Shown piece after piece: positions 1 to 64,000 of a DNA stretch of 64,000 bases (positions within the stretch are counted from its first letter, which is position 1; the number at the start of each line of letters is the position of its first letter). This DNA comes from an uncultured Desulfobacter sp. (GTDB lineage: Bacteria > Desulfobacterota > Desulfobacteria > Desulfobacterales > Desulfobacteraceae), in NCBI GenBank assembly GCA_963665095.1, contig OY762069.1:6016001-6080000 (forward strand). The letters are read 5' to 3'. Position numbers and translations under genes: made by a program. Below the pieces are notes generated by a model. It saw only the letters and a list, made by a program, of their open reading frames with translations, had not been told where the DNA came from and did not search any database.

Positions 1-234
1 GGAACCAACGGAAAAGGCTATATGTGCATAGCCGGAAAACTGCATGGCGGGGTCTGCTTTTGATTTTTGTATTTCCGGCATCTGCATGAGTTCAAGCCGG
101 GCACCGGAACTGAAAGTCAGAAAGTAGGAAAAGAAGCGTTTCTTTGCATTTACATATTTTGGCCCTGCCTGTGCACCAAAACACTTTTCATAAAACGATT
201 TCAGCAGTTCAATATCTTTGGCCCACAGGGCAAT
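1..234 (-). pseudogene. VOC/glyoxalase family protein, partial (runs off window; expected N-terminus not seen)
   Basis: Manual translation IALWAKDIELLKSFYEKCFG...SYFLTFSSGARLELMQ...GYAHIAFSVGS. The usual M-x-I-x-H start before IALW is absent. Confidence 0.7.
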
Positions 235-333
235 GACAGATACAGATAAGAACTTGCTTTTTGACTCAAGAAGTATAGAAAAATATTGGAAGCTTGGAAT
301 ATGCCCCCGCCGGGCCACAGGTACAACATGTTG

Positions 334-691
334 GTGCGCCACGAGGGCGCAGGATACCAGCGGATGAAAGTTCCGCCCGGGAAATTGTCGGTTCATCCCG
401 GTAGCGACCCAGACAGTGGGATAGGGAGACCTTCCTGCTGAAGCTCTGGGGACAATGTAAGCCTATAGGGCTGCAGCAACCTGGCAGGCCGCAACGCGAG
501 TGAACCCTGAGCAGGCCTCGAAAGGAAAGTCGTGGATGCCGACCCGCCCAAGATTCGGGGAAGGCCGAAGCGGAGCGGGGATGTAACCGATCCACTCGTT
601 TCGATCCACCGGGGTAATGGGGCAGCATGTCAGGAAGGTATCTTAGGTAACGTGGGTGACCCGTCCCGAATGCGGGGTTGTGACCCGTAAC
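334..691 (+). mobile_element. Group II intron 5' remnant (domain I region; no RT ORF, no domain V)
   Basis: Begins GTGCG at 334. Contains group II domain I-like segments (GAGTGAACC, GATGCCGAC, CCACCGGGGTAATGGGGCAGCATG, GGTAACGTGGGTGACCC). A second copy is at 35084. The 3' boundary is approximate. Confidence 0.8.
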
Positions 692-718
692 AAGTCATCA
701 TTGGATTGTGTCCCTTTG

Positions 719-1141
719 GTAATCATGCACAAGGTTTTTTTTCGGGGATAAACCAACTGAATTCGTCACAAAAAAAGGGGGACGGGCATGCTGCGATTGT
801 ATTACGCTGATGCGGTTTTATAATTCCAAGGCATCCACCGGGAAGGATCGGTTCTCAGCTCAGTTGCGTTATTCAGCAATGTGATCAGATAATCAAATGG
901 ATTGACCTTCATCAGATTGCAGGTCTGAATCAGGCTCATGAACATATCACCAACAAAGGCACCATGTTCCGTTTTATAAAATAGTGAGTTTTTTCGATGC
1001 AGGATACTTTGTTTCAGGCTACGTTCGCAAATGTTGTTATCCAGGGGGGCACCAGGCGTTTTCAAAAAACGGGTTAACTCAGGCCAATGTTTAATCATAT
1101 AGGCGATGGCTTTGCCCAGGCCAGAATTCGGTTCCGCCAGA
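719..1141 (-). mobile_element. IS66-family remnant: transposase C-terminus and probable right end
   Basis: Frame reads EPNSGLGKAIAYMIKHW...LDNNICERSLK...RKNSLF...SLIQTC...NPFDYL...WMPWNY (stop at 802). A GTAATC end-like motif is at 719. Cut off by the IS1634 end. Confidence 0.85.
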
Positions 1142-2035
1142 CTGATTTTCGACAGTTGATTTTTAAATATTCTTTTATTTCAATGCGATAGCCTACAACA
1201 AAAAAGTCTTGGCACTACCCGGTTACCTTTTTTACATCAATTTAGCGCCTTAATTGTCGAAGGAAGAGCGACCCGCACCGATTGAAATATCTTTCCGCAT
1301 ACCCCCTTACATTCGCTTCTGATTGAGAAACGTTGACCATCTTCTTCAATCTCAACTCGTTTCAGTGCTTTCAGGTCCTGTTTGATATCATTCCATTCAA
1401 AATGATGTCCATTTTCAGCCAGGCACCGGTCGAGATCTTTTCGCAATAAAAGAGCAAGAAAACTGCAAAACACATGACCAGCTGATCAAGACCCGGAGGT
1501 CATCAATCTATGTAATACCGTAAGAAAAATCGCCCGTTCTACGTCAAATTCAAATTTCCGTTCAGCAAGTAAGGATCTGATGACGTCCTGAATTCCACTT
1601 TCTTCCCATAACCTTTGAAAAATTAATGTCGGGCCGATGGTTAAGCTTTCCGCTTTAACGTCACTTTGCCCGGAAAGGATCAGCAGCGCTTTATCCGAAA
1701 ATCTGGCCAGGGACCGGATCAAGGTTTCAACCCTGCCTTTATCATGGAGGTGATCCAGTCGTCCGACTGTTGCAATCACCCGCTGTTTGACCTTACCCTG
1801 TTCCTTTCTATTCTCGACTATCTGCAAATATTGATACTTGCCGGACTTTTTTATTCTTGCAAACATTTGAGGGCCTCTTAACTATTAAAGACACTCCAAT
1901 ATTACAAGTCAAACATTGATATTACAGTAAAAAACGTTTGATTATGTGGCACTACCTTCCGTCCATTTCCTACATATTGGCAACGTATTTTCGGGGTTCT
2001 TCACTGTTTTGAGCAAATTAACTGTCGAACTTCAG
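1142..2035 (-). mobile_element. IS1634-family element, internally deleted (non-autonomous)
   Basis: TIRs CTGATTTTCGACAGTT (1142) and AACTGTCGAACTTCAG (2020-2035), 14/16 match. Transposase N-terminus (1486-1866, MFARIKKSG..YLQIVEN) is joined almost directly to the C-terminus (GHVFCSFLALLL, to 1237); the catalytic core is missing. Confidence 0.85.
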
Positions 2036-2127
2036 TCTGAGGTGAGGACTACCCTTGGGCCAGACCTCGTTTTTTGGCCAGACGGCTTCCTACAGGTTAT
2101 CCCTGTAGACCTGATTGAGGGCATTAT

Positions 2128-2601
2128 TCAATGATTTCTCAAGGCTTTTCTGGATGCTTTGTCTACCAATGTAAAAAACTGCTCTGCCTCATCTTTTAAC
2201 CGGGATGGCTTATGGCCTTTAACTTTTTTGAATTCACAACATAGTTGATCTGATAAATAGAAAAATTCCTGGTACAGAACGCTGTTTTTGATGGGGTTAT
2301 TTTTTTTTGACAAATAATCATTTTTTTCAAGCCGTCCACGCCTTGCCTGAAGCCCGATAATATTCTGGGAATCAGTATAGACAACAATTTTTGCGCCTGG
2401 CCTTTGAATTGAAGTTAATGCCCAGATCAGGGTCTGAATCTCCAGTTTCGTCGAGCTGGTGTGCTCAAATTTTTTTACCATAACATCGGCTTTAAAGGTT
2501 TGTGAATAAGGGACATCCAGCAGTACCGCAAGATACGCGCCGTAGCCAATTTGGGATTTGGGATTTACACTGCCATCGGTAAATAACCGCAAGGTTGTCA
2601 T
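2128..2601 (-). CDS. Ribonuclease HI-like protein
   Basis: LFTDGS, E in STKLE, VYTDSQ, KVKGH and VDKASR match the RNase H acidic residues. Confidence 0.85.
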   Translation of the reverse strand: MTTLRLFTDGSVNPKSQIGYGAYLAVLLDVPYSQTFKADVMVKKFEHTSSTKLEIQTLIWALTSIQRPGAKIVVYTDSQNIIGLQARRGRLEKNDYLSKKNNPIKNSVLYQEFFYLSDQLCCEFKKVKGHKPSRLKDEAEQFFTLVDKASRKALRNH

Positions 2602-2630
2602 TTGGTTAATCTCTTAACATCAATTGTCAT

Positions 2631-3074
2631 TCAAATACTGGCGAGCCAGTGGTTTAAGTGATTGGCAAACCTGTTCGTATTCTTTTGATTTATGGCCGCC
2701 GGTCCGCCGGTATCAATTCCACTGTCCCTTAAGCTCTCCTTGAACTTCCTTAGTCTCAACTGTTCCTGAATCGATTCTTTGGAATAAAGATGCCCTCTGG
2801 GGTTAAGGGCATACCCCTGTTTTTCCAGCACCTGGGCGGCTAACGGTATATCCGACGTAATGACCAGATCTCCTTTGTCAAGTAACTCAAGAATCTTGTT
2901 ATCCGCCTCGTCAAACCCGGAAGAGACCTGGAGAAATGTGATATAATTTCGACGGGGTATTTTCATGGAATGGTTGGCTACCATAGTTAATGTCACACCG
3001 GTCCGGTCCGCGGCCTTGAACAAAATATTTTTAATCACTGCTGGACATGCATCTGCGTCTACCCATATTTTCAT
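2631..3074 (-). CDS. YaiI/YqxD (DUF188) family protein
   Basis: IWVDADACP, DEAD, LVITSDIPLAA, NPRG, TGGP. Confidence 0.92.
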   Translation of the reverse strand: MKIWVDADACPAVIKNILFKAADRTGVTLTMVANHSMKIPRRNYITFLQVSSGFDEADNKILELLDKGDLVITSDIPLAAQVLEKQGYALNPRGHLYSKESIQEQLRLRKFKESLRDSGIDTGGPAAINQKNTNRFANHLNHWLASI

Positions 3075-3345
3075 TTAGAACCCTTTGCCTTCACAGTTAA
3101 CTGAAACGTAAGAAGGAGCATTTTCTTGCTTACTTCATGATGCAAGCTTATCAGGGCGCCCTCAAAGATACAAGCACGCTGAGGGCTACCTGTAGGCCAG
3201 GCGCTGTTTCCCAGTCCCACAACACCCATAGACTTTCCAGTACCTTTAACCTAATCAAAAAAATATCAGGATATTATGTTCTGTTGACATTCCATGAACT
3301 GTCTATAACTTAGCCTGCTCAATTGATCAGGCAACGATTTCCGAA

Positions 3346-3621
3346 TTGGCGGTGCAAGCGGTTTATCAGGGTATTGTGGTAAATATTGTGGCTTTAATGT
3401 GCGTGGCATATGCAATACACCATCTCGGAATCATAGTGGTCTCTTTGTTTATGTCTTTTGTGCCAGTGGTTACGGGTGTATTCGGCTGGATATTTTTGGC
3501 AGAGAACCTGAACGGGATGGAACTGCTTGGTATCGCAGGTTGTACGACAGGATTATTCATTTATGGCGTGGATGCTTCGAATTCCCTGAGGTTGTTATTG
3601 AGGGCAACAAATGTTTTTTAA
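3346..3621 (+). pseudogene. EamA/DMT transporter C-terminal fragment
   Basis: YQGIV...AIHHLG...PVVTGVFGWIFLAE covers only the last helices of an EamA repeat. Confidence 0.6.
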
Positions 3622-3636
3622 GGATGTGAACAGAAT

Positions 3637-3674
3637 GAGACACGCCCGGCAGGGAGGGCTGCCGGGCGTGTCTC
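3637..3674. terminator. Perfect 16-bp hairpin between convergent ORFs
   Basis: GAGACACGCCCGGCAG-GGAGGG-CTGCCGGGCGTGTCTC; no clear U-tract. Confidence 0.55.
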
Positions 3675-3722
3675 TGCAATGGTATGGGTGATTGCCTTTG
3701 GCAATCGCTACTGGTGCAGGCG

Positions 3723-4676
3723 TTAAGCCTGTCCGGCACTGACCGCAACTCTGGCATCGGCTGCCGGGCGGTTGACAAATGTGGGGTGCTGGTCGGTCAC
3801 GCTTGCATAAAGGTGTTCGTACTGTTTTTTTATGGGGTTGCAGTCAGCCCCGGTCCGGGTATTGAAAAAACGGTTGCCCGGAAGAATGTCGGGTTTGTAA
3901 AACAACCTGCCGGAACGGGTGTGGACATTTTTTACGCCCTCAATTGATCTGGCGAGGCTGGCCAGTTTTCTGCCGTATCTTGAAAACATCAGGACGGGTT
4001 TGTGAACCACCAGGTTGACCCGGTCCTTTTTCGCTGCCACAGATACGGGATGTCCTTTGTCCGCCATGAGGCAGGAGACCTTTGTTGCCAGATCAAATTC
4101 GGCGAAACTCATCTCCTCTTTTTTGTTGGCCGCTGCCTCGGAGATCATCTCAACCAGTTCTGACTGGCCCGTGCGGGTGACATTGACAATGCCGTCACAG
4201 TCTGCCGGCCGGCAGCTTTCTGCGGACCGCAGGTAGAGGGACCAGCGCAAAAAAGTATCGTCCGCCTGTTTGAGTCTGTTTTTTACCGTGGCAATGGGCT
4301 GGGTGCCGTCCTGCTGTACGACATTTTTAACCCTGAATTTTTCCGGGGCTGTAACCAGAAGATGAAGGCCTAAATTTGCCGGAATCAGTTTGCCTAAGAA
4401 TCCGCTCATGATCACCGGCCCTTTTTTTATCTCTTCTGCAATCACCGACTTGACCGCTGCGATGCACCGGGCTTTGGCCGGTGTGTACCGGTCGGCAAAG
4501 GGCGGATCTTTAAATATGCTGGTTTCAATGGCGGTCTCTTTTAAATCGTATTTAGCTGCTGCCGCACTGATGATGTCCCGGTCATACAATACCCGGTACC
4601 CCAGAATTTCTGCGGCGCGTTGCGCAAGATGCGCTTTCCCTGTGTACGCGCTTCCAAAAAAAGTAATGACGCTCAT
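3723..4676 (-). CDS. Cytidylate kinase-like family protein
   Basis: VITFFGSAYTG...AEILGYRVL, LLVTAP..FR; degenerate P-loop plus C-terminal extension. Confidence 0.7.
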   Translation of the reverse strand: MSVITFFGSAYTGKAHLAQRAAEILGYRVLYDRDIISAAAAKYDLKETAIETSIFKDPPFADRYTPAKARCIAAVKSVIAEEIKKGPVIMSGFLGKLIPANLGLHLLVTAPEKFRVKNVVQQDGTQPIATVKNRLKQADDTFLRWSLYLRSAESCRPADCDGIVNVTRTGQSELVEMISEAAANKKEEMSFAEFDLATKVSCLMADKGHPVSVAAKKDRVNLVVHKPVLMFSRYGRKLASLARSIEGVKNVHTRSGRLFYKPDILPGNRFFNTRTGADCNPIKKQYEHLYASVTDQHPTFVNRPAADARVAVSAGQA

Positions 4677-4740
4677 GTCGATCTCCTTATTTAAAAAGGC
4701 GTTAATCTATTAATCTTGACAAATCTGAATAATGACCTCT

Positions 4741-4935
4741 TCAACAAGTGTGCCGGGGCGAAATAAATTTTTAATATATTGAAATTAAAGGGTATATTTA
4801 GGCTTGGGCCTGGAGGGATGGGAAATATAAAAAGGTTGCATTTTGAAACGTTTATGATGGAAGGGGCTCTGGCCCCGTATTTTAGGCCGGAATGATTTAT
4901 GTTTCATTTGTGAAAGCCCAGTTGAATTTTGCAAC
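4741..4935 (-). promoter_or_regulatory. Possible sigma54 promoter with upstream activator sites
   Basis: Minus-strand CGGCACACTTGTTGA (GG-N10-GA, non-canonical -12). Palindrome-like GTTGCATTTTGAAAC (4835), GTTTCATTTGTGAAAG (4901), GTTGAATTTTGCAAC (4921). Confidence 0.4.
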
Positions 4936-5034
4936 ACCTGGCCCAATACTCTGGTTTAATCATGATTGCAATTATGATCAATGGCTTGTATATCCATCCG
5001 GTGAAACACCATCTTTTACCAAGGAGTCGATGAA

Positions 5035-5304
5035 TTGAATAACTGGTCCACCTATCTGTTAAGATGCTCTGATGCTTCTTTGTACTGCGGTGTCACCAAT
5101 AATCTTGAAAACCGGATAACACGTCATAATCAGGGTACGGCATCGAAATACACCCGCTCACGTATTCCGGTGGCACTGGCGGCTGTCCGGACAAGGCTGT
5201 CCAAAAGTGATGCATATAAACTTGAATATTTAGTCAAACAGGTCCGGGCCGAAAAGAAAATTGATACCCTGCTCAACTGGAATAATGACAATGACGGCTG
5301 TTAA
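5035..5304 (+). CDS. GIY-YIG nuclease (UPF0213-like)
   Basis: YLLRCSDASLYCGVTNNLENRITRHNQG..SKYTR...A.KLE. Confidence 0.88.
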   Translation: MNNWSTYLLRCSDASLYCGVTNNLENRITRHNQGTASKYTRSRIPVALAAVRTRLSKSDAYKLEYLVKQVRAEKKIDTLLNWNNDNDGC

Positions 5305-5530
5305 AATTCCCCATGACCAGCTGAGTCCTGAAGCCCTTGAGGGCGTTGTTGAAGAGTTTGTCACACGTGACGGAACCGATTACGGGGAATATGAAGTACC
5401 GCTGGAAACCAGAATATCCCGGGTGGTCTCCCAGCTCAGGTCCGGAAGGGCTGTTATTGTGTTTGATCCTGAATCGGAAACCTGCAATATTTTTAAAGCG
5501 GATGATCCTGTTTTAAAAAATCTTGATTAG
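5291..5530 (+). CDS. YheU family protein
   Basis: IPHDQLSPEAL..VEEFVTRDGTDYGE...L.SG.AVIVFD.ESETCNI. Confidence 0.9.
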   Translation: MTAVKIPHDQLSPEALEGVVEEFVTRDGTDYGEYEVPLETRISRVVSQLRSGRAVIVFDPESETCNIFKADDPVLKNLD

Positions 5531-5551
5531 AGGCTCAACCCATTGCCGGGC

Positions 5552-7114
5552 CTACCAGTCAATGGGGAAATAGTCCTTCAGGAATTTTCCGCACCAGTGC
5601 TTTCCCGTTAATATGCCGTGGAAAAACGGATCACAGATCCGGGCCGCCCCATCTACAATATCAAGCGGTGGCTGAAAATCATGGCGGTCCTGTTTCAGTT
5701 TTGCAAGAACGGCCGGATCCTCATCCGTAACCCAGCCGGTATCCACCGCATTTATATAGATCCCGTATTTGGCAAGGTCCTCTGACGCTGTGTGCGTCAG
5801 CATGTTTAAAGCGGCTTTGGCCATATTGGTATGGGGGTGGCGGCTGTCTTTTTTAAAGCGCAGGAATTTGCCTTCCATGGCAGAGACATTGACAACGTGT
5901 TTCTGGCCGGTGACATCAGCTTTCATCAGGTCAATAAGCCGGTTACACAGGACAAAGGGGGCCACGTTGTTTACCAGTTGGATTTCCAGCATTTCGGCCG
6001 TCTCAATTTCCCCGAGCTTCAGCCGCCAGGAGTTGGTCTTCCGCAGATCCACCTGCTGGAGATCGGCATCCAGGGCCTGGTCCGGGAACACTTCGGGGTC
6101 ATCCATGCTGTGGTCATAGGTGTATGGGATCTGGGAGAGCCTTGCGGACTGGCGCAGCCCGATCCCCGGTGCCGTGCCCTTCCACGAGACCGGCAGGGTG
6201 CTGTTGTTCTCTTTGGATCTGTCCGTTTCCAGGCAGGCCAGGCACTCCTGGTAATGGCCCAGAAGGGCTGCGGCCTCCCGGGGCAGGGATGAGAGATCGC
6301 TCTGCTCAGTGGCCATGAGATGGGCATAAAATCCCGGCGGCCGCCGAACGGTCTGGGCAGCGTTGTTAATGAGAATATCCAGGCGCTGGTAGGCCTGTTT
6401 GACATGGTCGCAGAACAGTTCTACGCTGGGAATGTGGCGCAGGTCCAGCCCGTAGATATGCAGCCTGTGTCCCCATTGTCCAAAATCAGGCTCCTTTGAA
6501 AACCGTAAGGCTGAGTCTTTGGGAAACCGTGTGGTGGCGATCACCCGGGCACCTGCTTTAAGCATCATTAACGTGGCCTGGTACCCGATTTTCAGCCTGG
6601 AGCCTGTAATGACGGCCACCTGTCCCTCAAGGGATGCCGTCTGAAACCGTTTCTGGTAGTTGAATTCAGCACATTCAGGACACATGCTGTCATAGAAATG
6701 ATGCAGGCTTGTAAATTCCGCCTTGCATACATAGCAGTTACGGGGGGATTCAAGATGTCCGGTCGCCTCAACGCGTTCCGGTGCAGGGCCTTCGATCTGT
6801 GGCGGGGCAGTGAATACCGTGGCCTCCCGGGCTTTCCGGATGCCGGTTGCGGCCCTCATCTGCCGCTCTTTTTTTACAACAGCCAGCCTCATCTGCCGCC
6901 TTTTGTCCTTGTTGCGCTTTTTTATCTCTGCCCTGTCAGGCCGGGAGATTCTGCCGGCGGCTTTGATCAGGGCGATGCGGTCGTTTTCAGGAAGGTGCGC
7001 CAACAGTTCAGACTGGTCTGCCAGGGCTTCCAGCACCCTGATGCAGCAGCCAATATCCGCAAGAATCTGTTTTTCGTATTCCGGGCCTGTCTGGTCCCGG
7101 TCTTTTTTTTCCAC
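5552..7114 (-). CDS. SDR family oxidoreductase with N-terminal Cys motif region
   Basis: CYVC...[45 protein letters not shown] start at 7114 chosen for the AAGGA upstream. Confidence 0.88.
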
Positions 7115-7336
7115 AGTGTTGTTTTCCTTAAAGAATGGGGCTGAGGCATTCATGCCGTTAAAAAATTGCAGATTATTATAGCTGATCTGCCGGTTTGTCA
7201 ACCTGTGGATGGCGGCCCCGGTGCCAATTGTTTGAATATGAAGAAGAAATGACGAGTTACTAAGGTCTCCGCCCAACTGTGGAAGAGACAGCTGTTGGCT
7301 TGCCTGGGCTTGTATACGGGGCATATTAAATTATGT

Positions 7337-7365
7337 TTGACAATCATTCAGAAGCAAAATAGTAT
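7337..7365 (+). promoter_or_regulatory. sigma70-type promoter of the corrinoid operon
   Basis: TTGACA-17 bp-TAGTAT. Confidence 0.55.
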
Positions 7366-7408
7366 TCAGCATTCTAATAGTATTAATTTTTCACCACGGA
7401 GGTACCAC

Positions 7409-8047
7409 ATGACCCCAGTGCTGAATCAACTGGCTGAGACCCTGCCCACCGGCGACATGGAATCCACTGCCCTTTTGGTCCGGCAGGCCCTGGATGAAGG
7501 GATCCATGCTGAAACCGTGTTGAATCAGGGGCTGATCGCAGGCATGGATATTGTCGGGCAAAAATTTCAGAACGGTGAGTTCTTTATCCCCCACATGCTC
7601 CTGGCCGCACGGGCCATGCAGTCCGCCATCGGTATTCTGAAACCGGTTCTGGTTGAAAGCGGTGTCGAACCCGCAGGTCACGTCCTGCTGGGCACTGTTC
7701 AGGGGGACCATCACGACATCGGAAAAAATCTTGTCCGCGTCATGCTGGAGGGCAAAGGCTTTGCCGTCACAGACCTTGGCATTGACGTGCGCCCTGAGGC
7801 CTTTGCACAGGCGGTGACGGAAAAAATTCAGATTGTGGCCATGAGTGCATTGCTGTCCACCACGGCCCCCTTTATCGAGAAAACCATTGAGGCCATGGAA
7901 AAGGCGGGCCTTCGCAGCCGGGTCAAGATTATTATCGGAGGCGGGGTGGTGACCCGGGAGATGGCCGAGGCGTATGGTGCCGATGCCTACGGCAGTGATG
8001 CGGCGGTGGGTGCTGTCAAGTCCGCAGAACTGGTAGGTATTGTTTAA
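7409..8047 (+). CDS. Corrinoid (B12-binding) methyltransferase protein
   Basis: Cap domain GLIAGMDIVG..F...EFFIP, B12 motif GDHHDIGKNLV, SALL, IGG; RBS GGAGG. Confidence 0.93.
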   Translation: MTPVLNQLAETLPTGDMESTALLVRQALDEGIHAETVLNQGLIAGMDIVGQKFQNGEFFIPHMLLAARAMQSAIGILKPVLVESGVEPAGHVLLGTVQGDHHDIGKNLVRVMLEGKGFAVTDLGIDVRPEAFAQAVTEKIQIVAMSALLSTTAPFIEKTIEAMEKAGLRSRVKIIIGGGVVTREMAEAYGADAYGSDAAVGAVKSAELVGIV

Positions 8048-8149
8048 CGTAAGGCGTTGCCTGGCAAAGATGCCGGTACTATGTTGCCGGAACCCCCTTT
8101 GGTGAGATGCCGCCACAGGTTTATTCACCCCCTGCATCAGGAGAGACCT

Positions 8150-9253
8150 ATGAACGGACGCGAACGTATTTTAACCGCCCTGAGTCATCAGGAACCCGAC
8201 CGGGTGCCGCTATACATCCATGGGATTAACGAAAAGCCCATCATCGCCATTGCCGGTGAATTTATGGAGGGGCTGCCCGATCCTGACACATCCTTTTACG
8301 ACATGACCGATTTGGAAAAGATCAATATGCTTGAAGCCCTTTTCGTGGTCCATGAGCAGCACGACATCGACGGGTTCACCGCCCTGGAATTCGGCCATGA
8401 AGAGCGCATCAGTGAAGACAAGGTCAAAGATGCCTGGGGCGTGGTCTACCAGCTCAACCCCTTTGGCCTGCCTGTGGCCTGCCGCCATCCCGTTCCGGAC
8501 AGGGCTGCCCTGGCGGGTTTCATGCCGCCGCTGCCCAAAAAGGAGAACCTGCTGCTGCTCATGGCGGCCCGTGACCGGTTCAAGGATACCAAGGCCATTT
8601 TCTGGATGATGCGCGGTACGTTTGTAATGAGCTGGCGGCTGGTCGGCATGGAAAACCTCATGCTCAAAATGTTCGATGATCCCGATTTTGTCCACAGCAT
8701 CGCCCAAATGACCTTTGAATACAACGTCCAGCTGCTGGACATGCTGGTGGAAGCCGGGCTGGACGTTCTCATCGTGGAGGATGATATTGCCGACAAGAAT
8801 TTCCCGCTCATCGCACCGGATCAGTTCCGTGAATTCATCAATCGCTACAACCGGCAGCTGGTGGCCCTGGGCCATGAAAAAGGGCTTAAGGTGATCCGGC
8901 ACAGCGACGGAAACCTGTGGCCCCTGATGGACATCCTTCTGGCGTCAGGGTACGACGGCCTCAATCCCCTGGAACCACAGGCCGGCATGGATCTCAAACG
9001 TGTCAGGGAATATTGCGGGGACCGGCTATGCCTGCTGGGCAACATCGACTGCATTGACCTTCTGCCCAACGGCACCACTGCCCAGGTAGAGGCAGCGGTG
9101 CGGAAGGCCATTGACGATGCCGGCCATGGCGGCGGGCTGGTGATCTGCTCGTCCAACTCCCTGCATCCCGGTGTAAACCCGGACAACTGCATTGCCATGT
9201 TTAATGCCACCAAGCGCTTCGGCCGCTATCCCCTGGACCGGATCGCACCCTGA
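8150..9253 (+). CDS. Uroporphyrinogen decarboxylase / MtaA-CmuA family protein
   Basis: ERI..AL...EPDRVP, HSDGN, LLGNID, GGGLVICSSNS. Confidence 0.85.
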   Translation: MNGRERILTALSHQEPDRVPLYIHGINEKPIIAIAGEFMEGLPDPDTSFYDMTDLEKINMLEALFVVHEQHDIDGFTALEFGHEERISEDKVKDAWGVVYQLNPFGLPVACRHPVPDRAALAGFMPPLPKKENLLLLMAARDRFKDTKAIFWMMRGTFVMSWRLVGMENLMLKMFDDPDFVHSIAQMTFEYNVQLLDMLVEAGLDVLIVEDDIADKNFPLIAPDQFREFINRYNRQLVALGHEKGLKVIRHSDGNLWPLMDILLASGYDGLNPLEPQAGMDLKRVREYCGDRLCLLGNIDCIDLLPNGTTAQVEAAVRKAIDDAGHGGGLVICSSNSLHPGVNPDNCIAMFNATKRFGRYPLDRIAP

Positions 9254-9282
9254 TCAACCCGCTTGCCTGAAAAGAGGCCCCT

Positions 9283-10581
9283 ATGGATGTGCAAACAAAA
9301 GTCCCGGCAAAAGCCGGGCGCAGCGCCCACTACGCCTTTGTTCTGCTTTTTCTGCTCTATATGTTCGACTACATCGACCGCATGGTCATTGTATCGCTCT
9401 TTCCTTATATCAAGCAGGACTGGGGCGTCAGCGATACCCGGCTCGGCCTTCTGGTCTCTGCGGTCTACTGGTCGATTCTGGTCTTTACCCTGCCCATATC
9501 CATCCTCATTGACCGCTGGAGCCGGAAGCACTGCATCGGCATCATGGCCATCATCTGGGGACTGGCCACCATTGCCTGTGCCTTTGCCCGGAATTTCACC
9601 CAGCTTTTCTCGGCCCGGGTGGTGATCGGCGCAGGCGAAGCCGGTTATGCACCCGGGGGCACGGCCATGATTTCAGCCCTCTATCCCCGGGAGAAGCGGG
9701 CACGGATGATCGGGATCTGGAACGCCTCCATTCCCCTGGGCAGCGCCATCGGCATCGCCCTGGGCGGTTTTGTGGCCCAGCGGTTCGGCTGGCAGCATGC
9801 CTTTGGCCTTGTGGCCCTGCCCGGGCTCGTGGTGGCATTTCTGTTCTTTGGTGTGCGCGACTACAAGACCGTTGCCCTGGTCCACCAGCGGGGCGCGGCC
9901 GCCCGGAACATGGGGTGGGGCGAGGTTGTGGCGGAATTCACCCGGAAACCCTCCCTGATCCTGAACAATCTGGCAATGGCCTGCTGTGTCTTTGTCACCA
10001 CCTCCCTTTTGACCTGGCTGCCCACCTATTTCCACCGGGTAGAGGGGCTGGACATGACCAAAGCCGGGCTTAAAGGCAGTTCTGTCATGCTTTTGGCCAT
10101 TGTTGGCGCCCCTTTGGGGGGCTTTTTGACCGATCGCTGGTACAGGCGGCAGAAACGGGCACGCATGCTCTTTCCTGCCCTTGCAGCCCTGGTTTCAGGT
10201 GTTTTGCTCTTTGTCACCTTTGGCCTGCTTCGCGGCACGCCCCAGTATGTGGTGCTGCTGCTCAGCGGGATTGCAGTCACAGGGTTTGTGTCTGCCGCCG
10301 TGGCCGTTACCCAGGATGTGGTGCATGCAGGGCTGCGGGCAGTCTCCTTAAGTCTGAATATCATTATTCAGCATGTGCTCGGCAGTGCCGTTGGGCCGCC
10401 GGTGATCGGGGCTTTTTCTGATAAGCTCGGCCTGGAACGGGCCATGCTGTTCATCCCGGCATTCTGTCTGGCGGCCGCCCTGCTTTTCTGGCTTGGTTCA
10501 TTCTTCTACACCCGGGATCTTGACAAGGTCAGCCGCGAGCAAGTACCGTGGGAAGCCAGCGGCCAGATGGCCCGGGAGTAG
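9283..10581 (+). CDS. MFS transporter (spinster-like)
   Basis: YIDR, DRWSRK, R..IGAGEAGY, about 12 hydrophobic segments. Confidence 0.92.
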   Translation: MDVQTKVPAKAGRSAHYAFVLLFLLYMFDYIDRMVIVSLFPYIKQDWGVSDTRLGLLVSAVYWSILVFTLPISILIDRWSRKHCIGIMAIIWGLATIACAFARNFTQLFSARVVIGAGEAGYAPGGTAMISALYPREKRARMIGIWNASIPLGSAIGIALGGFVAQRFGWQHAFGLVALPGLVVAFLFFGVRDYKTVALVHQRGAAARNMGWGEVVAEFTRKPSLILNNLAMACCVFVTTSLLTWLPTYFHRVEGLDMTKAGLKGSSVMLLAIVGAPLGGFLTDRWYRRQKRARMLFPALAALVSGVLLFVTFGLLRGTPQYVVLLLSGIAVTGFVSAAVAVTQDVVHAGLRAVSLSLNIIIQHVLGSAVGPPVIGAFSDKLGLERAMLFIPAFCLAAALLFWLGSFFYTRDLDKVSREQVPWEASGQMARE

Positions 10582-10654
10582 CACCGAAGCCCGGGCCCCA
10601 CAGGCAGGCGGCAGCGTTTTTGTGATAAACTGAAACATCAGAGGGGAGTGAGCC

Positions 10655-11281
10655 ATGGGCACAGCAGAGAGACGGGAGCGGGAAAAAGCCCGGAGACGGG
10701 CCAAAATTCTGTCGGCGGCCAGGGACCTGCTGCTGACGCGGGGACTGAGCCGCACATCGGTTAATCAAATTGCCAAGCGGGCTGAAGTGAGTGTGGCCAC
10801 CATCTATGGGTACTTTGCCGGCCGTGAAGAGGTCATTGCCGAACTTTCCGAAGAGGCACTGAACCTTCTGCACACAAGCGTTTTACAAGCCACGGGCAAG
10901 GCAACAACCCCCAGGGAAAAGCTTGAAGCCGTGGCCTGGGCCTATCTCGATTTCGCCCTGACCCGGAACGCCTATTTCAGCTGTCTGAACTATTTTCTCA
11001 CCGCACCCGGCCAGGTTCTCTCTCCGGAACTCAAACGACGGGTTCATGTCCAGGGGGACCGGATTCTGGAACTGGTGATGGCGGCTGCAGAGGCCGGTAT
11101 GGCTGCCGGTTCTTTCCAGCCCGTGGAGATCCGTCGTTTCGCCCTGGTTTTCTGGGCAACCCTCAACGGGATTCTGCAACTGCGCAAACTTGAGGATACC
11201 CTTCTGGGGCAGGATGATGTTGAGACCCTCTACCGGTATGCTGTCACCCGCCTGATGGATGATCTGTGCCGGTGTGACTGA
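10655..11281 (+). CDS. TetR/AcrR family regulator
   Basis: ILSAA...TSVNQIAKRAEVSVATIYGYF. Confidence 0.92.
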   Translation: MGTAERREREKARRRAKILSAARDLLLTRGLSRTSVNQIAKRAEVSVATIYGYFAGREEVIAELSEEALNLLHTSVLQATGKATTPREKLEAVAWAYLDFALTRNAYFSCLNYFLTAPGQVLSPELKRRVHVQGDRILELVMAAAEAGMAAGSFQPVEIRRFALVFWATLNGILQLRKLEDTLLGQDDVETLYRYAVTRLMDDLCRCD

Positions 11282-11321
11282 CGGCTTTTTATAATACACA
11301 CCAGCACCCCGATGTCCTGCA

Positions 11322-11696
11322 TCAGTCCACTTTGTTCAATTCCCATGTTTCCTGGATTGTAGAACGTATATGTTCCCAATTATTGTCTTTCACAATAAAG
11401 TTTGCCGCGCCAAGATTCAGGCATTTTTCCACTATCGTACGCTCAGAAACAGAGGTCATTATGATTATAATAACTTCCGGATTTGAATCAAGAATCGGAT
11501 CAATTGCATTATCACCCGTCATTATCGGCATATTTATATCAAGCAGAACAAGATCTACATTCTGTTTTTTAACTTCTTCAACTGCATCTTTACCGTTTTC
11601 AACTTCTGCCACCACGGTAAAACCCAATTCACTCAGAATCATTTTTAGCATAGATCGTACAGAACGACTGTCATCTGCGATTATCGCATTAGCCAT
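11322..11696 (-). CDS. Single-domain response regulator (CheY-like)
   Basis: IADD, LLDINMP, MTS, GAANFIVK. Confidence 0.9.
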   Translation of the reverse strand: MANAIIADDSRSVRSMLKMILSELGFTVVAEVENGKDAVEEVKKQNVDLVLLDINMPIMTGDNAIDPILDSNPEVIIIIMTSVSERTIVEKCLNLGAANFIVKDNNWEHIRSTIQETWELNKVD

Positions 11697-12903
11697 ATTC
11701 ATTTTCCTTATCGTCTGAGTTATCGTTATGAAGCGGCAAGGTAACCTCCGCTTCAGGAAGCGTTTGAAAGAGTATTCCCAGCCGTACAATCAATGCACCT
11801 AAGAGCATATATCCTATCATAACGTGTAGTATTACCACAAGATTACTGATAATCGAGGTCCTTGAAGCAGATATATCACCAAAGCCGACAGTGGTCGTAG
11901 TGACCACCGAAAAATAGAGTGATCTCACAAACCGCAACCCAGGAGGGAGATTTTCCACATGCTCACTGGTTAGCGACGGAAACAGTGTGTAGAGAATTGC
12001 AAAGACAAGAGATACAATCATTAATGATTTCAATACCCTGCCCGTGGAAGAGCCATAATCGGTGATCCACCAGAAGAGTTCTATAAACCGGATTGTCAAA
12101 TATTTAAGTCCCCATCTCAAAACCGCCAATGGATTGATACCCATTTCTTTGAAAGAACCAAGTTCCCTCTTCCTCATTTCAATGTATCGCAGCCACCATA
12201 TTCTCCGAATATTTGTTTCAAAACGCGAACTAAGTTGCGGTTCTACACGTGCCTCTGAAATACCAACGCCAGTGAAGTCAGTGGTGAGATCAACTGCGCA
12301 ATCCCAGATCAGTGAACTGCCATTTACAATCGCAGCATTAAAATTAGTTCCATACAGCTGTGATTCAGTCAATGTAATGGCTTTTAGATCTGCGTGTTTG
12401 AGCGTACACTTCGTTAAATCAGCCGCGTGAAATACAACATATGAAAGGTCTGCACGATCAAAATTCGCTTCTGCCACATTGGCCTCGTGAAAATCGGCGT
12501 GCATCAATTTAGCAAACGTGAAATCAACACCTTTTGCAAATACAGAAGTAAATCGGCTGTCCTGAAGATCAGCCGCAGTGAATTTTGCTCCAGAAATATC
12601 AGCTCCGTCAAATTTCGTATTTCGTAGATCAGCATTCATAAACATGGTTTGTTTTAATGTGCAACGGCAAAGCGACGCATCTTTTAAATGCGCATTTTTC
12701 AGGTCTATCTTTGAAAGGTCAAGCTCTTCGAGATTCGCTCCTTCGAGAAGAATTGGAAGCTTTCTATTCTTACGGCGATAGAGAATCCACTCTTTACCGC
12801 TCCCGGAATCACTGCATTTTCGAAGAAGATCATACTGTTCCTCTGAAAAGCGATCCTCCCAGACAGAGGGCTCCACCGTTGTCTTTGACCCGGTAAATTC
12901 CAT
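11689..12903 (-). CDS. Pentapeptide-repeat protein with C-terminal 2-TM potassium channel domain
   Basis: A(D/N)L/F-x-x repeats; YFSVVTTTTVGFGDI pore motif between hydrophobic helices. Start is 12903 or 12915. Confidence 0.88.
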   Translation of the reverse strand: MEFTGSKTTVEPSVWEDRFSEEQYDLLRKCSDSGSGKEWILYRRKNRKLPILLEGANLEELDLSKIDLKNAHLKDASLCRCTLKQTMFMNADLRNTKFDGADISGAKFTAADLQDSRFTSVFAKGVDFTFAKLMHADFHEANVAEANFDRADLSYVVFHAADLTKCTLKHADLKAITLTESQLYGTNFNAAIVNGSSLIWDCAVDLTTDFTGVGISEARVEPQLSSRFETNIRRIWWLRYIEMRKRELGSFKEMGINPLAVLRWGLKYLTIRFIELFWWITDYGSSTGRVLKSLMIVSLVFAILYTLFPSLTSEHVENLPPGLRFVRSLYFSVVTTTTVGFGDISASRTSIISNLVVILHVMIGYMLLGALIVRLGILFQTLPEAEVTLPLHNDNSDDKENEYG

Positions 12904-13243
12904 AGGACGTCTCAATTTAAAAAGGTTTAATTCGTTGGATTCTTTTTATCTTATTGATACGAAATTTTTCCCACTTTGTAAAGACGGCCGATATGGAGAT
13001 TCCGCCGAAAGACTTGGGGAATCTGTTCAAACCGTATGAAAATTTGACAACCTGTAACCTTTTATCATAATGTAAATAATCCATAAAAAACTGTCTGAAG
13101 GGCTGTTAAAAAGATTTCTGATTTTTAGTCAATTATGCATAATGGGCTTAATTCGCATGGGGGGCAAAGATCTTTGACCATCAGGTTCCATTGAAGAAAA
13201 CCTGTAGCCTTCCCTTATTTAAAATTCATCCCGGGAAAGGGTC

Positions 13244-14260
13244 ATGAAAATGTTACAGTTAATAACGACACTTGCCCTGATCGAAAAAACAAGAGACTGT
13301 GGCCGTTTCACCCCGTATGTATGGGTCCCCTTTGTTGTAATTTCAGTCATTTTTATGAATGGGTTTCCAGCCAGTGCAAAAGAGTTAACCATCGGATTTA
13401 TTCCCATGACCACGAAAAATGAACATTTTGTGATCATGAGCAATGCAGCAGCCCGGGAGGCAGAAAAAAACGGTGTCCGTTTGATTGTAAAATCGGGCAG
13501 CGGACGGCGAAGCGGTCGCGAACAGGAAATGATTATCCAGCAGATGATTAAAATCCGTGTGGATGCCATATGCATTGTACCAAGTTCGACCGGCGTGGTG
13601 CGTGAACTTAAAAAAGTGCAACAGGCGGGTATTCCCATTGTGAACGTTGATCAAAAAATTGATCCGGTTGTCCTGCAGAAATTTGATATGGATTTTATCC
13701 CCTATGTGGGAACCAATAATTATGACAATGCCTGGAGTGCAGGGGACTTTGCGCTTGATTCATTGGACATAAAAGGCCGTAACGTCGGTATTCTGATCGG
13801 AAGACATCCCCACTCCAATGCCGTTGACAGGTGGAAAGGCTTTAAAAAAGCAGTGGACGGAAAGGTACAGATTGTATTTGAAAGGCCGGCCAACTGGGAA
13901 AAAAATATGGCGTATAACACCGTAAAGAGGATGCTTGAAAATCAGACAGATGTGGATTTTATTTTCGCCTCCAATGACAATATGGCCTTAGGGGCACTGG
14001 ATGCAATCGCTGAAACAGGGAATAAGGGTATTCAGGTCATGGGGTTTGACGGGATCGGTCCTGCACTCGATGCCATAGAGCAGGGCCGCATGGCTGCAAC
14101 CATGGCCCAGATGCCGGCCGAGATGGGAATTCAAAGCGTTCAGATGGTTTTATCAATACTTCAGGGGAAACCTGCTCCTTTGATTACTTACACACCTACA
14201 AAAATAATCGATGCGTCAAATGTTGTTCTGTTCAAACAATATTTAAATCAATACCGGTAA
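13244..14260 (+). CDS. Sugar-binding periplasmic protein (RbsB-like), orphan
   Basis: AGIPIVNVD, VGTNN, ANW, IFASNDNMALGA, GFDG; true start may be further downstream. Confidence 0.88.
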   Translation: MKMLQLITTLALIEKTRDCGRFTPYVWVPFVVISVIFMNGFPASAKELTIGFIPMTTKNEHFVIMSNAAAREAEKNGVRLIVKSGSGRRSGREQEMIIQQMIKIRVDAICIVPSSTGVVRELKKVQQAGIPIVNVDQKIDPVVLQKFDMDFIPYVGTNNYDNAWSAGDFALDSLDIKGRNVGILIGRHPHSNAVDRWKGFKKAVDGKVQIVFERPANWEKNMAYNTVKRMLENQTDVDFIFASNDNMALGALDAIAETGNKGIQVMGFDGIGPALDAIEQGRMAATMAQMPAEMGIQSVQMVLSILQGKPAPLITYTPTKIIDASNVVLFKQYLNQYR

Positions 14261-14331
14261 GTCTTATCAAAGAGTTCAGCCCTGCTCAGTTCCCTGATTA
14301 CAGGGACAATCGCCAACCTTTTGTCCGCATC

Positions 14332-15198
14332 TTAATCCGTTTCTGTCCGGGTAAAAAAGGCCCGGACTGCCCGATCCCGTTCCGGATGGGGCTGAAAAAG
14401 GATGCCATAGTGGTTGGTTCCCTTGACATCAAACCGTTGTGCGTCCGGGATCTGTTCCACCATTTTCTGGATTACATCCTCGGGCAAAAGCAGGTCATCC
14501 TGACTCATAAGTCCCTGGCCGGCCCTGAGAATCAGTACCGGACATAATACCCGGCTGTAGAGGGCCGCACAGTTGATTTTGCGCACATTCTCAGCTTCTT
14601 CGGCAATGTGTGCCGGATCAATATTGGTGTGAACACCGTTCGTGTCTGTCTCGATTTCATGGCGGTAGTAGGCTTCGATATTGGGCTGCCAGGGCTGCAC
14701 TGCCGGGCCTGCTTTCATAAAATCCATATAGGCCTTTTCATCGGGAAACCGCATGTTAAGGCGGTCCAGGGCGGGCTTGATGCCGGCAAATACCTGATCC
14801 ATCTGGGTCTTGCTCAGTTCCCCTGCACCATCCACCAGGACCAGTTTTTCCACCCGGTCAGGATGGGTTGCAGCAAACATCAGGCTGATAAAGGCGCCTA
14901 AAGAGTGGCCCATCAGCAGTACTTTTTGAAGACCCAGATCATCCATGATGGAGATCATATCCAGAATATGGTTTTCAGGCCCGTATCCCTTGTCCGGCTT
15001 ATCGGAAAGCCCTCTGCCACGCAGGTCCACGGCAATGACCCGGTAATCCGGTGACAGGGCCTCAGCTATAGGATCCCAGGAGCGGCAGTTGGCGGTGATA
15101 CCGTGAAGACAGAGTACAACAGGGGAACCGCCTTCCCATACCGCAGCGTTTATATTCAGATGGCTGCCTTTCAAAAGGCGCATTTCAGGTTTACTCAT
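14332..15198 (-). CDS. Alpha/beta hydrolase
   Basis: LHG, DLRGRGLS, GHSLG nucleophile elbow, C-terminal NH. Confidence 0.92.
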   Translation of the reverse strand: MSKPEMRLLKGSHLNINAAVWEGGSPVVLCLHGITANCRSWDPIAEALSPDYRVIAVDLRGRGLSDKPDKGYGPENHILDMISIMDDLGLQKVLLMGHSLGAFISLMFAATHPDRVEKLVLVDGAGELSKTQMDQVFAGIKPALDRLNMRFPDEKAYMDFMKAGPAVQPWQPNIEAYYRHEIETDTNGVHTNIDPAHIAEEAENVRKINCAALYSRVLCPVLILRAGQGLMSQDDLLLPEDVIQKMVEQIPDAQRFDVKGTNHYGILFQPHPERDRAVRAFFTRTETD

Positions 15199-15229
15199 GG
15201 CGAATATCCTTTTTTAGTATTAAATTTTT

Positions 15230-16330
15230 CTATAAATTGTGAAGTTTCTGCTGCTGTATCCGTGCCCGGATGGTACCCAAGACCCCTTTGGGAAAAAAGA
15301 GCACCACCATGACAAAAAGTATCCCGAAATAAAGCTGCCACCGGTCCGCCAGGACCTGGGCCAAAGCGGATTCAGGTACCAGTGACGCCAGGGACTTCAA
15401 AAGCCCGGGCAGCCAGTTTTCCGTGACAATGAGAAATGCAGCCCCGATGATGCTGCCGTAAATGGTTCCCATGCCGCCAATGAGGACCATCAGCAGAATA
15501 TTGACCATGATGGAGGTATGAAAGACCGAATCCGGATTGACATAACACAGCCACATGGCAAACAAGACCCCGCCCAGTGATGCCACCGCTGCACTGAAGA
15601 CAATGGCATAGATCTGGTACTTGAAGGTTTGATACCCAAGGGCAATGGATCGCTGCTCATTGTCCCGTATGGATTTAAGCACCCTTCCCAGGGGAGAGCG
15701 GATAAAACGTAAAAGACCGGCGAACAGAAAAACCGTGGCCGCCAGAATCAGAAAATAGACGATGAGGCGGCCGTTCACCTGGACATGAAACAGTGTCCCC
15801 AGGCTGCGGTTAAAATTGAGTATACCCGGCAGGGCAAAAGAGATGCCGTCTTCCCCGCCGGTAAGGCCTGTCCACTGTATCCCCAGGATATGGGCAAATT
15901 CGGCCAGAGCCAGGGTCAGCATGGCAAAAAAGATGGCCTTGACCCGCAAAGAGAAAAATGAAATCACCAGGGAGATGCCGATACTCACGGCCAGGGCTGC
16001 CAGAACAGCCAGGATGGGATGATACCAGGCCGGGGCGGCCGAATGGTAGAGTATCAGGGCCAGAGAATATGCGCCGATCCCGAAAAACATGCCGTGGGCA
16101 AAGGACAGAATCCCTGTATACCCCAGCAGCAGGTCAAAGGCCGCCACCACCAGGGAAAATATTATAATTTTAGCCATTACATCCATCACCCTGAATGAGG
16201 GAAAAACAAAGGGGATTACCGCCGGCAGAAGGACCAGGAGGGTGTTAAAGATTGCTCTGGATCCAAAGCGGTCCCCGATAGTTTTAGACACAGTGTTCTT
16301 TTCCAATGTCAGATTCATACTGCTTTCCAT
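15230..16330 (-). CDS. Branched-chain amino acid-type ABC permease (LivM-like)
   Basis: GYTGILSFAH, TGGEDG, SPLGR....IRDNE. Confidence 0.92.
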   Translation of the reverse strand: MESSMNLTLEKNTVSKTIGDRFGSRAIFNTLLVLLPAVIPFVFPSFRVMDVMAKIIIFSLVVAAFDLLLGYTGILSFAHGMFFGIGAYSLALILYHSAAPAWYHPILAVLAALAVSIGISLVISFFSLRVKAIFFAMLTLALAEFAHILGIQWTGLTGGEDGISFALPGILNFNRSLGTLFHVQVNGRLIVYFLILAATVFLFAGLLRFIRSPLGRVLKSIRDNEQRSIALGYQTFKYQIYAIVFSAAVASLGGVLFAMWLCYVNPDSVFHTSIMVNILLMVLIGGMGTIYGSIIGAAFLIVTENWLPGLLKSLASLVPESALAQVLADRWQLYFGILFVMVVLFFPKGVLGTIRARIQQQKLHNL

Positions 16331-16331
16331 G

Positions 16332-17351
16332 TTACTCTTTCCCGAAAAGCCCTTTGGGGCACATTAATAGAATGAGGGCCATGATCATGAAGTTGACGCC
16401 CAGGGCCATCTTGGGCACCAGGTATGCAACATAGTTAAAAGACAGTCCCACGATGATAGCTCCCACAAAACTGCCTGCCACCGATCCCATCCCGCCGATG
16501 ATTACCACGATCAGGGCGAAAATCAGGAACTGATCCCCCATACCCGGATTGACGGCCTGATTGAACACTGCCATCATGGTGCCGCCCATGGCGGCAAAGG
16601 CAGCCCCGGCCGCAAATACCAGGGTGAAAATCCGGTTGATATTGTATCCAGTGGTCTCAACAATTTCCCGGTTCTCCACCCCTGCCCGGACAATGATACC
16701 CAGTTTGGTTTTTTGGAGGACAAATTCAAGCAGGGCAAATACGCCAACGCCCAGGGCAATGGCCACCACCCGGAAATATTCCACAAATACGCCGTATATG
16801 ATGAAGCTGTCCTGGAAGGCCAGGGGAACCTGCACCACCTCGTCATTTACCCCCCAGATGATTTTGAGGATCTCTATGAGAACAAAGGAGACACCCACTG
16901 TAACCAGAAGCTGCATCAGGTGATCTCCGTAGACCCGCTGGATCACCAGGCGCTCGATAATGATACCAAGAACTGCCCCCAGCAGGCCGGCCGCCCCAAG
17001 GGCCAGCAACAGGTAGACAATACTGCCGCCTAAGGTTGCCGTATCGCTCAGGCCCCGGGCACTGATAAAGTTAAGCACCGTGTAACCCATATATGCCCCA
17101 AAAGCGAAAAAGGCGGCATGGGCAAGGTTCAGTACATCCATCAGGCCGAATATCAGTGTCAGGCCCGATGCGATAAGAAATATCAGCATGCCCAGGGAGA
17201 GTCCTGCCACTGTCAATGTCAGGTAGGTGACCGGATCAATCCAGACCAGGGGAAGCAGAAACAGGCCGATGCCCAGGCATGTATTGACTGCAGACCGGTT
17301 TATACGCCTTTGGGGTGCACTGCCGGTTTTTTTGAGAATGTGGGTTGTCAT
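16332..17351 (-). CDS. Branched-chain amino acid-type ABC permease (LivH-like)
   Basis: GLTLIFGLMDVLNLAH, IIGGMGS. Confidence 0.92.
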   Translation of the reverse strand: MTTHILKKTGSAPQRRINRSAVNTCLGIGLFLLPLVWIDPVTYLTLTVAGLSLGMLIFLIASGLTLIFGLMDVLNLAHAAFFAFGAYMGYTVLNFISARGLSDTATLGGSIVYLLLALGAAGLLGAVLGIIIERLVIQRVYGDHLMQLLVTVGVSFVLIEILKIIWGVNDEVVQVPLAFQDSFIIYGVFVEYFRVVAIALGVGVFALLEFVLQKTKLGIIVRAGVENREIVETTGYNINRIFTLVFAAGAAFAAMGGTMMAVFNQAVNPGMGDQFLIFALIVVIIGGMGSVAGSFVGAIIVGLSFNYVAYLVPKMALGVNFMIMALILLMCPKGLFGKE

Positions 17352-17364
17352 GATTGTCCCTTTG

Positions 17365-18072
17365 TCATATCCCCAGATAAATTTTCATCATTTGTTTGTC
17401 CTGGGCCAGGTCCTTCATCAGTCCGTGGTGAACCACCCGGCCGTCGTCCAGGATAAAACAGTCCAGTCCCACCTGGCAGGCCAGGTTGAAATTCTGTTCC
17501 ACCAGGATGACCTTTGTTTTGTCCCCGATGCTCATCAGGGCCTCCCCGAGCTGGTCAACCACAATGGGGGCAAGCCCCTTTGACGGCTCATCAATGAGGA
17601 GCATGGCATGGTCACAGACAAAGACTCTGGCAATGGCCAGCATCTGTTTCTGTCCGCCGGACAAAAGGCCTGCCTTTCTCTTCCAGAACGTCTTGAGCGC
17701 CGGGAACAGGATGAGTACCTCTTCAAGCTTTTCACGGGTGGTATCGTTTTCATCTATCATGGAAAGTCTGAAGTTCTCCTCCACGGTGAGGCTGAAGAGA
17801 ACCGCCTTGTCCTCAGGCACAAAACCGATGCCCATGCGGGCTATATCGTAGCTTTTGCTGCCTGCGATATCTTTGTCCATAAATGTGATGCTGCCGGAGG
17901 TGGGCGGATAGACTCCCATGATTGTTTTAAGGGTGCTGGATTTGCCGGCCCCGTTTCGTCCAAGAAGGATGGTGGCGCCCCCTGCAGCCACTTCAAGACA
18001 GACGCCTTGGAGAATATGATGCCGGTCCATATGGGTATGAACGTTTTCAAGGCGCAGCATGGGGTCATGCAT
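17365..18072 (-). CDS. ABC ATPase (LivF-like)
   Basis: GRNGAGKS, LSGGQKQ, DEPSKGLAP, VEQN. Confidence 0.93.
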   Translation of the reverse strand: MHDPMLRLENVHTHMDRHHILQGVCLEVAAGGATILLGRNGAGKSSTLKTIMGVYPPTSGSITFMDKDIAGSKSYDIARMGIGFVPEDKAVLFSLTVEENFRLSMIDENDTTREKLEEVLILFPALKTFWKRKAGLLSGGQKQMLAIARVFVCDHAMLLIDEPSKGLAPIVVDQLGEALMSIGDKTKVILVEQNFNLACQVGLDCFILDDGRVVHHGLMKDLAQDKQMMKIYLGI

Positions 18073-18832
18073 GTTTGACACCCCCTCCCAGATAGGCCTT
18101 CATCACGCTGGCATTGTTGGAGACTGCCTCCGGGGTATCGTCGCAGATGACCCGGCCGTCCTGAAGGACAGCAATGGCGTCTGACAACGCCATGATCATG
18201 TCAAACTTGTGCTCCACCAGAAGAATGGTCCTGTCCTTTCTATCCTTGATGTCCCGGATAATATCCAGGATGGCCGGGACATCCTCAAGACTCATGCCGG
18301 CGGTGGGCTCGTCCAGCAGCAGGATTTCAGGATCCAGAGCCAGGAGGATGGCAATTTCAAGTTTCCGCTGTTCACCGTGTGTCAGGCTGCTGGCCTCATG
18401 GTCCTGTTTATCCTCCAGTCCTACCTGAACCAGGCATTGCCGGGACTGTTCCTCCAGCTCGGGGTAATCCAGATAATGTTTCCAGAACACCATGCCGATT
18501 TCCTGTTTGGACTGAACTGCCAGCCGGACATTTTCCAGTACTGTGAGGCTCGGATAGATGTTCGTTAGCTGAAAGGAGCGGCCAATGCCGGCCTTTGCCC
18601 GGCCGGCCGCATTGGTCCGGGTGATGTCCTTGCCGTGAACCAGTACCTGCCCGGATGTCGGCCGGTACTGACCTGAAATCAGGTTGAACAGGGTGGTTTT
18701 TCCGGCGCCGTTGGGGCCGATGATGGACTTCAGGCAGAAGGGTTCAACACTGAAGTTGAGCTGGTCCACCACCACATGTCCGCCAAAGCTGATGGTCAGA
18801 TCCCGGGTTTCGATTGCTGGGGCTGGTGCCAT
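18065..18832 (-). CDS. ABC ATPase (LivG-like)
   Basis: GPNGAGKT, LTHGEQR, LDEPTAG, VEH, AYLG. Confidence 0.93.
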   Translation of the reverse strand: MAPAPAIETRDLTISFGGHVVVDQLNFSVEPFCLKSIIGPNGAGKTTLFNLISGQYRPTSGQVLVHGKDITRTNAAGRAKAGIGRSFQLTNIYPSLTVLENVRLAVQSKQEIGMVFWKHYLDYPELEEQSRQCLVQVGLEDKQDHEASSLTHGEQRKLEIAILLALDPEILLLDEPTAGMSLEDVPAILDIIRDIKDRKDRTILLVEHKFDMIMALSDAIAVLQDGRVICDDTPEAVSNNASVMKAYLGGGVKHA

Positions 18833-18882
18833 TTTAACCTTCCTTTGTTTATTCTCATGGGCTGATGCGTGTCAGGGGCGTA

Positions 18883-20079
18883 CTATTGATTCCGGATGGG
18901 AATATCCATCTCTTTGTACGAAATCACCCGGGTCACCTCCGGAATGCCCCAGTCCACCCCTTTGCGGGTGGTAATTTTGAAGGCATACATGTCCTGAAGG
19001 GCCTGGTGGTCTTCTTTTCTGAACATCATCTCCCCTTTGGGGGTGTCAAACTGCATCCCCTCCATGGCGGAGATCAGGGCTTCGGTATCTGTTGTGCCGG
19101 CCTCTGTGATCGCCTTGACAACCGCCAGAGCAGCAGTCATGCCGCCGCAGGTGAAAAAATCCGGTGGTGCGTTGAACCGTTTCATATGGGTTTCCACCAG
19201 CCAGTCGTTGATCGCGTTGTTCGGGCTTTCGTAGTAGTAGTAATTTCCGCCTTCAGCGCCCACCAGGGTTTTGTAGGTTTTAAGCACATCAATGATGTTG
19301 CCCCCGACGGCCAGGTTAATATTGTACCGTTTGTCCAGCTTCATGGCGTTGAGCTTGGCAGTGGGGTTATTTTTTCCGGCCCAGTAAATAGCCAGGTATT
19401 TCTTGCCCTCAACCTTGCCCATGGCCTTGATGATCCGCTGGGCAGGGGCTGTGAAATCCACCGTATCCAGAGGCATGTATTCCTCGTGTACAACCTTGGC
19501 ACCCGTGGCAGCCAGGGCTTCTTTGGCCGTTGCCACACCGTCGCGGCCAAAGGTGTAATCCTGGGCAATATAGGCCACATTGACCCCTGGCCCTCCGATG
19601 GCGGCTGCCTGGGATATGGCATCCTGGGATGAGTTGCGGCCCGTCCGGAATATATACCGGTTCCAGGCCTTGCCGGTAATGGAGTCTGCTACGGCCGGCT
19701 CCACCACCAGGATTTTTTTAAATTCTTTGGCCACCGGCAGACAGGCCATGGCCACTGCTGAAGAGACAGGTCCCACGGCAATATCCACCTGATCATCCTG
19801 GAAAGCGGCCGTGAGCAGCTGCTTGCCCATTTCCGGCTTCATATGCGTATCCTTGACAATCACCTCCACCGGTCGGCCCAGGACTTCAAACGTATTGTTG
19901 GTGGCATACTCAAGACCGAGCTTGAACCCTTCCACAGCCTGTTTGGCATACGCTTCATATGGGCCTGTCAGGCAGGCGAGCTGGGCAATCTTGATGGGCT
20001 GGGCCGCCTGCAGGGGTGATGCAAAAACAAAGATAAGCAAAAAACCCGCTGCCAATTTAATCAATTGCCTTTTTTCCAT
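18883..20079 (-). CDS. ABC substrate-binding protein (Liv/HAAT type)
   Basis: Signal peptide, DYTFG, FRKEDHQALQ; RBS AGGAG before ATG 20079. Confidence 0.9.
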   Translation of the reverse strand: MEKRQLIKLAAGFLLIFVFASPLQAAQPIKIAQLACLTGPYEAYAKQAVEGFKLGLEYATNNTFEVLGRPVEVIVKDTHMKPEMGKQLLTAAFQDDQVDIAVGPVSSAVAMACLPVAKEFKKILVVEPAVADSITGKAWNRYIFRTGRNSSQDAISQAAAIGGPGVNVAYIAQDYTFGRDGVATAKEALAATGAKVVHEEYMPLDTVDFTAPAQRIIKAMGKVEGKKYLAIYWAGKNNPTAKLNAMKLDKRYNINLAVGGNIIDVLKTYKTLVGAEGGNYYYYESPNNAINDWLVETHMKRFNAPPDFFTCGGMTAALAVVKAITEAGTTDTEALISAMEGMQFDTPKGEMMFRKEDHQALQDMYAFKITTRKGVDWGIPEVTRVISYKEMDIPIRNQ

Positions 20080-20321
20080 TTTTGACTCCTTTCCTGGTTG
20101 ATGTTGCCGGCACATGCCTTCGGCGATTTCAGTTAAAAATTATACCGTTTTTGCTTACCTTTTCACCTGCCTTTGGCACAGGCACAGAGCGTAAATGGCC
20201 TGACAATTGATGCCTGACCCTTTGTGCAGACGAATAAAATCCCTTGCGCAATCCGGTATGTTTTTTACGCCAATCGTCTTACCGGTGATCGGTTGTTAGT
20301 GGCTGACACTATTTACTAAAA

Positions 20322-20336
20322 GCAAGGTATATACCA
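20322..20336 (-). promoter_or_regulatory. sigma54 (-24/-12) promoter of the ABC operon
   Basis: Minus-strand TGGTATATACCTTGC = GG-N10-GC. Confidence 0.8.
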
Positions 20337-20403
20337 TGCGTGAAAATTTAATTTAACAACTTGAAAATAATAAGAAAATTTAAATTTCAATGGTACGACC
20401 ACT

Positions 20404-20510
20404 TGTCCGGAATTCCGGACACTTTCCTTGGTTTTCCGGGAAAATATCCGATTTCATACCCTTTATTTCATCTGTCCTGAAATCCGGCCAAGTGTCGGAA
20501 TTCCGGACAA
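20404..20510. promoter_or_regulatory. Palindromic enhancer (UAS) sites
   Basis: Perfect TGTCCGGAATTCCGGACA at 20404-20421; variants TGTCCTGAAATCCGGCCA (~20473) and TGTCGGAATTCCGGACA (~20493). Confidence 0.7.
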
Positions 20511-20531
20511 TTCCCCATGTGCGATTAAAAA

Positions 20532-21911
20532 TCAGATATTGTACTTTTTTATCCGGTCATATAGCGCAGACCGGCTGACCCCAAGTATTCTGGCCGCTTC
20601 TGACCGGTTTCCGTTCACCTGGTTCAGGCATACTCTGATGGCGTTTTTCTCAGCGGTTTCCACTGCGGTCTTAAGGGATCGGACCGAACCGTCTGCAGGC
20701 GTTTCTGACACGATCCGGGGCAGGGCCAGGTGTACCGGTTCAATGATGTCCTGATCCGCTAAAATCATGGCACGCTCCAGCATGTTTTCAAGCTCCCGCA
20801 CATTGCCCGGCCAGTGATAATTCTCCAATGCAGACAGGGCGGCATGGGAAACGGTGCTTTTTTTACGGTCAAGTTTCAGGCTCAGTTTGCCCAGCAGCAC
20901 GTCCACCAGGCCCTTGAGATCCTCCATCCGCTCTCTTAAGGAGGGGATCTGAATGGACATGACATTGAGCCTGAAATAGAGGTCAGACCGGAACTGCCCG
21001 TTTGAGCACATCTTTTTCAGATTCCTGTTGGTTGCCGCAATGACCCGGCAATCCACCTGGATGGTCTGGCTGCTGCTGATCCGCTCAATTTCTTTTTCCT
21101 GGAGCACCCGCAGCAGTTTGGCCTGCATATCCAGCGGCAGGTCTCCGATCTCATCCAGGAAGATAGACCCCCCGTCTGCAATCTCAAACTTTCCCTGTTT
21201 TCCCTTTTCCCGGGCCCCGGTAAACGCGCCGCCCTCATACCCGAACAACTCAGACTCAATGAGCTGGGCCGGAATGGCCGCACAATTGACTTTTATAAAC
21301 GGCCCTGCCTGCCGCTGGCTGCTGTGGTGGATGGCATGGGCAAACAGTTCCTTACCCGTTCCGCTCTCCCCGGTGAGCAATACATGGGTCACGGTTTGGG
21401 ATGCCTTTTGGGCCATCTTTACGGTTTCCAGGAAGGCCGGACTCTGACCGTAAATATGGTCCCAGGTGTATTTAGCCGCATTCATCCGGGAGAGCACCTT
21501 TTCATACTGACGGATCTTGGATTCCAGAAGGCGGTTGGTCTGAATGATCTCTTTCATGTTCTCAACGGTTTCAAAAAGGACCATGCCAAACCCGTAGGCT
21601 ACGTTTCCGGCCTCGTCCAGAACCGGAATCCTGTGGACTATGGCTGTTTTCCCATTGACAAAGGTATGCTTCCAGGCGATCTCTGCCTGTTTGTTTTTAA
21701 ATACGGCCGGCCACCTTGTATTCCTGTCGATCTCAAGGGCATTTTTGCCGAGCATGTCCTTTTTGTCAAAATTCAGAAACCTGGCAAATGCCCGGTTGAT
21801 GAGTTGAACCTTCATCTCGCCGTCCACCAGAATAATGGGAATGGGAATGGGATCAAAAATTTTTTCCATGGTCCGGATCAGGTCTGTCCGCTGAATCCAC
21901 CTGGTTTTCAC
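20532..21911 (-). CDS. PAS-domain sigma54-dependent activator
   Basis: [22 protein letters not shown], Fis HTH; GTG start after AGGAGG. Confidence 0.93.
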
Positions 21912-22217
21912 TGGCCGCCTCCTGATTAAATTGAGTCCACCACGCAAAGGGTGTCGCCCCTGGCGAATCATGAAAGAACTTCAGGGAATTTGCCTGATCT
22001 TTTCACATAACCATTTATAACACAATGAATTTATTCAGTCCTGGATATTCCCGCACTGCAGTTGCCAGGCATAAGCGTATGCGTTCTATCTATTTTTTTA
22101 AGCGAGCATTGGCGAAAAGATTTTCGGGCGGTAAGATTCCTTGACTATCCAAGGGTAAAACTCTACAATTTTACATCTTTAAACAAACTCTAAAAATCGT
22201 TCAAAGAGGAGAAACAG

Positions 22218-23342
22218 ATGAAAAATTTTTATTTTGTCTTGATATTGCTGCTCCTTTTAGGCATGCCTGCCGGGAGTTTACAGGCTGACACCCCGTGTGC
22301 CGTGGATATCTCAAGTCTTGATCTGGGGCTTTTCCAAAGAATTTCAGTAAACGAATCCGTGACTATTACCGCCGATGCCGTCTCAACCTGTGAGGGAGAC
22401 ATCTATTACAGGTTTGACCTTATTCCGGGATATAATACAGAAAACTATGATGCGAACAACGTGTACACTACGATTCAGGATTTCTCCCTGGAAAACAGTG
22501 TCACCCATACCTTTACCAGTCCCGGCAACTACATTATCGTAGCCTTTGCTTCGGCCACCCAGGGGTTTCCCGTTGGCGCCTATCCCATAATCGGAGGTTC
22601 CATTATTGTTCTGCCGCAAGAAAGTGATATGGCGCCTGCCATTCAGGTCGCCCAGGACGTCTCTCATCTGATTTCGTCCACAGAAGCCGTCTATTCAACT
22701 CAGGAAGCCGATGCCATCACAGGGAATGTCGGTTACGCAGAAAGCCTGGCCTGTCCCGACGTTACCTTGACAGGTGCCGGGTTGAATCTGACCCTGACTC
22801 TCACCTACAGCTCAGGCTGTGAGCTTGACGGCATTCCAGTGGAGGGTACTGCCATTGGATCATTGTCTTACCAGACAGGCCAGGGCATTAATATCAGTCT
22901 TGTTTTCAGCGATTTCACCGTTGATCAGAGCAGTGTTGACGGCAACGTGAATATCAATGCCAATACCATACAGGGAGCCGAGATAACATTGAACTCAGCG
23001 CTTGCTTACACCGACATTTCAGGCGATACACAAAGTCTGTCCATTACCAATATGGCTGTTTCTGTTGATACCGGCAATACGCTCCAATACCCCAACGACG
23101 ACACTTACATCCTAAACGGAACCGGTACATATACGGACAGTTCCGACACTTCCTATACAGTGACATTTACCAATGTGGTGTCAACTTTCGACTGCTACGT
23201 GCCTGTTTCAGGAATCGCCAGCATTACCAGTTCCGATGGCACTTACAACGCGACCATTGATTTCGGTGACGACACCTGTGATACTGTGGTGATTATTACT
23301 ACCAACAACGTCACCATACCAATAGACCTTTCCGCGTTGTAA
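22218..23342 (+). CDS. Secreted/surface protein, acidic and Thr/Ser-rich, unknown function
   Basis: Signal peptide, Ig/PKD-like first domain, beta-rich C-terminal part ending IDFGDDTCD; RBS GAGGAG. Confidence 0.75.
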   Translation: MKNFYFVLILLLLLGMPAGSLQADTPCAVDISSLDLGLFQRISVNESVTITADAVSTCEGDIYYRFDLIPGYNTENYDANNVYTTIQDFSLENSVTHTFTSPGNYIIVAFASATQGFPVGAYPIIGGSIIVLPQESDMAPAIQVAQDVSHLISSTEAVYSTQEADAITGNVGYAESLACPDVTLTGAGLNLTLTLTYSSGCELDGIPVEGTAIGSLSYQTGQGINISLVFSDFTVDQSSVDGNVNINANTIQGAEITLNSALAYTDISGDTQSLSITNMAVSVDTGNTLQYPNDDTYILNGTGTYTDSSDTSYTVTFTNVVSTFDCYVPVSGIASITSSDGTYNATIDFGDDTCDTVVIITTNNVTIPIDLSAL

Positions 23343-23364
23343 TCCTAAAAAAGAGGTGAAATTT

Positions 23365-23400
23365 AGCCCCTCCTCCCGTAAAGGGATAGGGGCTTTTATT
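23365..23400 (+). terminator. Rho-independent terminator
   Basis: AGCCCCT..TCCC/GGGA..AGGGGCT followed by TTTATT. Confidence 0.65.
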
Positions 23401-23596
23401 AATCCCGATCACCTGACAGATGGAGACATCTGCCATGGATGAGGCACAGGCACCCGGCAGAGGAGTAAATACAGCATGTGGCGAAGGGATTTATTACACG
23501 TCATTCATTCTGAAAGTTGCTTTTGTTCGATAATAATGGCATCTTTTCTGGCAGTTTAGATAGTTTTTAAACCCATGGAATCAAGGAGTTTATAAA

Positions 23597-24829
23597 ATGA
23601 AAGTTCAAAAAGTTGTTGATGATATTTACCGCCTTGCCGTGAATATTGAAGATGAAAAGTATCTTTTTGAGGGGATCTGGCCCATTCCCCACGGCATTTC
23701 AATTAACGCCTATCTGATCAAGGGGGAGAAAAATGTCCTCATTGATCTGACCCAGGATATCATGGACTTTCCAACGGCCATTGCCGGGCAGATGGAAGGG
23801 GTCAGCATTGCTGTGGAGGACATTGATATCATTGTGGTCAACCACATGGAGCCGGACCACTCAGGCTGGCTGCGGGAGTTCTGCAAGCGGAACACCAAGG
23901 GTGTTATCTACTGCACGAAAAAGGCCATTCCCCTGCTTGAAGCCTTTGGCAGCGTGCCTGCGGAAAGGGCCATTGCCATCACGGACGGGATGACTCTGGA
24001 AGTCGGGGATTATGAGCTGCAGTTTTTTGAAACCCCCAATATTCACTGGCCTGAAACCATGATGACCTATGAGAAAAAACGCGGCATTCTGTTTGCCTGT
24101 GACGCATTCGGCTCCTACGGCAAGCTCGAAGATGACGCTATTTTTGATGACCAGCTTTCCCAAGAGAAACACGCCTTTTTTGAAAACGAGGCATTGCGGT
24201 ATTATGCCAACATTGTATCTTCGTTTTCCGCATTTGTCCTCAAAGGCTTAACCAAGCTTGGCGGGCTGGATATCAAAATCATCTGTCCGTCCCACGGTAT
24301 TATCTGGCGGGATAATCCCAGTGTGATCATCGGCCATTACAAACGCTATGCCGAGTACAGCAAGGGCCCCGGTGAACGGGAAGTGACACTGGTCTGGTCC
24401 AGCATGTACGGCAGTACAAAATCCATGCTCAATCTGGTGGTTGAGACCTTGAGAAAACATAGGATCCCTGTCCATGTTTTCCAGGCCCCCGGAGATGACA
24501 TCGGTTATATCCTGGCCAGTGCCTGGAAATCAGCAGGGCTTATTTTCGGCATGCCCACATACGAGTACAAGGTGTTTCCGCCCATGGCCCATGTGATTGA
24601 CGAGCTTCTGGTGAAAAAAGTCACCAACAAAAAGGTGTTCAGGTACGGCTCATATGGATGGGTCGGGGGCGCCCAGCGGGATTTTGAAGCAAGAATCGCA
24701 AAGTCAGGCTGGGATCTGCTTGATTTCTACGAATGGCAGGGGGCACCCACCCCGGAGGATGAAAAGAACATGGCAGCCGCCCTGGATGCCTATTGTGAAT
24801 CGTTGATTCAGTTCACCCCGGAAAAGTAA
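23597..24829 (+). CDS. fprA: Flavodiiron protein (A-type flavoprotein)
   Basis: NHMEPDHSG, HWPET, DAFG, PSHG, flavodoxin SMYGST and GSYGW. Confidence 0.93.
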   Translation: MKVQKVVDDIYRLAVNIEDEKYLFEGIWPIPHGISINAYLIKGEKNVLIDLTQDIMDFPTAIAGQMEGVSIAVEDIDIIVVNHMEPDHSGWLREFCKRNTKGVIYCTKKAIPLLEAFGSVPAERAIAITDGMTLEVGDYELQFFETPNIHWPETMMTYEKKRGILFACDAFGSYGKLEDDAIFDDQLSQEKHAFFENEALRYYANIVSSFSAFVLKGLTKLGGLDIKIICPSHGIIWRDNPSVIIGHYKRYAEYSKGPGEREVTLVWSSMYGSTKSMLNLVVETLRKHRIPVHVFQAPGDDIGYILASAWKSAGLIFGMPTYEYKVFPPMAHVIDELLVKKVTNKKVFRYGSYGWVGGAQRDFEARIAKSGWDLLDFYEWQGAPTPEDEKNMAAALDAYCESLIQFTPEK

Positions 24830-24869
24830 AAAAACAGTTTTATTGCCGGGGATAAACCGTACAAACCAG

Positions 24870-24907
24870 AGCCAGCCCGCTATTGCTGCGGGCTGGCTGT
24901 TTTTTTA
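24870..24907 (+). terminator. Rho-independent terminator
   Basis: AGCCAGCCCGC-7 nt-GCGGGCTGGCT plus T-run. Confidence 0.8.
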
Positions 24908-24979
24908 ACCAGGCCTTCTCAATGCCTTTAATTCCAGCCCATTCATCCCGTACCTGCTTAACTGAAATATCTGTTGCGT

Positions 24980-25079
24980 CATCCCCGACAGGGGCACACA
25001 GCCACCGTGTCAGGGGGCAGGTCACAAGCTTGTCTGCGAGAATTTCCTTCACCGACATATCCGTCTGATACTGGGCCAT
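24980..25079 (-). pseudogene. Possible thiolase-family internal fragment
   Basis: MAQYQTDMSVKEILADKLVTCPLTRWLCAPVGDDA resembles the thiolase segment AQ..E.L....PLT...C.P..DGA. Confidence 0.45.
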
Positions 25080-25140
25080 GGGTGATTATCCCTTTTCATA
25101 TATGGCTAATCGGTAAAAAGCCGGGTCTTCATTTTCAGAG

Positions 25141-25620
25141 TCAGGCCATTTTAATAAAAGCGGATGTGTCATAGGTCTGTATGGCTGACGGATTGGCCAG
25201 ATGAACCCGGTACCCTTGTTCCTGGAGGCCATCCATCAGCCAGTACCAGTTGTATGTTGATTTCACAACTACAGCTTTCAAATCCTTCTGATATGGTTCC
25301 ATTGCTTTAAGCGCATATGGCAGATGGTTTTCAACCCGCTTGCCAAAGACCTTGTTGTCATGTTCGTCAATAATTCCAATGTAATTATTGCTTGAAGGCA
25401 AATCGATTCCAGCTATCAGTTGCATACGGCACCTCCTAGATCCTTTATTATTAATATTTTTTTTGGACCATAACATGTTGTTATGGTTGGGGAGGTGCCA
25501 TTTTTTTAGTGGGTGATGTCCATAGGGTCTTAATCCCATGCGAGACATCTTTCTGGTACGCTGAGAATTGTTGGCGTTTAACCTTCTGTGGTATTCTTTT
25601 AGGCCTTTAGATGATTATCA
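25141..25620 (-). mobile_element. IS110-family remnant: 5' non-coding end plus N-terminal DEDD domain fragment (ATG 25425)
   Basis: MQLIAGIDLPSSNN...VVVKSTYNWYWLMDGL...HLANP. Expected GIDLH and VEST motifs are altered, and the frame ends after about 94 aa. Confidence 0.8.
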
Positions 25621-25675
25621 GAGTAAAATTAAATTGGCGGTTTGATTTAATTTTACTCTGACCCCAATTATTTTT

Positions 25676-27244
25676 TTATTGCAGGTCCATGCCCGCTCCC
25701 TTACGGACGTTTAATTTGCGCATGCGCGAGGCAAACGTGGAACGGTTGATGCCCGAAGCCCGGGCAGCCCAGGTGATATTCCAGTTGAACTTTTCCATTA
25801 ATGCAGTGACATAGGCCTTTTCAAGATCCGGCCAGGTCATGGCTGAGATGTCACGCAGGCAGCCGTTTTTCGGGCTTTGCAGGGCGGAAGGGCTCTCGTC
25901 TTTTTCATCTGGGGATATGTCAGATCGCTCACTGTTCCGGATATGTTCCGGCAGGTCTGCCGGACCGATAACGTCTGCAGGCGCTGTGACCATCAGATAC
26001 CGGACAAGATTTTCCAGCTCGCGGATGTTGCCGGGCCAGGTGTAGGCCATCAGCTGCTGCATGGCCTCGGACGCCATTTTTTTGCCGTAAGTTTTTGCCT
26101 TACCCGCTTCACTGTCCAGAAAATGGTTGGCCAGTAAGGGGATGTCCTCTTTTCTGTCTCGCAGGGGCGGCAGATGCACCGGCAGAACTGCCAGGCGGTA
26201 ATAGAGATCCTGGCGAAACCGGTTTTCCTGGATCATGCGGTTCAGATCTTTGTTGGTGGCAGCAATGATCCTGACGTTGATGTGCAGGACCCGGCTTGCA
26301 CCCAGAGGCTTTATTTCATTTTTCTGCAGCACCCGCAGAAGTCCTGCCTGGGTACTTAACGGCATATCCCCGATTTCGTCAAGGAATACGGTGCCGCCGT
26401 CCGCTGCTTCAAACAGGCCGGCCCGGTCCTGGTTGGCCCCGGTGAACGCCCCTTTTTTATAACCGAACAACTCGCTTTCCAGAAGGGTTTCTGGAATAGC
26501 TGAACAGTTCTGGACCAGAAAGGGCTGGTCCACCCGGCTGCTGTCCTTGTGCAGGCGCTCTGCCACCAGCTCCTTGCCCGTGCCGCTTTCTCCGGTGATC
26601 AGGACGTTGAAATCCGTATCTGCATAGCTTTTGACCAGTTCCACGCTTTTATGAAAACCCGGGCTCTGACCGATGATGGTCTCTTCTTTTTTCACCCGGG
26701 ACAGGGCCGAGGTCAGCTGCCGGTTTTTTTTGCGCTCACTGGCATAACGAATGGCATTGCCCATGGCAATGGAACAGATCCCGACCAGATTCTGAAGATG
26801 CTCAAGATACGAGGGCTCCAGGTTCAGCCGGATACGATCCGGGTTGGTATCAATGATCTGCACGGCGCCAAATACCTCCCCATCCCCCACCAGCAGAGGA
26901 AAGCACAGGATCTGGCTGCTTTTTACGGCAAAATGGGCCTCAAGCTCCCGGTTGTGGCGGCGGTCCGACCCTGCTTCTGCAATGGTCATTTTTCCGTTCT
27001 CAATCACCCATCCCACAATGGAGGGCTGGCCGGCATCAAGGGCCACCCCCCGGATATTTTCACTCTCCTGGCCTGCTGCTTCCACACACACATAGGTCTG
27101 GCCCCGTTTAATCCAGATGGAACCCCGCCGGACATTCTGGATTCTGAGCAGGGCATTGAGAAATTTTTTCTGCAACAGCCCGGGATCCAGTTCTTTAAAC
27201 AGGTCATAATTCCAGATGGGTCGGTCTTCTTTTCTGTCAGTCAT
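25676..27244 (-). CDS. GAF-domain sigma54-dependent activator
   Basis: GAF-like N-terminus, [25 protein letters not shown]. Confidence 0.93.
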
Positions 27245-27452
27245 ATCTTCACGCCTCTTATTGCCATAAGAAAAGTTTGTCTCCTTTTTTAATTCAGAGC
27301 GAACGTGTGCCAGTGACAGGGCGAATCAGTCTTCTTGTTATATTTAACCTGTATACAGTTGTTTTAATGAAATTTAAACAGCTATAATGTTGATATTTCA
27401 CATGCAGATATAAATATGCTATAGAATCAAATAGATAGTTTCAAAAAAATTT

Positions 27453-27467
27453 TGGCACAGAAAATGC
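27453..27467 (+). promoter_or_regulatory. sigma54 promoter
   Basis: TGGCACAGAAAATGC = GG-N10-GC, divergent from an activator gene. Confidence 0.8.
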
Positions 27468-27515
27468 TTTTACCTGATTCCAGCAGGCATGAACCTTTTT
27501 GAAAGGAGATACATC

Positions 27516-27998
27516 ATGGAACAAAGAATTAAAATAAGCCCCCTGGATACGGCCATATTGACCTGCCCGGACTGCGGGCGCAGCAAAATACTGCAATTGT
27601 CTGAATATAAGCTGGAAAAACGGTTTACCAAATTAAAGTACACCTGTCGTTGCAATCGGACCTGCATGGTTACCCTTGAAAACCGGTTGGACAGGAACAG
27701 CCACAGATGTTTTGCCGGCACCTATACAGCCCCCGGTGTTCGGCAGTGCACAGGACCCATGGTGGTCAAACGCCTGGACTCCAAAGGCCTGACCCTTAAA
27801 ACCAACCGGGACCAGAATATCCTTCCGGGCATTACCCTTGAGGTGGAGTTTGTGCTGGACGACGCCAAGCAGTCAATGGTGAAAAAAGATGTGCGGGTCA
27901 CCGCCCGTCAGGGAAATTATCTGACAGCAGAATTCCTGGTGGCCAACCATGTGGATGATTTAGGCGATTACCTGTTTTTCAACAAACTGTATGTCTAA
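27516..27998 (+). CDS. Zn-ribbon plus PilZ-like domain protein
   Basis: CPDCG...CRC, then a PilZ-like barrel with degenerate motifs; RBS AAGGAG. Confidence 0.65.
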   Translation: MEQRIKISPLDTAILTCPDCGRSKILQLSEYKLEKRFTKLKYTCRCNRTCMVTLENRLDRNSHRCFAGTYTAPGVRQCTGPMVVKRLDSKGLTLKTNRDQNILPGITLEVEFVLDDAKQSMVKKDVRVTARQGNYLTAEFLVANHVDDLGDYLFFNKLYV

Positions 27999-28113
27999 GA
28001 CGGGCCGTGGGCTGGTGCTTTTTTCTGACTATGCCCTTTAGCGGGCTGCTTTTTTCAAATTATCCATTACCTATATTCCCCCCTTCTAATATTCATTTTT
28101 CTCGAATTTTTTA

Positions 28114-28136
28114 TTGACAAATACCGGCTGGTCGGT
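28114..28136 (+). promoter_or_regulatory. -35 box and TetR-type operator
   Basis: TTGACA at 28114 followed by palindrome ACCGGCTGGTCGGT upstream of tetR. Confidence 0.6.
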
Positions 28137-28202
28137 CATCTATTGCATATCTCATAAATGCTCTTTAATTACAAGAATATATAATTGACCCAAAGGTCAT
28201 AA

Positions 28203-28811
28203 ATGCAAAAACGACAGGAAAATAGAGAGAAAAAGCAGGCCGCGATTCTTGGGGCAGCGCTGGCGGTTTTTTCGGAAAAAGGCTTTGCCGCCGCTAAAAT
28301 CATTGATATTGCAAAGGCTGCCAATGTGGGGAAAGGAACTATCTACGAGTATCATAAAAGCAAGGAGGATCTGTTCTTTGCGTTGTGCCGGTGGTATGTG
28401 GACCAGATGGCAAAAAACGCCATGGTCGATGCACAAAGTCTGGGCGGCGACGCTGAAAAAAGGCTTCGGATTCTGATTACCTCCCTGGTCAACGCCTTCT
28501 ACCGCGAAATTGACAGCTTTGCGCTCTTTCTTGAATTCTGGGCAGCCGCAGGAAATCCTGCCACCCGGGACAGGTTCCGTTCAATTCTTTTGTCTGTTTA
28601 CGACCAGCTTCGCAATATTATCATCACACTGGTGGATGAAGGCCGAGAAACCGGTATTTACCGCCAGGATGTAGACAGTCTTTCCATTGCTGCAGGACTG
28701 GTGGGGGCCATGGACGGGATGATGCTCCAGGCGTGGATGGACCGGGATTTTGATGTGCTGCCGGCAGCGGACCGCGTCATCAACACACTTATCAGAGGCA
28801 TGAAACCATGA
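28203..28811 (+). CDS. TetR/AcrR family regulator
   Basis: IAKAANVGKGTIYEYHKSKEDLF. Confidence 0.93.
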   Translation: MQKRQENREKKQAAILGAALAVFSEKGFAAAKIIDIAKAANVGKGTIYEYHKSKEDLFFALCRWYVDQMAKNAMVDAQSLGGDAEKRLRILITSLVNAFYREIDSFALFLEFWAAAGNPATRDRFRSILLSVYDQLRNIIITLVDEGRETGIYRQDVDSLSIAAGLVGAMDGMMLQAWMDRDFDVLPAADRVINTLIRGMKP

Positions 28812-29566
28812 AAAAATTTTTATTTCAGGGACTCATCCTGGCTTTTCTCGCATCAAAGGCGTTTGCAGGAGAACCGGATGCAACGGCGCTTGTGGCAAAG
28901 GCCTGGGACTACATGCGCGGGACAACCTCGGTGTGTACGGTCACCATGACAGTACACCGGGCGGACTGGGAAAGAACGTCTGTCATCAAGGCCTGGACCC
29001 GGGGCCGGGAGGATTCCATTTTCCAGATCATATCACCCAAGAAGGACAAGGGTAACGGGACGCTGAAAACCGGGAGGGACATGTGGACCTTTAATCCCAA
29101 GATCAACCGGGTGGTGAAAATTCCACCCTCCATGATGTCCCAGTCCTGGATGGGGTCTGATTTTTCCAACAATGATCTTTCCAAGGCTGATACCATTCTC
29201 AATGACTATACCCACGAAATTGTTGAGACACAAACCCTGGACGGTGTCACGGTGTATAAAATCAAATCCATTCCCAAACCTGACGCCCCGGTGATCTGGG
29301 GCATGCAGACCCTGCTGATCCGGGAAGATGCCATCATTGTTGAACAGGCGTTTTATGACGAGGAGATGGAAGCGGTAAAAATCATGACCGCCTCTAATAT
29401 AAAGCCCTTTAACGGCAGGTCTTTTCCGGCAACATGGACCATGCGCGCCATGGATGCCGAATCAAAGGAAGAGTATACCCGTCTGGAATACCAGGATCTC
29501 ACATTTGATCTTCCTTTAAAGGACAGTATGTTTACCCTGAACGCGCTCAAAAAACCGTTGAGGTGA
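28808..29566 (+). CDS. LolA-like outer membrane lipoprotein-sorting protein
   Basis: Signal peptide, SP..DKG.GTL, SWMGSDFSNNDL. Confidence 0.85.
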   Translation: MKKFLFQGLILAFLASKAFAGEPDATALVAKAWDYMRGTTSVCTVTMTVHRADWERTSVIKAWTRGREDSIFQIISPKKDKGNGTLKTGRDMWTFNPKINRVVKIPPSMMSQSWMGSDFSNNDLSKADTILNDYTHEIVETQTLDGVTVYKIKSIPKPDAPVIWGMQTLLIREDAIIVEQAFYDEEMEAVKIMTASNIKPFNGRSFPATWTMRAMDAESKEEYTRLEYQDLTFDLPLKDSMFTLNALKKPLR

Positions 29567-29570
29567 TAGT

Positions 29571-30803
29571 ATGGAACTCCTCATGGCCTGGCGGAATCTG
29601 CGGCGAAACCCAAGGCGTACTCTCCTGACCATCCTGGCCATTGCCTTTGCCTGCCTGCTGCTGGTCTTTATGCTTTCCATGCAGGTAGGTACCTACGAGG
29701 TGATGATCAATGCATCGGTGAAAACGCTCACCGGCCATGCCCAGGTGATCCGGGAGGGGTACAACCTGGACCATAAGATTCGGCAGGTCGTAGACCATCC
29801 GGATGCCATTGCCAGAATTCTGGATCAGACACCCCATGTCACAGCCTTTACCTTCCGGGGCAATGCCTTTGCCCTGCTCTCTTCGGATGAGCGGACCTGT
29901 GCAGGAATGATCACCGGCATTGATCCCCAAAGCGAAGGTGCTGTTTCCACCGCGGCCCGGACCATCCGCACGGGGCGGTTTCTCAACGGATCCGACACCA
30001 ACGCCTGCGTAATCGGCACCCTTCTGGCCAAAAAGCTGAAAACCGATATCGGAGGAGAACTGGTGGTCCTGGGATCGGCCATGGACGGGTCCGTTGCCGC
30101 CACAGTACTGACCGTGGCAGGCATTTTTTCCTCGGGCATGGATGATTATGACCGTGGGGCTATCCAGATTCCGCTGACCCATTTCCAGGAGACGTTTGTC
30201 ATGCAGGGCGCGGTGCATGAAATCGTCATTATCTGCGACGCACTTGAAAATGTAGACAACGTCAAAAAGAGTGTTTCCGCAGCACTCACACGCCAGAATT
30301 CAGGCCCAACGCTTGCCTGCCTCACCTGGGGGGAGCTGAACCCGGGTCTTGTCCAGTCTATTCAGATGGATCTGGGGGGCGGGATCATCTTTTATATCAT
30401 TCTGCTGGTCATGGTGGCCTTCAGTATCATGAACACCTTTGTCATGGCTGTGTTCGAGCGGACCCGGGAGCTGGGAACTCTTATTGCCATCGGTGCCAGG
30501 CCCGGGCGGCTGTCAAAGATGCTCATCCTTGAATCCGGGCTTCTGACCCTGTGCGGCATCACTTTAGGCATCCTTGCCGGCTGTGCCCTGACCCTGTGGT
30601 TCAGTCACACCGGCATCCCCCTGGGCGGGGCCGAGGGGATGCTGCGTCAATACGGCATCCCCGGTGAAATCAGGCCCAAGCTGACCATGGCAACCGCATT
30701 TGCCGGCCCTATGGTAGTCTTTATCATCACCATCCTTACAGCCCTTTACCCGGCCTTCAAGGTCCACCGGATCAACCCTGTGGAGGCCATGCGGTCGGTT
30801 TAA
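29571..30803 (+). CDS. ABC permease (LolC/E, MacB-like)
   Basis: AWRNL.RN.RRT, NT..MAV.ERTRE.G. Confidence 0.92.
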   Translation: MELLMAWRNLRRNPRRTLLTILAIAFACLLLVFMLSMQVGTYEVMINASVKTLTGHAQVIREGYNLDHKIRQVVDHPDAIARILDQTPHVTAFTFRGNAFALLSSDERTCAGMITGIDPQSEGAVSTAARTIRTGRFLNGSDTNACVIGTLLAKKLKTDIGGELVVLGSAMDGSVAATVLTVAGIFSSGMDDYDRGAIQIPLTHFQETFVMQGAVHEIVIICDALENVDNVKKSVSAALTRQNSGPTLACLTWGELNPGLVQSIQMDLGGGIIFYIILLVMVAFSIMNTFVMAVFERTRELGTLIAIGARPGRLSKMLILESGLLTLCGITLGILAGCALTLWFSHTGIPLGGAEGMLRQYGIPGEIRPKLTMATAFAGPMVVFIITILTALYPAFKVHRINPVEAMRSV

Positions 30804-30825
30804 GGCATAAAAATAAGGAGTTACC

Positions 30826-32058
30826 ATGAATTTTCATATGGCCTGGCGCAATGTCTGGCGCAACCCCAAACGAACGGGCATTATCCTGATCGCCGTCATC
30901 ATCGGCGCCTGGTGCATGCTGGCCTTCTGCGCACTCTCCCGGGGAATGATGGCCTCCACTCTGGAAAGTGCGCTGAACACCCTGACCGGGCACATCCAGA
31001 TTCAGCACCCCCTTTTCCGGGAAGACCCGGCAGTGGAGAACCGGCTCAAAGATCCTGATACTGTGGCCGGCCTTCTGGACAGGACGCTTCCGGCAGGTGC
31101 GGTCTGGGCGTTTCGCATCCAGGCGGCAGGCGTGGCATCCAATGCCAGGGAATCCAAAGGAATCACCATTGTGGGCATTGACCCGGAAAAGGAGCCGGCC
31201 CTCTCCTTTTACGGCAGCCAGACCGCCCAGGGCCGCCTGCTGACACCCGGAGATGACAGAGGCATTGTGGTGGGGCAGGCCCTGCTTGACACCTTTGAGA
31301 CAAAAATCGGCCACAAGCTGGTACTGATGACCCAGGGCGCCGACCTTGACACGGCGTCAAAGGCCTTCAAAATCAGGGGCACCTTCAGGGCAGATATGGA
31401 GGCCACGGAAAAACAGTATGTGTTCATTACCCTGAAAGCTGCCCAAAAACTTCTGGGCATCGGCAAGGATGTCACTCTTGCCTGTGTCCGACTGTCCGAT
31501 GAGACCACGCTGGCCCCGGAAGTCCTTGACCGGACAGTAGCAGCCGTCGGCCAGGGGCTGTCCCGGGACCTGACCATTCTGACCTGGATGGATCTGCTCC
31601 CCCTGCTCCAAGGATACTTAAGCATGTTTGACCGGTTCATGCTGCTCTGGTACCTGGTGGTCTTTATTGCCATGGCATTCGGCCTGGTTAACACCATGCT
31701 CATGGCAGTGCTGGAGAGAACCCGGGAGTTCGGCCTGCTCAAGGCCCTGGGGCTGAAACCTGTGCGGATTGCCGGAAACGTCCTGCTTGAAAGCCTGATC
31801 CTGTTGATCACCGGTCTTTTAGCCGGCAATATTTTGGGGCTTGGGACCATTCAGCTGTTGTCCGGCGGAATAGACATGTCTTTTATGGCCCAGGGATCTG
31901 AGTTTTTTGGCATGGGACGCGTGGTGGTGCCCTTTTTTACGTCCATGGACCTTTTTTCTGTGAATGCCGTGATTGCCGGCTTAGGCATTTTTGTCTGCCT
32001 TTACCCAGCTGTTAAGGCGGCAGGGATTACCCCGATAGAAGCTATGAATTCCAATTAA
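30826..32058 (+). CDS. ABC permease (LolC/E, MacB-like)
   Basis: Same motifs as the upstream paralogue. Confidence 0.92.
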   Translation: MNFHMAWRNVWRNPKRTGIILIAVIIGAWCMLAFCALSRGMMASTLESALNTLTGHIQIQHPLFREDPAVENRLKDPDTVAGLLDRTLPAGAVWAFRIQAAGVASNARESKGITIVGIDPEKEPALSFYGSQTAQGRLLTPGDDRGIVVGQALLDTFETKIGHKLVLMTQGADLDTASKAFKIRGTFRADMEATEKQYVFITLKAAQKLLGIGKDVTLACVRLSDETTLAPEVLDRTVAAVGQGLSRDLTILTWMDLLPLLQGYLSMFDRFMLLWYLVVFIAMAFGLVNTMLMAVLERTREFGLLKALGLKPVRIAGNVLLESLILLITGLLAGNILGLGTIQLLSGGIDMSFMAQGSEFFGMGRVVVPFFTSMDLFSVNAVIAGLGIFVCLYPAVKAAGITPIEAMNSN

Positions 32059-32072
32059 AGAGAGAAAACGCT

Positions 32073-32756
32073 ATGAGTATGGTTGACGTTATTGAAGTCG
32101 GAAAAACATATAAACAGGGCAAGGTGCTGGTCCAGGCTCTGGACAGTGTCTCCCTTTCCATCTCAAAAGGGGAGTTCACAGCCCTGGCCGGGCCTTCGGG
32201 GTCTGGCAAGACCACGCTTCTCAACCTCATCGGCGGGCTGGACACCCCGTCCAGGGGAAAGATCATCCTGGATGATGAAGAGATTACCGGGGCTTCCCAG
32301 TCCCGTCTGGCCGACATCCGTCTCAATAAAATCGGGTTTGTTTTCCAGGCATATAACATCATTCCCGTTTTATCGGCCCGGGAAAACGTGGAGTATGTCA
32401 TGCTGATGCAGGGCGTTCCTGCCCGGCAGAGAAAGGAACGGGCCCGGGCCGTTCTGGATGATGTAGGTCTTGCCAACATGCACGACAGAAAGCCGTCCGA
32501 GCTGTCCGGAGGCCAGCAGCAGCGCGTGGCAGTTGCCCGGGCCATTGTATCCAATCCGTCCATCGTTCTTGCGGATGAGCCGACGGCCAACCTGGATTCA
32601 CAGACAGGCCAGGGGTTACTGGAAATGATGGCCCGGATGAATGAAGCGCGCAACGTCACCTTTATCTTCTCCACCCATGACCAGATGGTGATGGATTTCG
32701 CCAAACGGATCATTCAGCTTAAAGACGGCGTGGTCACCCATGACCGGGAAAAATAG
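32073..32756 (+). CDS. ABC ATPase (LolD-like)
   Basis: GPSGSGKT, LSGGQQQR, ADEPTANLD, STHD. Confidence 0.94.
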   Translation: MSMVDVIEVGKTYKQGKVLVQALDSVSLSISKGEFTALAGPSGSGKTTLLNLIGGLDTPSRGKIILDDEEITGASQSRLADIRLNKIGFVFQAYNIIPVLSARENVEYVMLMQGVPARQRKERARAVLDDVGLANMHDRKPSELSGGQQQRVAVARAIVSNPSIVLADEPTANLDSQTGQGLLEMMARMNEARNVTFIFSTHDQMVMDFAKRIIQLKDGVVTHDREK

Positions 32757-34077
32757 AGACGCGGGAAAATGCACCGGCACCATGCCGGTAACGGCCCTGG
32801 CCTGGGTCTGGCTTGCCTGCATCTGCCTGCTTGTTCCTGCTCCGCCGTCCCAGGGGACATGCCTGCCGGAAACCGAATGGGACGGCTATTTAAAACTCTA
32901 CACCCGGGTGCTGTTTCCTGCATCTGAAAGCCCTTACGAGGCTGTGGGCCTGACGCCCAATTTTGACGGGTATTCTGAAATCCGACTCAATAATAAAACC
33001 TTTTTCAGCGACACCGTTTATATGGAGGTCAATTACGAAGCCCTGGCCGGGGGCGGCAATACCCGCAAAGACGGAGAAAAGCTTAAAAAGCGTTATCCCG
33101 ATCTGTACCCCAACGGTCTGTTCAGCCCCATTGAGGATGATCTTCGTCTGTTTGACCTGAGTTCCACCCTGCATGATGGGACGAATACGCTTGTTTATCA
33201 CCGCCTGGACCGGGCCTTTTTCTCGGTCTCCCCGTCCTGGGGAGAGATCCGCCTGGGCCGCCAGGCCGTGACCTGGGGCCATGGCTTTACCTTCAACCCC
33301 ATGGATCTTTTCAACCCCTTTGCCCCCACAGACCTGGAACGGGAATATAAAACCGGGGACGATATGGCCCTGGTCCACTTTCCCGTCAATACCGTGGATG
33401 CGGACCTGATCTATGCGGCCCACCGGGACCCGGACACAGGCGACACGGGCTTTGATCAAAGCTCGCTGGGAATGAAACTGCACACCTGTTTCAGCGGGGT
33501 GGAAACCGATTTTATGGCGGCCCGGCACTATGAAGATATCATCACCGGGATCGGTACCTGCGGCAATCTGAAAGATGCGGCCTTCCGGCTGGATGTCACC
33601 GGCACCTTCCTGGATGAAGTCAGCCAGGGCCGCTCTTTTTACCTGTCGGCCGTGGCCAATCTGGATTACTCCTGGATCTGGCAGGGTAAAAACTGGTACG
33701 GATACGTGGAGATCTATTACAATGGACTATCCAGAAACGACTATGCAGAATCTCTCGCCTCTGCTGCAGTGTCAGACCGCCTGGACCGGGGAGAGCTCTT
33801 TGCTCTGGGAAGATGGTACGCCAGCGCCAACCTTAACCTGGAGGCCCACCCCCTGGTAAATATTTACATCACCCCCATCGTCAACCTGCACGACGGCTCC
33901 GGCATATTCCTGCCAAGGGCCGTATATGAGGCATCAGACAACATTCGCATCACGCTGACAGCCACCCTGAACTGGGGCGGCAAAGGCAGCGAGTACGGCG
34001 GCTATGCCATCACCGGCACCCCATATTATGCCGTGCCGGCCAACACCATTGCAGCCTGGCTTACCTGGTATTTTTAA
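32740..34077 (+). CDS. Probable outer-membrane beta-barrel protein
   Basis: RLDRA, RLGRQAVTWG, NPMDLFNP, C-terminal WYF. Confidence 0.75.
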   Translation: MTGKNRDAGKCTGTMPVTALAWVWLACICLLVPAPPSQGTCLPETEWDGYLKLYTRVLFPASESPYEAVGLTPNFDGYSEIRLNNKTFFSDTVYMEVNYEALAGGGNTRKDGEKLKKRYPDLYPNGLFSPIEDDLRLFDLSSTLHDGTNTLVYHRLDRAFFSVSPSWGEIRLGRQAVTWGHGFTFNPMDLFNPFAPTDLEREYKTGDDMALVHFPVNTVDADLIYAAHRDPDTGDTGFDQSSLGMKLHTCFSGVETDFMAARHYEDIITGIGTCGNLKDAAFRLDVTGTFLDEVSQGRSFYLSAVANLDYSWIWQGKNWYGYVEIYYNGLSRNDYAESLASAAVSDRLDRGELFALGRWYASANLNLEAHPLVNIYITPIVNLHDGSGIFLPRAVYEASDNIRITLTATLNWGGKGSEYGGYAITGTPYYAVPANTIAAWLTWYF

Positions 34078-34807
34078 AAATGCTCTCCTGAATCATTTTA
34101 TTGATGGTCCCGTTGAGCCTTAACTCAATGATCCTGTTATTCACTTCCGGAATATATTTGCGAAATTTGGATTTTTTTGAAAACCCGATAAAGAGCAGTT
34201 CTGAAGAGAGCGGCGTCGGCAGTATTTCAATCTTATCAAGGGCATCTGCTTTCCGGGCACCGACAATGCAGTCCTCCTTTGTATATATGCCATAATCAAT
34301 CTGCTGGGAAAGGGATAACATCCTGATCATATCCTTGAGCGCCGGCACCCTTTGAATGTTGAGTTTTTCTTTTGCAAAGGTATCAAACGCCTCACCCTGG
34401 CTGTCGCCTTTGATCATAATCCCCTTTTTTTCGATTAAATCCTCCCACGTTGAATAGGAAAAAGCTCTCCCCTTGGGCACAATCACCGCAGCCTGGACCT
34501 CATAATAGTGGGGCAGATAATCAATGAATTCCGTGCGCTCCTTTGTGTAAAAAAGTGTCAGTACCGCATCAATATCGCCGGTTTTCACCTCTTCAAGCGC
34601 ACGGACCCAAGGGATTATTTTTGTTTCCACCGGAACATTGAACTCCTGAAAGATCTTGGTGATCAGATCAACGGCCGGCCCGGCCAGATGATCACCCTCA
34701 GGCTGTGCATAGACAGACGGGGCTGCGGAAATTATCAGGCTGTCTCCTGCATGGGCAGGACTGCACAGCAGGAAAGAAAGCAAAAAGACTAATACTATTT
34801 TTTTCAT
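34061..34807 (-). CDS. Amino-acid-type periplasmic substrate-binding protein (family 3), orphan
   Basis: Signal peptide MKKIVLVF, PWVRA..VK.GDID, T.ER, FIGFSKKS. Confidence 0.85.
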   Translation of the reverse strand: MKKIVLVFLLSFLLCSPAHAGDSLIISAAPSVYAQPEGDHLAGPAVDLITKIFQEFNVPVETKIIPWVRALEEVKTGDIDAVLTLFYTKERTEFIDYLPHYYEVQAAVIVPKGRAFSYSTWEDLIEKKGIMIKGDSQGEAFDTFAKEKLNIQRVPALKDMIRMLSLSQQIDYGIYTKEDCIVGARKADALDKIEILPTPLSSELLFIGFSKKSKFRKYIPEVNNRIIELRLNGTINKMIQESIFKNTR

Positions 34808-35083
34808 AACACTCATTTCCATTTGCTGGATTCCAGCATCATCAGCCGATTCAGGGACTCGGTAGGATAGCCGGAACAGACCGGGTTTTTGGGAGTAACG
34901 CCTTGCACTCCTGCATAACATCATCCGTCAATCGCCAAACTGTTGAGATAAGGAACATGAAGTGAACTAGGTGATTAAATAATTAATCCCACAGCAGATA
35001 AGGAGGTGTCAAGCTTTCATTTATTCAACTTTATCAGGTATTAAATGTACCTTTCAGCAGAAAGGCTCTGCCACATCATGTTG

Positions 35084-35237
35084 GTGCGCCACGAGAGCGC
35101 AGGATACCAGCGGATGGAAGTTCCGCCCGGGAAATTATCAGTTCATCCCGGTAGCGACCCCGACAGTGGGATAGTCAGACCTCCCTGCTGAAGCTCTGGG
35201 GACAGATGTAAGCCTATAGGGCTGCAGCAACCTGGCA
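35084..35237 (+). mobile_element. Group II intron 5' remnant, second shorter copy
   Basis: Near-identical to 334-486 with a few substitutions and a 1-nt indel; starts GTGCG after CATGTTG. Confidence 0.8.
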
Positions 35238-35703
35238 AGATATATCATTCGAGCCTGTTGAGCGCTGAAGCTTCACTGCGTGCCTCCCAGGAAAGACTGG
35301 TCTATATTCCGAACGTTTTAAGGCCTTTTAAAACTGAGCCTGTGACGGTTATTTCTTTCAGGGATAACATATACAAAATTTTTTATATCACGGACCTCTT
35401 TCTGGTTTTCTAAAAAAATTGGATGCCATATGGCATTCATTGTTGTTATTGAAAGTTACCATCAGATACCATGTCGTAATGATTCCCGATGCACTTGTAA
35501 TATGCGCTTGCTTTAGGGGTACGCGGCTGATAAACATCATGATTACGTGCTGTCACTTAAGGCATAAAGACAGCTGCAAACCTGTTTTGCATACCGGCAG
35601 ATGACAGGTTTAAAAATCGCACTGGCGATGGATATTCCAAAAAAAACCGTATTGTTGCGGGTAATTACATCATGTTCACCCACATGCAGACTCAAACCAG
35701 AAT

Positions 35704-36375
35704 ATGAAAGGTAGAAATGACATGACCACTGACAATCCCTATGCAGATAAAGAAAAAGACTATGAGACTGCCATTGCCATGGATAAAATTGCCAAAGGTA
35801 TATTTGCCCCGGTTTACCCGCTTTTGGCTGAACAGATCGTTGAGGCCCACGGTATTACCCGGGGCATCTGTGTTGAAATCGGTACAGGTCCCGGTCCTTT
35901 GGCCATTGCCCTGGCCAAAATCACGGATCTGGAAATATATGCCCTGGATCAGTCCGAGCATGTGGTGGGATTTGCCAAGGATAACGCGGCAGAGCAGGGG
36001 GTGGCGGACCAGATCAATTTTATCAGGGAAGATGTGGTTTCCATGCCGTTTGAGGATGACTATGCTGATCTGATCGTCTCCCGGGGGTCTCTTTTTTTCT
36101 GGCAGGATTTAACTGCGGCATTCAATGAGATTTTCCGGATTCTTAAACCCGGTGGGAAAACCCATATCGGCGGTGGATTCGGCAATAAAGAGGTTAAAAA
36201 TAAGATCTTTGAGGCCATGGCAAAAAAGGATGGCAATTTTGCCAAGAAAGTCGGCGGTCGGATGGGGCCTGAAAATCTGGCCCGGTTCAAAGCGGCGCTG
36301 GGTGACTCCCTGGTGGATAAATACGAGATCAGTCAAACGGATGCAGGGTTGTGGATTTACATTTCAAAATCATAA
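35704..36375 (+). CDS. Class I SAM-dependent methyltransferase
   Basis: EIGTGPG, ADLIVSRGS, RILKPGG. Confidence 0.92.
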   Translation: MKGRNDMTTDNPYADKEKDYETAIAMDKIAKGIFAPVYPLLAEQIVEAHGITRGICVEIGTGPGPLAIALAKITDLEIYALDQSEHVVGFAKDNAAEQGVADQINFIREDVVSMPFEDDYADLIVSRGSLFFWQDLTAAFNEIFRILKPGGKTHIGGGFGNKEVKNKIFEAMAKKDGNFAKKVGGRMGPENLARFKAALGDSLVDKYEISQTDAGLWIYISKS

Positions 36376-36392
36376 GCAGGAGTACTGAAAAA

Positions 36393-37490
36393 ATGAATTT
36401 TACTGGCCTTTGCCGTGTGCTTTTTACTTTGTGTATGCTGCTTGTTGTCCTGGTCTTGCCCGTCCAGGGCCAGGAAAAGACCCGGACCATCATCGACAAT
36501 GCCGGGCGAAGCGTAACCGTTCCCGAACAGGTCAAACGCATTGCCTGTCTTCCCGGGCCCAGCTATGAAATGGTGTTCATGCTGGGGGGAAAAGACCAGA
36601 TCTGTCAGGTGAGAAAAGACCATAAAACAGCCTATCCCCTGGCAAACCTGACCAATCCGGACCTTGCCGGTTACTCCTCCTCCCTGTCCAACATCAATCC
36701 TAAAGCCCGGATCAATATTGAGGAGTTTCTGCGGATCGCCCCGGATGTGGTGATTTATTACAATGTGCCCCATGCCCTTGCAAAATTTAAGGAGGCTGAA
36801 ATTCCGGTGTTTGTGTATCAGCCGGCCAGCCAGTCCCAGGATCTTGATGCCATTGTGGGCGAGGAGAAACGGTCCATGAAGTCTCTGGCCTCCCTTATTG
36901 GCGGCAAGGCGCCTGAAAAAGCGGATAAATGGTGCGGCTATTATGATAAGGTCCGCGGACTTCTTAAGGAGCGCACAAAGGATATTCCTGTTGCAGACCG
37001 CCCCCGGGTGTATATCGGCAACTCCTGGGGCACCAACCCTCTGGCCACCTGGAGCAAGGCATCTCTGACCTTTGCCGCAGATCTGTGCGGCGCAGTTAAT
37101 GTGACCCGCAAGATCAAGGGGGCGCGCTTTCCTGAGATCAACCTGGAACAGCTGATTGCATGGAACCCGGATGTGATCATCATGGACAACCATGGCCGGG
37201 AGCCTGACAGGCTGATCCGCGATATTTATAAGGATAAGAGCTGGCAGTCCATAACAGCTGTAAAAAATAAAAGGGTGTACCGCATTCCCTCCGGGGTTTT
37301 TTTCCTGGATAAAGGGACATCCAGGCCGGTGTATCTGCTGTGGCTGGCCAAACAGCTTCATCCGGATAGATTTAACGACATAGATATGGTTAAGGAGATG
37401 CAGGCCTATTTTAAGACTTTTTACGACTTTGACCTGTCACCGGAGCAGGCCCGTCACGCTCTGCGGGGCTGGGATCTGCTGAAAGGCTGA
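36393..37490 (+). CDS. ABC substrate-binding protein (BtuF/FecB type)
   Basis: DNAGRSVTVP, NIEE...PDVV, EQLIAWNPDVI, AVKNKRVY. Confidence 0.9.
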   Translation: MNFTGLCRVLFTLCMLLVVLVLPVQGQEKTRTIIDNAGRSVTVPEQVKRIACLPGPSYEMVFMLGGKDQICQVRKDHKTAYPLANLTNPDLAGYSSSLSNINPKARINIEEFLRIAPDVVIYYNVPHALAKFKEAEIPVFVYQPASQSQDLDAIVGEEKRSMKSLASLIGGKAPEKADKWCGYYDKVRGLLKERTKDIPVADRPRVYIGNSWGTNPLATWSKASLTFAADLCGAVNVTRKIKGARFPEINLEQLIAWNPDVIIMDNHGREPDRLIRDIYKDKSWQSITAVKNKRVYRIPSGVFFLDKGTSRPVYLLWLAKQLHPDRFNDIDMVKEMQAYFKTFYDFDLSPEQARHALRGWDLLKG

Positions 37491-37497
37491 GAACATT

Positions 37498-38505
37498 TTG
37501 ATCAAACAGCGTTATCTTGTCATGGCAGGACTGCCCCTGGCGGTATTTTTTGTCTCCCTGTTTCTGGGCCGGCTGTTCATTGATCCTGTCGTCTTACTCA
37601 AGGTTCTGGGGGCCAAGCTGCTGTGTCTGCCCATTGAAAAAACCTGGACCGATGCCGTGGAGATCGTGGTGATCCGCATCCGTCTGCCAAGGGCGCTCAT
37701 GGCCATGATGGTGGGGTCCGGCCTGTCGATTTCAGGCGCCGCCTTCCAGGGCATGTTTAACAATCCTCTGGTAAGCCCCTATCTTTTGGGCGTGTCGTCA
37801 GGTGCAGGCTTTGGTGCGGCTTTGGGTATTCTCATAGGCGAAAGTGCGGGCTTAATCCAGGTCTCTTCCTTTCTGTTCGGGACCCTGGCCGTGATGCTCA
37901 CCTATCTTATCTCCAGGGTGTATAAAACCACTCCGCTGCTCATGCTGGTGCTTTCCGGGGTCATTGTCTCCTCTTTATTCATGTCTTTGATCTCCCTGGT
38001 GAAGTTTGTTGCCGACCCGGATGAAAAGCTTCCGGCCATTATTTTCTGGATCATGGGCAGCTTTGCGTCCACCCGGCTGGAGGATCTTTTGATTACCTTT
38101 GTTCCCATCTGTGCCGGCACCGTGGGGTTGCTGCTGGTCAGATGGCGTATTAATCTGATGTCCATGGGGGACAAGGAGGCCCGGGCCATGGGGACCCGGG
38201 TGGAGCTGCTCAAGGGACTTATTATTGTCTGCACCACTTTGATTTCCGCTGCGGCCGTGTCCGTGTGCGGGATCATCGGATGGGTGGGGCTGGTGATTCC
38301 CCACATCTGCCGGATGTGGGTGGGGCCGGACCACCGGGCGCTTTTGCCGGCCACCATCATGGTGGGGGCCTCCTATCTGCTGATCATTGATAATGTGGCA
38401 AGGACGCTGACGGCCAGTGAGATTCCCTTAGGTATTTTAACCTCAATCATCGGGGCGCCGTTTTTTGCGTACCTGTTAAGGCGCAGCAAAGGGTCTCTTT
38501 TTTAA
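37498..38505 (+). CDS. ABC permease (FecCD/BtuC type)
   Basis: RLPR, NPLVSP..LGVSSGA, GWVGLVIPH. Confidence 0.93.
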   Translation: MIKQRYLVMAGLPLAVFFVSLFLGRLFIDPVVLLKVLGAKLLCLPIEKTWTDAVEIVVIRIRLPRALMAMMVGSGLSISGAAFQGMFNNPLVSPYLLGVSSGAGFGAALGILIGESAGLIQVSSFLFGTLAVMLTYLISRVYKTTPLLMLVLSGVIVSSLFMSLISLVKFVADPDEKLPAIIFWIMGSFASTRLEDLLITFVPICAGTVGLLLVRWRINLMSMGDKEARAMGTRVELLKGLIIVCTTLISAAAVSVCGIIGWVGLVIPHICRMWVGPDHRALLPATIMVGASYLLIIDNVARTLTASEIPLGILTSIIGAPFFAYLLRRSKGSLF

Positions 38506-38508
38506 CTT

Positions 38509-39324
38509 ATGGAAACCATCATCGACATATCTGATGCCGCCTTTGCCTACAATGGACAACCGGTGTGGCAGAATCTGAACCTGAGCGTCAGAAAAGGGGA
38601 GCTTTTATGCCTTTTAGGGGCCAACGGCTGCGGTAAGACCACACTGCTCAACTGCATCCACGGCGACTTAAGGCTTGAAAAGGGGTGTATCCGGATAAAA
38701 GGCGAACCCATTGAGCGGATGCCTGGGATTTCCATTGCCCGGCAGATCGGCATGGTGTTCCAGGAACATACCACCTCTTTTCCTTATTCCGTGCTGGATG
38801 TGGTTCTCATGGGAAGGGGGCCGCATTTGTCTATGTTTGAGACCCCGTCCAAAAAGGACCGGGACATTGCTTTGACCTCTCTTAAGGATATGGGGATACT
38901 CGGGCTTAAGGATAAAAAGTTCACCCAGATCAGCGGCGGTGAAAAACAGCTGGTACTCATTGCCCGGACCCTGGCCCAGCAGCCCGAAGTGATTCTCATG
39001 GACGAGCCCACCTCCTCCCTGGACTTTAAAAACCAGGCCCTGGTGTTGTCCATCATCAGAAATTTGACCCGGATTGGGCTCACCATCATCATGACCTCCC
39101 ATTTCCCCAACCATGCGCTGTTATGCGCCGACCGGGTGGCGTTGATGAACAGGGGCTCCCTTGTGGGAATCGGGGAGACCCACAGCATCATGACCGAAGA
39201 AAATCTTGAAAAGACCTATGAGATCGGGGTGAAAATTTTAACCGTGGATGACCCGGAAGGGCGCGGTATGGTAAGGTTTTGCATGCCCTGTGTAGCGGAA
39301 GAATCCAAAGGACCTGACATATGA
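38509..39324 (+). CDS. ABC ATPase (FecE/BtuD type)
   Basis: GANGCGKT, ISGGEKQ, DEPTSSLD. Confidence 0.93.
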   Translation: METIIDISDAAFAYNGQPVWQNLNLSVRKGELLCLLGANGCGKTTLLNCIHGDLRLEKGCIRIKGEPIERMPGISIARQIGMVFQEHTTSFPYSVLDVVLMGRGPHLSMFETPSKKDRDIALTSLKDMGILGLKDKKFTQISGGEKQLVLIARTLAQQPEVILMDEPTSSLDFKNQALVLSIIRNLTRIGLTIIMTSHFPNHALLCADRVALMNRGSLVGIGETHSIMTEENLEKTYEIGVKILTVDDPEGRGMVRFCMPCVAEESKGPDI

Positions 39325-41069
39325 AATGTGACATTTGTGAAATCGGATGCCGGATTGAAGAGGGCGGTTCTGGCCGCTGTAAGATGTATACCTGCGAAAA
39401 CAATCAGATTGTCGAGTCTTTTCCAGGTCAGTTTTCCACCCTGTTTCCCATCTCCATTGAGACCGTACCCACCCTGCATTTTTATCCAAATCATAAATTT
39501 TTGCAGGTCTCGTCCATTGGCTGCAGCTTTACCTGCCCCGGCTGTATTTCTGAGATTCTGGTCACCGGCACCCAAACCCTTTCGGCAACGCTGAAAACCG
39601 TACCTGCCGAAAAGGTGATTGCAAAAGCCCTGAATGAAGGCTGTATCGGTATTGTTTTCTGCTTGAACGATCCAACGGTTTCCTTTTTTACGTTTTTAAA
39701 TCTGGCAAAAAAAGCCTGTGAAAAAGGGCTGAAAGTCGGGTTTTCAAGTAACGGCTATATGACCCTTAAGGCCCTGGATCAGCTCATGCCCTATATTGAT
39801 TTTGCCAATATCGGCCTCAAGGGGTATTCCGACAGGGCGTACAGGGCCTGTGGCGCACCTTCATCCAAACCTGTGTTCCGGAACATCCAATATCTTTTTG
39901 AAAACAAGATCCATGTGGAGGTGGCAGCCATCCATATGAAAGGATATGAGGATGAAATCCGGCAGGTGGCAGACTTTACCGCATCCCTATCCAGGGATCT
40001 TCCGCTCCAGGTCATGCGGTTTGTTCCCTTTGGGGAAGCTGACATCGACCGGGAGCCCACCATCCGGGAATCCGAAGCCCTTTGCAGTGAACTTGGAAAG
40101 GATCTGAACTATGTTTACCTTTTCAATTCCCCCGGGGCGGACAAACTTGACACCATCTGCCCGGATTGCGGGGCCACCCTGATTTCCCGGGAGTTTTACG
40201 GACCCATGGGGGCAAGAAATACCAGTGCCCTGGAGGAGATCCTGTCGGATACCCAATGCCGGTGCGGGACCCGGCCTGCCATTGTGGGCACCTATGGGAA
40301 GAAACGGTATGACGAACACGGGTTTTTCGGCGGATACCGCACCACCCGGGCCTTTGAAATGCTGCATGCTGTCATGGTCAGCATCGGGGCGGATGATCCT
40401 GTAAAGGTCTCATCTCTCTGGCTCGATCTTGTCCGGACCAATTATCTCAAGGAGTTCCACGAAACGGTCCAGCTGCCCGAAGCGTATGGCGGCATCATAG
40501 ACCGGCTGGCCCAAAAGACAGGAAAAACAGAGAACGGCAACCGGCTGAAAAACTATATCAATGAACGGCTTGAATTCATCTCCTCCCGGACCCGGGATGT
40601 TGAACGGCCAAAGGTCTACTATGCCATGGGGTATCCGCTGTTTGCGCTCAATGCCGAGCGTTTTGAGACCAACCTGGTCCAGGCCGCAGGCGGACTGAGC
40701 CTGAACAAGACTCTGATCCGCAAAGGCAAACCCGGCATCACCATCACAAAAGAGGAGTTCATGGAACTGGACCCGGAAGTTATTTTTATCTCCGGGTTTT
40801 TATCGTGTCCTGCATCGGACTTCTATGATTACTGCATCAGCCATGACCTCGATGTTCCTGCCGTCCGGAACAACCGGATTTACGACCATTTTCCTTTGTG
40901 GGATTTCGGAAGTCCCAGATGGATACTGGGATTGATGTATATTGCCAATACCCTGCATCCGGAGCTCTTTGATTTTGACATGGAACAGGAGGCGGATGCC
41001 TTTTATCAAACCTTTTTTAACACCCCCTTTGAGGCGAAAAAGGCCAACCGCTCCTTTTACAGAGTGTAG
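39321..41069 (+). CDS. Radical SAM protein fused to a BtuF-like binding domain
   Basis: N-terminal CDIC..GC...C, CxxxCxxC (CSFTCPGC), CPDCG; C-terminal DPEVIF...AVRNNRIY...ANTLHPELF. Confidence 0.88.
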   Translation: MKCDICEIGCRIEEGGSGRCKMYTCENNQIVESFPGQFSTLFPISIETVPTLHFYPNHKFLQVSSIGCSFTCPGCISEILVTGTQTLSATLKTVPAEKVIAKALNEGCIGIVFCLNDPTVSFFTFLNLAKKACEKGLKVGFSSNGYMTLKALDQLMPYIDFANIGLKGYSDRAYRACGAPSSKPVFRNIQYLFENKIHVEVAAIHMKGYEDEIRQVADFTASLSRDLPLQVMRFVPFGEADIDREPTIRESEALCSELGKDLNYVYLFNSPGADKLDTICPDCGATLISREFYGPMGARNTSALEEILSDTQCRCGTRPAIVGTYGKKRYDEHGFFGGYRTTRAFEMLHAVMVSIGADDPVKVSSLWLDLVRTNYLKEFHETVQLPEAYGGIIDRLAQKTGKTENGNRLKNYINERLEFISSRTRDVERPKVYYAMGYPLFALNAERFETNLVQAAGGLSLNKTLIRKGKPGITITKEEFMELDPEVIFISGFLSCPASDFYDYCISHDLDVPAVRNNRIYDHFPLWDFGSPRWILGLMYIANTLHPELFDFDMEQEADAFYQTFFNTPFEAKKANRSFYRV

Positions 41070-41114
41070 ATCAAACTATCGTTTGTGGAGCCGGCCGACG
41101 CTTTGACCGGGGGC

Positions 41115-41600
41115 TTATTTGCCTGCGGCAGATTTTCCTTTTTGTTCATCCACCGTGGATAAAATAATGCCGCCGACAATGATATTGGATATCTGGATGG
41201 TGGTTTTTCCTCCCAGCTTGTCGTCAAAAATCCCCATGATCAGCGCCCCTGTGCCGACTGCCACATTAAGAACAATGCCGAATATCATGATCTCTTTAAC
41301 CGTAAACCCAAAAGTGCCTGCCGCATAGATGCCGCCAAAGGCGAAAATTGTGACAAGCCCGTCATTATAAATCATTCTGGCCACAAGCAGCTTGACGATT
41401 TCCCGGTAAGACTGAATGTCTTTAAACGTTGTGCCAAGATCTGCAAACGCGTCTCGTACAATGGTGATCTTCTCTATGGAGTTGGTTCTATCTTTGGACC
41501 TGGATTTCACAAACAGAAATAACGGGATGGAAAAAAGGCTGTACCAAAGCGCCACTAAAAGGCAGGTGGCCCGGATATTTGCCCCGGTTTCCTATCCTTC
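41115..41600 (-). pseudogene. MFS (UMF1/ATG22-like) fragment with internal deletion
   Basis: A.WY.LFSIP, ARMIYNDGL.TIFAFGGIYA, DDKLGGK, then an abrupt jump to the terminal helix; N-terminal half absent. Confidence 0.75.
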
Positions 41601-41680
41601 ACCGGCGCGGCCATGTCCTTGTAAAGGGCAAGACAGCGCCGGTGCTGATTTACGGGGTTTCCGCCGGACCCGGCCGCTTT

Positions 41681-44086
41681 TTACCGGCGTCCGGGCAGCA
41701 GATTTAACAGTGAGACAGTGGCCGCTTTAATCTGGGCCTCGTCCGTAAGCTGGGCTCTGTATTTGCCTAATATATACATCATTGCCTGATCATCATAATG
41801 GGGATCCAGGAAATAGCCGCTCTGGCCGCTCGGCGTTATGCCCCGGGAGAGGGACGGATCAGAAAAGTCAAAAATCCGCCGGGTGGAGGGGCCGAGATAG
41901 GCCTTGAAGGGCGGCGGTCCGATGTGGAATCCCTGATAGTTGGGCACCTCTCTTGCCCCTTCACACTTAAAAGGTCCGATGTTGAACAATTTATCCAATG
42001 GTTTTTTGCGTCCCAGGGCATGACCGTACTCCACTGTGTGAAGATCTTCCCAGATCCATTTTTCAGGATCCTTTCCGGCCACTTTCTTAAGTGCGTCCAG
42101 GGCCTTATTCCATGCCTTATGGACGATCTGTTGCCGGGTCTCTTTTTCAGGCGTGGCAACATCATCCCACCACACTGAATTTTCAACTTCCAGCATTTTA
42201 TCCAGGCAGGTATCCGCTATCCGGGTCCGTAAAAAGACCTTGAACCGATCTTGACCAAGCTCATCTTTCACTGCGGCTTCAAGCAGGTAATAATTAAGGG
42301 TATAAAATATTGCCGCCCCCCGGGTATCACGCCTGTGAAACCCGTCCCACCGGGCCAGCTGATCAAAGGCGGCTTTTGAGATGGATTTTGATTGCAGTTC
42401 AGGAATGGTTTTCAAAATCGCCACCTGCTTTTCTGCAATGGACTTATAAAAGGCCGATGCCGTATCAAGCTGGATATCCTGCATATCTCTGACTGATAAT
42501 TTTTTCCCTTTTTCCTCTAAAAGTGCTTTTATCCGCAGTGCCCGGTTATCAGGACAGTAATATCCGGGTACGATACCGGTCCCAAAGTCCTGGGGCTGAT
42601 GGTTGGCTGAGACAATGACGCCGGATGCCGGGTTGATGAACTGAGGGTTGGCAGCAAAAGGCAGAAACCCTTCATAATCGCAGGAGGGATCAGACCCGTC
42701 CTGGATGAAATTGGGATCCACATGGGCAGGGCGTTTCGCCAGCTTTGCCACAGCCCACCACCCCACGTTGCCCTTTGCATCGGCCATGACAAAATTCAAG
42801 CCCGGGGCATGGAGTTTTTCAAGGGCGGGGGCTGCCTGAAACACCGTATCAATATGGGATAATTCATACATACTTGTGATCATGTCATTGTCAAAATCGT
42901 GGAATCCCCAGCTGACCGCCACCGGCCGCTTCTCAGTTTTCAAAAGATCCAGAGAGTCATTGATAATGGGGCCGTGCCTGGAAATTCTGACATCAAGATT
43001 CACATCTTTTGCCCCTTTGACCAGAATTTTCTCATGCTCAATGTCAAGGTCTGTCCACTTTCCGTCTGACCATACCTGATTTGGGTTTTCCGGATTGATT
43101 TTTTCAGCAAACAGGTCCAGATTATCATTCAGGAACATGGTCAGGCTCCAGGCCACCTTCTGGTTATAACCGAGCAGGGCCACAGGAATACCGGCAAGAA
43201 AATGACCGTACATACTGCCCCCGGGGAAAACCAGGTGGGCTTCATACCAGACCGAAGGACAGGAATGTGCAATATGGGGGTCCCCGGAAAGAATGGCCTT
43301 GCCGGACGCTGTCAGTTCCGGCCTGACAGCCCAGGCATTGCTTCCTTCAAAAAATCCCACGGGGGAATGCCTGGACTCGATGTCTGCCACAAGTCCTGCC
43401 ATTTGCGCTAAAGAGTGATGTGTCTCTTTACTAAGGTGTATGGCCGGCCCTGACTTAAGCTTATAATTCAGATCCTCTAAATAGGCATCTCCGAGTTCAT
43501 CGCGAATAAAGGTAAGAACCGGGTCTGTTTTAAATCCGCTTGCAAAACTATACGCCATGTACCCTGCCACACAGATAATATCGGAGAGCGCAAACTTCTT
43601 TTTGGGAATTTTCAAAAGATCAAATTCAACAGGGGCAGGCCCTGTACGGATAAACTGATTGATCCCGTCAATATACGCCTGACTGACTTTAAACGCAGGC
43701 GTTTGCGTATCAGCCCGGGCCACATATGCCTTTCCGAACTGCTTTAACCGCAAGGTTCTGAAAAAGGTATCTGTGGAGACAAGTTCAGGCCCAAGCACCT
43801 CAGCCAGTTCCCCTTTGGCGAGCCGGCGAATCATCTCCATCTGGAACAGCCGGTCCTGGGCATGCAGATACCCCAGGGCAAAATAGGCATCTGTTTCGTT
43901 TTTCGCATAAATATGAGGAATGGCAAAGGCATCAAACCGGATACTCACGGGCTCTGAAAGACCTTGAAGCGTCAGAGCTCCAGATCTGACAGCCTTTTTT
44001 GAGTTCAGATAATATCCCCCTGCTGCTGCCAGAATCACTGCGACGACCACGACACCTAACCCGACTCTTCTGATTTGTCTGCCCAT
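41681..44086 (-). CDS. Penicillin acylase family (Ntn hydrolase)
   Basis: IPHIYA, AQDRLFQM, GSNAW nucleophile, DPH, SANH, GQSG...HYDDQ. Confidence 0.93.
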   Translation of the reverse strand: MGRQIRRVGLGVVVVAVILAAAGGYYLNSKKAVRSGALTLQGLSEPVSIRFDAFAIPHIYAKNETDAYFALGYLHAQDRLFQMEMIRRLAKGELAEVLGPELVSTDTFFRTLRLKQFGKAYVARADTQTPAFKVSQAYIDGINQFIRTGPAPVEFDLLKIPKKKFALSDIICVAGYMAYSFASGFKTDPVLTFIRDELGDAYLEDLNYKLKSGPAIHLSKETHHSLAQMAGLVADIESRHSPVGFFEGSNAWAVRPELTASGKAILSGDPHIAHSCPSVWYEAHLVFPGGSMYGHFLAGIPVALLGYNQKVAWSLTMFLNDNLDLFAEKINPENPNQVWSDGKWTDLDIEHEKILVKGAKDVNLDVRISRHGPIINDSLDLLKTEKRPVAVSWGFHDFDNDMITSMYELSHIDTVFQAAPALEKLHAPGLNFVMADAKGNVGWWAVAKLAKRPAHVDPNFIQDGSDPSCDYEGFLPFAANPQFINPASGVIVSANHQPQDFGTGIVPGYYCPDNRALRIKALLEEKGKKLSVRDMQDIQLDTASAFYKSIAEKQVAILKTIPELQSKSISKAAFDQLARWDGFHRRDTRGAAIFYTLNYYLLEAAVKDELGQDRFKVFLRTRIADTCLDKMLEVENSVWWDDVATPEKETRQQIVHKAWNKALDALKKVAGKDPEKWIWEDLHTVEYGHALGRKKPLDKLFNIGPFKCEGAREVPNYQGFHIGPPPFKAYLGPSTRRIFDFSDPSLSRGITPSGQSGYFLDPHYDDQAMMYILGKYRAQLTDEAQIKAATVSLLNLLPGRR

Positions 44087-44205
44087 AATGAATTCCCTTT
44101 TAGAAAGCGTTAATTTTCAGATTCCAAATTGCGAAATTCCTCTTTTCTGGAAAGCATTAGGACAAATAACAATACTTTGTCAAGAATCTTACCCGGTTTC
44201 CTGGG

Positions 44206-44649
44206 ATGATTTACGACAAACGCAGGGATTACGAGGAGAGCGTCTTTCATTTTAACCAGGTTCTTTCAAACTACCTTGAACAGGAGGACATCCGTGCCCA
44301 GGAGACCTGCCATCTGGTTCTGGTTAACCATACGCCTTTGTCCATTCGGTTCCGGTTTGACGAAAAGCGGTTTGATGTGGACGGGCCTATGATGTCAGGC
44401 AGGAGATCATCAAGTCCTGGCTGGACAAAGCCCTGGTCAAAGGCTCGGGCGAGCGCCTTACGCAGCCTGGCAGAATCGCCGTGGTCTATGCACATCCGGT
44501 ATCTTTCGTCCCAGGGCAGACTGCTTGATGACCTTGAATTCCTTGACCTGGACGACCTGCCTGATGTCCGGGGCCTGAAAGCAGTCAGGGTTGGCGTGGA
44601 TATGACCGCGGCCCAAATGGACAATGTTATTGAAATGCGGGCCGGGTGA
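44206..44649 (+). pseudogene. C-terminal remnant of a large conserved (GAF-associated) protein, frameshifted
   Basis: PLSIRFRFDEKRFDVDG continues in another frame as YDVRQEIIKSWLDKALVKGSGERLTQPGRIAVVY, then returns to GLKAVRV. Confidence 0.6.
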
Positions 44650-44689
44650 ATGAGCTTAATTCAGGTCATTTTGAAGAACAATTGCATAA

Positions 44690-44744
44690 TTATACGATTT
44701 GAACGTATAAATAAATTGACTATTATACTTTCAAATCGTATAAA
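44690..44744 (+). promoter_or_regulatory. Promoter with two palindromic operators
   Basis: TTATAC-N9-GTATAA at 44690-44710 and 44723-44743; TTGACT (44716)-17 bp-TATAAA (44739). Confidence 0.7.
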
Positions 44745-45922
44745 TGTTTATGGAAGAAATTTTATATCAATACAATCCCTGGTGGGAAGACCCGGTTTTT
44801 AATACTGAAATTATACCCAGGGATCGCTATCTTGACAGGCTTATTCAATATCTGGACAACAAACAGATTATCTCTTTGACAGGCCTGCGGCGTGTCGGCA
44901 AAACAACGTTGATGAAATTGATCATCAAGACGCTGATCTTAAACGGGGTCTCTCCAAAATCTATTTTATATGTCAGCCTGGATGATTACCTTCTTCACCG
45001 GAACAGTATTATTGAAATTATTAATGAATACAGAAAACTTCACAAGCTGAAAGTCGAAGAAAAGATTTACCTTTTTTTAGATGAAGTGATGCATAAAGAA
45101 AATTTTCATATCCAGCTGAAAAATATTTATGACGCCCAGAACACCAAAATTTTTGCTGCATCCTCGTCGGCGTCAATGTTACGGGATAAAAAAGCCAGTT
45201 TGACCGGCCGTTCCATTACTGTTGAAATAAAGCCGTTAAACCTGGAAGAATATCTGCTTTTTAAAGGCATCGTGTTAAAAAAGCGGGATAAGCAATTATA
45301 TAAGTCATACTTTCTCGACTATATCAAAGATGGCGGGATGCCGGAAAATGTATTAAAGCCAAACCGGGAATACCTGATGAACTTAGTCGATGATATCATC
45401 CAGAAAGATATTACAGCGTTTCATGGCTTGAAAAATCATCAAATCCTCAAAGATTTTTTTCTGCTTCTTATGGAACGGAGCGGAAAACAGCTGAGCATCA
45501 ACAAGATAGCAAAAATATTGAACATTTCACCAGATACGTCTAAACGGTATTTAAACTATTTCGAATCCACCTATCTTATACATCTGCTTCCCCGATGGGG
45601 TAAAACAAATCAACAGCTGTTATCAGCAAAAAAAATATATGCTTCGGATCTGGGGATCAAGTATCTTTTTATGGGGGGAAGAGACTTCGGAAGTTATTTC
45701 GAGAATTATATTTATCTGGTATTACGTCATAAGAAAGGCTTGTTTTATTTATATGAAAATACGGTTGAGATTGATTTTTATACAGATGATGAAATTTTAA
45801 TCGAATCCAAATTTTATTCCGAACTTAATGAAAAACAGGCCCTGTTGTTTTCCCAATATCCAGCCCGAAAAAGAATCGTGATTGATTCTGTAGACAAACT
45901 ATCCCTTTTAAATGAGTTGTGA
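44744..45922 (+). CDS. AAA-14 ATPase with DUF4143 (wHTH plus PD-(D/E)xK-like) C-terminus
   Basis: GLRRVGKT, FLDEV, LTGR, GGMPE, KIY..D.G, FEN, EIDF...IESK; start may be ATG 44750. Confidence 0.9.
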   Translation: MFMEEILYQYNPWWEDPVFNTEIIPRDRYLDRLIQYLDNKQIISLTGLRRVGKTTLMKLIIKTLILNGVSPKSILYVSLDDYLLHRNSIIEIINEYRKLHKLKVEEKIYLFLDEVMHKENFHIQLKNIYDAQNTKIFAASSSASMLRDKKASLTGRSITVEIKPLNLEEYLLFKGIVLKKRDKQLYKSYFLDYIKDGGMPENVLKPNREYLMNLVDDIIQKDITAFHGLKNHQILKDFFLLLMERSGKQLSINKIAKILNISPDTSKRYLNYFESTYLIHLLPRWGKTNQQLLSAKKIYASDLGIKYLFMGGRDFGSYFENYIYLVLRHKKGLFYLYENTVEIDFYTDDEILIESKFYSELNEKQALLFSQYPARKRIVIDSVDKLSLLNEL

Positions 45923-46304
45923 ATTAAAGCAAAATGAGCCGAAGGCGGACGGGTTGAAACCCAAATGTTTCTTCCAATACCGATTTAAGCGCTGGGGGGA
46001 CGTTTAACTGGTCAACAAAGCCATTAGTAGTTTCCATATTTGGGGATTATCGAAATTTTTTTCTTTGTTTTGGACTTTAGGGGCCTTGATAACCTATGAA
46101 TCTCGACTTCTCGACACAATTGTTCTGCCTGCATTGCGGCAGCCTGCAGATAAGCACTCAAATTATAAAAACCTGAATGTATATGTTCAGGAAGTGTGTC
46201 CCCAATCCGGCTATAGGATATAAAAAGTGCAACAGCGTAAAGAGTATAACTGAAATTAGACCCTTGCAACTTATAAACTTTTTTATGAAAAATGATCGAA
46301 ATCT

Positions 46305-46339
46305 TAAAAAGCCCCTGAGTAAAAATCTACTCAGGGGCT
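46305..46339 (-). terminator. Rho-independent terminator of the cold-shock gene
   Basis: 12-bp stem AGCCCCTGAGTA/TACTCAGGGGCT plus T-run on the minus strand. Confidence 0.85.
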
Positions 46340-46366
46340 AAAATGTCACAGGGATAAAATGGGATA

Positions 46367-46570
46367 TTAAATCACGGTCACATTTGCAGCTGCCGGTCCT
46401 TTGGGACCCTGTACAATATTGAATGAAACCTGGTCACCTTCGTTGAGGGATTTAAAACCAGCTGCATTTATACCTGAATGGTGGACAAACACATCGTTGC
46501 CACCATTTGCTTGTTCGATAAATCCAAAACCTTTTGACTCGTTAAACCATTTTACGATACCGTTTGCCAT
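46367..46570 (-). CDS. cspA: Cold-shock protein
   Basis: [28 protein letters not shown]. Confidence 0.96.
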
Positions 46571-47205
46571 GTAGGCGTTCTCCTAAATAAGAATAAAAAT
46601 AAATCGTCTCGATCTTAAAGAATAATCACTGATTTCTCGGGGAAAATATCTAAGGAAGAAACTCAAGCACATCAAATAGTGCAATAGTAGGCTATCATAC
46701 AGGTATCTGAGATGAAGTCAAGAAAAATTAATTTCAATTTTAAAATGGCATTTTTTTTGCTTAGGATTCCAAGTCAAAAACCAGCTTTAATTTGGTCTGT
46801 CTATGGTTGCGTGAATTGTCTTAAAGTTCAGTGGGATATCGGTTTTTCTGTCGCGCTTGTAGGTTAATTTTAAACGCTAAACATCGATTGAATGGAATGG
46901 TAAACCCGCGACTCTATATTTAATTCAGTTGCAATTCTTACCCAATGTTGTATGCTGTATGAAAAACAAATCAGCCAGAGTAGATCCTCCCTGGTTAGAC
47001 TAAAGTACTTAGGCGGTTCTCGCTACTCATCTTTACCCCATCTTGTATATTTCTGTCTGATTTTTGTTGATTATCATAAAAGTTAAGCAGTCTCTATATT
47101 CTGTTTGACAATTCTTTAAAACATTTAAGTTTAACAAATGAATTCAAACCCTTAAGTTGTTTGGATCTTGTTTGACACTTCTGAGATTACAGGAAAGGAT
47201 TGGGA

Positions 47206-47373
47206 ATGCAAAAGAAACCTAAATCGAAATATGGATACAGCAAGAGCGAGTTGATTGAGATAATAAATGAAATTGATGCCGACAAACATCAGATGAGAAT
47301 TAGAACCGAAAAGCTGAACACTCATAAGGAAAGCATTCGGCCCCATTTAGTTGTAAAACTGAACAATAATTAG
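47206..47373 (+). CDS. Small hypothetical protein (55 aa)
   Basis: Manual translation MQKKPKSKYGYSKSELIEII...; purine-rich RBS. Confidence 0.4.
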   Translation: MQKKPKSKYGYSKSELIEIINEIDADKHQMRIRTEKLNTHKESIRPHLVVKLNNN

Positions 47374-47404
47374 AAGCAACTTATATATATTGAAGGAGCT
47401 AAAT

Positions 47405-47587
47405 ATGGCTGACAGCCTTGAACACCCCGGAGTTTCGTCCAATAAAGATTACGAATTACCGGTTGACAGTTGTGATCATATGATTTCTACATCGCTTAGA
47501 GACTTGAGAAAAAAGTATTCGGATTTAGGTGCCAATAAATCAACTGGTGCTGATGTTAATGTAAAAAAAGATACTAAACCCGCTTGA
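47405..47587 (+). CDS. Small hypothetical protein (60 aa)
   Basis: AAGGAG RBS before ATG 47405. Confidence 0.45.
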   Translation: MADSLEHPGVSSNKDYELPVDSCDHMISTSLRDLRKKYSDLGANKSTGADVNVKKDTKPA

Positions 47588-47752
47588 GGAACTAAATCAG
47601 ACTTAAAGTGAGTCAGTCGTCCATGTATATCGGTTGAGTCAAATTTAGATATTTGGTTGGCTTTGTCGCTAATCATAAAGCAACCGACATGATCAAGCTT
47701 TTCGTATATAGAGATATCAATCAATATTATCTTTTGAATAATAAGGGGACGT

Positions 47753-47896
47753 ATGGCCGTCAGAAACCAATACACCTTTGAAAAACGTCAGAAAGACTTG
47801 GCGAAGAAAAAGGAAAAAGAAGAAAAAAAGCGTAAAAAGGACAAGAAGAATCAGGCAGAACATGAACCCGAAACTGAATTAGATGGGACCGAATAG
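47753..47896 (+). CDS. Small Lys-rich protein (47 aa)
   Basis: MAVRNQYTFEKRQKDLAKKKEKEEKKRKKDKKNQAEHEPETELDGTE; RBS AAGGGG; below the ORF-track cutoff. Confidence 0.75.
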   Translation: MAVRNQYTFEKRQKDLAKKKEKEEKKRKKDKKNQAEHEPETELDGTE

Positions 47897-47905
47897 GGTT
47901 CGTTT

Positions 47906-48559
47906 ATGTCTGACATCCGGGTTCGCTATACAACATTTGAAGTTGGGAATTTTGATATTCATGTTCGTATGCTGAGGGATATACTTCAGTTCGGGGATAA
48001 CGACGGTATTGCTAAAAGCCTGGGGATTTCTTCTGCAGCTTGGCCAATGTTTGGTGTGATCTGGCCTTCAGGCATGGTTCTGGCAAATCTGATGTTGGAT
48101 TACAATGTCAAAGGAAAACGAGTCTTGGAGGTGGGGTGTGGGATCGCTTTGGCCAGCTTGGTTCTGAATGAGCGGTTAGCTGACATTACGGCAACGGACC
48201 ATCACCCTGAAACAGAGGGTTTCCTCGTTTATAATGCAAGTCTGAATAACGGAAAAACCATTCCCTTTGTGCAAACTGGATGGGCGCATTCCGATAGTAA
48301 GGACCTTGGGAAATTTGATCTGATTATCGGATCTGATCTACTATACGAGGAACAGAATGTTGAGCTTTTAGCCACATTTATAAATCAGCATAGTCGACGT
48401 CAGTGCGAAGTGATTATGGTTGATCCTGGACGAGGCTTGCATGCTAAATTTAGCAAAAATATGGTGGGCCTTGGGTATTCTCACTCTCAAGAAAAACCAA
48501 ATAATACAGGCTATTTGAATGATGGATTTAAAGGCTGGATTCTTAACTATACCAGGTAG
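47906..48559 (+). CDS. Methyltransferase family 16 (METTL21-like, putative protein lysine methyltransferase)
   Basis: FGVIWPSG, VLEVGCG, TDHH, DLIIGSDLLYE, DPGR. Confidence 0.85.
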   Translation: MSDIRVRYTTFEVGNFDIHVRMLRDILQFGDNDGIAKSLGISSAAWPMFGVIWPSGMVLANLMLDYNVKGKRVLEVGCGIALASLVLNERLADITATDHHPETEGFLVYNASLNNGKTIPFVQTGWAHSDSKDLGKFDLIIGSDLLYEEQNVELLATFINQHSRRQCEVIMVDPGRGLHAKFSKNMVGLGYSHSQEKPNNTGYLNDGFKGWILNYTR

Positions 48560-49163
48560 CCGAAATTAAGATGGTTTATGTGTATCATTTTTGATTTTGA
48601 TAGCAACCCTCCCGGACAAACACCGGGACCAAACTTCAAAATAACTGCGAGTTAATTAGAAGGTAGCACTTAACAATCAAATCCTTCCACTTCTATGTTT
48701 CTGACATCAAGGCAGCGTGTATTGTTCCCGAAATGAGCAAACCCAAAGTCCGCAATCATGATATCTAAGCTCGTTTTTTCTCCCGATCCCCAACCACAAC
48801 ATCTGGTATGTGGCCATATTCTGAACTTGTGGGAAAAATCAAGATTATGCCCTGTTAAATTTTATTTCCAGGAACGCCTTGATTACATTTAATATATTAT
48901 TATACTCGATCAATAGAATAGAGACGTGCACAATATGTTGTTCCCAGCACCAATCTCCGAAAAGTGAGCCTTGAAATAGACTAAGGCTCGCTCATTATCC
49001 AAATCAAAAACCCCGGAAAACAAGCAATCTCAAAGTGTTGAATATTAATAGTAGTCCGGGGTTCTGAATCCGTCATCAGAGGAATTCCGTTTTTGACATA
49101 GTCAGCAGTCATAAATTTAAAATATCATCTCTGCGATTGATCTTCATTTGGGACGCGAATGTC

Positions 49164-49772
49164 TTATTCTGTAAACGAATTAACCTGACACAAACCATCT
49201 TCATTTTTAATGAAAAAAATTGGTTTCATGGTTTTATCAGCAAAATCATAAAGCACCAGTTCAGGATGATGGGTATCAAAGGCTTTTCCGAAAAAGAGGC
49301 AAATTGCATTCGAGGCGCATGGAAGTAAATGAATTTTATTAATCCCATAAGAGCATTTAAGGTGATGCAGTAGACGCTGCATGTCAGCCATAAATTCAAT
49401 GCCATTCTTGGGATGGCCTATCGCTCCATTTCCCATGTTATTTGCCTGAATTTTAATCGTTTTTAATTTTAACTGTTTTGCGTATCCGTCAAATAGGGGT
49501 GGGTGGTTGGTAAAACTTAAAGTTAAGACAATTTCGTCTTCGTTTTGTTCTAAATCTTCCATGCCCAATATATCATACGTTTTTTCTGAAGGAGTGTCTG
49601 ATGGCCATGTCCATTGGTTGCCATCCCTGAACCGGAGCATTGGAATGATTTCCTGCTTGTTTCCAATTTTTGCTCCTAAAGCAATTAATTGCGGCATGAG
49701 ACCGAAAGCAAAAAGAGCTGCTCTGAACTGGTTGCGTCCTATCAACGACAATATTTTTTCAGACGCATCTTC
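49164..49772 (-). pseudogene. cap5: CBASS HNH-SAVED effector, 3' part (SAVED C-terminus)
   Basis: ALFAFGLMPQLIALG, W.WP, IHLLPCASNA....FG; in frame with the 5' part once IS21 is removed. Confidence 0.85.
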
Positions 49773-49967
49773 GATTATGTCAGGGCCGTCTTGAAAATGC
49801 AGCCAAATCCCCGGTTTGAAAATGTATGTTCTTAGCTGGTTTTTCTTCTCTTAAAAATCAAATTTAAAAATTTCGTCTTCTTCATTTTTTTCCTTTCTTT
49901 GCCCTCTGCTTTTTTCCGTACATACTGATCTTATTCATGTCTGATTTGAATCGGAGGCAATATGTAG

Positions 49968-50534
49968 ATGGGACTACTCAAGAAAAGAAGGTGCCGAAAT
50001 TGTAGAAGATTATTCGCTCCTAATCCAAGAAATATAGACTCTCAAAAATACTGTTCCAGATCTGAGTGCAGAAAAGCCAGCAAAAGGTGCAGCCAGAAAA
50101 AATGGCTGAACAAGCCTGAAAATCGAAACTACTTTTGTGGGCCTGCCCATGTTGAACGTGTTCAGGAATGGAGAAAGAAGAATCCCGGATATTGGAAGAA
50201 GACCAAAAGCCCAGATACGTTACAAGACTCGATATTGCCCCAACAGGCTGAAAATAAACAGGATTCAACGCAATTCATGGACAATGCGTTACAAGATTTC
50301 TTACGGGCGCAACCTCCTGTCATTATAGGGTTAATCGCCAACTTTACAGGCAGTGCGTTACAAGATGACATCGCTTCCACGCTCCTTCGTATGAAAAAAT
50401 ACGGGCAAGACATTTTATGTTCACAACCCCAAAAAGAAGGAGAGCAAAATGATTGCAAAGGCCCCCATTTTACCATCCAGGGTTCGAAAAACACCCCAAA
50501 GCTTCAGTTGGATCGATCATCGCCTGGTGCGTGA
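49968..50534 (+). CDS. IS passenger protein with Cys-rich N-terminus
   Basis: CRNC...F.P.PR...QKYC...C, W...NP.YW; RBS GGAGG. Confidence 0.8.
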   Translation: MGLLKKRRCRNCRRLFAPNPRNIDSQKYCSRSECRKASKRCSQKKWLNKPENRNYFCGPAHVERVQEWRKKNPGYWKKTKSPDTLQDSILPQQAENKQDSTQFMDNALQDFLRAQPPVIIGLIANFTGSALQDDIASTLLRMKKYGQDILCSQPQKEGEQNDCKGPHFTIQGSKNTPKLQLDRSSPGA

Positions 50535-50835
50535 ACGGCACATTGACAGGTGTACACACTCCCAGTCCGCCCTATATCTGTTTCTGGTGTGTGTGGCCGA
50601 CAGTCAAGGCATCAGCTACTATGGAGATAAGGCGATCATGGATCGGCTGTGCATGGATTCTGATGGCCTGAAGACAGCACGTTCCGGGTTAATACAGAAT
50701 GGGCTGATTGCCTGGCAGAGACCTATTTACCAGGTGCTTGCCCTTGACCCTGCTCCTGGTAAATCAAAACGGCACGGCTCCATGCTGCGTCTTTCAGATA
50801 TTCTAAAAGCAGCAGCGGAGGGCAACCATGATTGA
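50449..50835 (+). CDS. IS passenger protein, probable winged helix
   Basis: FSWIDHRL, ALYLFL..VAD..G.SYY, AR..L...GLIA; RBS AAGGAG. Confidence 0.75.
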   Translation: MIAKAPILPSRVRKTPQSFSWIDHRLVRERHIDRCTHSQSALYLFLVCVADSQGISYYGDKAIMDRLCMDSDGLKTARSGLIQNGLIAWQRPIYQVLALDPAPGKSKRHGSMLRLSDILKAAAEGNHD

Positions 50836-52303
50836 TTACGAAACCTATGTTCAAATCAGAAATTACTTTACCCGAGACGGCCTGACATACAGCCAGATTG
50901 CCAATGCCCTTGATCTGGACCCCAGGACAGTTGCCAGGTGGGCCAACCTGAAAAGGTACCAGCCCAGACAGTCAGCCCCCAGAGAAAGCAAGCTTGATCC
51001 GTATAAGAACGCCATCCTGCATATGCTTGAAAAACATCCCTACAGTTCCCGCCAGATATTTCAACGAATCACCCAGGATGGTTTTGCCGGGGGCATCACC
51101 ATTGTTGAGGATTATGTCAGGAAGGTGCGGCCGCCCAAAACAAAGGCGTATTTGAAACTGAGTTTTGCTCCGGGTGAAGCTGCCCAGGTGGACTGGGGTT
51201 CTTATAGTACAGTAAGGGTGGGCAACACGACCCGGCGGTTGAGCTTTTTTGTGATGGTGATGTGCCACAGCCGCATGATGTACGTTGAGTTCACGGTCTC
51301 CCAGACCATGGAGCATTTTTTAGGCTGCCACCAGAATGCATTTGAGTTTTTTGGAAAGGTGCCGGAAAAGGTCATGGTGGACAATCTCAAATCCGCTGTT
51401 CTAAAAAGACTGCTGGGGAAAGCCCCGGTCTTCAACCCCAGATACCTTGATTTTGCAGATTATTACGGATTTACAATTGTTCCCTGTAATGTGCGCAAGG
51501 GTAATGAAAAAGGCCGGGTTGAAAATGCTGTGGGCTATGTCAAAAAGAATCTGCTCAACGGTCTTGAAATCCCTGATTTTAAGATCATGGAGCCCACCTG
51601 CAAACACTGGCTTGATACTGTCGCCAATGTCAGAACCCACGGAGAGACCGGTCAAAAGCCCGCAGAGATGTATGCCCTGGAATTGCCCCACCTATACCCT
51701 CTGCCGTCAGAACCCTATGATATCGGTGTGGTAAAGCAGGTACGGGCTTCAAGACAGTACAGGGTAGTCATCGATACAAATGCTTACACAGTACCCGCCC
51801 AGCTGGCAGGGGTGGCTTTGACTGCCAAGCTTTACCCTGATCGGATCTGCTTTTACCATGAAGACAAGTTGGTTGCCCGCCATGTCAGATCCTATGGCCG
51901 CAAAAACGACCTTGAAGATCCTGATCACTCTAAAATCCTTTTGAGCCAGCGCAAAAAGGCCAGAGACCAGGCAATTTATATGCGTTTTTTAAGCCTCTCT
52001 GACAAGGCCCGGGAGTATTACAGGCAATTGCAGAACAGGCGGCTTAACGCCTCCCATCATGTACGGCAAATCGTGGCCTTGAGTGAAATCTACTCCCGGG
52101 AACAAGTTGCCATGGCCATTGAAGATGCCTTTAAGTTCTCTGCATTCTCATGTGAATACATCGCCAACCTCCTTGAGCAGCGGGTTCGGTCTCCCCAGGA
52201 GCCCGGAGCCCTGCATGTTACACATAAAGCAGATTTACTGAACCTGACAATCCAGGAGCCTGATCTTAATATTTATACCGCCATAGGAGATAAAAATGCC
52301 TGA
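50828..52303 (+). CDS. istA: IS21 transposase
   Basis: HTH, PGEAAQVDWG, VDNLKSAV, EKGRVE. Confidence 0.96.
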   Translation: MIDYETYVQIRNYFTRDGLTYSQIANALDLDPRTVARWANLKRYQPRQSAPRESKLDPYKNAILHMLEKHPYSSRQIFQRITQDGFAGGITIVEDYVRKVRPPKTKAYLKLSFAPGEAAQVDWGSYSTVRVGNTTRRLSFFVMVMCHSRMMYVEFTVSQTMEHFLGCHQNAFEFFGKVPEKVMVDNLKSAVLKRLLGKAPVFNPRYLDFADYYGFTIVPCNVRKGNEKGRVENAVGYVKKNLLNGLEIPDFKIMEPTCKHWLDTVANVRTHGETGQKPAEMYALELPHLYPLPSEPYDIGVVKQVRASRQYRVVIDTNAYTVPAQLAGVALTAKLYPDRICFYHEDKLVARHVRSYGRKNDLEDPDHSKILLSQRKKARDQAIYMRFLSLSDKAREYYRQLQNRRLNASHHVRQIVALSEIYSREQVAMAIEDAFKFSAFSCEYIANLLEQRVRSPQEPGALHVTHKADLLNLTIQEPDLNIYTAIGDKNA

Positions 52304-53030
52304 TCTTGAGAAATGCCTGTCCCACTTAAAACTACCTTATATCAGGGAAAACTATGAGTCAGTGGCTACCCTGGCTGCCCAGAAGCAATGGAGCCACGTT
52401 CAATATCTATCAGAGCTTGCCAGGCATGAATCACTACTGCGCCATGATAAAACCATCCAGCGCCGTATCCGTATGGCCAAGTTCCCGGTAATCAAAACCC
52501 TGGACCAGTTCAACTGGTCATGGCCCAGAAAAATCAATCAGGCTCAGATCCAGAATCTGTTCAGACTCAAGTTCATTGAAGAAAAGGGTAACATTATCGT
52601 GATCGGCCCGGTCGGTGTTGGGAAAACACATATTGCGACTGCTTTAGGTTACCAGGCCTGCCTGAAAAACCATACGGTTCTGTTCTCTTCTGCCATTGAT
52701 ATCGTCAACAATCTGGTGGCAGCCCAGAAGGCGGGTCAGTTAAAGCAGGAACTGAGAAAATACCTCAAGCCAACTTTGTTGATCATGGATGAACTGGGCT
52801 ACCTGCCCATTGACAAGATTGGGGCAGACCTGTTGTTCCAAATTATCAGTCAGCGCTATGAGCAAGGAGCCATCATAATAACCACAAACCGGGTGTTCAA
52901 AGATTGGCCGGAGATCTTCAACAATGACATGACATTAACATCAGCTTTGCTGGACAGGCTTCTTCACCACACCGAGCCTGTGGTCATTGAGGGTAAGAGT
53001 TTTAGAATGAAAGATGTGACGGAAGAATAA
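52296..53030 (+). CDS. istB: IS21 helper ATPase
   Basis: GPVGVGKTH, DELGYLP, ITTN, LLDRLLHH, GKSFR. Confidence 0.96.
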   Translation: MPDLEKCLSHLKLPYIRENYESVATLAAQKQWSHVQYLSELARHESLLRHDKTIQRRIRMAKFPVIKTLDQFNWSWPRKINQAQIQNLFRLKFIEEKGNIIVIGPVGVGKTHIATALGYQACLKNHTVLFSSAIDIVNNLVAAQKAGQLKQELRKYLKPTLLIMDELGYLPIDKIGADLLFQIISQRYEQGAIIITTNRVFKDWPEIFNNDMTLTSALLDRLLHHTEPVVIEGKSFRMKDVTEE

Positions 53031-53129
53031 CAAAGCCGAGGCCGGTCTACATGCATCTGGAGGCCGGCCCTTTAATCGCCTACATTTTTAAACCGGGAGA
53101 TTTATGACATGTTCACGCCCCGCCTGACA

Positions 53130-54152
53130 GATTATTTTGGGCCAGAGAGAATGCAGTTGATCCGGTGACATAGTTTTTAAGAAATTATCATTGTCGCTAA
53201 TATCCATAAGACCGGTAGAATCCATTCTCCACTTCATTTTTGCCATACTCTGGTTGATCTGAATGTTACTTGGGGCTGCAATCGATGCCCTTTGCACTGG
53301 CCATGAAATTGAAAGCGCAGGGACCGGCTCATATGATAATCCATTGAGCAGCCTTGATACTGTTGTACAAAAATCTGCTCTCATTCTTGAAAGCCGATTT
53401 GCCGGGTAATCTATCGCCGCAATTTTATCAACCAGTCGGTGGTGTTTATCACACAATAAAAGAATGTTGGAAGGATCATCAGATAGATGATCCGACATTA
53501 CCACAATACCCCGTGGACCATTTTCAGATGAAGCGACATTATGGGCCAGGTATGCATAATTGCCTTCGTAACCTGTGGTTTCATCCATTGTTAGATTTGC
53601 CCCACAACCTTCAAACATGCAGCGACCATGGGCTTCTATATACACTGTCGTCTTGGTGTCTTTTGAGAAGCCCTTTCCACGCCCAGACTCTGGCCCTTTA
53701 AAAAATATTTTTTCAATTTGGTCCAACTCCTTGGAAATCCCCAATTCAATTGATTGCGCCTCGGCTTTTTTCCACAAGGAATCTATATCTTCCAAAGACT
53801 GGATTTGTTCCTGGCTGAAAAATTGCCCTTGGCAGGCCCTGAAAATTATTGGAGCTGTTTTATCAGAAATAAAAAGCCGTATGGCCGTTAAAGTCTCTTC
53901 AGGGGAACCAAGACAGAGGCGAAAGACAGCAACGACACGATCTGTTTGAAGCAGCGTAATCAAGGTTGAGCATTGTTTTCCAATATTTTGATCAATTAAA
54001 ATTCCCACATGAGACCATTGGATATGTTCAGCCACTAATTTATGATGTGCTTCAACAAGGCCCAATTCATCAAGCGGAGGATGAATCGTCTGAACATAAA
54101 TAACTTCTGTTTTGTTTGTTTTACCAACCATCAGCGTTGCAGTCTCCTTCAT
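53130..54152 (-). pseudogene. cap5: CBASS HNH-SAVED effector, 5' part
   Basis: GRCMFEGC, AHNVASSENGPRG, NILLLCDKHHRLVD; start overlaps the cap3 stop (ATGA). Confidence 0.88.
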
Positions 54153-54643
54153 GCTTTTATTTTGTATTCCCCAACAACCGTAAGCGAATTCCTGATTATT
54201 TTTTTCGTTCCCATCCAACAACGGATATGGGTCCGTCCAACAATTATAAAAAATAAATGCCTGCCATCATAAACTGATTTATTAAGAGCTTTGAACCAGT
54301 CTGATTTATCTATTTTAGAGTAATGAGGGTAGTCTTCTGGATGGGTGTGCCATAGCCCGACATAGGTAGATATTTTATTGGATTCCTGCCAGATTTCTTG
54401 AACCAGCTTTTCATGGGCGCTTGATCTGTAAAACATACACGCGCCCTGTTTATCTCCTGTTTGTGGCGGCGTAAATTGGTCTATCACCATCCGGCCACCA
54501 CGGATTAAATGTTTCCCGATTAAAGCACCGCCTGATTCAGGAAACGTGCGATCCGTTTGCTGAAAGCGGCATATCTGCTCTAAAAGCGTGTGGTCAAATC
54601 GCACTTTGCCAAACGTTTGTATGTTTATGATCCAGTCATCCAT
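54149..54643 (-). CDS. cap3: CBASS Cap3 JAB/MPN peptidase
   Basis: ESGG, YVGLWHTHPE, SKID, FIIVG; ATG 54643 overlaps the original cap2 3' end. Confidence 0.92.
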   Translation of the reverse strand: MDDWIINIQTFGKVRFDHTLLEQICRFQQTDRTFPESGGALIGKHLIRGGRMVIDQFTPPQTGDKQGACMFYRSSAHEKLVQEIWQESNKISTYVGLWHTHPEDYPHYSKIDKSDWFKALNKSVYDGRHLFFIIVGRTHIRCWMGTKKIIRNSLTVVGEYKIKA

Positions 54644-54728
54644 TATGGCACACCCCACAACTACAGGCTTTGTCATAGGCAGTTTCTTCTATCATGGCCA
54701 TTCCGTAATATCTTTTAGTCAACCCAAC
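54636..54728 (-). pseudogene. cap2: Severed 3' end of cap2
   Basis: (VG)LTKRYYGMAMIEETAYDKACSCGVCHNG-stop, in frame across the TSD. Confidence 0.88.
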
Positions 54729-54866
54729 TGAGAATGATCACAAAAAATCATGGAAAAATTAAAGATAATTTGCAAGATATGCCAGGGATGAGGCAGAAGC
54801 TCCCCCGTTTATCTCGCAAATAATCAATGGAACTTCTGCCCCTATTACCCTAACAGGGCAGGAGAT

Positions 54867-55442
54867 ATGCTATCAGAACTTATTAAAAACAAAAATCTTT
54901 TTTTCCATCTTTACGAAATCGATAAAAATACAGCAAAACAGTACAGACAGTTGCCTTGTCCGCATTGTGGAGGCCCCTTATATTTCAGCAATTACATGCG
55001 CAAGCCCCGGGGAGAGCCTGAGGGCGTGCCGGAGGAATTCTTTATTCAGTTCAGCCTATGTTGTGGAACCGAAGGGTGTCGCAAAAGATTGATGCCGCCG
55101 TCCTGCCGTTTTCTGGGGAGAAAAGTCTACTGGTTTGCAGTTATTCTGTGTGTTTTAACAGACTGGCAAAATACCAATGAAAAAATCACCGTTTATGATT
55201 TGTCCATACGAACTGGCATTAGCCGGAACACAATAAACCGCTGGCTTGCCTTTTTTCAGGATACATTTCCAGTGAGCCGAACCTGGCGAAGGCTTCGGGG
55301 GCAGATATCCGCTGGTGTCAGTAACAGCCGTCTGCCGTCAAGTTTCATCAATTATTGCCGGGCGGTGAAATCCAACGCCGAAAACGCACTTGTATCAAGC
55401 CTGATAATCTTATCAGGCGGGTCCAAAATCAGGGCCGGATAA
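54867..55442 (+). CDS. Zn-ribbon plus HTH accessory protein of the transposon
   Basis: CPHCGG, SLCC...CRKR, GISRNTINRW. Confidence 0.8.
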   Translation: MLSELIKNKNLFFHLYEIDKNTAKQYRQLPCPHCGGPLYFSNYMRKPRGEPEGVPEEFFIQFSLCCGTEGCRKRLMPPSCRFLGRKVYWFAVILCVLTDWQNTNEKITVYDLSIRTGISRNTINRWLAFFQDTFPVSRTWRRLRGQISAGVSNSRLPSSFINYCRAVKSNAENALVSSLIILSGGSKIRAG

Positions 55443-55548
55443 TCTCGCGCAGAGGATGAACATAGACAAATATATGCAGGCTGTTTTACCACCTGATTTC
55501 AGACGTTGATCCGAAATTTTAACCTGAAATTAAAAAGGAGCCTGATTT

Positions 55549-56994
55549 ATGAGTGGTAAAACACAGCACCCGGCAGACCTGTGGGCATTATTTCGCTTTT
55601 CGGTTATCGGCGGTTTACTGGCACGCCCTCCGGCAAAGGGAGAGTTGCAAAATGAACTGACCCGGCTCGCAGGTCAAATCTATTCTCATCCTGTGACGAA
55701 CAAACCGACCTGTTTTCATTTTTCCACAATTGAGGCCTGGTATTACAGGGCAAAAAATTGCCAGGACCCAATTCTGGCTCTGGGCCGTAAAGTTCGTTCA
55801 GATATGGGCAAATCCACAGCATTGAATGCTGAATTGATCCGCCTTCTTGGTGTCCAGTACAACACTTATCCGCAATGGAGCTATCAGCTTCATTGCGACA
55901 ACCTGGCAGCTGAAATCGCTGAACAGGGCCTGTGTGAGAATCCGCCGTCCTATGCAAGTGTGAGAAGGCGTATGGTTGAACGGGGTTGGAGAAAAAAGGC
56001 TTCCAAGAACAAAAATCAAACATCCGGACAGAAATCAGCTTTTAAGCGATTAGAAACGTATGAAGTCCGTAGTTATGAAACCGAAAACATCCATGAATTA
56101 TGGCATCTGGACTTTCACGAATGCAGCAGGCGCGTGGTGGACGAAAAAGGTCAGTGGCATACGCCCAAGGCATTGTGCATTCTTGATGATCGCTCCCGTC
56201 TGTGTTGTCATATTCAATGGTATTTGAATGAAACGGCAGAGGTTTTGATCCACGGCTTGTCCCAGGCGTTTTACAAAAGAGGGCTTCCCAGAGCCTTGAT
56301 GACAGATAATGGTTCTGCCATGATTGCTCATGAAACCGGCAACGGACTTAAACGATTGGGCGTCAGTCATGAGACCACGTTGCCATACTCGCCCTATCAA
56401 AATGGGAAGCAGGAAGCCTTTTGGGGTACACTTGAAGGCCGTTTGATCGCCATGCTGAGCCGGATGGATTCTTTGACCCTGGTATATTTAAATCAGGTCT
56501 CCCAGGCCTGGATCGAGATGGAATACAACAAGTCAACCCATGATGAAATTCATATGTCGCCATTGCAATGCGCCCTTGACGGCAAGGATGTGTCACGTCC
56601 TGCACCGGAACCTGAACAGCTTCAATTTTCGTTTACAGCCTGTGAATCCAGAAAACAGCGTCTGTCCGATGGTACCATCTCTTTGATGGGCATCCGGTTT
56701 GAAATCCCTTCACGGTTTAATCATATCCAGCGTCTTCATGTCTGTTTTTGCTCCTGGGATAAATCGGTTGCCTGGCTGATAGATAAACGAACCGGAAATA
56801 AGCTTGCCGCAATTTATCCCCAGGACAAGACAAAGAATGCTTCAGCAATCCGTCGTATCAAATCCACTCCGGATGAAATTAACCCTGGCCATGAAACCCT
56901 GTCCGGATCAGAACCGGCCCTGCTTAAAAAGCTCTTGTCCGATTATGCAGCAACCGGAATGCCTTGTGCCTACTTGCCAATGGAGGAAAAGTGA
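55549..56994 (+). CDS. DDE transposase (rve/Mu-like)
   Basis: ALFRFSVIG, LWHLDFH, LDDRSR, TDNGS, QNGKQE, YN...H. Confidence 0.93.
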   Translation: MSGKTQHPADLWALFRFSVIGGLLARPPAKGELQNELTRLAGQIYSHPVTNKPTCFHFSTIEAWYYRAKNCQDPILALGRKVRSDMGKSTALNAELIRLLGVQYNTYPQWSYQLHCDNLAAEIAEQGLCENPPSYASVRRRMVERGWRKKASKNKNQTSGQKSAFKRLETYEVRSYETENIHELWHLDFHECSRRVVDEKGQWHTPKALCILDDRSRLCCHIQWYLNETAEVLIHGLSQAFYKRGLPRALMTDNGSAMIAHETGNGLKRLGVSHETTLPYSPYQNGKQEAFWGTLEGRLIAMLSRMDSLTLVYLNQVSQAWIEMEYNKSTHDEIHMSPLQCALDGKDVSRPAPEPEQLQFSFTACESRKQRLSDGTISLMGIRFEIPSRFNHIQRLHVCFCSWDKSVAWLIDKRTGNKLAAIYPQDKTKNASAIRRIKSTPDEINPGHETLSGSEPALLKKLLSDYAATGMPCAYLPMEEK

Positions 56995-57818
56995 TGAACA
57001 GCAAACGATTATTGGCTTATTATGGATTGAAGTACAATCCTTTTTTACCAAATATTCCTGTGGACTCATTATGGCATCCACCCCGGATGGAGGCATTTAT
57101 TACACGCCTTGAAAATATGACCATGAACGGTGGATTTGCATTAATCGCCGGTGAACCCGGTCTTGGCAAATCCAAGACACTACAGGCGATTGCCCATCAG
57201 CTTGGCAAGCTTGATGAAGTCGTTGTCGGCGTTATGGAGCGCCCCCAAAGCAGCGTGGCCGATTTCTATCGGGAAATGGGGACACTGTTTGGTGTCAATT
57301 TGAGTCCGGCCAACCGTTACGGAGGGTTCAAAGATCTGCGGCAACGATGGAAAAATCATATTAAAACAACCCTGTTCAGACCCGTCCTGCTCATTGATGA
57401 GGCTCAGGAAATGCTTACCGGATGCCTGAATGAGCTTCGGTTGCTCAACAGTATGGATTTTGACTCCCAGAATTTATTGACCACCATTATCTGTGGTGAT
57501 ACCCGGCTGCCGGAACGGTTCAGAACCAGTGCATTGGTAGCCCTGGGGAGTCGACTCCGGTTCCGGTTAAAATTGGATCCTTATACCCGGGAAGAATTGT
57601 TGGATTATATAGCGCATTGCCTAAATCAGGCCGGAGCTCCTCAACTCATGACAAAACCTTTAATCACCGCTTTGGTAGAGCACTGTACAGGAAACTTACG
57701 GGTCCTCAATAATATGTCGGCAGAACTGCTTGAAGTGGGCGTTCAAAGAGAGCTGCCGCAACTGGATGAGAAACTTTTCATAGAGCTTTTTTCACTGAAA
57801 CCGTCGCCAACCAGATAA
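56994..57818 (+). CDS. ExeA/TnsC-like AAA ATPase
   Basis: YGLKYNPF, GEPGLGKS, LLIDEAQ, GNLR. Confidence 0.92.
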   Translation: MNSKRLLAYYGLKYNPFLPNIPVDSLWHPPRMEAFITRLENMTMNGGFALIAGEPGLGKSKTLQAIAHQLGKLDEVVVGVMERPQSSVADFYREMGTLFGVNLSPANRYGGFKDLRQRWKNHIKTTLFRPVLLIDEAQEMLTGCLNELRLLNSMDFDSQNLLTTIICGDTRLPERFRTSALVALGSRLRFRLKLDPYTREELLDYIAHCLNQAGAPQLMTKPLITALVEHCTGNLRVLNNMSAELLEVGVQRELPQLDEKLFIELFSLKPSPTR

Positions 57819-57829
57819 GAGGTATAAAA

Positions 57830-58072
57830 ATGACAATCAATGAAACACAACTTGAAAAAACAATGGCTGAAATTGTCGACGAGCTGGGCAATCTGGTCAT
57901 GGAGTTGATCCTTGTCAGTTTAAAAAAAATAAACTCGGAAAATCATCTTTTGACAGAATTGCTGGAGATCAAACAAGAGGAACAAAGAGAAAATGAATTT
58001 TATGGTTTTGGTGAAACGGAGCCGGGACATCCTGGGGAGGAAACCCGGCAAGGGATAGCCAAAAGCAGGTAG
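57830..58072 (+). CDS. Small acidic hypothetical protein inside the transposon
   Basis: RBS GAGG, 11 bp after the ATPase stop. Confidence 0.6.
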   Translation: MTINETQLEKTMAEIVDELGNLVMELILVSLKKINSENHLLTELLEIKQEEQRENEFYGFGETEPGHPGEETRQGIAKSR

Positions 58073-58266
58073 CATTGAATAATGCGCCGGGGGAAGCGGG
58101 GTTGACCTGCTTCCCCTTTCTGTATTATTCAAGCTTTCCTGCTCATGCCTTAAAAAACCCAATAAAATCAGTCGGAGCGCAGCGACATCTGCTAATCATT
58201 GAAAATACAGTTATGCCTTTCCCTGATTTATCCTGATTGTCGCTCCATTGATTATCGTGCTTCCTC

Positions 58267-59889
58267 TCACCCAACTCCGGTAATATTGGGATTTTTCCAA
58301 CTGACCACCTTGTTGAGCGCATTATATTTTATGGTTTCAATACAAAGCCTTGTCGTTATCATGGCGGTCTGGGATGAGTCCAAATAAGAAAACGGGGTGA
58401 AAACCCCTGCACAGCCTGTTAAATTTTTGGTCAGATGTTGGCCCGGCATGACAAGGTTCAACGGTGATGCCAATGAAAATTTACCTGCGCGCCAGAATTG
58501 GCATTCGTAACAACTTGAATCAAGATTAACAGATAGCGCATGGCCTCCGGCACTGGCGGCTTCGTTCCAGCAATAAACAATCTTTTTAAAATGGGCGGTT
58601 TTGAATGCTTTATTTAAATACAGGTTCGCTGCCGGTGATCCTACAGCGGAAACAATGACATCCGCATTAATCAAAACTCTTTCACTCAAAATGCTCTCAG
58701 CTCGCTTGGGAATGGCATCAACTTGGATATATGGAAGCTCTGTTTTCAAAAAATCGGCAAGCACATTCACTTTGCGAAATAAAGGGACTTTCCCAGTTTC
58801 TTGTACAGGTTCATAAGAAAGATATCTTCCTCCCAACCTGTGGCGGTAAATATTATCAATTTCTAAAGAATCATTATCAATGAGGATAAGGTGACCAACC
58901 CCCGCTTTGGCCAGCATCACCGAAATTTCAGACCCCACTGACCCACAGCCGATTATGGCAACGCTTGAATTTAAAAGTTTTGTATCCGCACCCCCACGTT
59001 CAAGAAGGTAGCCTTTGTCATGCCTGTTGATCAAATAGACTTTAACTTTCGAGTCCTGGGATTTTTCTTTCAGGGGATGAGGTCTGGGCTTGGGGGCTGT
59101 CAGCCGAAATAAAATAAGGCTTCTCATCCCTTTAGACCTTGGGAAGCCAAACAAAATATAATGCTCCCTGGCAGAAGATAATTTGCTTATAATCTTGTCT
59201 ATCTTCTTTAAAAACGGAGCTTCAACGAGCGACAAAATGTTATAAATATATTTTGAATCAAGATTATTGACGCCCTGTGGCGGCAGCATAGGATACTGCG
59301 TTGGTATATAAACGGCTTTAATGGTTTGAAACGCATTGATTTTTGTAAAATTGCTGTATTGTTCCGGCAGAGCCTGTCCGTCATCATAAACAAAAAAGGG
59401 TTCTGCGGCAGTCTGCTTTCCATTTGTGGGTCGCCAGATTTTCAAATACACCTTTTGGGGAATATCTGCCCCTATGACGTTTCCTGGAATACGATCACTG
59501 ATCGGTTCGAAAAAGCCCTCATACTCGTCAGTTAATTCCATCCTGTTAACTTTTAAAGAACCGAAATCCAGGAGATCAACAGCAGATTCAATAACCGTAC
59601 TGATGATATCCTTCGGGCGCGTATAATCGACGATGATAGAATCGCTTTCATCAATGCATAGCAGGCCTGTGGCATTCACATGGGGAATAGTGCCAATCAT
59701 GTCCTCTTCCAACAAAAAGACATGTGGTAGGGAGTATGGAAACAGATCGTCAAAAAAGAATCGGGTGCACCATCTTCTATTTTTCCCTTGCAGGGTGAAA
59801 TAAAACTGGGTTTCCTTATGATGAGAGGCATCTATCAGTAAAGGATGTACAAATGCTTCCACCAAGGCCTTTAACGGGCCTTCATTCAT
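58267..59889 (-). pseudogene. cap2: CBASS Cap2 E2-E1 fusion, C-terminally truncated
   Basis: E2 PHVNATGLLC; E1 IIGCGSVGS, DNIYRH, CYEC, catalytic GCAGVFTPF; stop codon supplied by the transposon end. Confidence 0.92.
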
Positions 59890-60890
59890 GCATTGTTTCC
59901 CGTAGTGAGGTATGGCTTTTTATTTGAAGCTCTGGCCTCCTCTTCTTCAACCAGCGGGAACTTATCCCCAAAAACCTGTCTGAAAATTTTACTTGCCTTG
60001 TGCCCATCCGCTTCATCCCGCGCCGCTTCAAGAGCCTCAACCAACGCTTCAATCTTATCGTAAAAGATATTGGTCTGAATTAAGGTCATTTTTTCATAAA
60101 CATTGCTGAAAGGCTCAACCGGTAAATCCGCATTTATCGATTGTTTGTATGCGCCTGATTGCTCATCCCATACCATAAAAAAGCTGTTCTTGATGGCGGA
60201 TACAATGGCAATCAGCGACTCAAGGTCATTCCCCTCCTTGTAGTTAAAATTCTTACCCGCCTGAATAGTCAGTCCAATAGACGGCGGCATGGCATTGCCA
60301 TCAACTGAAAAATGTTTTTCCTTCCAGGCTTTCAGGTAGCGAACGCATCGGCGGTATTGGCTTCTTTTTTCAGCTGTGTCAGAAATATTATTTACCCAAT
60401 CAATGAGTTGTTTGGGAGACGACTTTTCCCAGGTCGGGTCCGTGGCATGTTCTTTTCCCCAGGCAATGTGGTAATCGTCTGAATTGGAGGCATAAACAGC
60501 AAGATCTACATGGTATCCGTCAGAATATTTTACTGTGATACATGGGCGGCGGATAACAACGGTTCTATTGTGCCTGGTCAATTTATCCCGTATCAATTTT
60601 TTGAGTTTAACCGGCTCATATTCCTGATTTGTAATGTCAAAAACGATTCCAACATCAATGTCGTAATCATTATTGGGCGGGATTATTCCTGTATGCATGG
60701 CATAAGACCCCTGCCCGAAATATGAAAAAACCAGTTTTTTATCTTTGCCCGGAATTTTCTCATCTTTCAAGCCTTGCTTTAACTCCTTAATCAAAAGCTC
60801 CCGTTTATCCCGAAGTTTCTGCTCCTCTTCATAGGTACCCAGCTTGATTGCATCATGAAATTTAATAAATTCATTTTGTAAATTAGGCAT
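59886..60890 (-). CDS. CD-NTase (cGAS/DncV-like cyclic oligonucleotide synthase)
   Basis: QGSYAMHT, DYDIDVG, PCITV, HVDLAVY, RYLKAW, FGDKFP; first gene of the cap2-cap3-effector operon. Confidence 0.93.
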   Translation of the reverse strand: MPNLQNEFIKFHDAIKLGTYEEEQKLRDKRELLIKELKQGLKDEKIPGKDKKLVFSYFGQGSYAMHTGIIPPNNDYDIDVGIVFDITNQEYEPVKLKKLIRDKLTRHNRTVVIRRPCITVKYSDGYHVDLAVYASNSDDYHIAWGKEHATDPTWEKSSPKQLIDWVNNISDTAEKRSQYRRCVRYLKAWKEKHFSVDGNAMPPSIGLTIQAGKNFNYKEGNDLESLIAIVSAIKNSFFMVWDEQSGAYKQSINADLPVEPFSNVYEKMTLIQTNIFYDKIEALVEALEAARDEADGHKASKIFRQVFGDKFPLVEEEEARASNKKPYLTTGNNA

Positions 60891-60991
60891 ATGACCTTAC
60901 ACTCTCCAAATTGATTAAAGTTAACTAAATTCAAAATAATGCGAATACTTTCTTTGTCAATGTTGAGAATGCAAATAAATATAATTTTATT

Positions 60992-61042
60992 TTTTATCCT
61001 ACGATAAAATAGTATTTTGTGATAAATATACCTCTATATTTA
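60992..61042. promoter_or_regulatory. Candidate WYL-regulator operators
   Basis: TTTTATC-CTAC-GATAAAA (60992-61009) and TAAATATA-CCTC-TATATTTA (61023-61042); AT-rich, so chance is possible. Confidence 0.45.
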
Positions 61043-61069
61043 ATAAAATAAAAATTTATAAGGGTTCAG

Positions 61070-61948
61070 ATGCGCTGGAGCATAAAACAACGAATTGAAT
61101 TTATAGAAACTCGATTATACTGGGAAGGCAAAATCAGCAGAAAAGACCTTACCAACTACTTTGACATTTCTATTCCCCAAGCAACTAAAGACATTAAAGC
61201 CTATATTGAAGAGGCCCCTGGTAATATCCGCTATGACAACAAGGCGAAACAATACGTTGCCACAGAAGAATTCCAACCAATCCTGATTCCTGCGGACAGT
61301 GAATCTTATCTGAAAAGGCTGTTGACAAGTGATGTGGAACAAGGTGATTTTTTCTGCGGTAATATGCCTTCATTTTATAGCGCCCCATGTATTCAACGAA
61401 AAATTGATCCTCAAGTACTTAAATATATTTTAAGAAACATAGAAGACGGTAACGCAGTTTATATTGAATATCAGTCCATGAGTGGACCAGGACCGGGCTG
61501 GAGATGGATTACCCCTCATGCCATTGGGTTTGATGGGTTTAGATGGCATACCAGGGCATTTTGCCACAATGATCGAAAATTTAAAGATTTTAATCTTGGA
61601 AGAATCTATAAAACCAGGGAATCCAAGCCTCATACCATAGACGTTTCCATTGATTTCGAATGGGTTACTGATATTACTTTTAATATCGAACCCCATCCGG
61701 ACCTTACCAGGGAACAAAGAAAAGGCATTGAACATGATTACGGGATGACCAACGGTTTTCTTGAATTCGAAGTCAGAGGTGCCTTTGTTTTCTATATGCT
61801 TAAAAGGCTAAATCTTGGACCGGGCCACGAACTAAACGCCCCCATTCAGCAGCAGATAGTCCTTAAAAACTTTGAACAAATTGAAAATCAACGGCAAATG
61901 CTTGAAAAAATGTCGGCAAACAAAATTGAAGAAACCATACCAAGGTGA
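61070..61948 (+). CDS. capW: wHTH-WYL-WCX transcriptional regulator (CapW/BrxR-like)
   Basis: R..FIE..LYWEG.I.R.DL...F.IS..QA..D...Y, YQSMS, PHA...DGFRWH.RAFC, FKDF.LGR, DYGM. Confidence 0.9.
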   Translation: MRWSIKQRIEFIETRLYWEGKISRKDLTNYFDISIPQATKDIKAYIEEAPGNIRYDNKAKQYVATEEFQPILIPADSESYLKRLLTSDVEQGDFFCGNMPSFYSAPCIQRKIDPQVLKYILRNIEDGNAVYIEYQSMSGPGPGWRWITPHAIGFDGFRWHTRAFCHNDRKFKDFNLGRIYKTRESKPHTIDVSIDFEWVTDITFNIEPHPDLTREQRKGIEHDYGMTNGFLEFEVRGAFVFYMLKRLNLGPGHELNAPIQQQIVLKNFEQIENQRQMLEKMSANKIEETIPR

Positions 61949-62005
61949 TAATAAAGGCATATCTAACAAATTTTCATAATCGGAGCTGTTAATAAGGAAT
62001 TGTCA

Positions 62006-64000
62006 ATGAAAACCATTCAAAGTGCATGTGAATTAGATCCCAAAGCCCTGGATATCAATGTTGGGGATCAGATTGAAAAGCTGGATGAAGTGATCAGCGA
62101 TACCGACGGCCGGGAATATTTTAAGAAAACCTTTATTACCGAGGGTATGAAAGTACTGCTGACAAAAGGAATGGCCAGATTGGCCGGAAAATCAGCAGAT
62201 TCCATTTTCCATCTCAAGCAGGCCATGGGCGGTGGTAAAACCCATTTAATGGTTGGCTTTGGGCTTCTGGCAAAGGATGCGGACCTTCGAAACGCGCTCA
62301 TCGGCACCATGCCTTATCAGGGGGACTTTTCTGCTGCAAAAGTAGCCGCGTTTAACGGTCGTAACAATCCGGGGAACTATTTTTGGGGGGAACTGGCAAG
62401 GCAGCTGGAAAAAGAGATATTATTTAAAGAGTATTGGGAGTCCGGAGCCAAAGCCCCTGATGAACAGGCCTGGCTTTCGTTGTTTGAAGGGGATGAGCCG
62501 GTCCTTATTTTAATGGATGAAATGCCTCCCTATTTTCATTATTACGCCACCCAGAGTTTAGGTCAGGGTACAGTGGCGGATGTTGCCACCCGTGCATTTT
62601 CCAACATGCTGACCGCTGCCCAGAAAAAGAAAAACGTCTGCATTGTGGTTTCGGACCTTGAGGCCGCCTATGATACCGGCGGGAAACTGATTCAGCGTGC
62701 GTTGAATGACGCTTCCCAGGAACTGGGCCGGGCAGAAATCAGTATTACACCTGTCAACCTTGAATCCAATGAAATTTACGAAATATTGCGGAAACGGTTA
62801 TTTGTAAGCCTGCCGGACAAAAGTGAAATCAGTGAAATTGCCGCAGCCTACGGTGATAGACTTGCCGAAGCAGCCAAGGCAAAAACCGTTGAGCGAAGCG
62901 CCGAGGCCCTGGCCCAGGAAATAGAGTCCACTTATCCTTTTCATCCCAGCTTTAAAAGCATTGTGGCTCTATTTAAAGAAAACGAAAAATTCAAGCAGAC
63001 CCGGGGCCTTATGGAGTTGGTGTCCCGGCTTCTTAAATCGGTATGGGAAAGCAAAGAAGATGTCTATCTCATGGGGGCACAGCATTTTGACCTTTCTATC
63101 CACGAAGTCCGGGAAAAACTGGCTGAAATTTCATCCATGCGGGATGTCATTGCCAAAGATCTTTGGAACTCATCGGACAGTGCCCATGCCCAGGTCATTG
63201 ACATAAACGCCGGTAACAATTATGCCAAACAGGCAGGAACTCTGCTGCTTTTGGCAAGCCTTTCCACTGCTGTTAATTCAGTAAAAGGGCTGACGGAAAT
63301 GGAAATGCTTGAATGTCTCATAGATCCCTTGCATCAGGCTGGGGTCTATCGGGCGGCGTTTGAACAACTGCAAAAAGATGCCTGGTATCTGCATCAAACC
63401 CAGGAAGGCAGAAACTATTTTGACCACCAGGAAAATCTGACCAAAAAACTTCGGGGATATGCGGACAGGGCGCCCCAACCTAAAGTGGATGAATTGATCT
63501 GTCATCGCTTAAATGAGATGTATAAACCCACCACCAAAGAAGCCTATGAAAAGATTTTGCCCCTGCCGGAGATGGATGATGCCCAGGCCGCGTTGAAATC
63601 TTCCAGAACACTGCTCATTATCAACCCGGACGGAAAAACCCCGCCTGGCGTCGTGACAAAATTTTTTGAAGAACTGGTTAATAAAAATAATGTACTGATC
63701 CTCACCGGAGACAAAAGCTCCATGGCGGATGTGGATAAAGCCGCCCGTCATTTCTATGCGGCCCAAAAGGCGGATAATGAAATTTCAGCTTCCCATCCCC
63801 AGCGCAAGGAGCTGGATGAAAAAAAGGCCAATTATGAGCAGGATTTCCAAGCCACCATCCTGTCCGTATTTGATAAACTGTTTTTCCCCAGTAACAAAGC
63901 AGGTGAAGACCTCTTACGGCACAAGGCCCTGGATCTTTCATACCCCTCAGGGGAACCGTTTAACGGGGAGCGGCAGATTATTAAAACATTAACCGCAGAT
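62006..64000 (+). CDS. DUF499 ATPase, anti-phage-associated (partial, runs off window)
   Basis: Manual translation MKTIQSACELDPKALDINVGDQIEKLD..., QAMGGGKTH, ILMDEMPPY, YEILRKRLF, YPFHP, FKQTRGL; RBS AAGGA. Confidence 0.9.
   Translation, partial: MKTIQSACELDPKALDINVGDQIEKLDEVISDTDGREYFKKTFITEGMKVLLTKGMARLAGKSADSIFHLKQAMGGGKTHLMVGFGLLAKDADLRNALIGTMPYQGDFSAAKVAAFNGRNNPGNYFWGELARQLEKEILFKEYWESGAKAPDEQAWLSLFEGDEPVLILMDEMPPYFHYYATQSLGQGTVADVATRAFSNMLTAAQKKKNVCIVVSDLEAAYDTGGKLIQRALNDASQELGRAEISITPVNLESNEIYEILRKRLFVSLPDKSEISEIAAAYGDRLAEAAKAKTVERSAEALAQEIESTYPFHPSFKSIVALFKENEKFKQTRGLMELVSRLLKSVWESKEDVYLMGAQHFDLSIHEVREKLAEISSMRDVIAKDLWNSSDSAHAQVIDINAGNNYAKQAGTLLLLASLSTAVNSVKGLTEMEMLECLIDPLHQAGVYRAAFEQLQKDAWYLHQTQEGRNYFDHQENLTKKLRGYADRAPQPKVDELICHRLNEMYKPTTKEAYEKILPLPEMDDAQAALKSSRTLLIINPDGKTPPGVVTKFFEELVNKNNVLILTGDKSSMADVDKAARHFYAAQKADNEISASHPQRKELDEKKANYEQDFQATILSVFDKLFFPSNKAGEDLLRHKALDLSYPSGEPFNGERQIIKTLTAD

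What the first reader, a model, noticed from the sequence alone, without database searches (positions are those of the whole stretch)
49164..60890. Type II CBASS operon broken by two insertions and fully reconstructable
Seen: CD-NTase > cap2 > cap3 > HNH-SAVED with overlapping stop/start codons. Removing IS21 (49778-53129) and one GATTA gives LWPKII|EDASEKILSL, a 543-aa frame. Removing 54729-58269 and one CCCAAC gives ITGVG|LTKRYY...CSCGVCHNG*, a 568-aa Cap2. No other stops or frameshifts appear in these ORFs. Known: this is the type II CBASS layout. Inference: both insertions are recent, and loss of a costly suicide system may have been selected.
Basis: partly seen in the sequence, partly recalled or inferred. 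Interest (0 to 1): 0.8.

Follow-up and report, generated by a model that had tools for sequence, protein, structure and literature searches.

The report
Phage-suicide operon knocked out by transposons
A known kind of bacterial anti-phage suicide operon (type II CBASS) is cut in two places by jumping genes that have many near-identical copies in this genome, while uncut versions exist in other samples; it is likely dead, and likely one casualty of a genome-wide burst of jumping that has also split five other defence genes.

Summary
Both elements, their target duplications, and the 543-aa and 568-aa frames after excision are as stated. The joined proteins align without internal gaps to intact homologues 90-91% identical, and a contig from another study runs across both empty sites. 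The operon is a CapW-flanked type II CBASS: clade-B-like cyclase, Cap2, Cap3, long-form Cap5. IS21 lands inside the SAVED sensor; a Tn6049-like transposon cuts off Cap2's last two invariant cysteines. Both insertions are recent (10 and 12 copies at 99.9-100%). Selection for loss is not shown: 21 of 72 mobile-element blocks in this genome have a neighbour as close, and 71% sit in AT-rich DNA. But the genome's second CBASS, Hachiman, DISARM, an Argonaute and PDC-S05 are also split: 5 of 14 split AT-rich genes are defence genes against 29 of 225 intact ones (p 0.03-0.08). IS knock-out of defence genes, including of Cap5's SAVED domain, is in print. The scan had noted both elements at other copies in this genome, but not this operon. 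Real, tidy, mostly known.

The parts
59886..60890 (-). CD-NTase (cyclase), 334 aa, intact; GQGS, DxD and third-Asp motifs present; ends in Ala
   Evidence: Pfam PF21654/SMODS, PADLOC Cyclase E 5e-114; closest structures 8YSD-series E 4e-64 and 7LJO E 1e-21; motifs
58270..59889 (-). cap2 (E2-E1 fusion), first 540 codons; stops at the first codon of the inserted element
   Evidence: Prok-E2_B + ThiF, PADLOC E1-E2 E 6e-175
54729..58269 (+). Tn6049-like transposon, 3541 bp, TGAGA...TCTCA ends; ORFs 191 aa (54867-55442), DDE transposase 481 aa (55549-56994), ExeA/GspA-like AAA ATPase (56994-57818), 80 aa (57830-58072)
   Evidence: 12 copies 100% identical plus one 96.7%; transposase 48.6% identical to the C. 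metallidurans CH34 element with the same four-gene order; Tn6049 described as 3.5 kb with gspA ATPase
54723..54728 (.). 6-bp target duplication, left copy (right copy 58270-58275)
54636..54728 (-). cap2 tail, last 28 codons plus duplicated target, holding C562 and C565
   Evidence: both cysteines invariant in 117 homologues
54149..54643 (-). cap3 (JAB isopeptidase), 164 aa from the likely start, intact
   Evidence: Prok-JAB, PADLOC JAB E 1.5e-60, NCBIfam Cap3 E 6e-25 below cut-off; HxH-x7-S-x2-D seen in the translation
53130..54152 (-). long-form Cap5 effector, 5' part: ~150-aa N-terminal domain, HNH nuclease, first part of SAVED; reads 14 codons into the IS and stops
49778..53129 (+). IS21-family element, 3352 bp, TGTCAGG...CCTGACA ends; two extra ORFs (188 and 128 aa) upstream of istA (50828-52303) and istB (52296-53030)
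   Evidence: NCBIfam transpos_IS21 and IstB over cut-off; 10 full copies 99.94-100%
49773..49777 (.). 5-bp target duplication, left copy (right copy 53130-53134)
49164..49777 (-). Cap5 effector, 3' part: remainder of the SAVED domain
   Evidence: Pfam SAVED E 1e-30; only SAVED match in the genome
60891..61069 (.). 179-bp AT-rich gap between the divergent cyclase and capW genes, the likely shared promoter; an imperfect 18-bp palindrome at 60992-61009 is a candidate CapW site (no chance control run)
   Evidence: promoter-like sites in the region are not above chance
61070..61948 (+). CapW-type WYL repressor, 292 aa, intact, divergent from the CBASS and upstream of an intact DUF499 defence operon
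   Evidence: phmmer to S. maltophilia CapW 7TB6 E 1e-59, BrxR 7T8K E 3e-39

Best explanation
This is a type II CBASS anti-phage operon that two multicopy transposons have cut, one inside the effector's SAVED sensor and one near the end of cap2, and it is likely dead, likely as an ordinary casualty of a recent genome-wide transposon burst in AT-rich, dispensable DNA. Before the cuts it would have worked as known systems do (inferred from homology): CapW represses the operon until single-stranded DNA appears; the clade-B-like cyclase makes a cyclic nucleotide (product not determined); Cap2 conjugates the cyclase's C-terminus and Cap3 reverses this; the signal closes SAVED domains into a tetramer and the HNH domains destroy DNA. 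Now (positions shown, effects inferred) IS21 splits the sensor after residue 340, so no effector can be switched on and the genome has no other SAVED protein; the Tn6049-like element removes Cap2's last 28 residues with two invariant cysteines and puts 3.5 kb of oppositely oriented genes between the promoter and cap3/cap5. Either cut probably suffices, so the second was probably neutral; the order cannot be told. Loss was tolerated, as for five other defence genes here; an active benefit of loss is possible but not shown.
For: Junctions and frames; gapless alignment to intact homologues; empty-site contigs in X12, X7, X8; zero departures at columns at least 90% conserved among 110 effector homologues and two among 117 Cap2 homologues, one shared with the closest homologue, so little decay since; elements at 99.9-100% in 10 and 12 copies, with only 68-73% relatives in 24 other genomes of the genus; 40 of 72 element blocks have a neighbour within 5 kb and 21 within 1.6 kb against 10% and 3% for uniform placement, and 71% lie in DNA under 45% GC against 17% of random positions; operon GC 38-42%; two other genes (HamB, an RHS-repeat gene) are also hit twice; SAVED fold spans roughly residues 268-525 of the model, matching Cap5 structures; only one SAVED match in the genome.
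Against: Defence genes are somewhat over-represented among split AT-rich genes (5 of 14 outside this operon vs 29 of 225 intact; Fisher p 0.034, length-weighted p 0.08), and both CBASS systems of the genome are hit, which pure chance in AT-rich DNA explains less well. A laboratory escape mutant from Cap5 killing carried an IS in the same domain (PMC12141522, passages read). Some close pairs of blocks may come from duplications rather than separate insertions, which inflates the clustering. Loss of function, polarity and the zinc role of the lost cysteines (recalled from ThiF/MoeB) were not tested.
Confidence: 0.62

Rival explanations
1. The first insertion was positively selected because the armed operon killed its own cells without phage, for example when CapW was released by single-stranded DNA from damage or from the transposition burst itself; the second insertion followed neutrally.
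For: CapW senses ssDNA from DNA repair (PMC11662680, abstract); IS3 insertion into the SAVED domain rescued cells from Cap5 killing (PMC12141522, passages); IS insertions into cas genes follow double-strand breaks (PMC10359306, abstract and section 14). Here the split systems are CBASS beside CapW, a second CBASS beside an HTH-Peptidase_M78 regulator, Hachiman (a DNA-damage sensor, PMC12278908 abstract), DISARM and an Argonaute; enrichment p 0.03-0.08.
Against: The grouping is post hoc on six systems; many systems look intact, including the DUF499 operon behind the same capW gene, Menshen, Gabija, BREX, Hma, type III RM and CRISPR I-C genes; enrichment is equally expected from relaxed selection; capW itself is intact.
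Confidence: 0.24
2. The operon keeps partial activity: the intact cyclase still signals to another receptor, or the truncated HNH piece or Cap2 still works.
For: Cyclase, cap3 and capW are intact; the truncated Cap2 keeps its E2 and E1 catalytic-position cysteines C78 and C493; an intact patatin effector of the second CBASS remains in the genome.
Against: Cap5 needs ligand-bound SAVED for activation (10.1101/2021.08.31.458341, PMC12141522, passages) and the sensor is split; no other SAVED in the genome; signal compatibility with the patatin effector is unknown.
Confidence: 0.08
3. The insertions act as a reversible off switch, with precise excision restoring the operon in part of the population.
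For: Perfect target duplications allow exact restoration in principle; little decay.
Against: Two independent precise excisions would be needed; no empty-site joint in X1, X3 or X6, whose contigs match the window (contigs cannot show absence); X6 contigs identical to the window run off into other sequence at further places in cap2, cap3 and the effector.
Confidence: 0.03
4. The insertions are assembly artefacts: repeats misplaced into an intact operon.
For: Public contigs overlap the junctions by only 28-29 letters.
Against: Exact 5- and 6-bp duplications at both sites; the same overlaps in two studies (X1, X3); no empty-site contig in those runs; single-contig assembly.
Confidence: 0.02

Closest known systems
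Type II CBASS (CD-NTase, Cap2, Cap3, effector; 10.1101/2022.03.31.486616, passages read)
   Same: Four-gene set, E2-E1 Cap2 with both catalytic-position cysteines, JAB Cap3, cyclase ending in a small residue (Ala).
   Different: Effector is last and is a Cap5 nuclease, not CapV; cap2 and the effector are interrupted.
Cap5 HNH-SAVED effectors (PDB 7RWK, 7RWM, 8FMH, 8YSQ; 10.1101/2021.08.31.458341, PMC12141522, PMC12804361, passages read)
   Same: Residues about 150-525 match Cap5 by sequence (E 4e-17) and fold (Foldseek E 1e-20); Cys/His zinc and catalytic positions invariant.
   Different: Extra ~150-aa folded N-terminal domain (pLDDT 92) with no Pfam or Atlas hit and only a middling match to the uncharacterised TT1805 (Z 6.1, rmsd 4.1, 117 aligned). 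Long Cap5 forms with ~130-aa N-terminal insertions are mentioned in PMC12141522; whether they are this family was not seen (supplementary figure). Paired here with a clade-B-like cyclase plus Cap2/Cap3 rather than stand-alone CdnG.
CdnB cyclases (PDB 7LJO, named CdnB in PMC12804361; 8YSD series, likely Deinococcus wulumuqiensis CdnB by inference from 8YSQ)
   Same: Best structural relatives by sequence, E 4e-64 and 1e-21.
   Different: Product not determined; no tree was built.
CapW (PDB 7TB6; 10.1101/2022.01.04.474952 passages, PMC11662680 abstract)
   Same: wHTH-WYL-WCX-sized protein, E 1e-59, divergent from the CBASS across a short promoter gap.
   Different: Also heads an intact DUF499 operon with Menshen-like genes inside; binding site not shown.
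Tn6049 of Cupriavidus metallidurans CH34 (PMC2864759, PMC4739549, passages read)
   Same: 3.5 kb, four ORFs in the same order, DDE transposase 48.6% identical, GspA-like ATPase, many identical copies, liking for islands.
   Different: Different end sequence; exact duplications of 3-7 bp in 12 of 13 copies here.
IS-inactivated defence systems (PMC10359306 abstract and section 14; PMC12141522 passages)
   Same: Natural IS insertions in 12 kinds of defence cluster besides CRISPR-Cas; IS3 in the SAVED domain of cap5 in a lab escape mutant.
   Different: Here a natural, doubly hit CBASS with intact sister alleles, in a genome where six defence loci are split.

Membership tests
Type II CBASS | CD-NTase with intact catalytic motifs | tested here: met
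Type II CBASS | Cap2 E2-E1 fusion next to the cyclase | tested here: met
   PADLOC E1-E2 E 6e-175; full length only after excision
Type II CBASS | Cap3 JAB isopeptidase | tested here: met
Type II CBASS | Cyclic-nucleotide-sensing effector in the operon | tested here: met
   HNH + SAVED in two pieces
Type II CBASS | Phage defence and cyclase conjugation | not testable with these tools
   needs experiment; predicted lost in this allele
Cap5 | N-terminal HNH with zinc finger joined to C-terminal SAVED | tested here: met
   (on the intact 90% homologue P0002)
Cap5 | Activation by 3'2'-cGAMP and tetramer formation | not testable with these tools
   ligand unknown
Clade B CD-NTase | Phylogenetic placement in clade B | tested here: inconclusive
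   nearest solved relatives are CdnB-type (PMC12804361); no tree built
CapW | WYL repressor divergent from CBASS | tested here: met
CapW | Palindromic operator over the -10 box | tested here: inconclusive
   imperfect palindromes in an AT-rich gap, not over the best -10 candidate, no chance control
IS21 family | istA DDE transposase plus istB ATPase | tested here: met
   NCBIfam NF033546 and NF038214 over cut-off
IS21 family | TG...CA imperfect inverted ends and short target duplication | tested here: met
   34 of 50 end bases complementary; exact 5-7 bp duplication in 8 of 13 sites
Tn6049-like transposons | About 3.5 kb, small ORF - DDE transposase - GspA-like ATPase - small ORF | tested here: met
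Tn6049-like transposons | Same terminal repeats as Tn6049 | tested here: not met
   ends TGAGA...TCTCA here vs the 12-bp repeats quoted in PMC4739549; a relative, not Tn6049 itself

The most novel reading that the evidence does not exclude
A transposon burst disarms the very defences it would trigger: in this genome the systems that sense damaged or single-stranded DNA (CapW-controlled CBASS, a second CBASS beside an HTH-peptidase regulator, Hachiman, DISARM, Argonaute) have been knocked out by the multiplying elements because transposition intermediates set them off, making this locus the wild counterpart of the laboratory Cap5 escape mutant and a case of mobile elements selecting their own host's immunodeficiency.
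Probability: 0.12. Interest if true: 0.7.

Novelty: new member of a known kind. Interest (0 to 1): 0.3.

Why it matters
The locus itself is a known system broken in a known way. Its value is practical and comparative: a freshly broken operon with intact 93-99% identical sister alleles gives a clean before/after pair; annotation tools that need whole genes would miss or miscall it; the long-form Cap5 with an uncharacterised N-terminal domain paired with a Cap2/Cap3 system is a ready test subject; and the genome, with six split and many intact defence loci after one recent burst, is a usable data point on whether abortive-infection systems are lost by drift or by selection.

Tried and rejected
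Looked for the empty-site allele in named genomes: none of 24 other genomes of the genus holds the operon DNA, the best Cap2 relatives among 40 relatives are 29-33% identical, and the genome-contig scan gave only 12 distant cyclases at 23-29%. No empty-site joint in X1, X3, X6; contigs cannot show absence. Parts of cap3 and cap2 lack cover in X6, and the element bodies lack cover in X7: holes are not evidence. Function of the N-terminal domain: no Pfam hit at E 0.5, no Atlas hit, no Foldseek hit at E 0.001, no PDB sequence match to that part; its 36 relatives among 1.84 billion proteins are this family, short pieces that may be fragments, or two repeat artefacts; the strand-helix order reminded me of restriction-nuclease folds (recalled), but no such structure was listed, so this is inconclusive. 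Promoter and terminator scans were at chance level. The Poisson estimate that two hits in 4.8 kb are rare (0.1%, or 2% in AT-rich DNA) was rejected as a null because insertions cluster far more than Poisson. Three of the 14 AT-rich split frames (sites 920745, 1262587, 3315923) gave no clean spanning frame on re-check; I kept them in the denominator, which is conservative. No complex prediction was run.
Full report
Observation. The minus strand carries cyclase (60890-59886), cap2, cap3 and an HNH-SAVED effector. Two plus-strand elements interrupt it. IS21 occupies 49778-53129 between two GATTA copies; a 3541-bp element occupies 54729-58269 between two CCCAAC copies. Removing each with one duplication in a script gives 543 and 568 codons without further stops. 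Overlaps are 4 nt cyclase/cap2, 8 nt cap2/cap3 and 4 nt cap3/effector, though the closest effector homologues begin 7 codons later.

The joined effector matches P0002 at 482 of 536 residues with no internal gap, and the joined Cap2 matches P0121 at 515 of 568 with no gap. Six pairs of intact Cap2 and effector homologues come from contigs of identical length, which suggests intact operons elsewhere (inference). Of six runs laid (of 22 listed), X12 has one 3131-nt contig lying across both empty sites with exactly the predicted cuts, 92.8% identical; X7 bridges the cap2 site (0 differences in 159 and 5 in 462 letters); X7 and X8 join across the effector site with the expected 70 letters between. 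X1 and X3 show the inserted form, with contigs overlapping each junction by 28-29 letters, just below the tool's 31-letter bar; X1 may be the source.

What the system is. The cyclase has its GQGS, DxD and third-Asp motifs and ends in Ala; its nearest solved relatives are the 8YSD series (E 4e-64) and 7LJO, the latter called CdnB in PMC12804361 (passages), so it is clade-B-like; no tree was built and the product is unknown. Cap2 and Cap3 define type II (10.1101/2022.03.31.486616, passages). The effector is Cap5 from about residue 150 on, by sequence and by a confident model of the intact homologue (pLDDT 92.6; Foldseek E 1e-20 to Cap5 structures). It carries an extra folded ~150-aa N-terminal domain (pLDDT 92) with no family hit and one middling structural match, the uncharacterised TT1805 (Z 6.1, rmsd 4.1, 117 aligned; next Z 3.1). 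PMC12141522 (passages) mentions Cap5 proteins with ~130-aa N-terminal insertions, suggested to bind DNA; its supplementary figure, which would show whether it is this family, I did not see. Divergent from the cyclase lies an intact CapW (E 1e-59 to 7TB6), followed by an intact DUF499 operon enclosing Menshen-like nsnABC genes. The operon is 38-42% GC against 48.7% for the genome and is not found in 24 other genomes of the genus: an acquired island (inference).

What the cuts do. IS21 enters after residue 340, within the structural SAVED domain (about 268-525 in the model), so the ligand sensor itself is split; Cap5 needs ligand-bound SAVED to activate its HNH domains (10.1101/2021.08.31.458341 and PMC12141522, passages), and the genome has no other SAVED match. 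The second element ends cap2 at codon 540 and strands C562 and C565, invariant in 117 homologues, which with C460/C463 likely form the E1 zinc site (recalled from ThiF/MoeB, not tested); it also likely blocks transcription of cap3 and the effector. It is a Tn6049 relative: transposase 48.6% identical to a four-gene, 3.5-kb element of C. metallidurans CH34. Recency is well supported: identical copies, perfect duplications, no departure at conserved effector columns and two in Cap2, one shared with the closest homologue; other genomes of the genus hold only 68-73% relatives of the full elements.

Was loss selected? I catalogued multicopy elements: 114 pieces of 14 seed families, 90 kept (two unverified families and short pieces dropped), merged to 72 blocks; eight further families were confirmed as transposases. 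With elements removed, 40 of 72 blocks have a neighbour within 5 kb and 21 within 1.6 kb, the spacing seen here, against 10% and 3% under uniform placement (0 of 5000 simulations); 71% lie in DNA under 45% GC against 17% of random positions. Some close blocks may be duplications. A double hit is therefore ordinary here; HamB and an RHS-repeat gene are also hit twice. Against pure chance: of 32 blocks with a long frame across them I annotated 20 genes (leaving out this operon, shared genes, frames of 250 codons or fewer and one inside an element); five are defence genes: the cyclase of the genome's second CBASS (patatin, cyclase, E2), Hachiman hamB, DISARM drmA, a class II Argonaute and PDC-S05. 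All five are among the 14 under 45% GC. As control I scanned 225 of the 438 intact AT-rich ORFs of 250 aa or more, taken from the 40 densest clusters, not at random: 41 hit PADLOC at 1e-25, 31 at 1e-50, 29 after dropping two RtcR-like activators. 5 of 14 against 29 of 225 gives p 0.034, and 0.08 weighted by length. This is a modest excess that relaxed selection explains as well as selected loss. Gabija, BREX, Hma, type III RM, CRISPR I-C, Uzume, AbiL-like, SoFic, DUF499 and Menshen genes scanned were unsplit.

What is known. IS insertions into 12 kinds of defence cluster besides CRISPR-Cas are reported (PMC10359306, abstract and section 14; its Fig. 8 and S22 list was not seen, so CBASS may be among them). 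An escape mutant from Cap5 killing had IS3 in the SAVED domain (PMC12141522, passages). CapW responds to single-stranded DNA (PMC11662680, abstract) and Hachiman to DNA damage (PMC12278908, abstract), which motivates the bold reading that the burst removed the systems it would trigger; it is post hoc, on six loci, and I give it 0.12. Two full-text searches listed no paper on natural multi-system loss of this kind in one genome, but only listings were seen and the library is partial.

Verdict. Observation confirmed; interpretation partly supported. A new member of a known kind, broken in a known way; interest 0.3. The host is called Desulfobacter in an earlier scan note (not tested here).

Noticed in passing
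G000:C1:1845098-1849368 (L054:7098-11368): Second CBASS of the genome (patatin effector, DncV-like cyclase, E2), cyclase split by an IS4-type element with a 9-bp duplication; divergent HTH-Peptidase_M78 regulator beside it.
   Followed up: partly
G000:C1:3300805-3313349 (L097): Hachiman hamB in three pieces (IS21 copy and an IS3-type element), hamA matching only 153 of 271 profile positions, and a PDC-S05/RhuM-family gene split next door.
   Followed up: partly
G000:C1:2570829-2574369 and 1525986-1527311: Class II Argonaute split by the same Tn6049-like element (imperfect duplication); DISARM drmA split by an IS4-type element.
   Followed up: partly
window 62000-64000 and L023:1001-13707: Intact DUF499/DUF3780/DUF1156/PLD-helicase system with Menshen-like nsnABC nested inside, directly behind capW, so one repressor may control two defence operons.
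   Followed up: partly
window 53685-61349, run X6: Contigs of X6 identical to the window run off into other sequence at about 54384 and 58373 and end with 26-30 foreign letters at 58868, 59745 and 61288, suggesting further insertions in the same operon and in capW in a sister population.
   Followed up: no
window 53688-54131: Conserved, confidently folded N-terminal domain of the long Cap5, with invariant W, D and W, resembling only the uncharacterised TT1805.
   Followed up: yes
window 49968-50835: Two extra ORFs in the IS21 element (cysteine-rich 188 aa; 128 aa, 58% identical to hypothetical proteins on Caballeronia replicons), without Pfam or NCBIfam hits.
   Followed up: partly
window 57995-58191: A 197-nt stretch near the right end of the Tn6049-like element is 80% identical to a stretch in another 3.1-kb multicopy element (14 matches); earlier scan notes treat it as a structured RNA module.
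   Followed up: no
G000:C1:945584-952479, 1461652-1468551, 5487466-5492344: Copies of this IS21 are themselves interrupted, twice by the Tn6049-like element and once by an IS3-type element.
   Followed up: partly
window 59050-59052: Cap2 residue 280 is Ser where 92% of homologues and the closest one have Trp: a possible first step of decay.
   Followed up: no
window 49164-49806, run X7: X7's allele is about 99% identical in cap2, cap3, capW and DUF499 pieces but about 95-96% in the effector, suggesting faster change or exchange of the effector.
   Followed up: no
window 44744-45922: AAA_14/DUF4143 ATPase matching PADLOC PDC-S01 (E 1e-71), 3 kb beyond the effector, extending the AT-rich island.
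   Followed up: no

Follow-up and report, generated by a model that had tools for sequence, protein, structure and literature searches.

A CapW-type WYL repressor gene lies between the divergent core genes of a type II CBASS and a co-directional MANTIS operon with Menshen genes nested in it, within the 64,000-nt stretch of uncultured Desulfobacter DNA analysed here (the window). Read from its sequence, the locus is probably a rare, recent promoter-capture join of known parts, for which CapW binding and co-transcription are predicted. On a modest balance of the evidence, one CapW switch probably co-regulates CBASS on one side and MANTIS with its nested Menshen on the other. The initial annotation had proposed a single sensor for two defence systems; the number of systems is instead three, namely type II CBASS, MANTIS, and Menshen within MANTIS. 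Joint control of both arms is plausible in view of a decapitated MANTIS promoter, the lack of a terminator behind the regulator gene, and RNA contigs of relatives which span the spacer, but in this strain the abortive-infection arm is disrupted, and the palindromes noted initially make poor operator candidates. The layout itself was annotated correctly. The WYL reading frame (61070-61948, + strand) and the CD-NTase gene (59886-60890, - strand) are divergent across a gap of 179 bp (60891-61069) with 22% G+C (78% A+T), and the DUF499 gene starts on the same strand as the WYL gene with an ATG at 62006, 57 bp beyond the WYL stop codon. A scan of the + strand from 60700 to 62200 gave no terminator-like site, in agreement with the annotated absence of a terminator between the two genes.

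The product of 61070-61948 (292 aa) is a CapW-type wHTH-WYL-WCX repressor according to its Pfam WYL domain, phmmer matches and motifs. The best phmmer matches are solved CapW structures, 7TB6 (E 1.4e-59), 7TB5 (3.2e-54) and 9C5G (3.9e-51), with BrxR 7T8K weaker (E 2.5e-39), which places the regulator nearer to CapW than to BrxR. Residues 1-273 align to 7TB6, and the protein has the wHTH-WYL-WCX architecture and full-length similarity to solved CapW. It carries RWHTR at 158-162 (the RWHxR motif is kept), YQSM at 134 and a recognition helix with SIPQAT; S136 and R178 align with the Ser and Arg of the ssDNA pocket of solved CapW, as these residues are named in the accessible part of PMC11662680. 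The gene is present in a single copy in the genome. It is encoded upstream of and opposite to the CBASS core genes, the position by which CapW is defined in the consulted text of 10.1101/2022.01.04.474952. The recognition helix pattern PQ(A/S/V)TKD of the subclade was found in 26 of the 30 closest proteins and is not matched in the other four; a quick tree of the subclade was used descriptively only. CapW is reported to repress until ssDNA binds (PMC11662680, in part). By analogy with the characterised family, a homodimer would bind in the 179-bp gap, repress both directions and be released by ssDNA.

The right arm begins with mtsA (62006-64000, + strand), which encodes a DUF499 AAA+ ATPase of 1021 aa; the window end cuts the gene, which ends at position 5071 of the downstream piece L002 (L002 positions equal window positions minus 60000). 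It is followed on the + strand of L002 by mtsB (DUF3780, 5071-5661), mtsC (DUF1156 methyltransferase, 5661-8699), the three genes NsnA, NsnB and NsnC (8714-11974), and mtsD (PLD nuclease-SNF2 helicase, 11986-14706). All four genes mtsA-D are therefore present and in order, as in MANTIS (Gao_RL, BR type 2; NCBIfam, PADLOC), with NF042962 scoring 1464 bits (cut-off 1200) and NF042961, NF042963 and NF042964 likewise above their cut-offs; Walker and DPPY motifs were found in the MANTIS genes. NsnA (DUF262), NsnB (ATPase) and NsnC are in order and match PADLOC profiles at 3.6e-115, 6.2e-113 and 2.1e-70; the trio corresponds to Menshen. Neighbouring genes among the seven on the right either overlap or are separated by no more than 14 bp, and all seven, like capW, are full-length. 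The initial annotation had overlooked the full MANTIS operon with its nested Menshen, which extends past the window end. The name MANTIS replaces Gao_RL in 10.64898/2026.09.23.753747, and the BR type 2 class is described in PMC12839542 (both consulted in part); MANTIS is reported in the accessible text of the former to hemimethylate adenine in a 6-bp site and to restrict at inverted sites.

The join between capW and mtsA is visible in the spacer at 61947-62005 (+ strand), which is homologous to the MANTIS 5' leader of another genome of the same genus (G199), starting from the -10 box of that leader. In G199 the DUF499 protein is 85% identical, MANTIS has no WYL gene, and the operon is preceded by TTGAAT-17-TATAAT. 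The ungapped identity between the window spacer and this leader is 33/47, a value attained by 0 of 1000 shuffles, and 10 other DUF499 leaders reach 21-24 matches only. No homology to G199 was detected further upstream than the -10 box; capW coding sequence lies there and replaces the -35. The -10 reads GATAAT here, its first base G belonging to the capW stop codon, so that five of the six bases are kept. Just ahead of the join point, identity with the 79% capW orthologue breaks off, and the spacer contains 14 extra bases which are missing in relatives as a 14-base gap. No promoter-like site was found by scanning the + strand of the spacer. A -10 with one mismatch might still fire weakly. A capW remnant upstream of the G199 -10 was considered and rejected, as that DNA has no homology to the capW 3' end. 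Because the homology to the G199 leader starts at the -10, the simplest reading, with this one relative as its basis, is that MANTIS was likely joined behind capW with loss of its own promoter. The join looks recent and local, though it is shared with relatives that are about 5% diverged. Read-through from the capW promoter would then likely transcribe the MANTIS genes and the nested Menshen genes.

Those relatives are represented by contigs at about 93-96% identity in the marine-sediment RNA-library runs X1, X2 and X3, which come from two studies. In X2, a 5657-bp contig with about 95.5% identity starts at 61062, covers mtsA and mtsB and reaches into mtsC; the capW-mtsA spacer is likewise spanned by contigs in X1 and X3. 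Left of the gap, contigs stop at 60906 in X2 and at 60860 and about 60880 in X1 and X3; the right-hand ends in X1 and X3 are 61049 and 61129. Among the matches listed for X1-X3, no contig joins both arms, and the adjacency of the arms in these relatives is inferred. The contig ends are compatible with a pair of divergent transcripts, one of them carrying both capW and mtsA; this is a weak hint, as the contigs give neither strand nor start and cannot prove a single transcript, RNA libraries may contain DNA, and X1 and X3 are fragmented elsewhere. The flanking chromosomal genes have no RNA-contig cover, which is uninformative. A further run of unrecorded kind, X7, crosses the divergent gap with no differences; a minor X7 contig aligns from 61913 onward only.

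A consensus scan of the divergent gap predicts a sigma-70 promoter directed toward the CD-NTase gene at 60933-60960 on the - strand (TTGACA, 16 nt, TATTTT), the -35 of which is retained in the 79% capW orthologue. The two palindromes that had been annotated in the gap both exist, at 60992-61009 (7-bp perfect arms) and at 61023-61042 (8-bp perfect arms), and both lie upstream of the predicted leftward -35, but neither is above chance or conserved. An 8-bp arm was attained in 13.6% of 500 dinucleotide shuffles of the gap; the gap holds eight perfect-arm matches, partly overlapping, a number attained in 2.4% of shuffles. Compared with 10 homologous upstream regions, the palindrome at 60992-61009, which is not conserved as such, beats shuffles (p<0.05) in one, at a non-equivalent place, and that at 61023-61042 in none, being strain-specific. 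As operators, both were rejected on account of arm lengths within chance and lack of conservation in the 10 homologues.

Two conserved blocks, both chosen after looking, are better candidates for an operator as judged from the alignments. Block 1 (60941-60961), a candidate operator half-site, spans the leftward promoter from its -35 through the spacer. It beats shuffles (p<0.05) in 8 of the 10 homologous upstream regions and stands at -127 to -133 in the four closest; part of this conservation is that of the promoter itself. Compared with the CapW-clade operator, it looks like the left half-site together with the spacer and is a half-site only, its right partner being degenerate in the window. 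A palindromic operator overlapping the -10 of the CBASS promoter is a reported hallmark of CapW. Block 2 (61000-61024) is an imperfect 10-5-10 palindrome with 7/10 arm matches, located 70-46 bp before the capW ATG and overlapped by the palindrome at 60992-61009. Only the two closest orthologues among the 10 homologues keep it (19/25 and 20/25), and a matrix made from these two gives block 2 as its top match in the genome, a result which is partly circular. Block 2 may be an operator or a capW promoter element, and its half-site spacing is that reported, in the text available, for BrxR of Acinetobacter. Part of the conservation of both blocks may be that of promoter sequence. The upstream regions of 49 CapW-clade genes yielded a matrix with a clear palindrome of 28 bp, which about 90% of these regions contain; this matrix has no significant site in the gap of the window (59% of shuffles score as high), and no significant match in the gap of the locus of the 79% orthologue or around the capW-mtsA spacer. 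The capW subclade of the window has a different recognition helix.

The left arm contains all components of a type II CBASS, i.e. CD-NTase, Cap2, Cap3 and effector, all on the - strand. The CD-NTase gene (59886-60890) has an intact frame, with Pfam DncV-like and SMODS domains, a PADLOC cyclase match at 4.6e-114, and GS and DxD motifs. The gene for the E2-E1 protein Cap2 (58270-59889) is truncated near its 3' end by an insertion sequence of 3541 bp (54729-58269, + strand) that encodes an rve transposase and an AAA ATPase, is flanked by a 6-bp target duplication, and is present at full length 12 more times in the genome. Beyond the element, at about 54636-54722, the final 28 codons of cap2 are stranded with their cysteine cluster; the element also parts cap3 (JAB isopeptidase, 54149-54676) and the effector gene from the CBASS promoter. 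The HNH-SAVED effector gene is split in turn by an IS21-family element of 3352 bp (49778-53129, + strand), which has a 5-bp target duplication and occurs at full length at nine more places in the genome. The break falls between positions 327 and 337 of the 529 in the PADLOC effector profile: the 5' part of the gene (53130-54221) covers positions 3-327, and the 3' part (49164-49777; Pfam SAVED) covers positions 337-527. Neither insertion sequence had been noticed in the initial annotation. The intact effector and Cap2 of a functional type II CBASS are thus absent, and since two insertion sequences interrupt cap2 and the effector gene, the abortive arm is likely dead in this strain. Among the matches listed for run X2, one contig lacks the insertion and continues directly from cap2 to the sequence preceding cap3, so that an uninterrupted allele is present in a relative.

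The pairing is rare and not a conserved design. A conserved order of CBASS, WYL and DUF499 genes, for which a search had been suggested, was not recovered: a WYL gene lies upstream of DUF499 in 0 of 47 non-self loci from 36 genomes, and in 0 of the 29 among them with at least 1.4 kb of upstream sequence, the remaining loci being short, partial or repeats of the same place. Two annotated plasmids also carry MANTIS-type operons without a WYL gene. The locus of the 79% capW orthologue has CBASS at its left and a tyrosine recombinase downstream, and this nearest orthologue with known context is thus also divergent from a CBASS. In view of the 0/29 count and of the recombinase in that place, selection for joint control lacks support. 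The 68% orthologue (L127) heads Menshen directly, without a divergent CBASS and with block 2 kept; in genome G496 a Menshen of 71-78% identity lies directly behind the capW orthologue, in locus L128 PDC-S06 and Qat lie behind it, and more distant capW relatives head Ssp or BREX genes co-directionally. Among 80 metagenome CapW loci, which form 49 clusters, 40 downstream genes were tested and 21 co-directional ones match PADLOC at 1e-40, six of them being HmaA. In one locus added by hand (L115), a DUF499/HmaC ATPase lies directly behind a CapW-clade gene, and two-armed layouts occur as HNH nuclease-WYL-HmaA (L051) and HEC-01A-WYL-DrmD-like (L101); a CapW-clade gene that heads a DUF499 system or stands between systems is therefore not unusual. 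The exact trio of CBASS, WYL and MANTIS was found here only, and in pieces in the relatives of the RNA libraries. No tblastn match to the CD-NTase was found near the CapW genes of the 80 metagenome loci, a search of 160 other genomes of the family with the window CD-NTase gave nothing at 1e-40, no relative was found in viral contigs, and the 54 kb covered by L001-L003 contain no tRNA.

In its regulator, the locus resembles the CapW-CBASS systems of E. coli upec-117, S. maltophilia C11 and P. aeruginosa PA17, where a repressor of the same family is divergent before the CD-NTase; in contrast to these systems, the recognition helix differs and the CBASS is broken. As in upec-117, which has cap17 and a bidirectional promoter (10.1101/2022.01.04.474952, PMC11662680, both in part), a gene is co-directional behind capW, but here this is a separate seven-gene restriction-type operon and not a CBASS effector. 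The initial annotation had viewed the locus as a combination of a divergent CapW mode and a co-directional BrxR mode. These are not separate modes, as E. coli CapW already represses both directions, the reverse promoter likely driving capW and cap17 according to the consulted parts of 10.1101/2022.01.04.474952 and PMC9122588, and CapW-clade genes commonly head defence operons co-directionally, DUF499 systems included. With BrxR-headed islands, as described in parts of PMC9122601, 10.1101/2021.12.19.473356 and 10.1101/2025.11.13.688357, the locus shares a co-directional operon that opens with the gene of a WYL repressor, and it differs from them in a sequence nearer to CapW and in a second system on the opposite arm. 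On pEFER, one BrxR is reported to control BREX plus a type IV restriction enzyme, and islands with up to three systems are also described (PMC9122601, in part). In the accessible text of 10.1101/2025.11.13.688357, priming is attributed to independent WYL repressors, one for the restricting system and one for a second system, and a figure legend names systems flanking the same WYL protein. Unlike known MANTIS, which has its own promoter or an Arc/CopG-like MtsR, the operon here has a WYL head, and 'WYL' occurs 0 times in the MANTIS main text (10.64898/2026.09.23.753747); unlike in known Menshen, NsnABC is nested, between mtsC and mtsD. No paper with the CBASS-WYL-MANTIS pairing was found in our search, to which Supplementary Tables 13-15 of 10.1101/2025.11.13.688357 are external and may list one. 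Publications already describe bidirectional repression by CapW, multi-system BrxR islands and WYL genes with a system on either side. There is precedent for the concept, and neither the protein families nor the mechanism are new.

Under the preferred reading, CapW bound in the 179-bp gap would repress CBASS, MANTIS and Menshen together until released by ssDNA. The most serious competitor, though we consider it rather unlikely, is that the two arms are chance neighbours in a defence island, CapW controlling CBASS and itself while MANTIS keeps a weak constitutive promoter in the spacer or in capW. The 29 of 29 other MANTIS-type loci with enough upstream DNA and the two plasmids, all of which lack a WYL gene, are consistent with this, as are the five retained bases of the -10, the own cis role reported for the BrxR coding sequence, and the steady basal expression which a methylation-based system presumably needs. 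However, the -35 has been replaced and the -10 differs in its first base, the + strand scan detects no promoter there, and the RNA contigs of relatives span the spacer; even with such a promoter, transcripts from capW would still add to mtsA expression, as no terminator intervenes.

A less probable explanation is a BrxR-like repressor of the rightward arm only, with block 2 as operator and the leftward CBASS promoter, at least 40 bp away, escaping control; the insertions in CBASS may have been favoured by this escape or simply by cost. Block 2 is indeed kept where the 68% orthologue heads Menshen without a divergent CBASS, and close relatives stand co-directionally at the head of Menshen, PDC-S06/Qat, Ssp and BREX genes; block 1 has a degenerate right partner in the window, and CBASS is interrupted twice. 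Yet block 1, located within the leftward promoter, is conserved in more homologues than block 2 is (8 versus 2 of 10), a single repeat is reported to be enough for BrxR repression (PMC9122601, in part), and the nearest orthologue with known context is divergent from a CBASS as well. Decay of the whole island, such that the regulator no longer matters, is very improbable: two recent insertions in CBASS and a genome with many identical IS copies would fit it, but capW and the seven rightward genes are full-length, four MANTIS genes score above curated cut-offs, and contigs of the relatives are present in RNA libraries.

With control of both arms by one CapW retained as the preferred reading, the switch in this strain would by now act chiefly on the 13.6-kb rightward arm, given that the leftward one has likely lost its function. 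More tentatively, and with doubt prevailing, the promoter capture seen here at base resolution may have wired immune priming into one locus and may represent a general route by which WYL repressors gain new systems. In that case, restriction by MANTIS or Menshen would yield ssDNA, which would release the single CapW and raise the restriction arm, together with the abortive arm in those relatives whose CBASS is intact; cargo operons joined behind capW at the -10 box would give WYL switches new defence systems. As the CBASS of the strain is broken and no new family or mechanism is involved, the value of the locus is that of a clean test case. One repressor over a restriction-type and an abortive system would test the priming model of 2025 in a single construct, and the join shows base by base how a defence operon can fall under an existing switch.

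An AAA_14/DUF4143 ATPase gene (window positions 44744-45922; PADLOC PDC-S01, 1.1e-71) lies at the left boundary of the island of low GC content. The IS21 element that interrupts the effector gene of the type II CBASS (49778-53129) carries two extra ORFs of 188 and 128 aa preceding istA and istB, neither of which has a match in Pfam. The other insertion, at the 3' end of cap2 (54729-58269), is a multi-copy element of 3541 bp with a Cys-rich ORF, an rve transposase, an ExeA-like ATPase and a small ORF. Against IS family models it gave no hit above the cut-off, the best being NCBIfam IS481 (90 bits vs 224).

In run X2, a marine-sediment RNA library with relatives at about 95% identity, the contigs covering the methyltransferase gene mtsC lose the match mid-gene and match again further on (5839-7514 of L002, the DNA running past the window end, numbered as window position minus 60000). 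This break is as would be expected for a swapped target-recognition region. The gene start after mtsC also differs in the relative.

A 28-bp palindromic operator-like motif is clear in about 90% of 49 regions upstream of CapW-clade genes from metagenome loci (L042-L119), and lies approximately 75-90 bp ahead of the start codon. Divergent from CapW-clade genes, a gene of ~885 aa recurs upstream of the WYL gene on the minus strand (L045, L049, L062, L069, L071, L084/L085 and L087), followed, where the contig extends far enough, by one of ~1050 aa; the opposite flank holds a BREX, SIR2, GmrSD or Snf2 defence operon. The first 600 aa of the 885-aa protein had no Pfam match at 1e-8, and a resemblance of the pair to a helicase-nuclease is our guess. 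Other loci (L043/L046-L048, L117/L118 and L171) have a divergent, unannotated gene of ~385 aa and then a large E2-E1 gene, which in L171 carries Pfam Prok-E2_A and ThiF; no CD-NTase match was obtained in this layout. In L172 a further type II CBASS, with a patatin effector, is divergent, and the other side reads, from its ORFs, as a convergent Qat-like operon.

The 68% capW orthologue and the Menshen genes directly behind it together occupy 904-4996 of L127; this Menshen is 71-78% identical to the nested Menshen of the window, and the orthologue is preceded by the end of a CRISPR-like repeat array (1-320). The CapW proteins of L082, L115, L107, L093, L102, L092 and L116 form one 90%-identity cluster, and their downstream genes differ (in L115, for example, a DUF499/HmaC ATPase), which suggests a swap site immediately 3' of capW.
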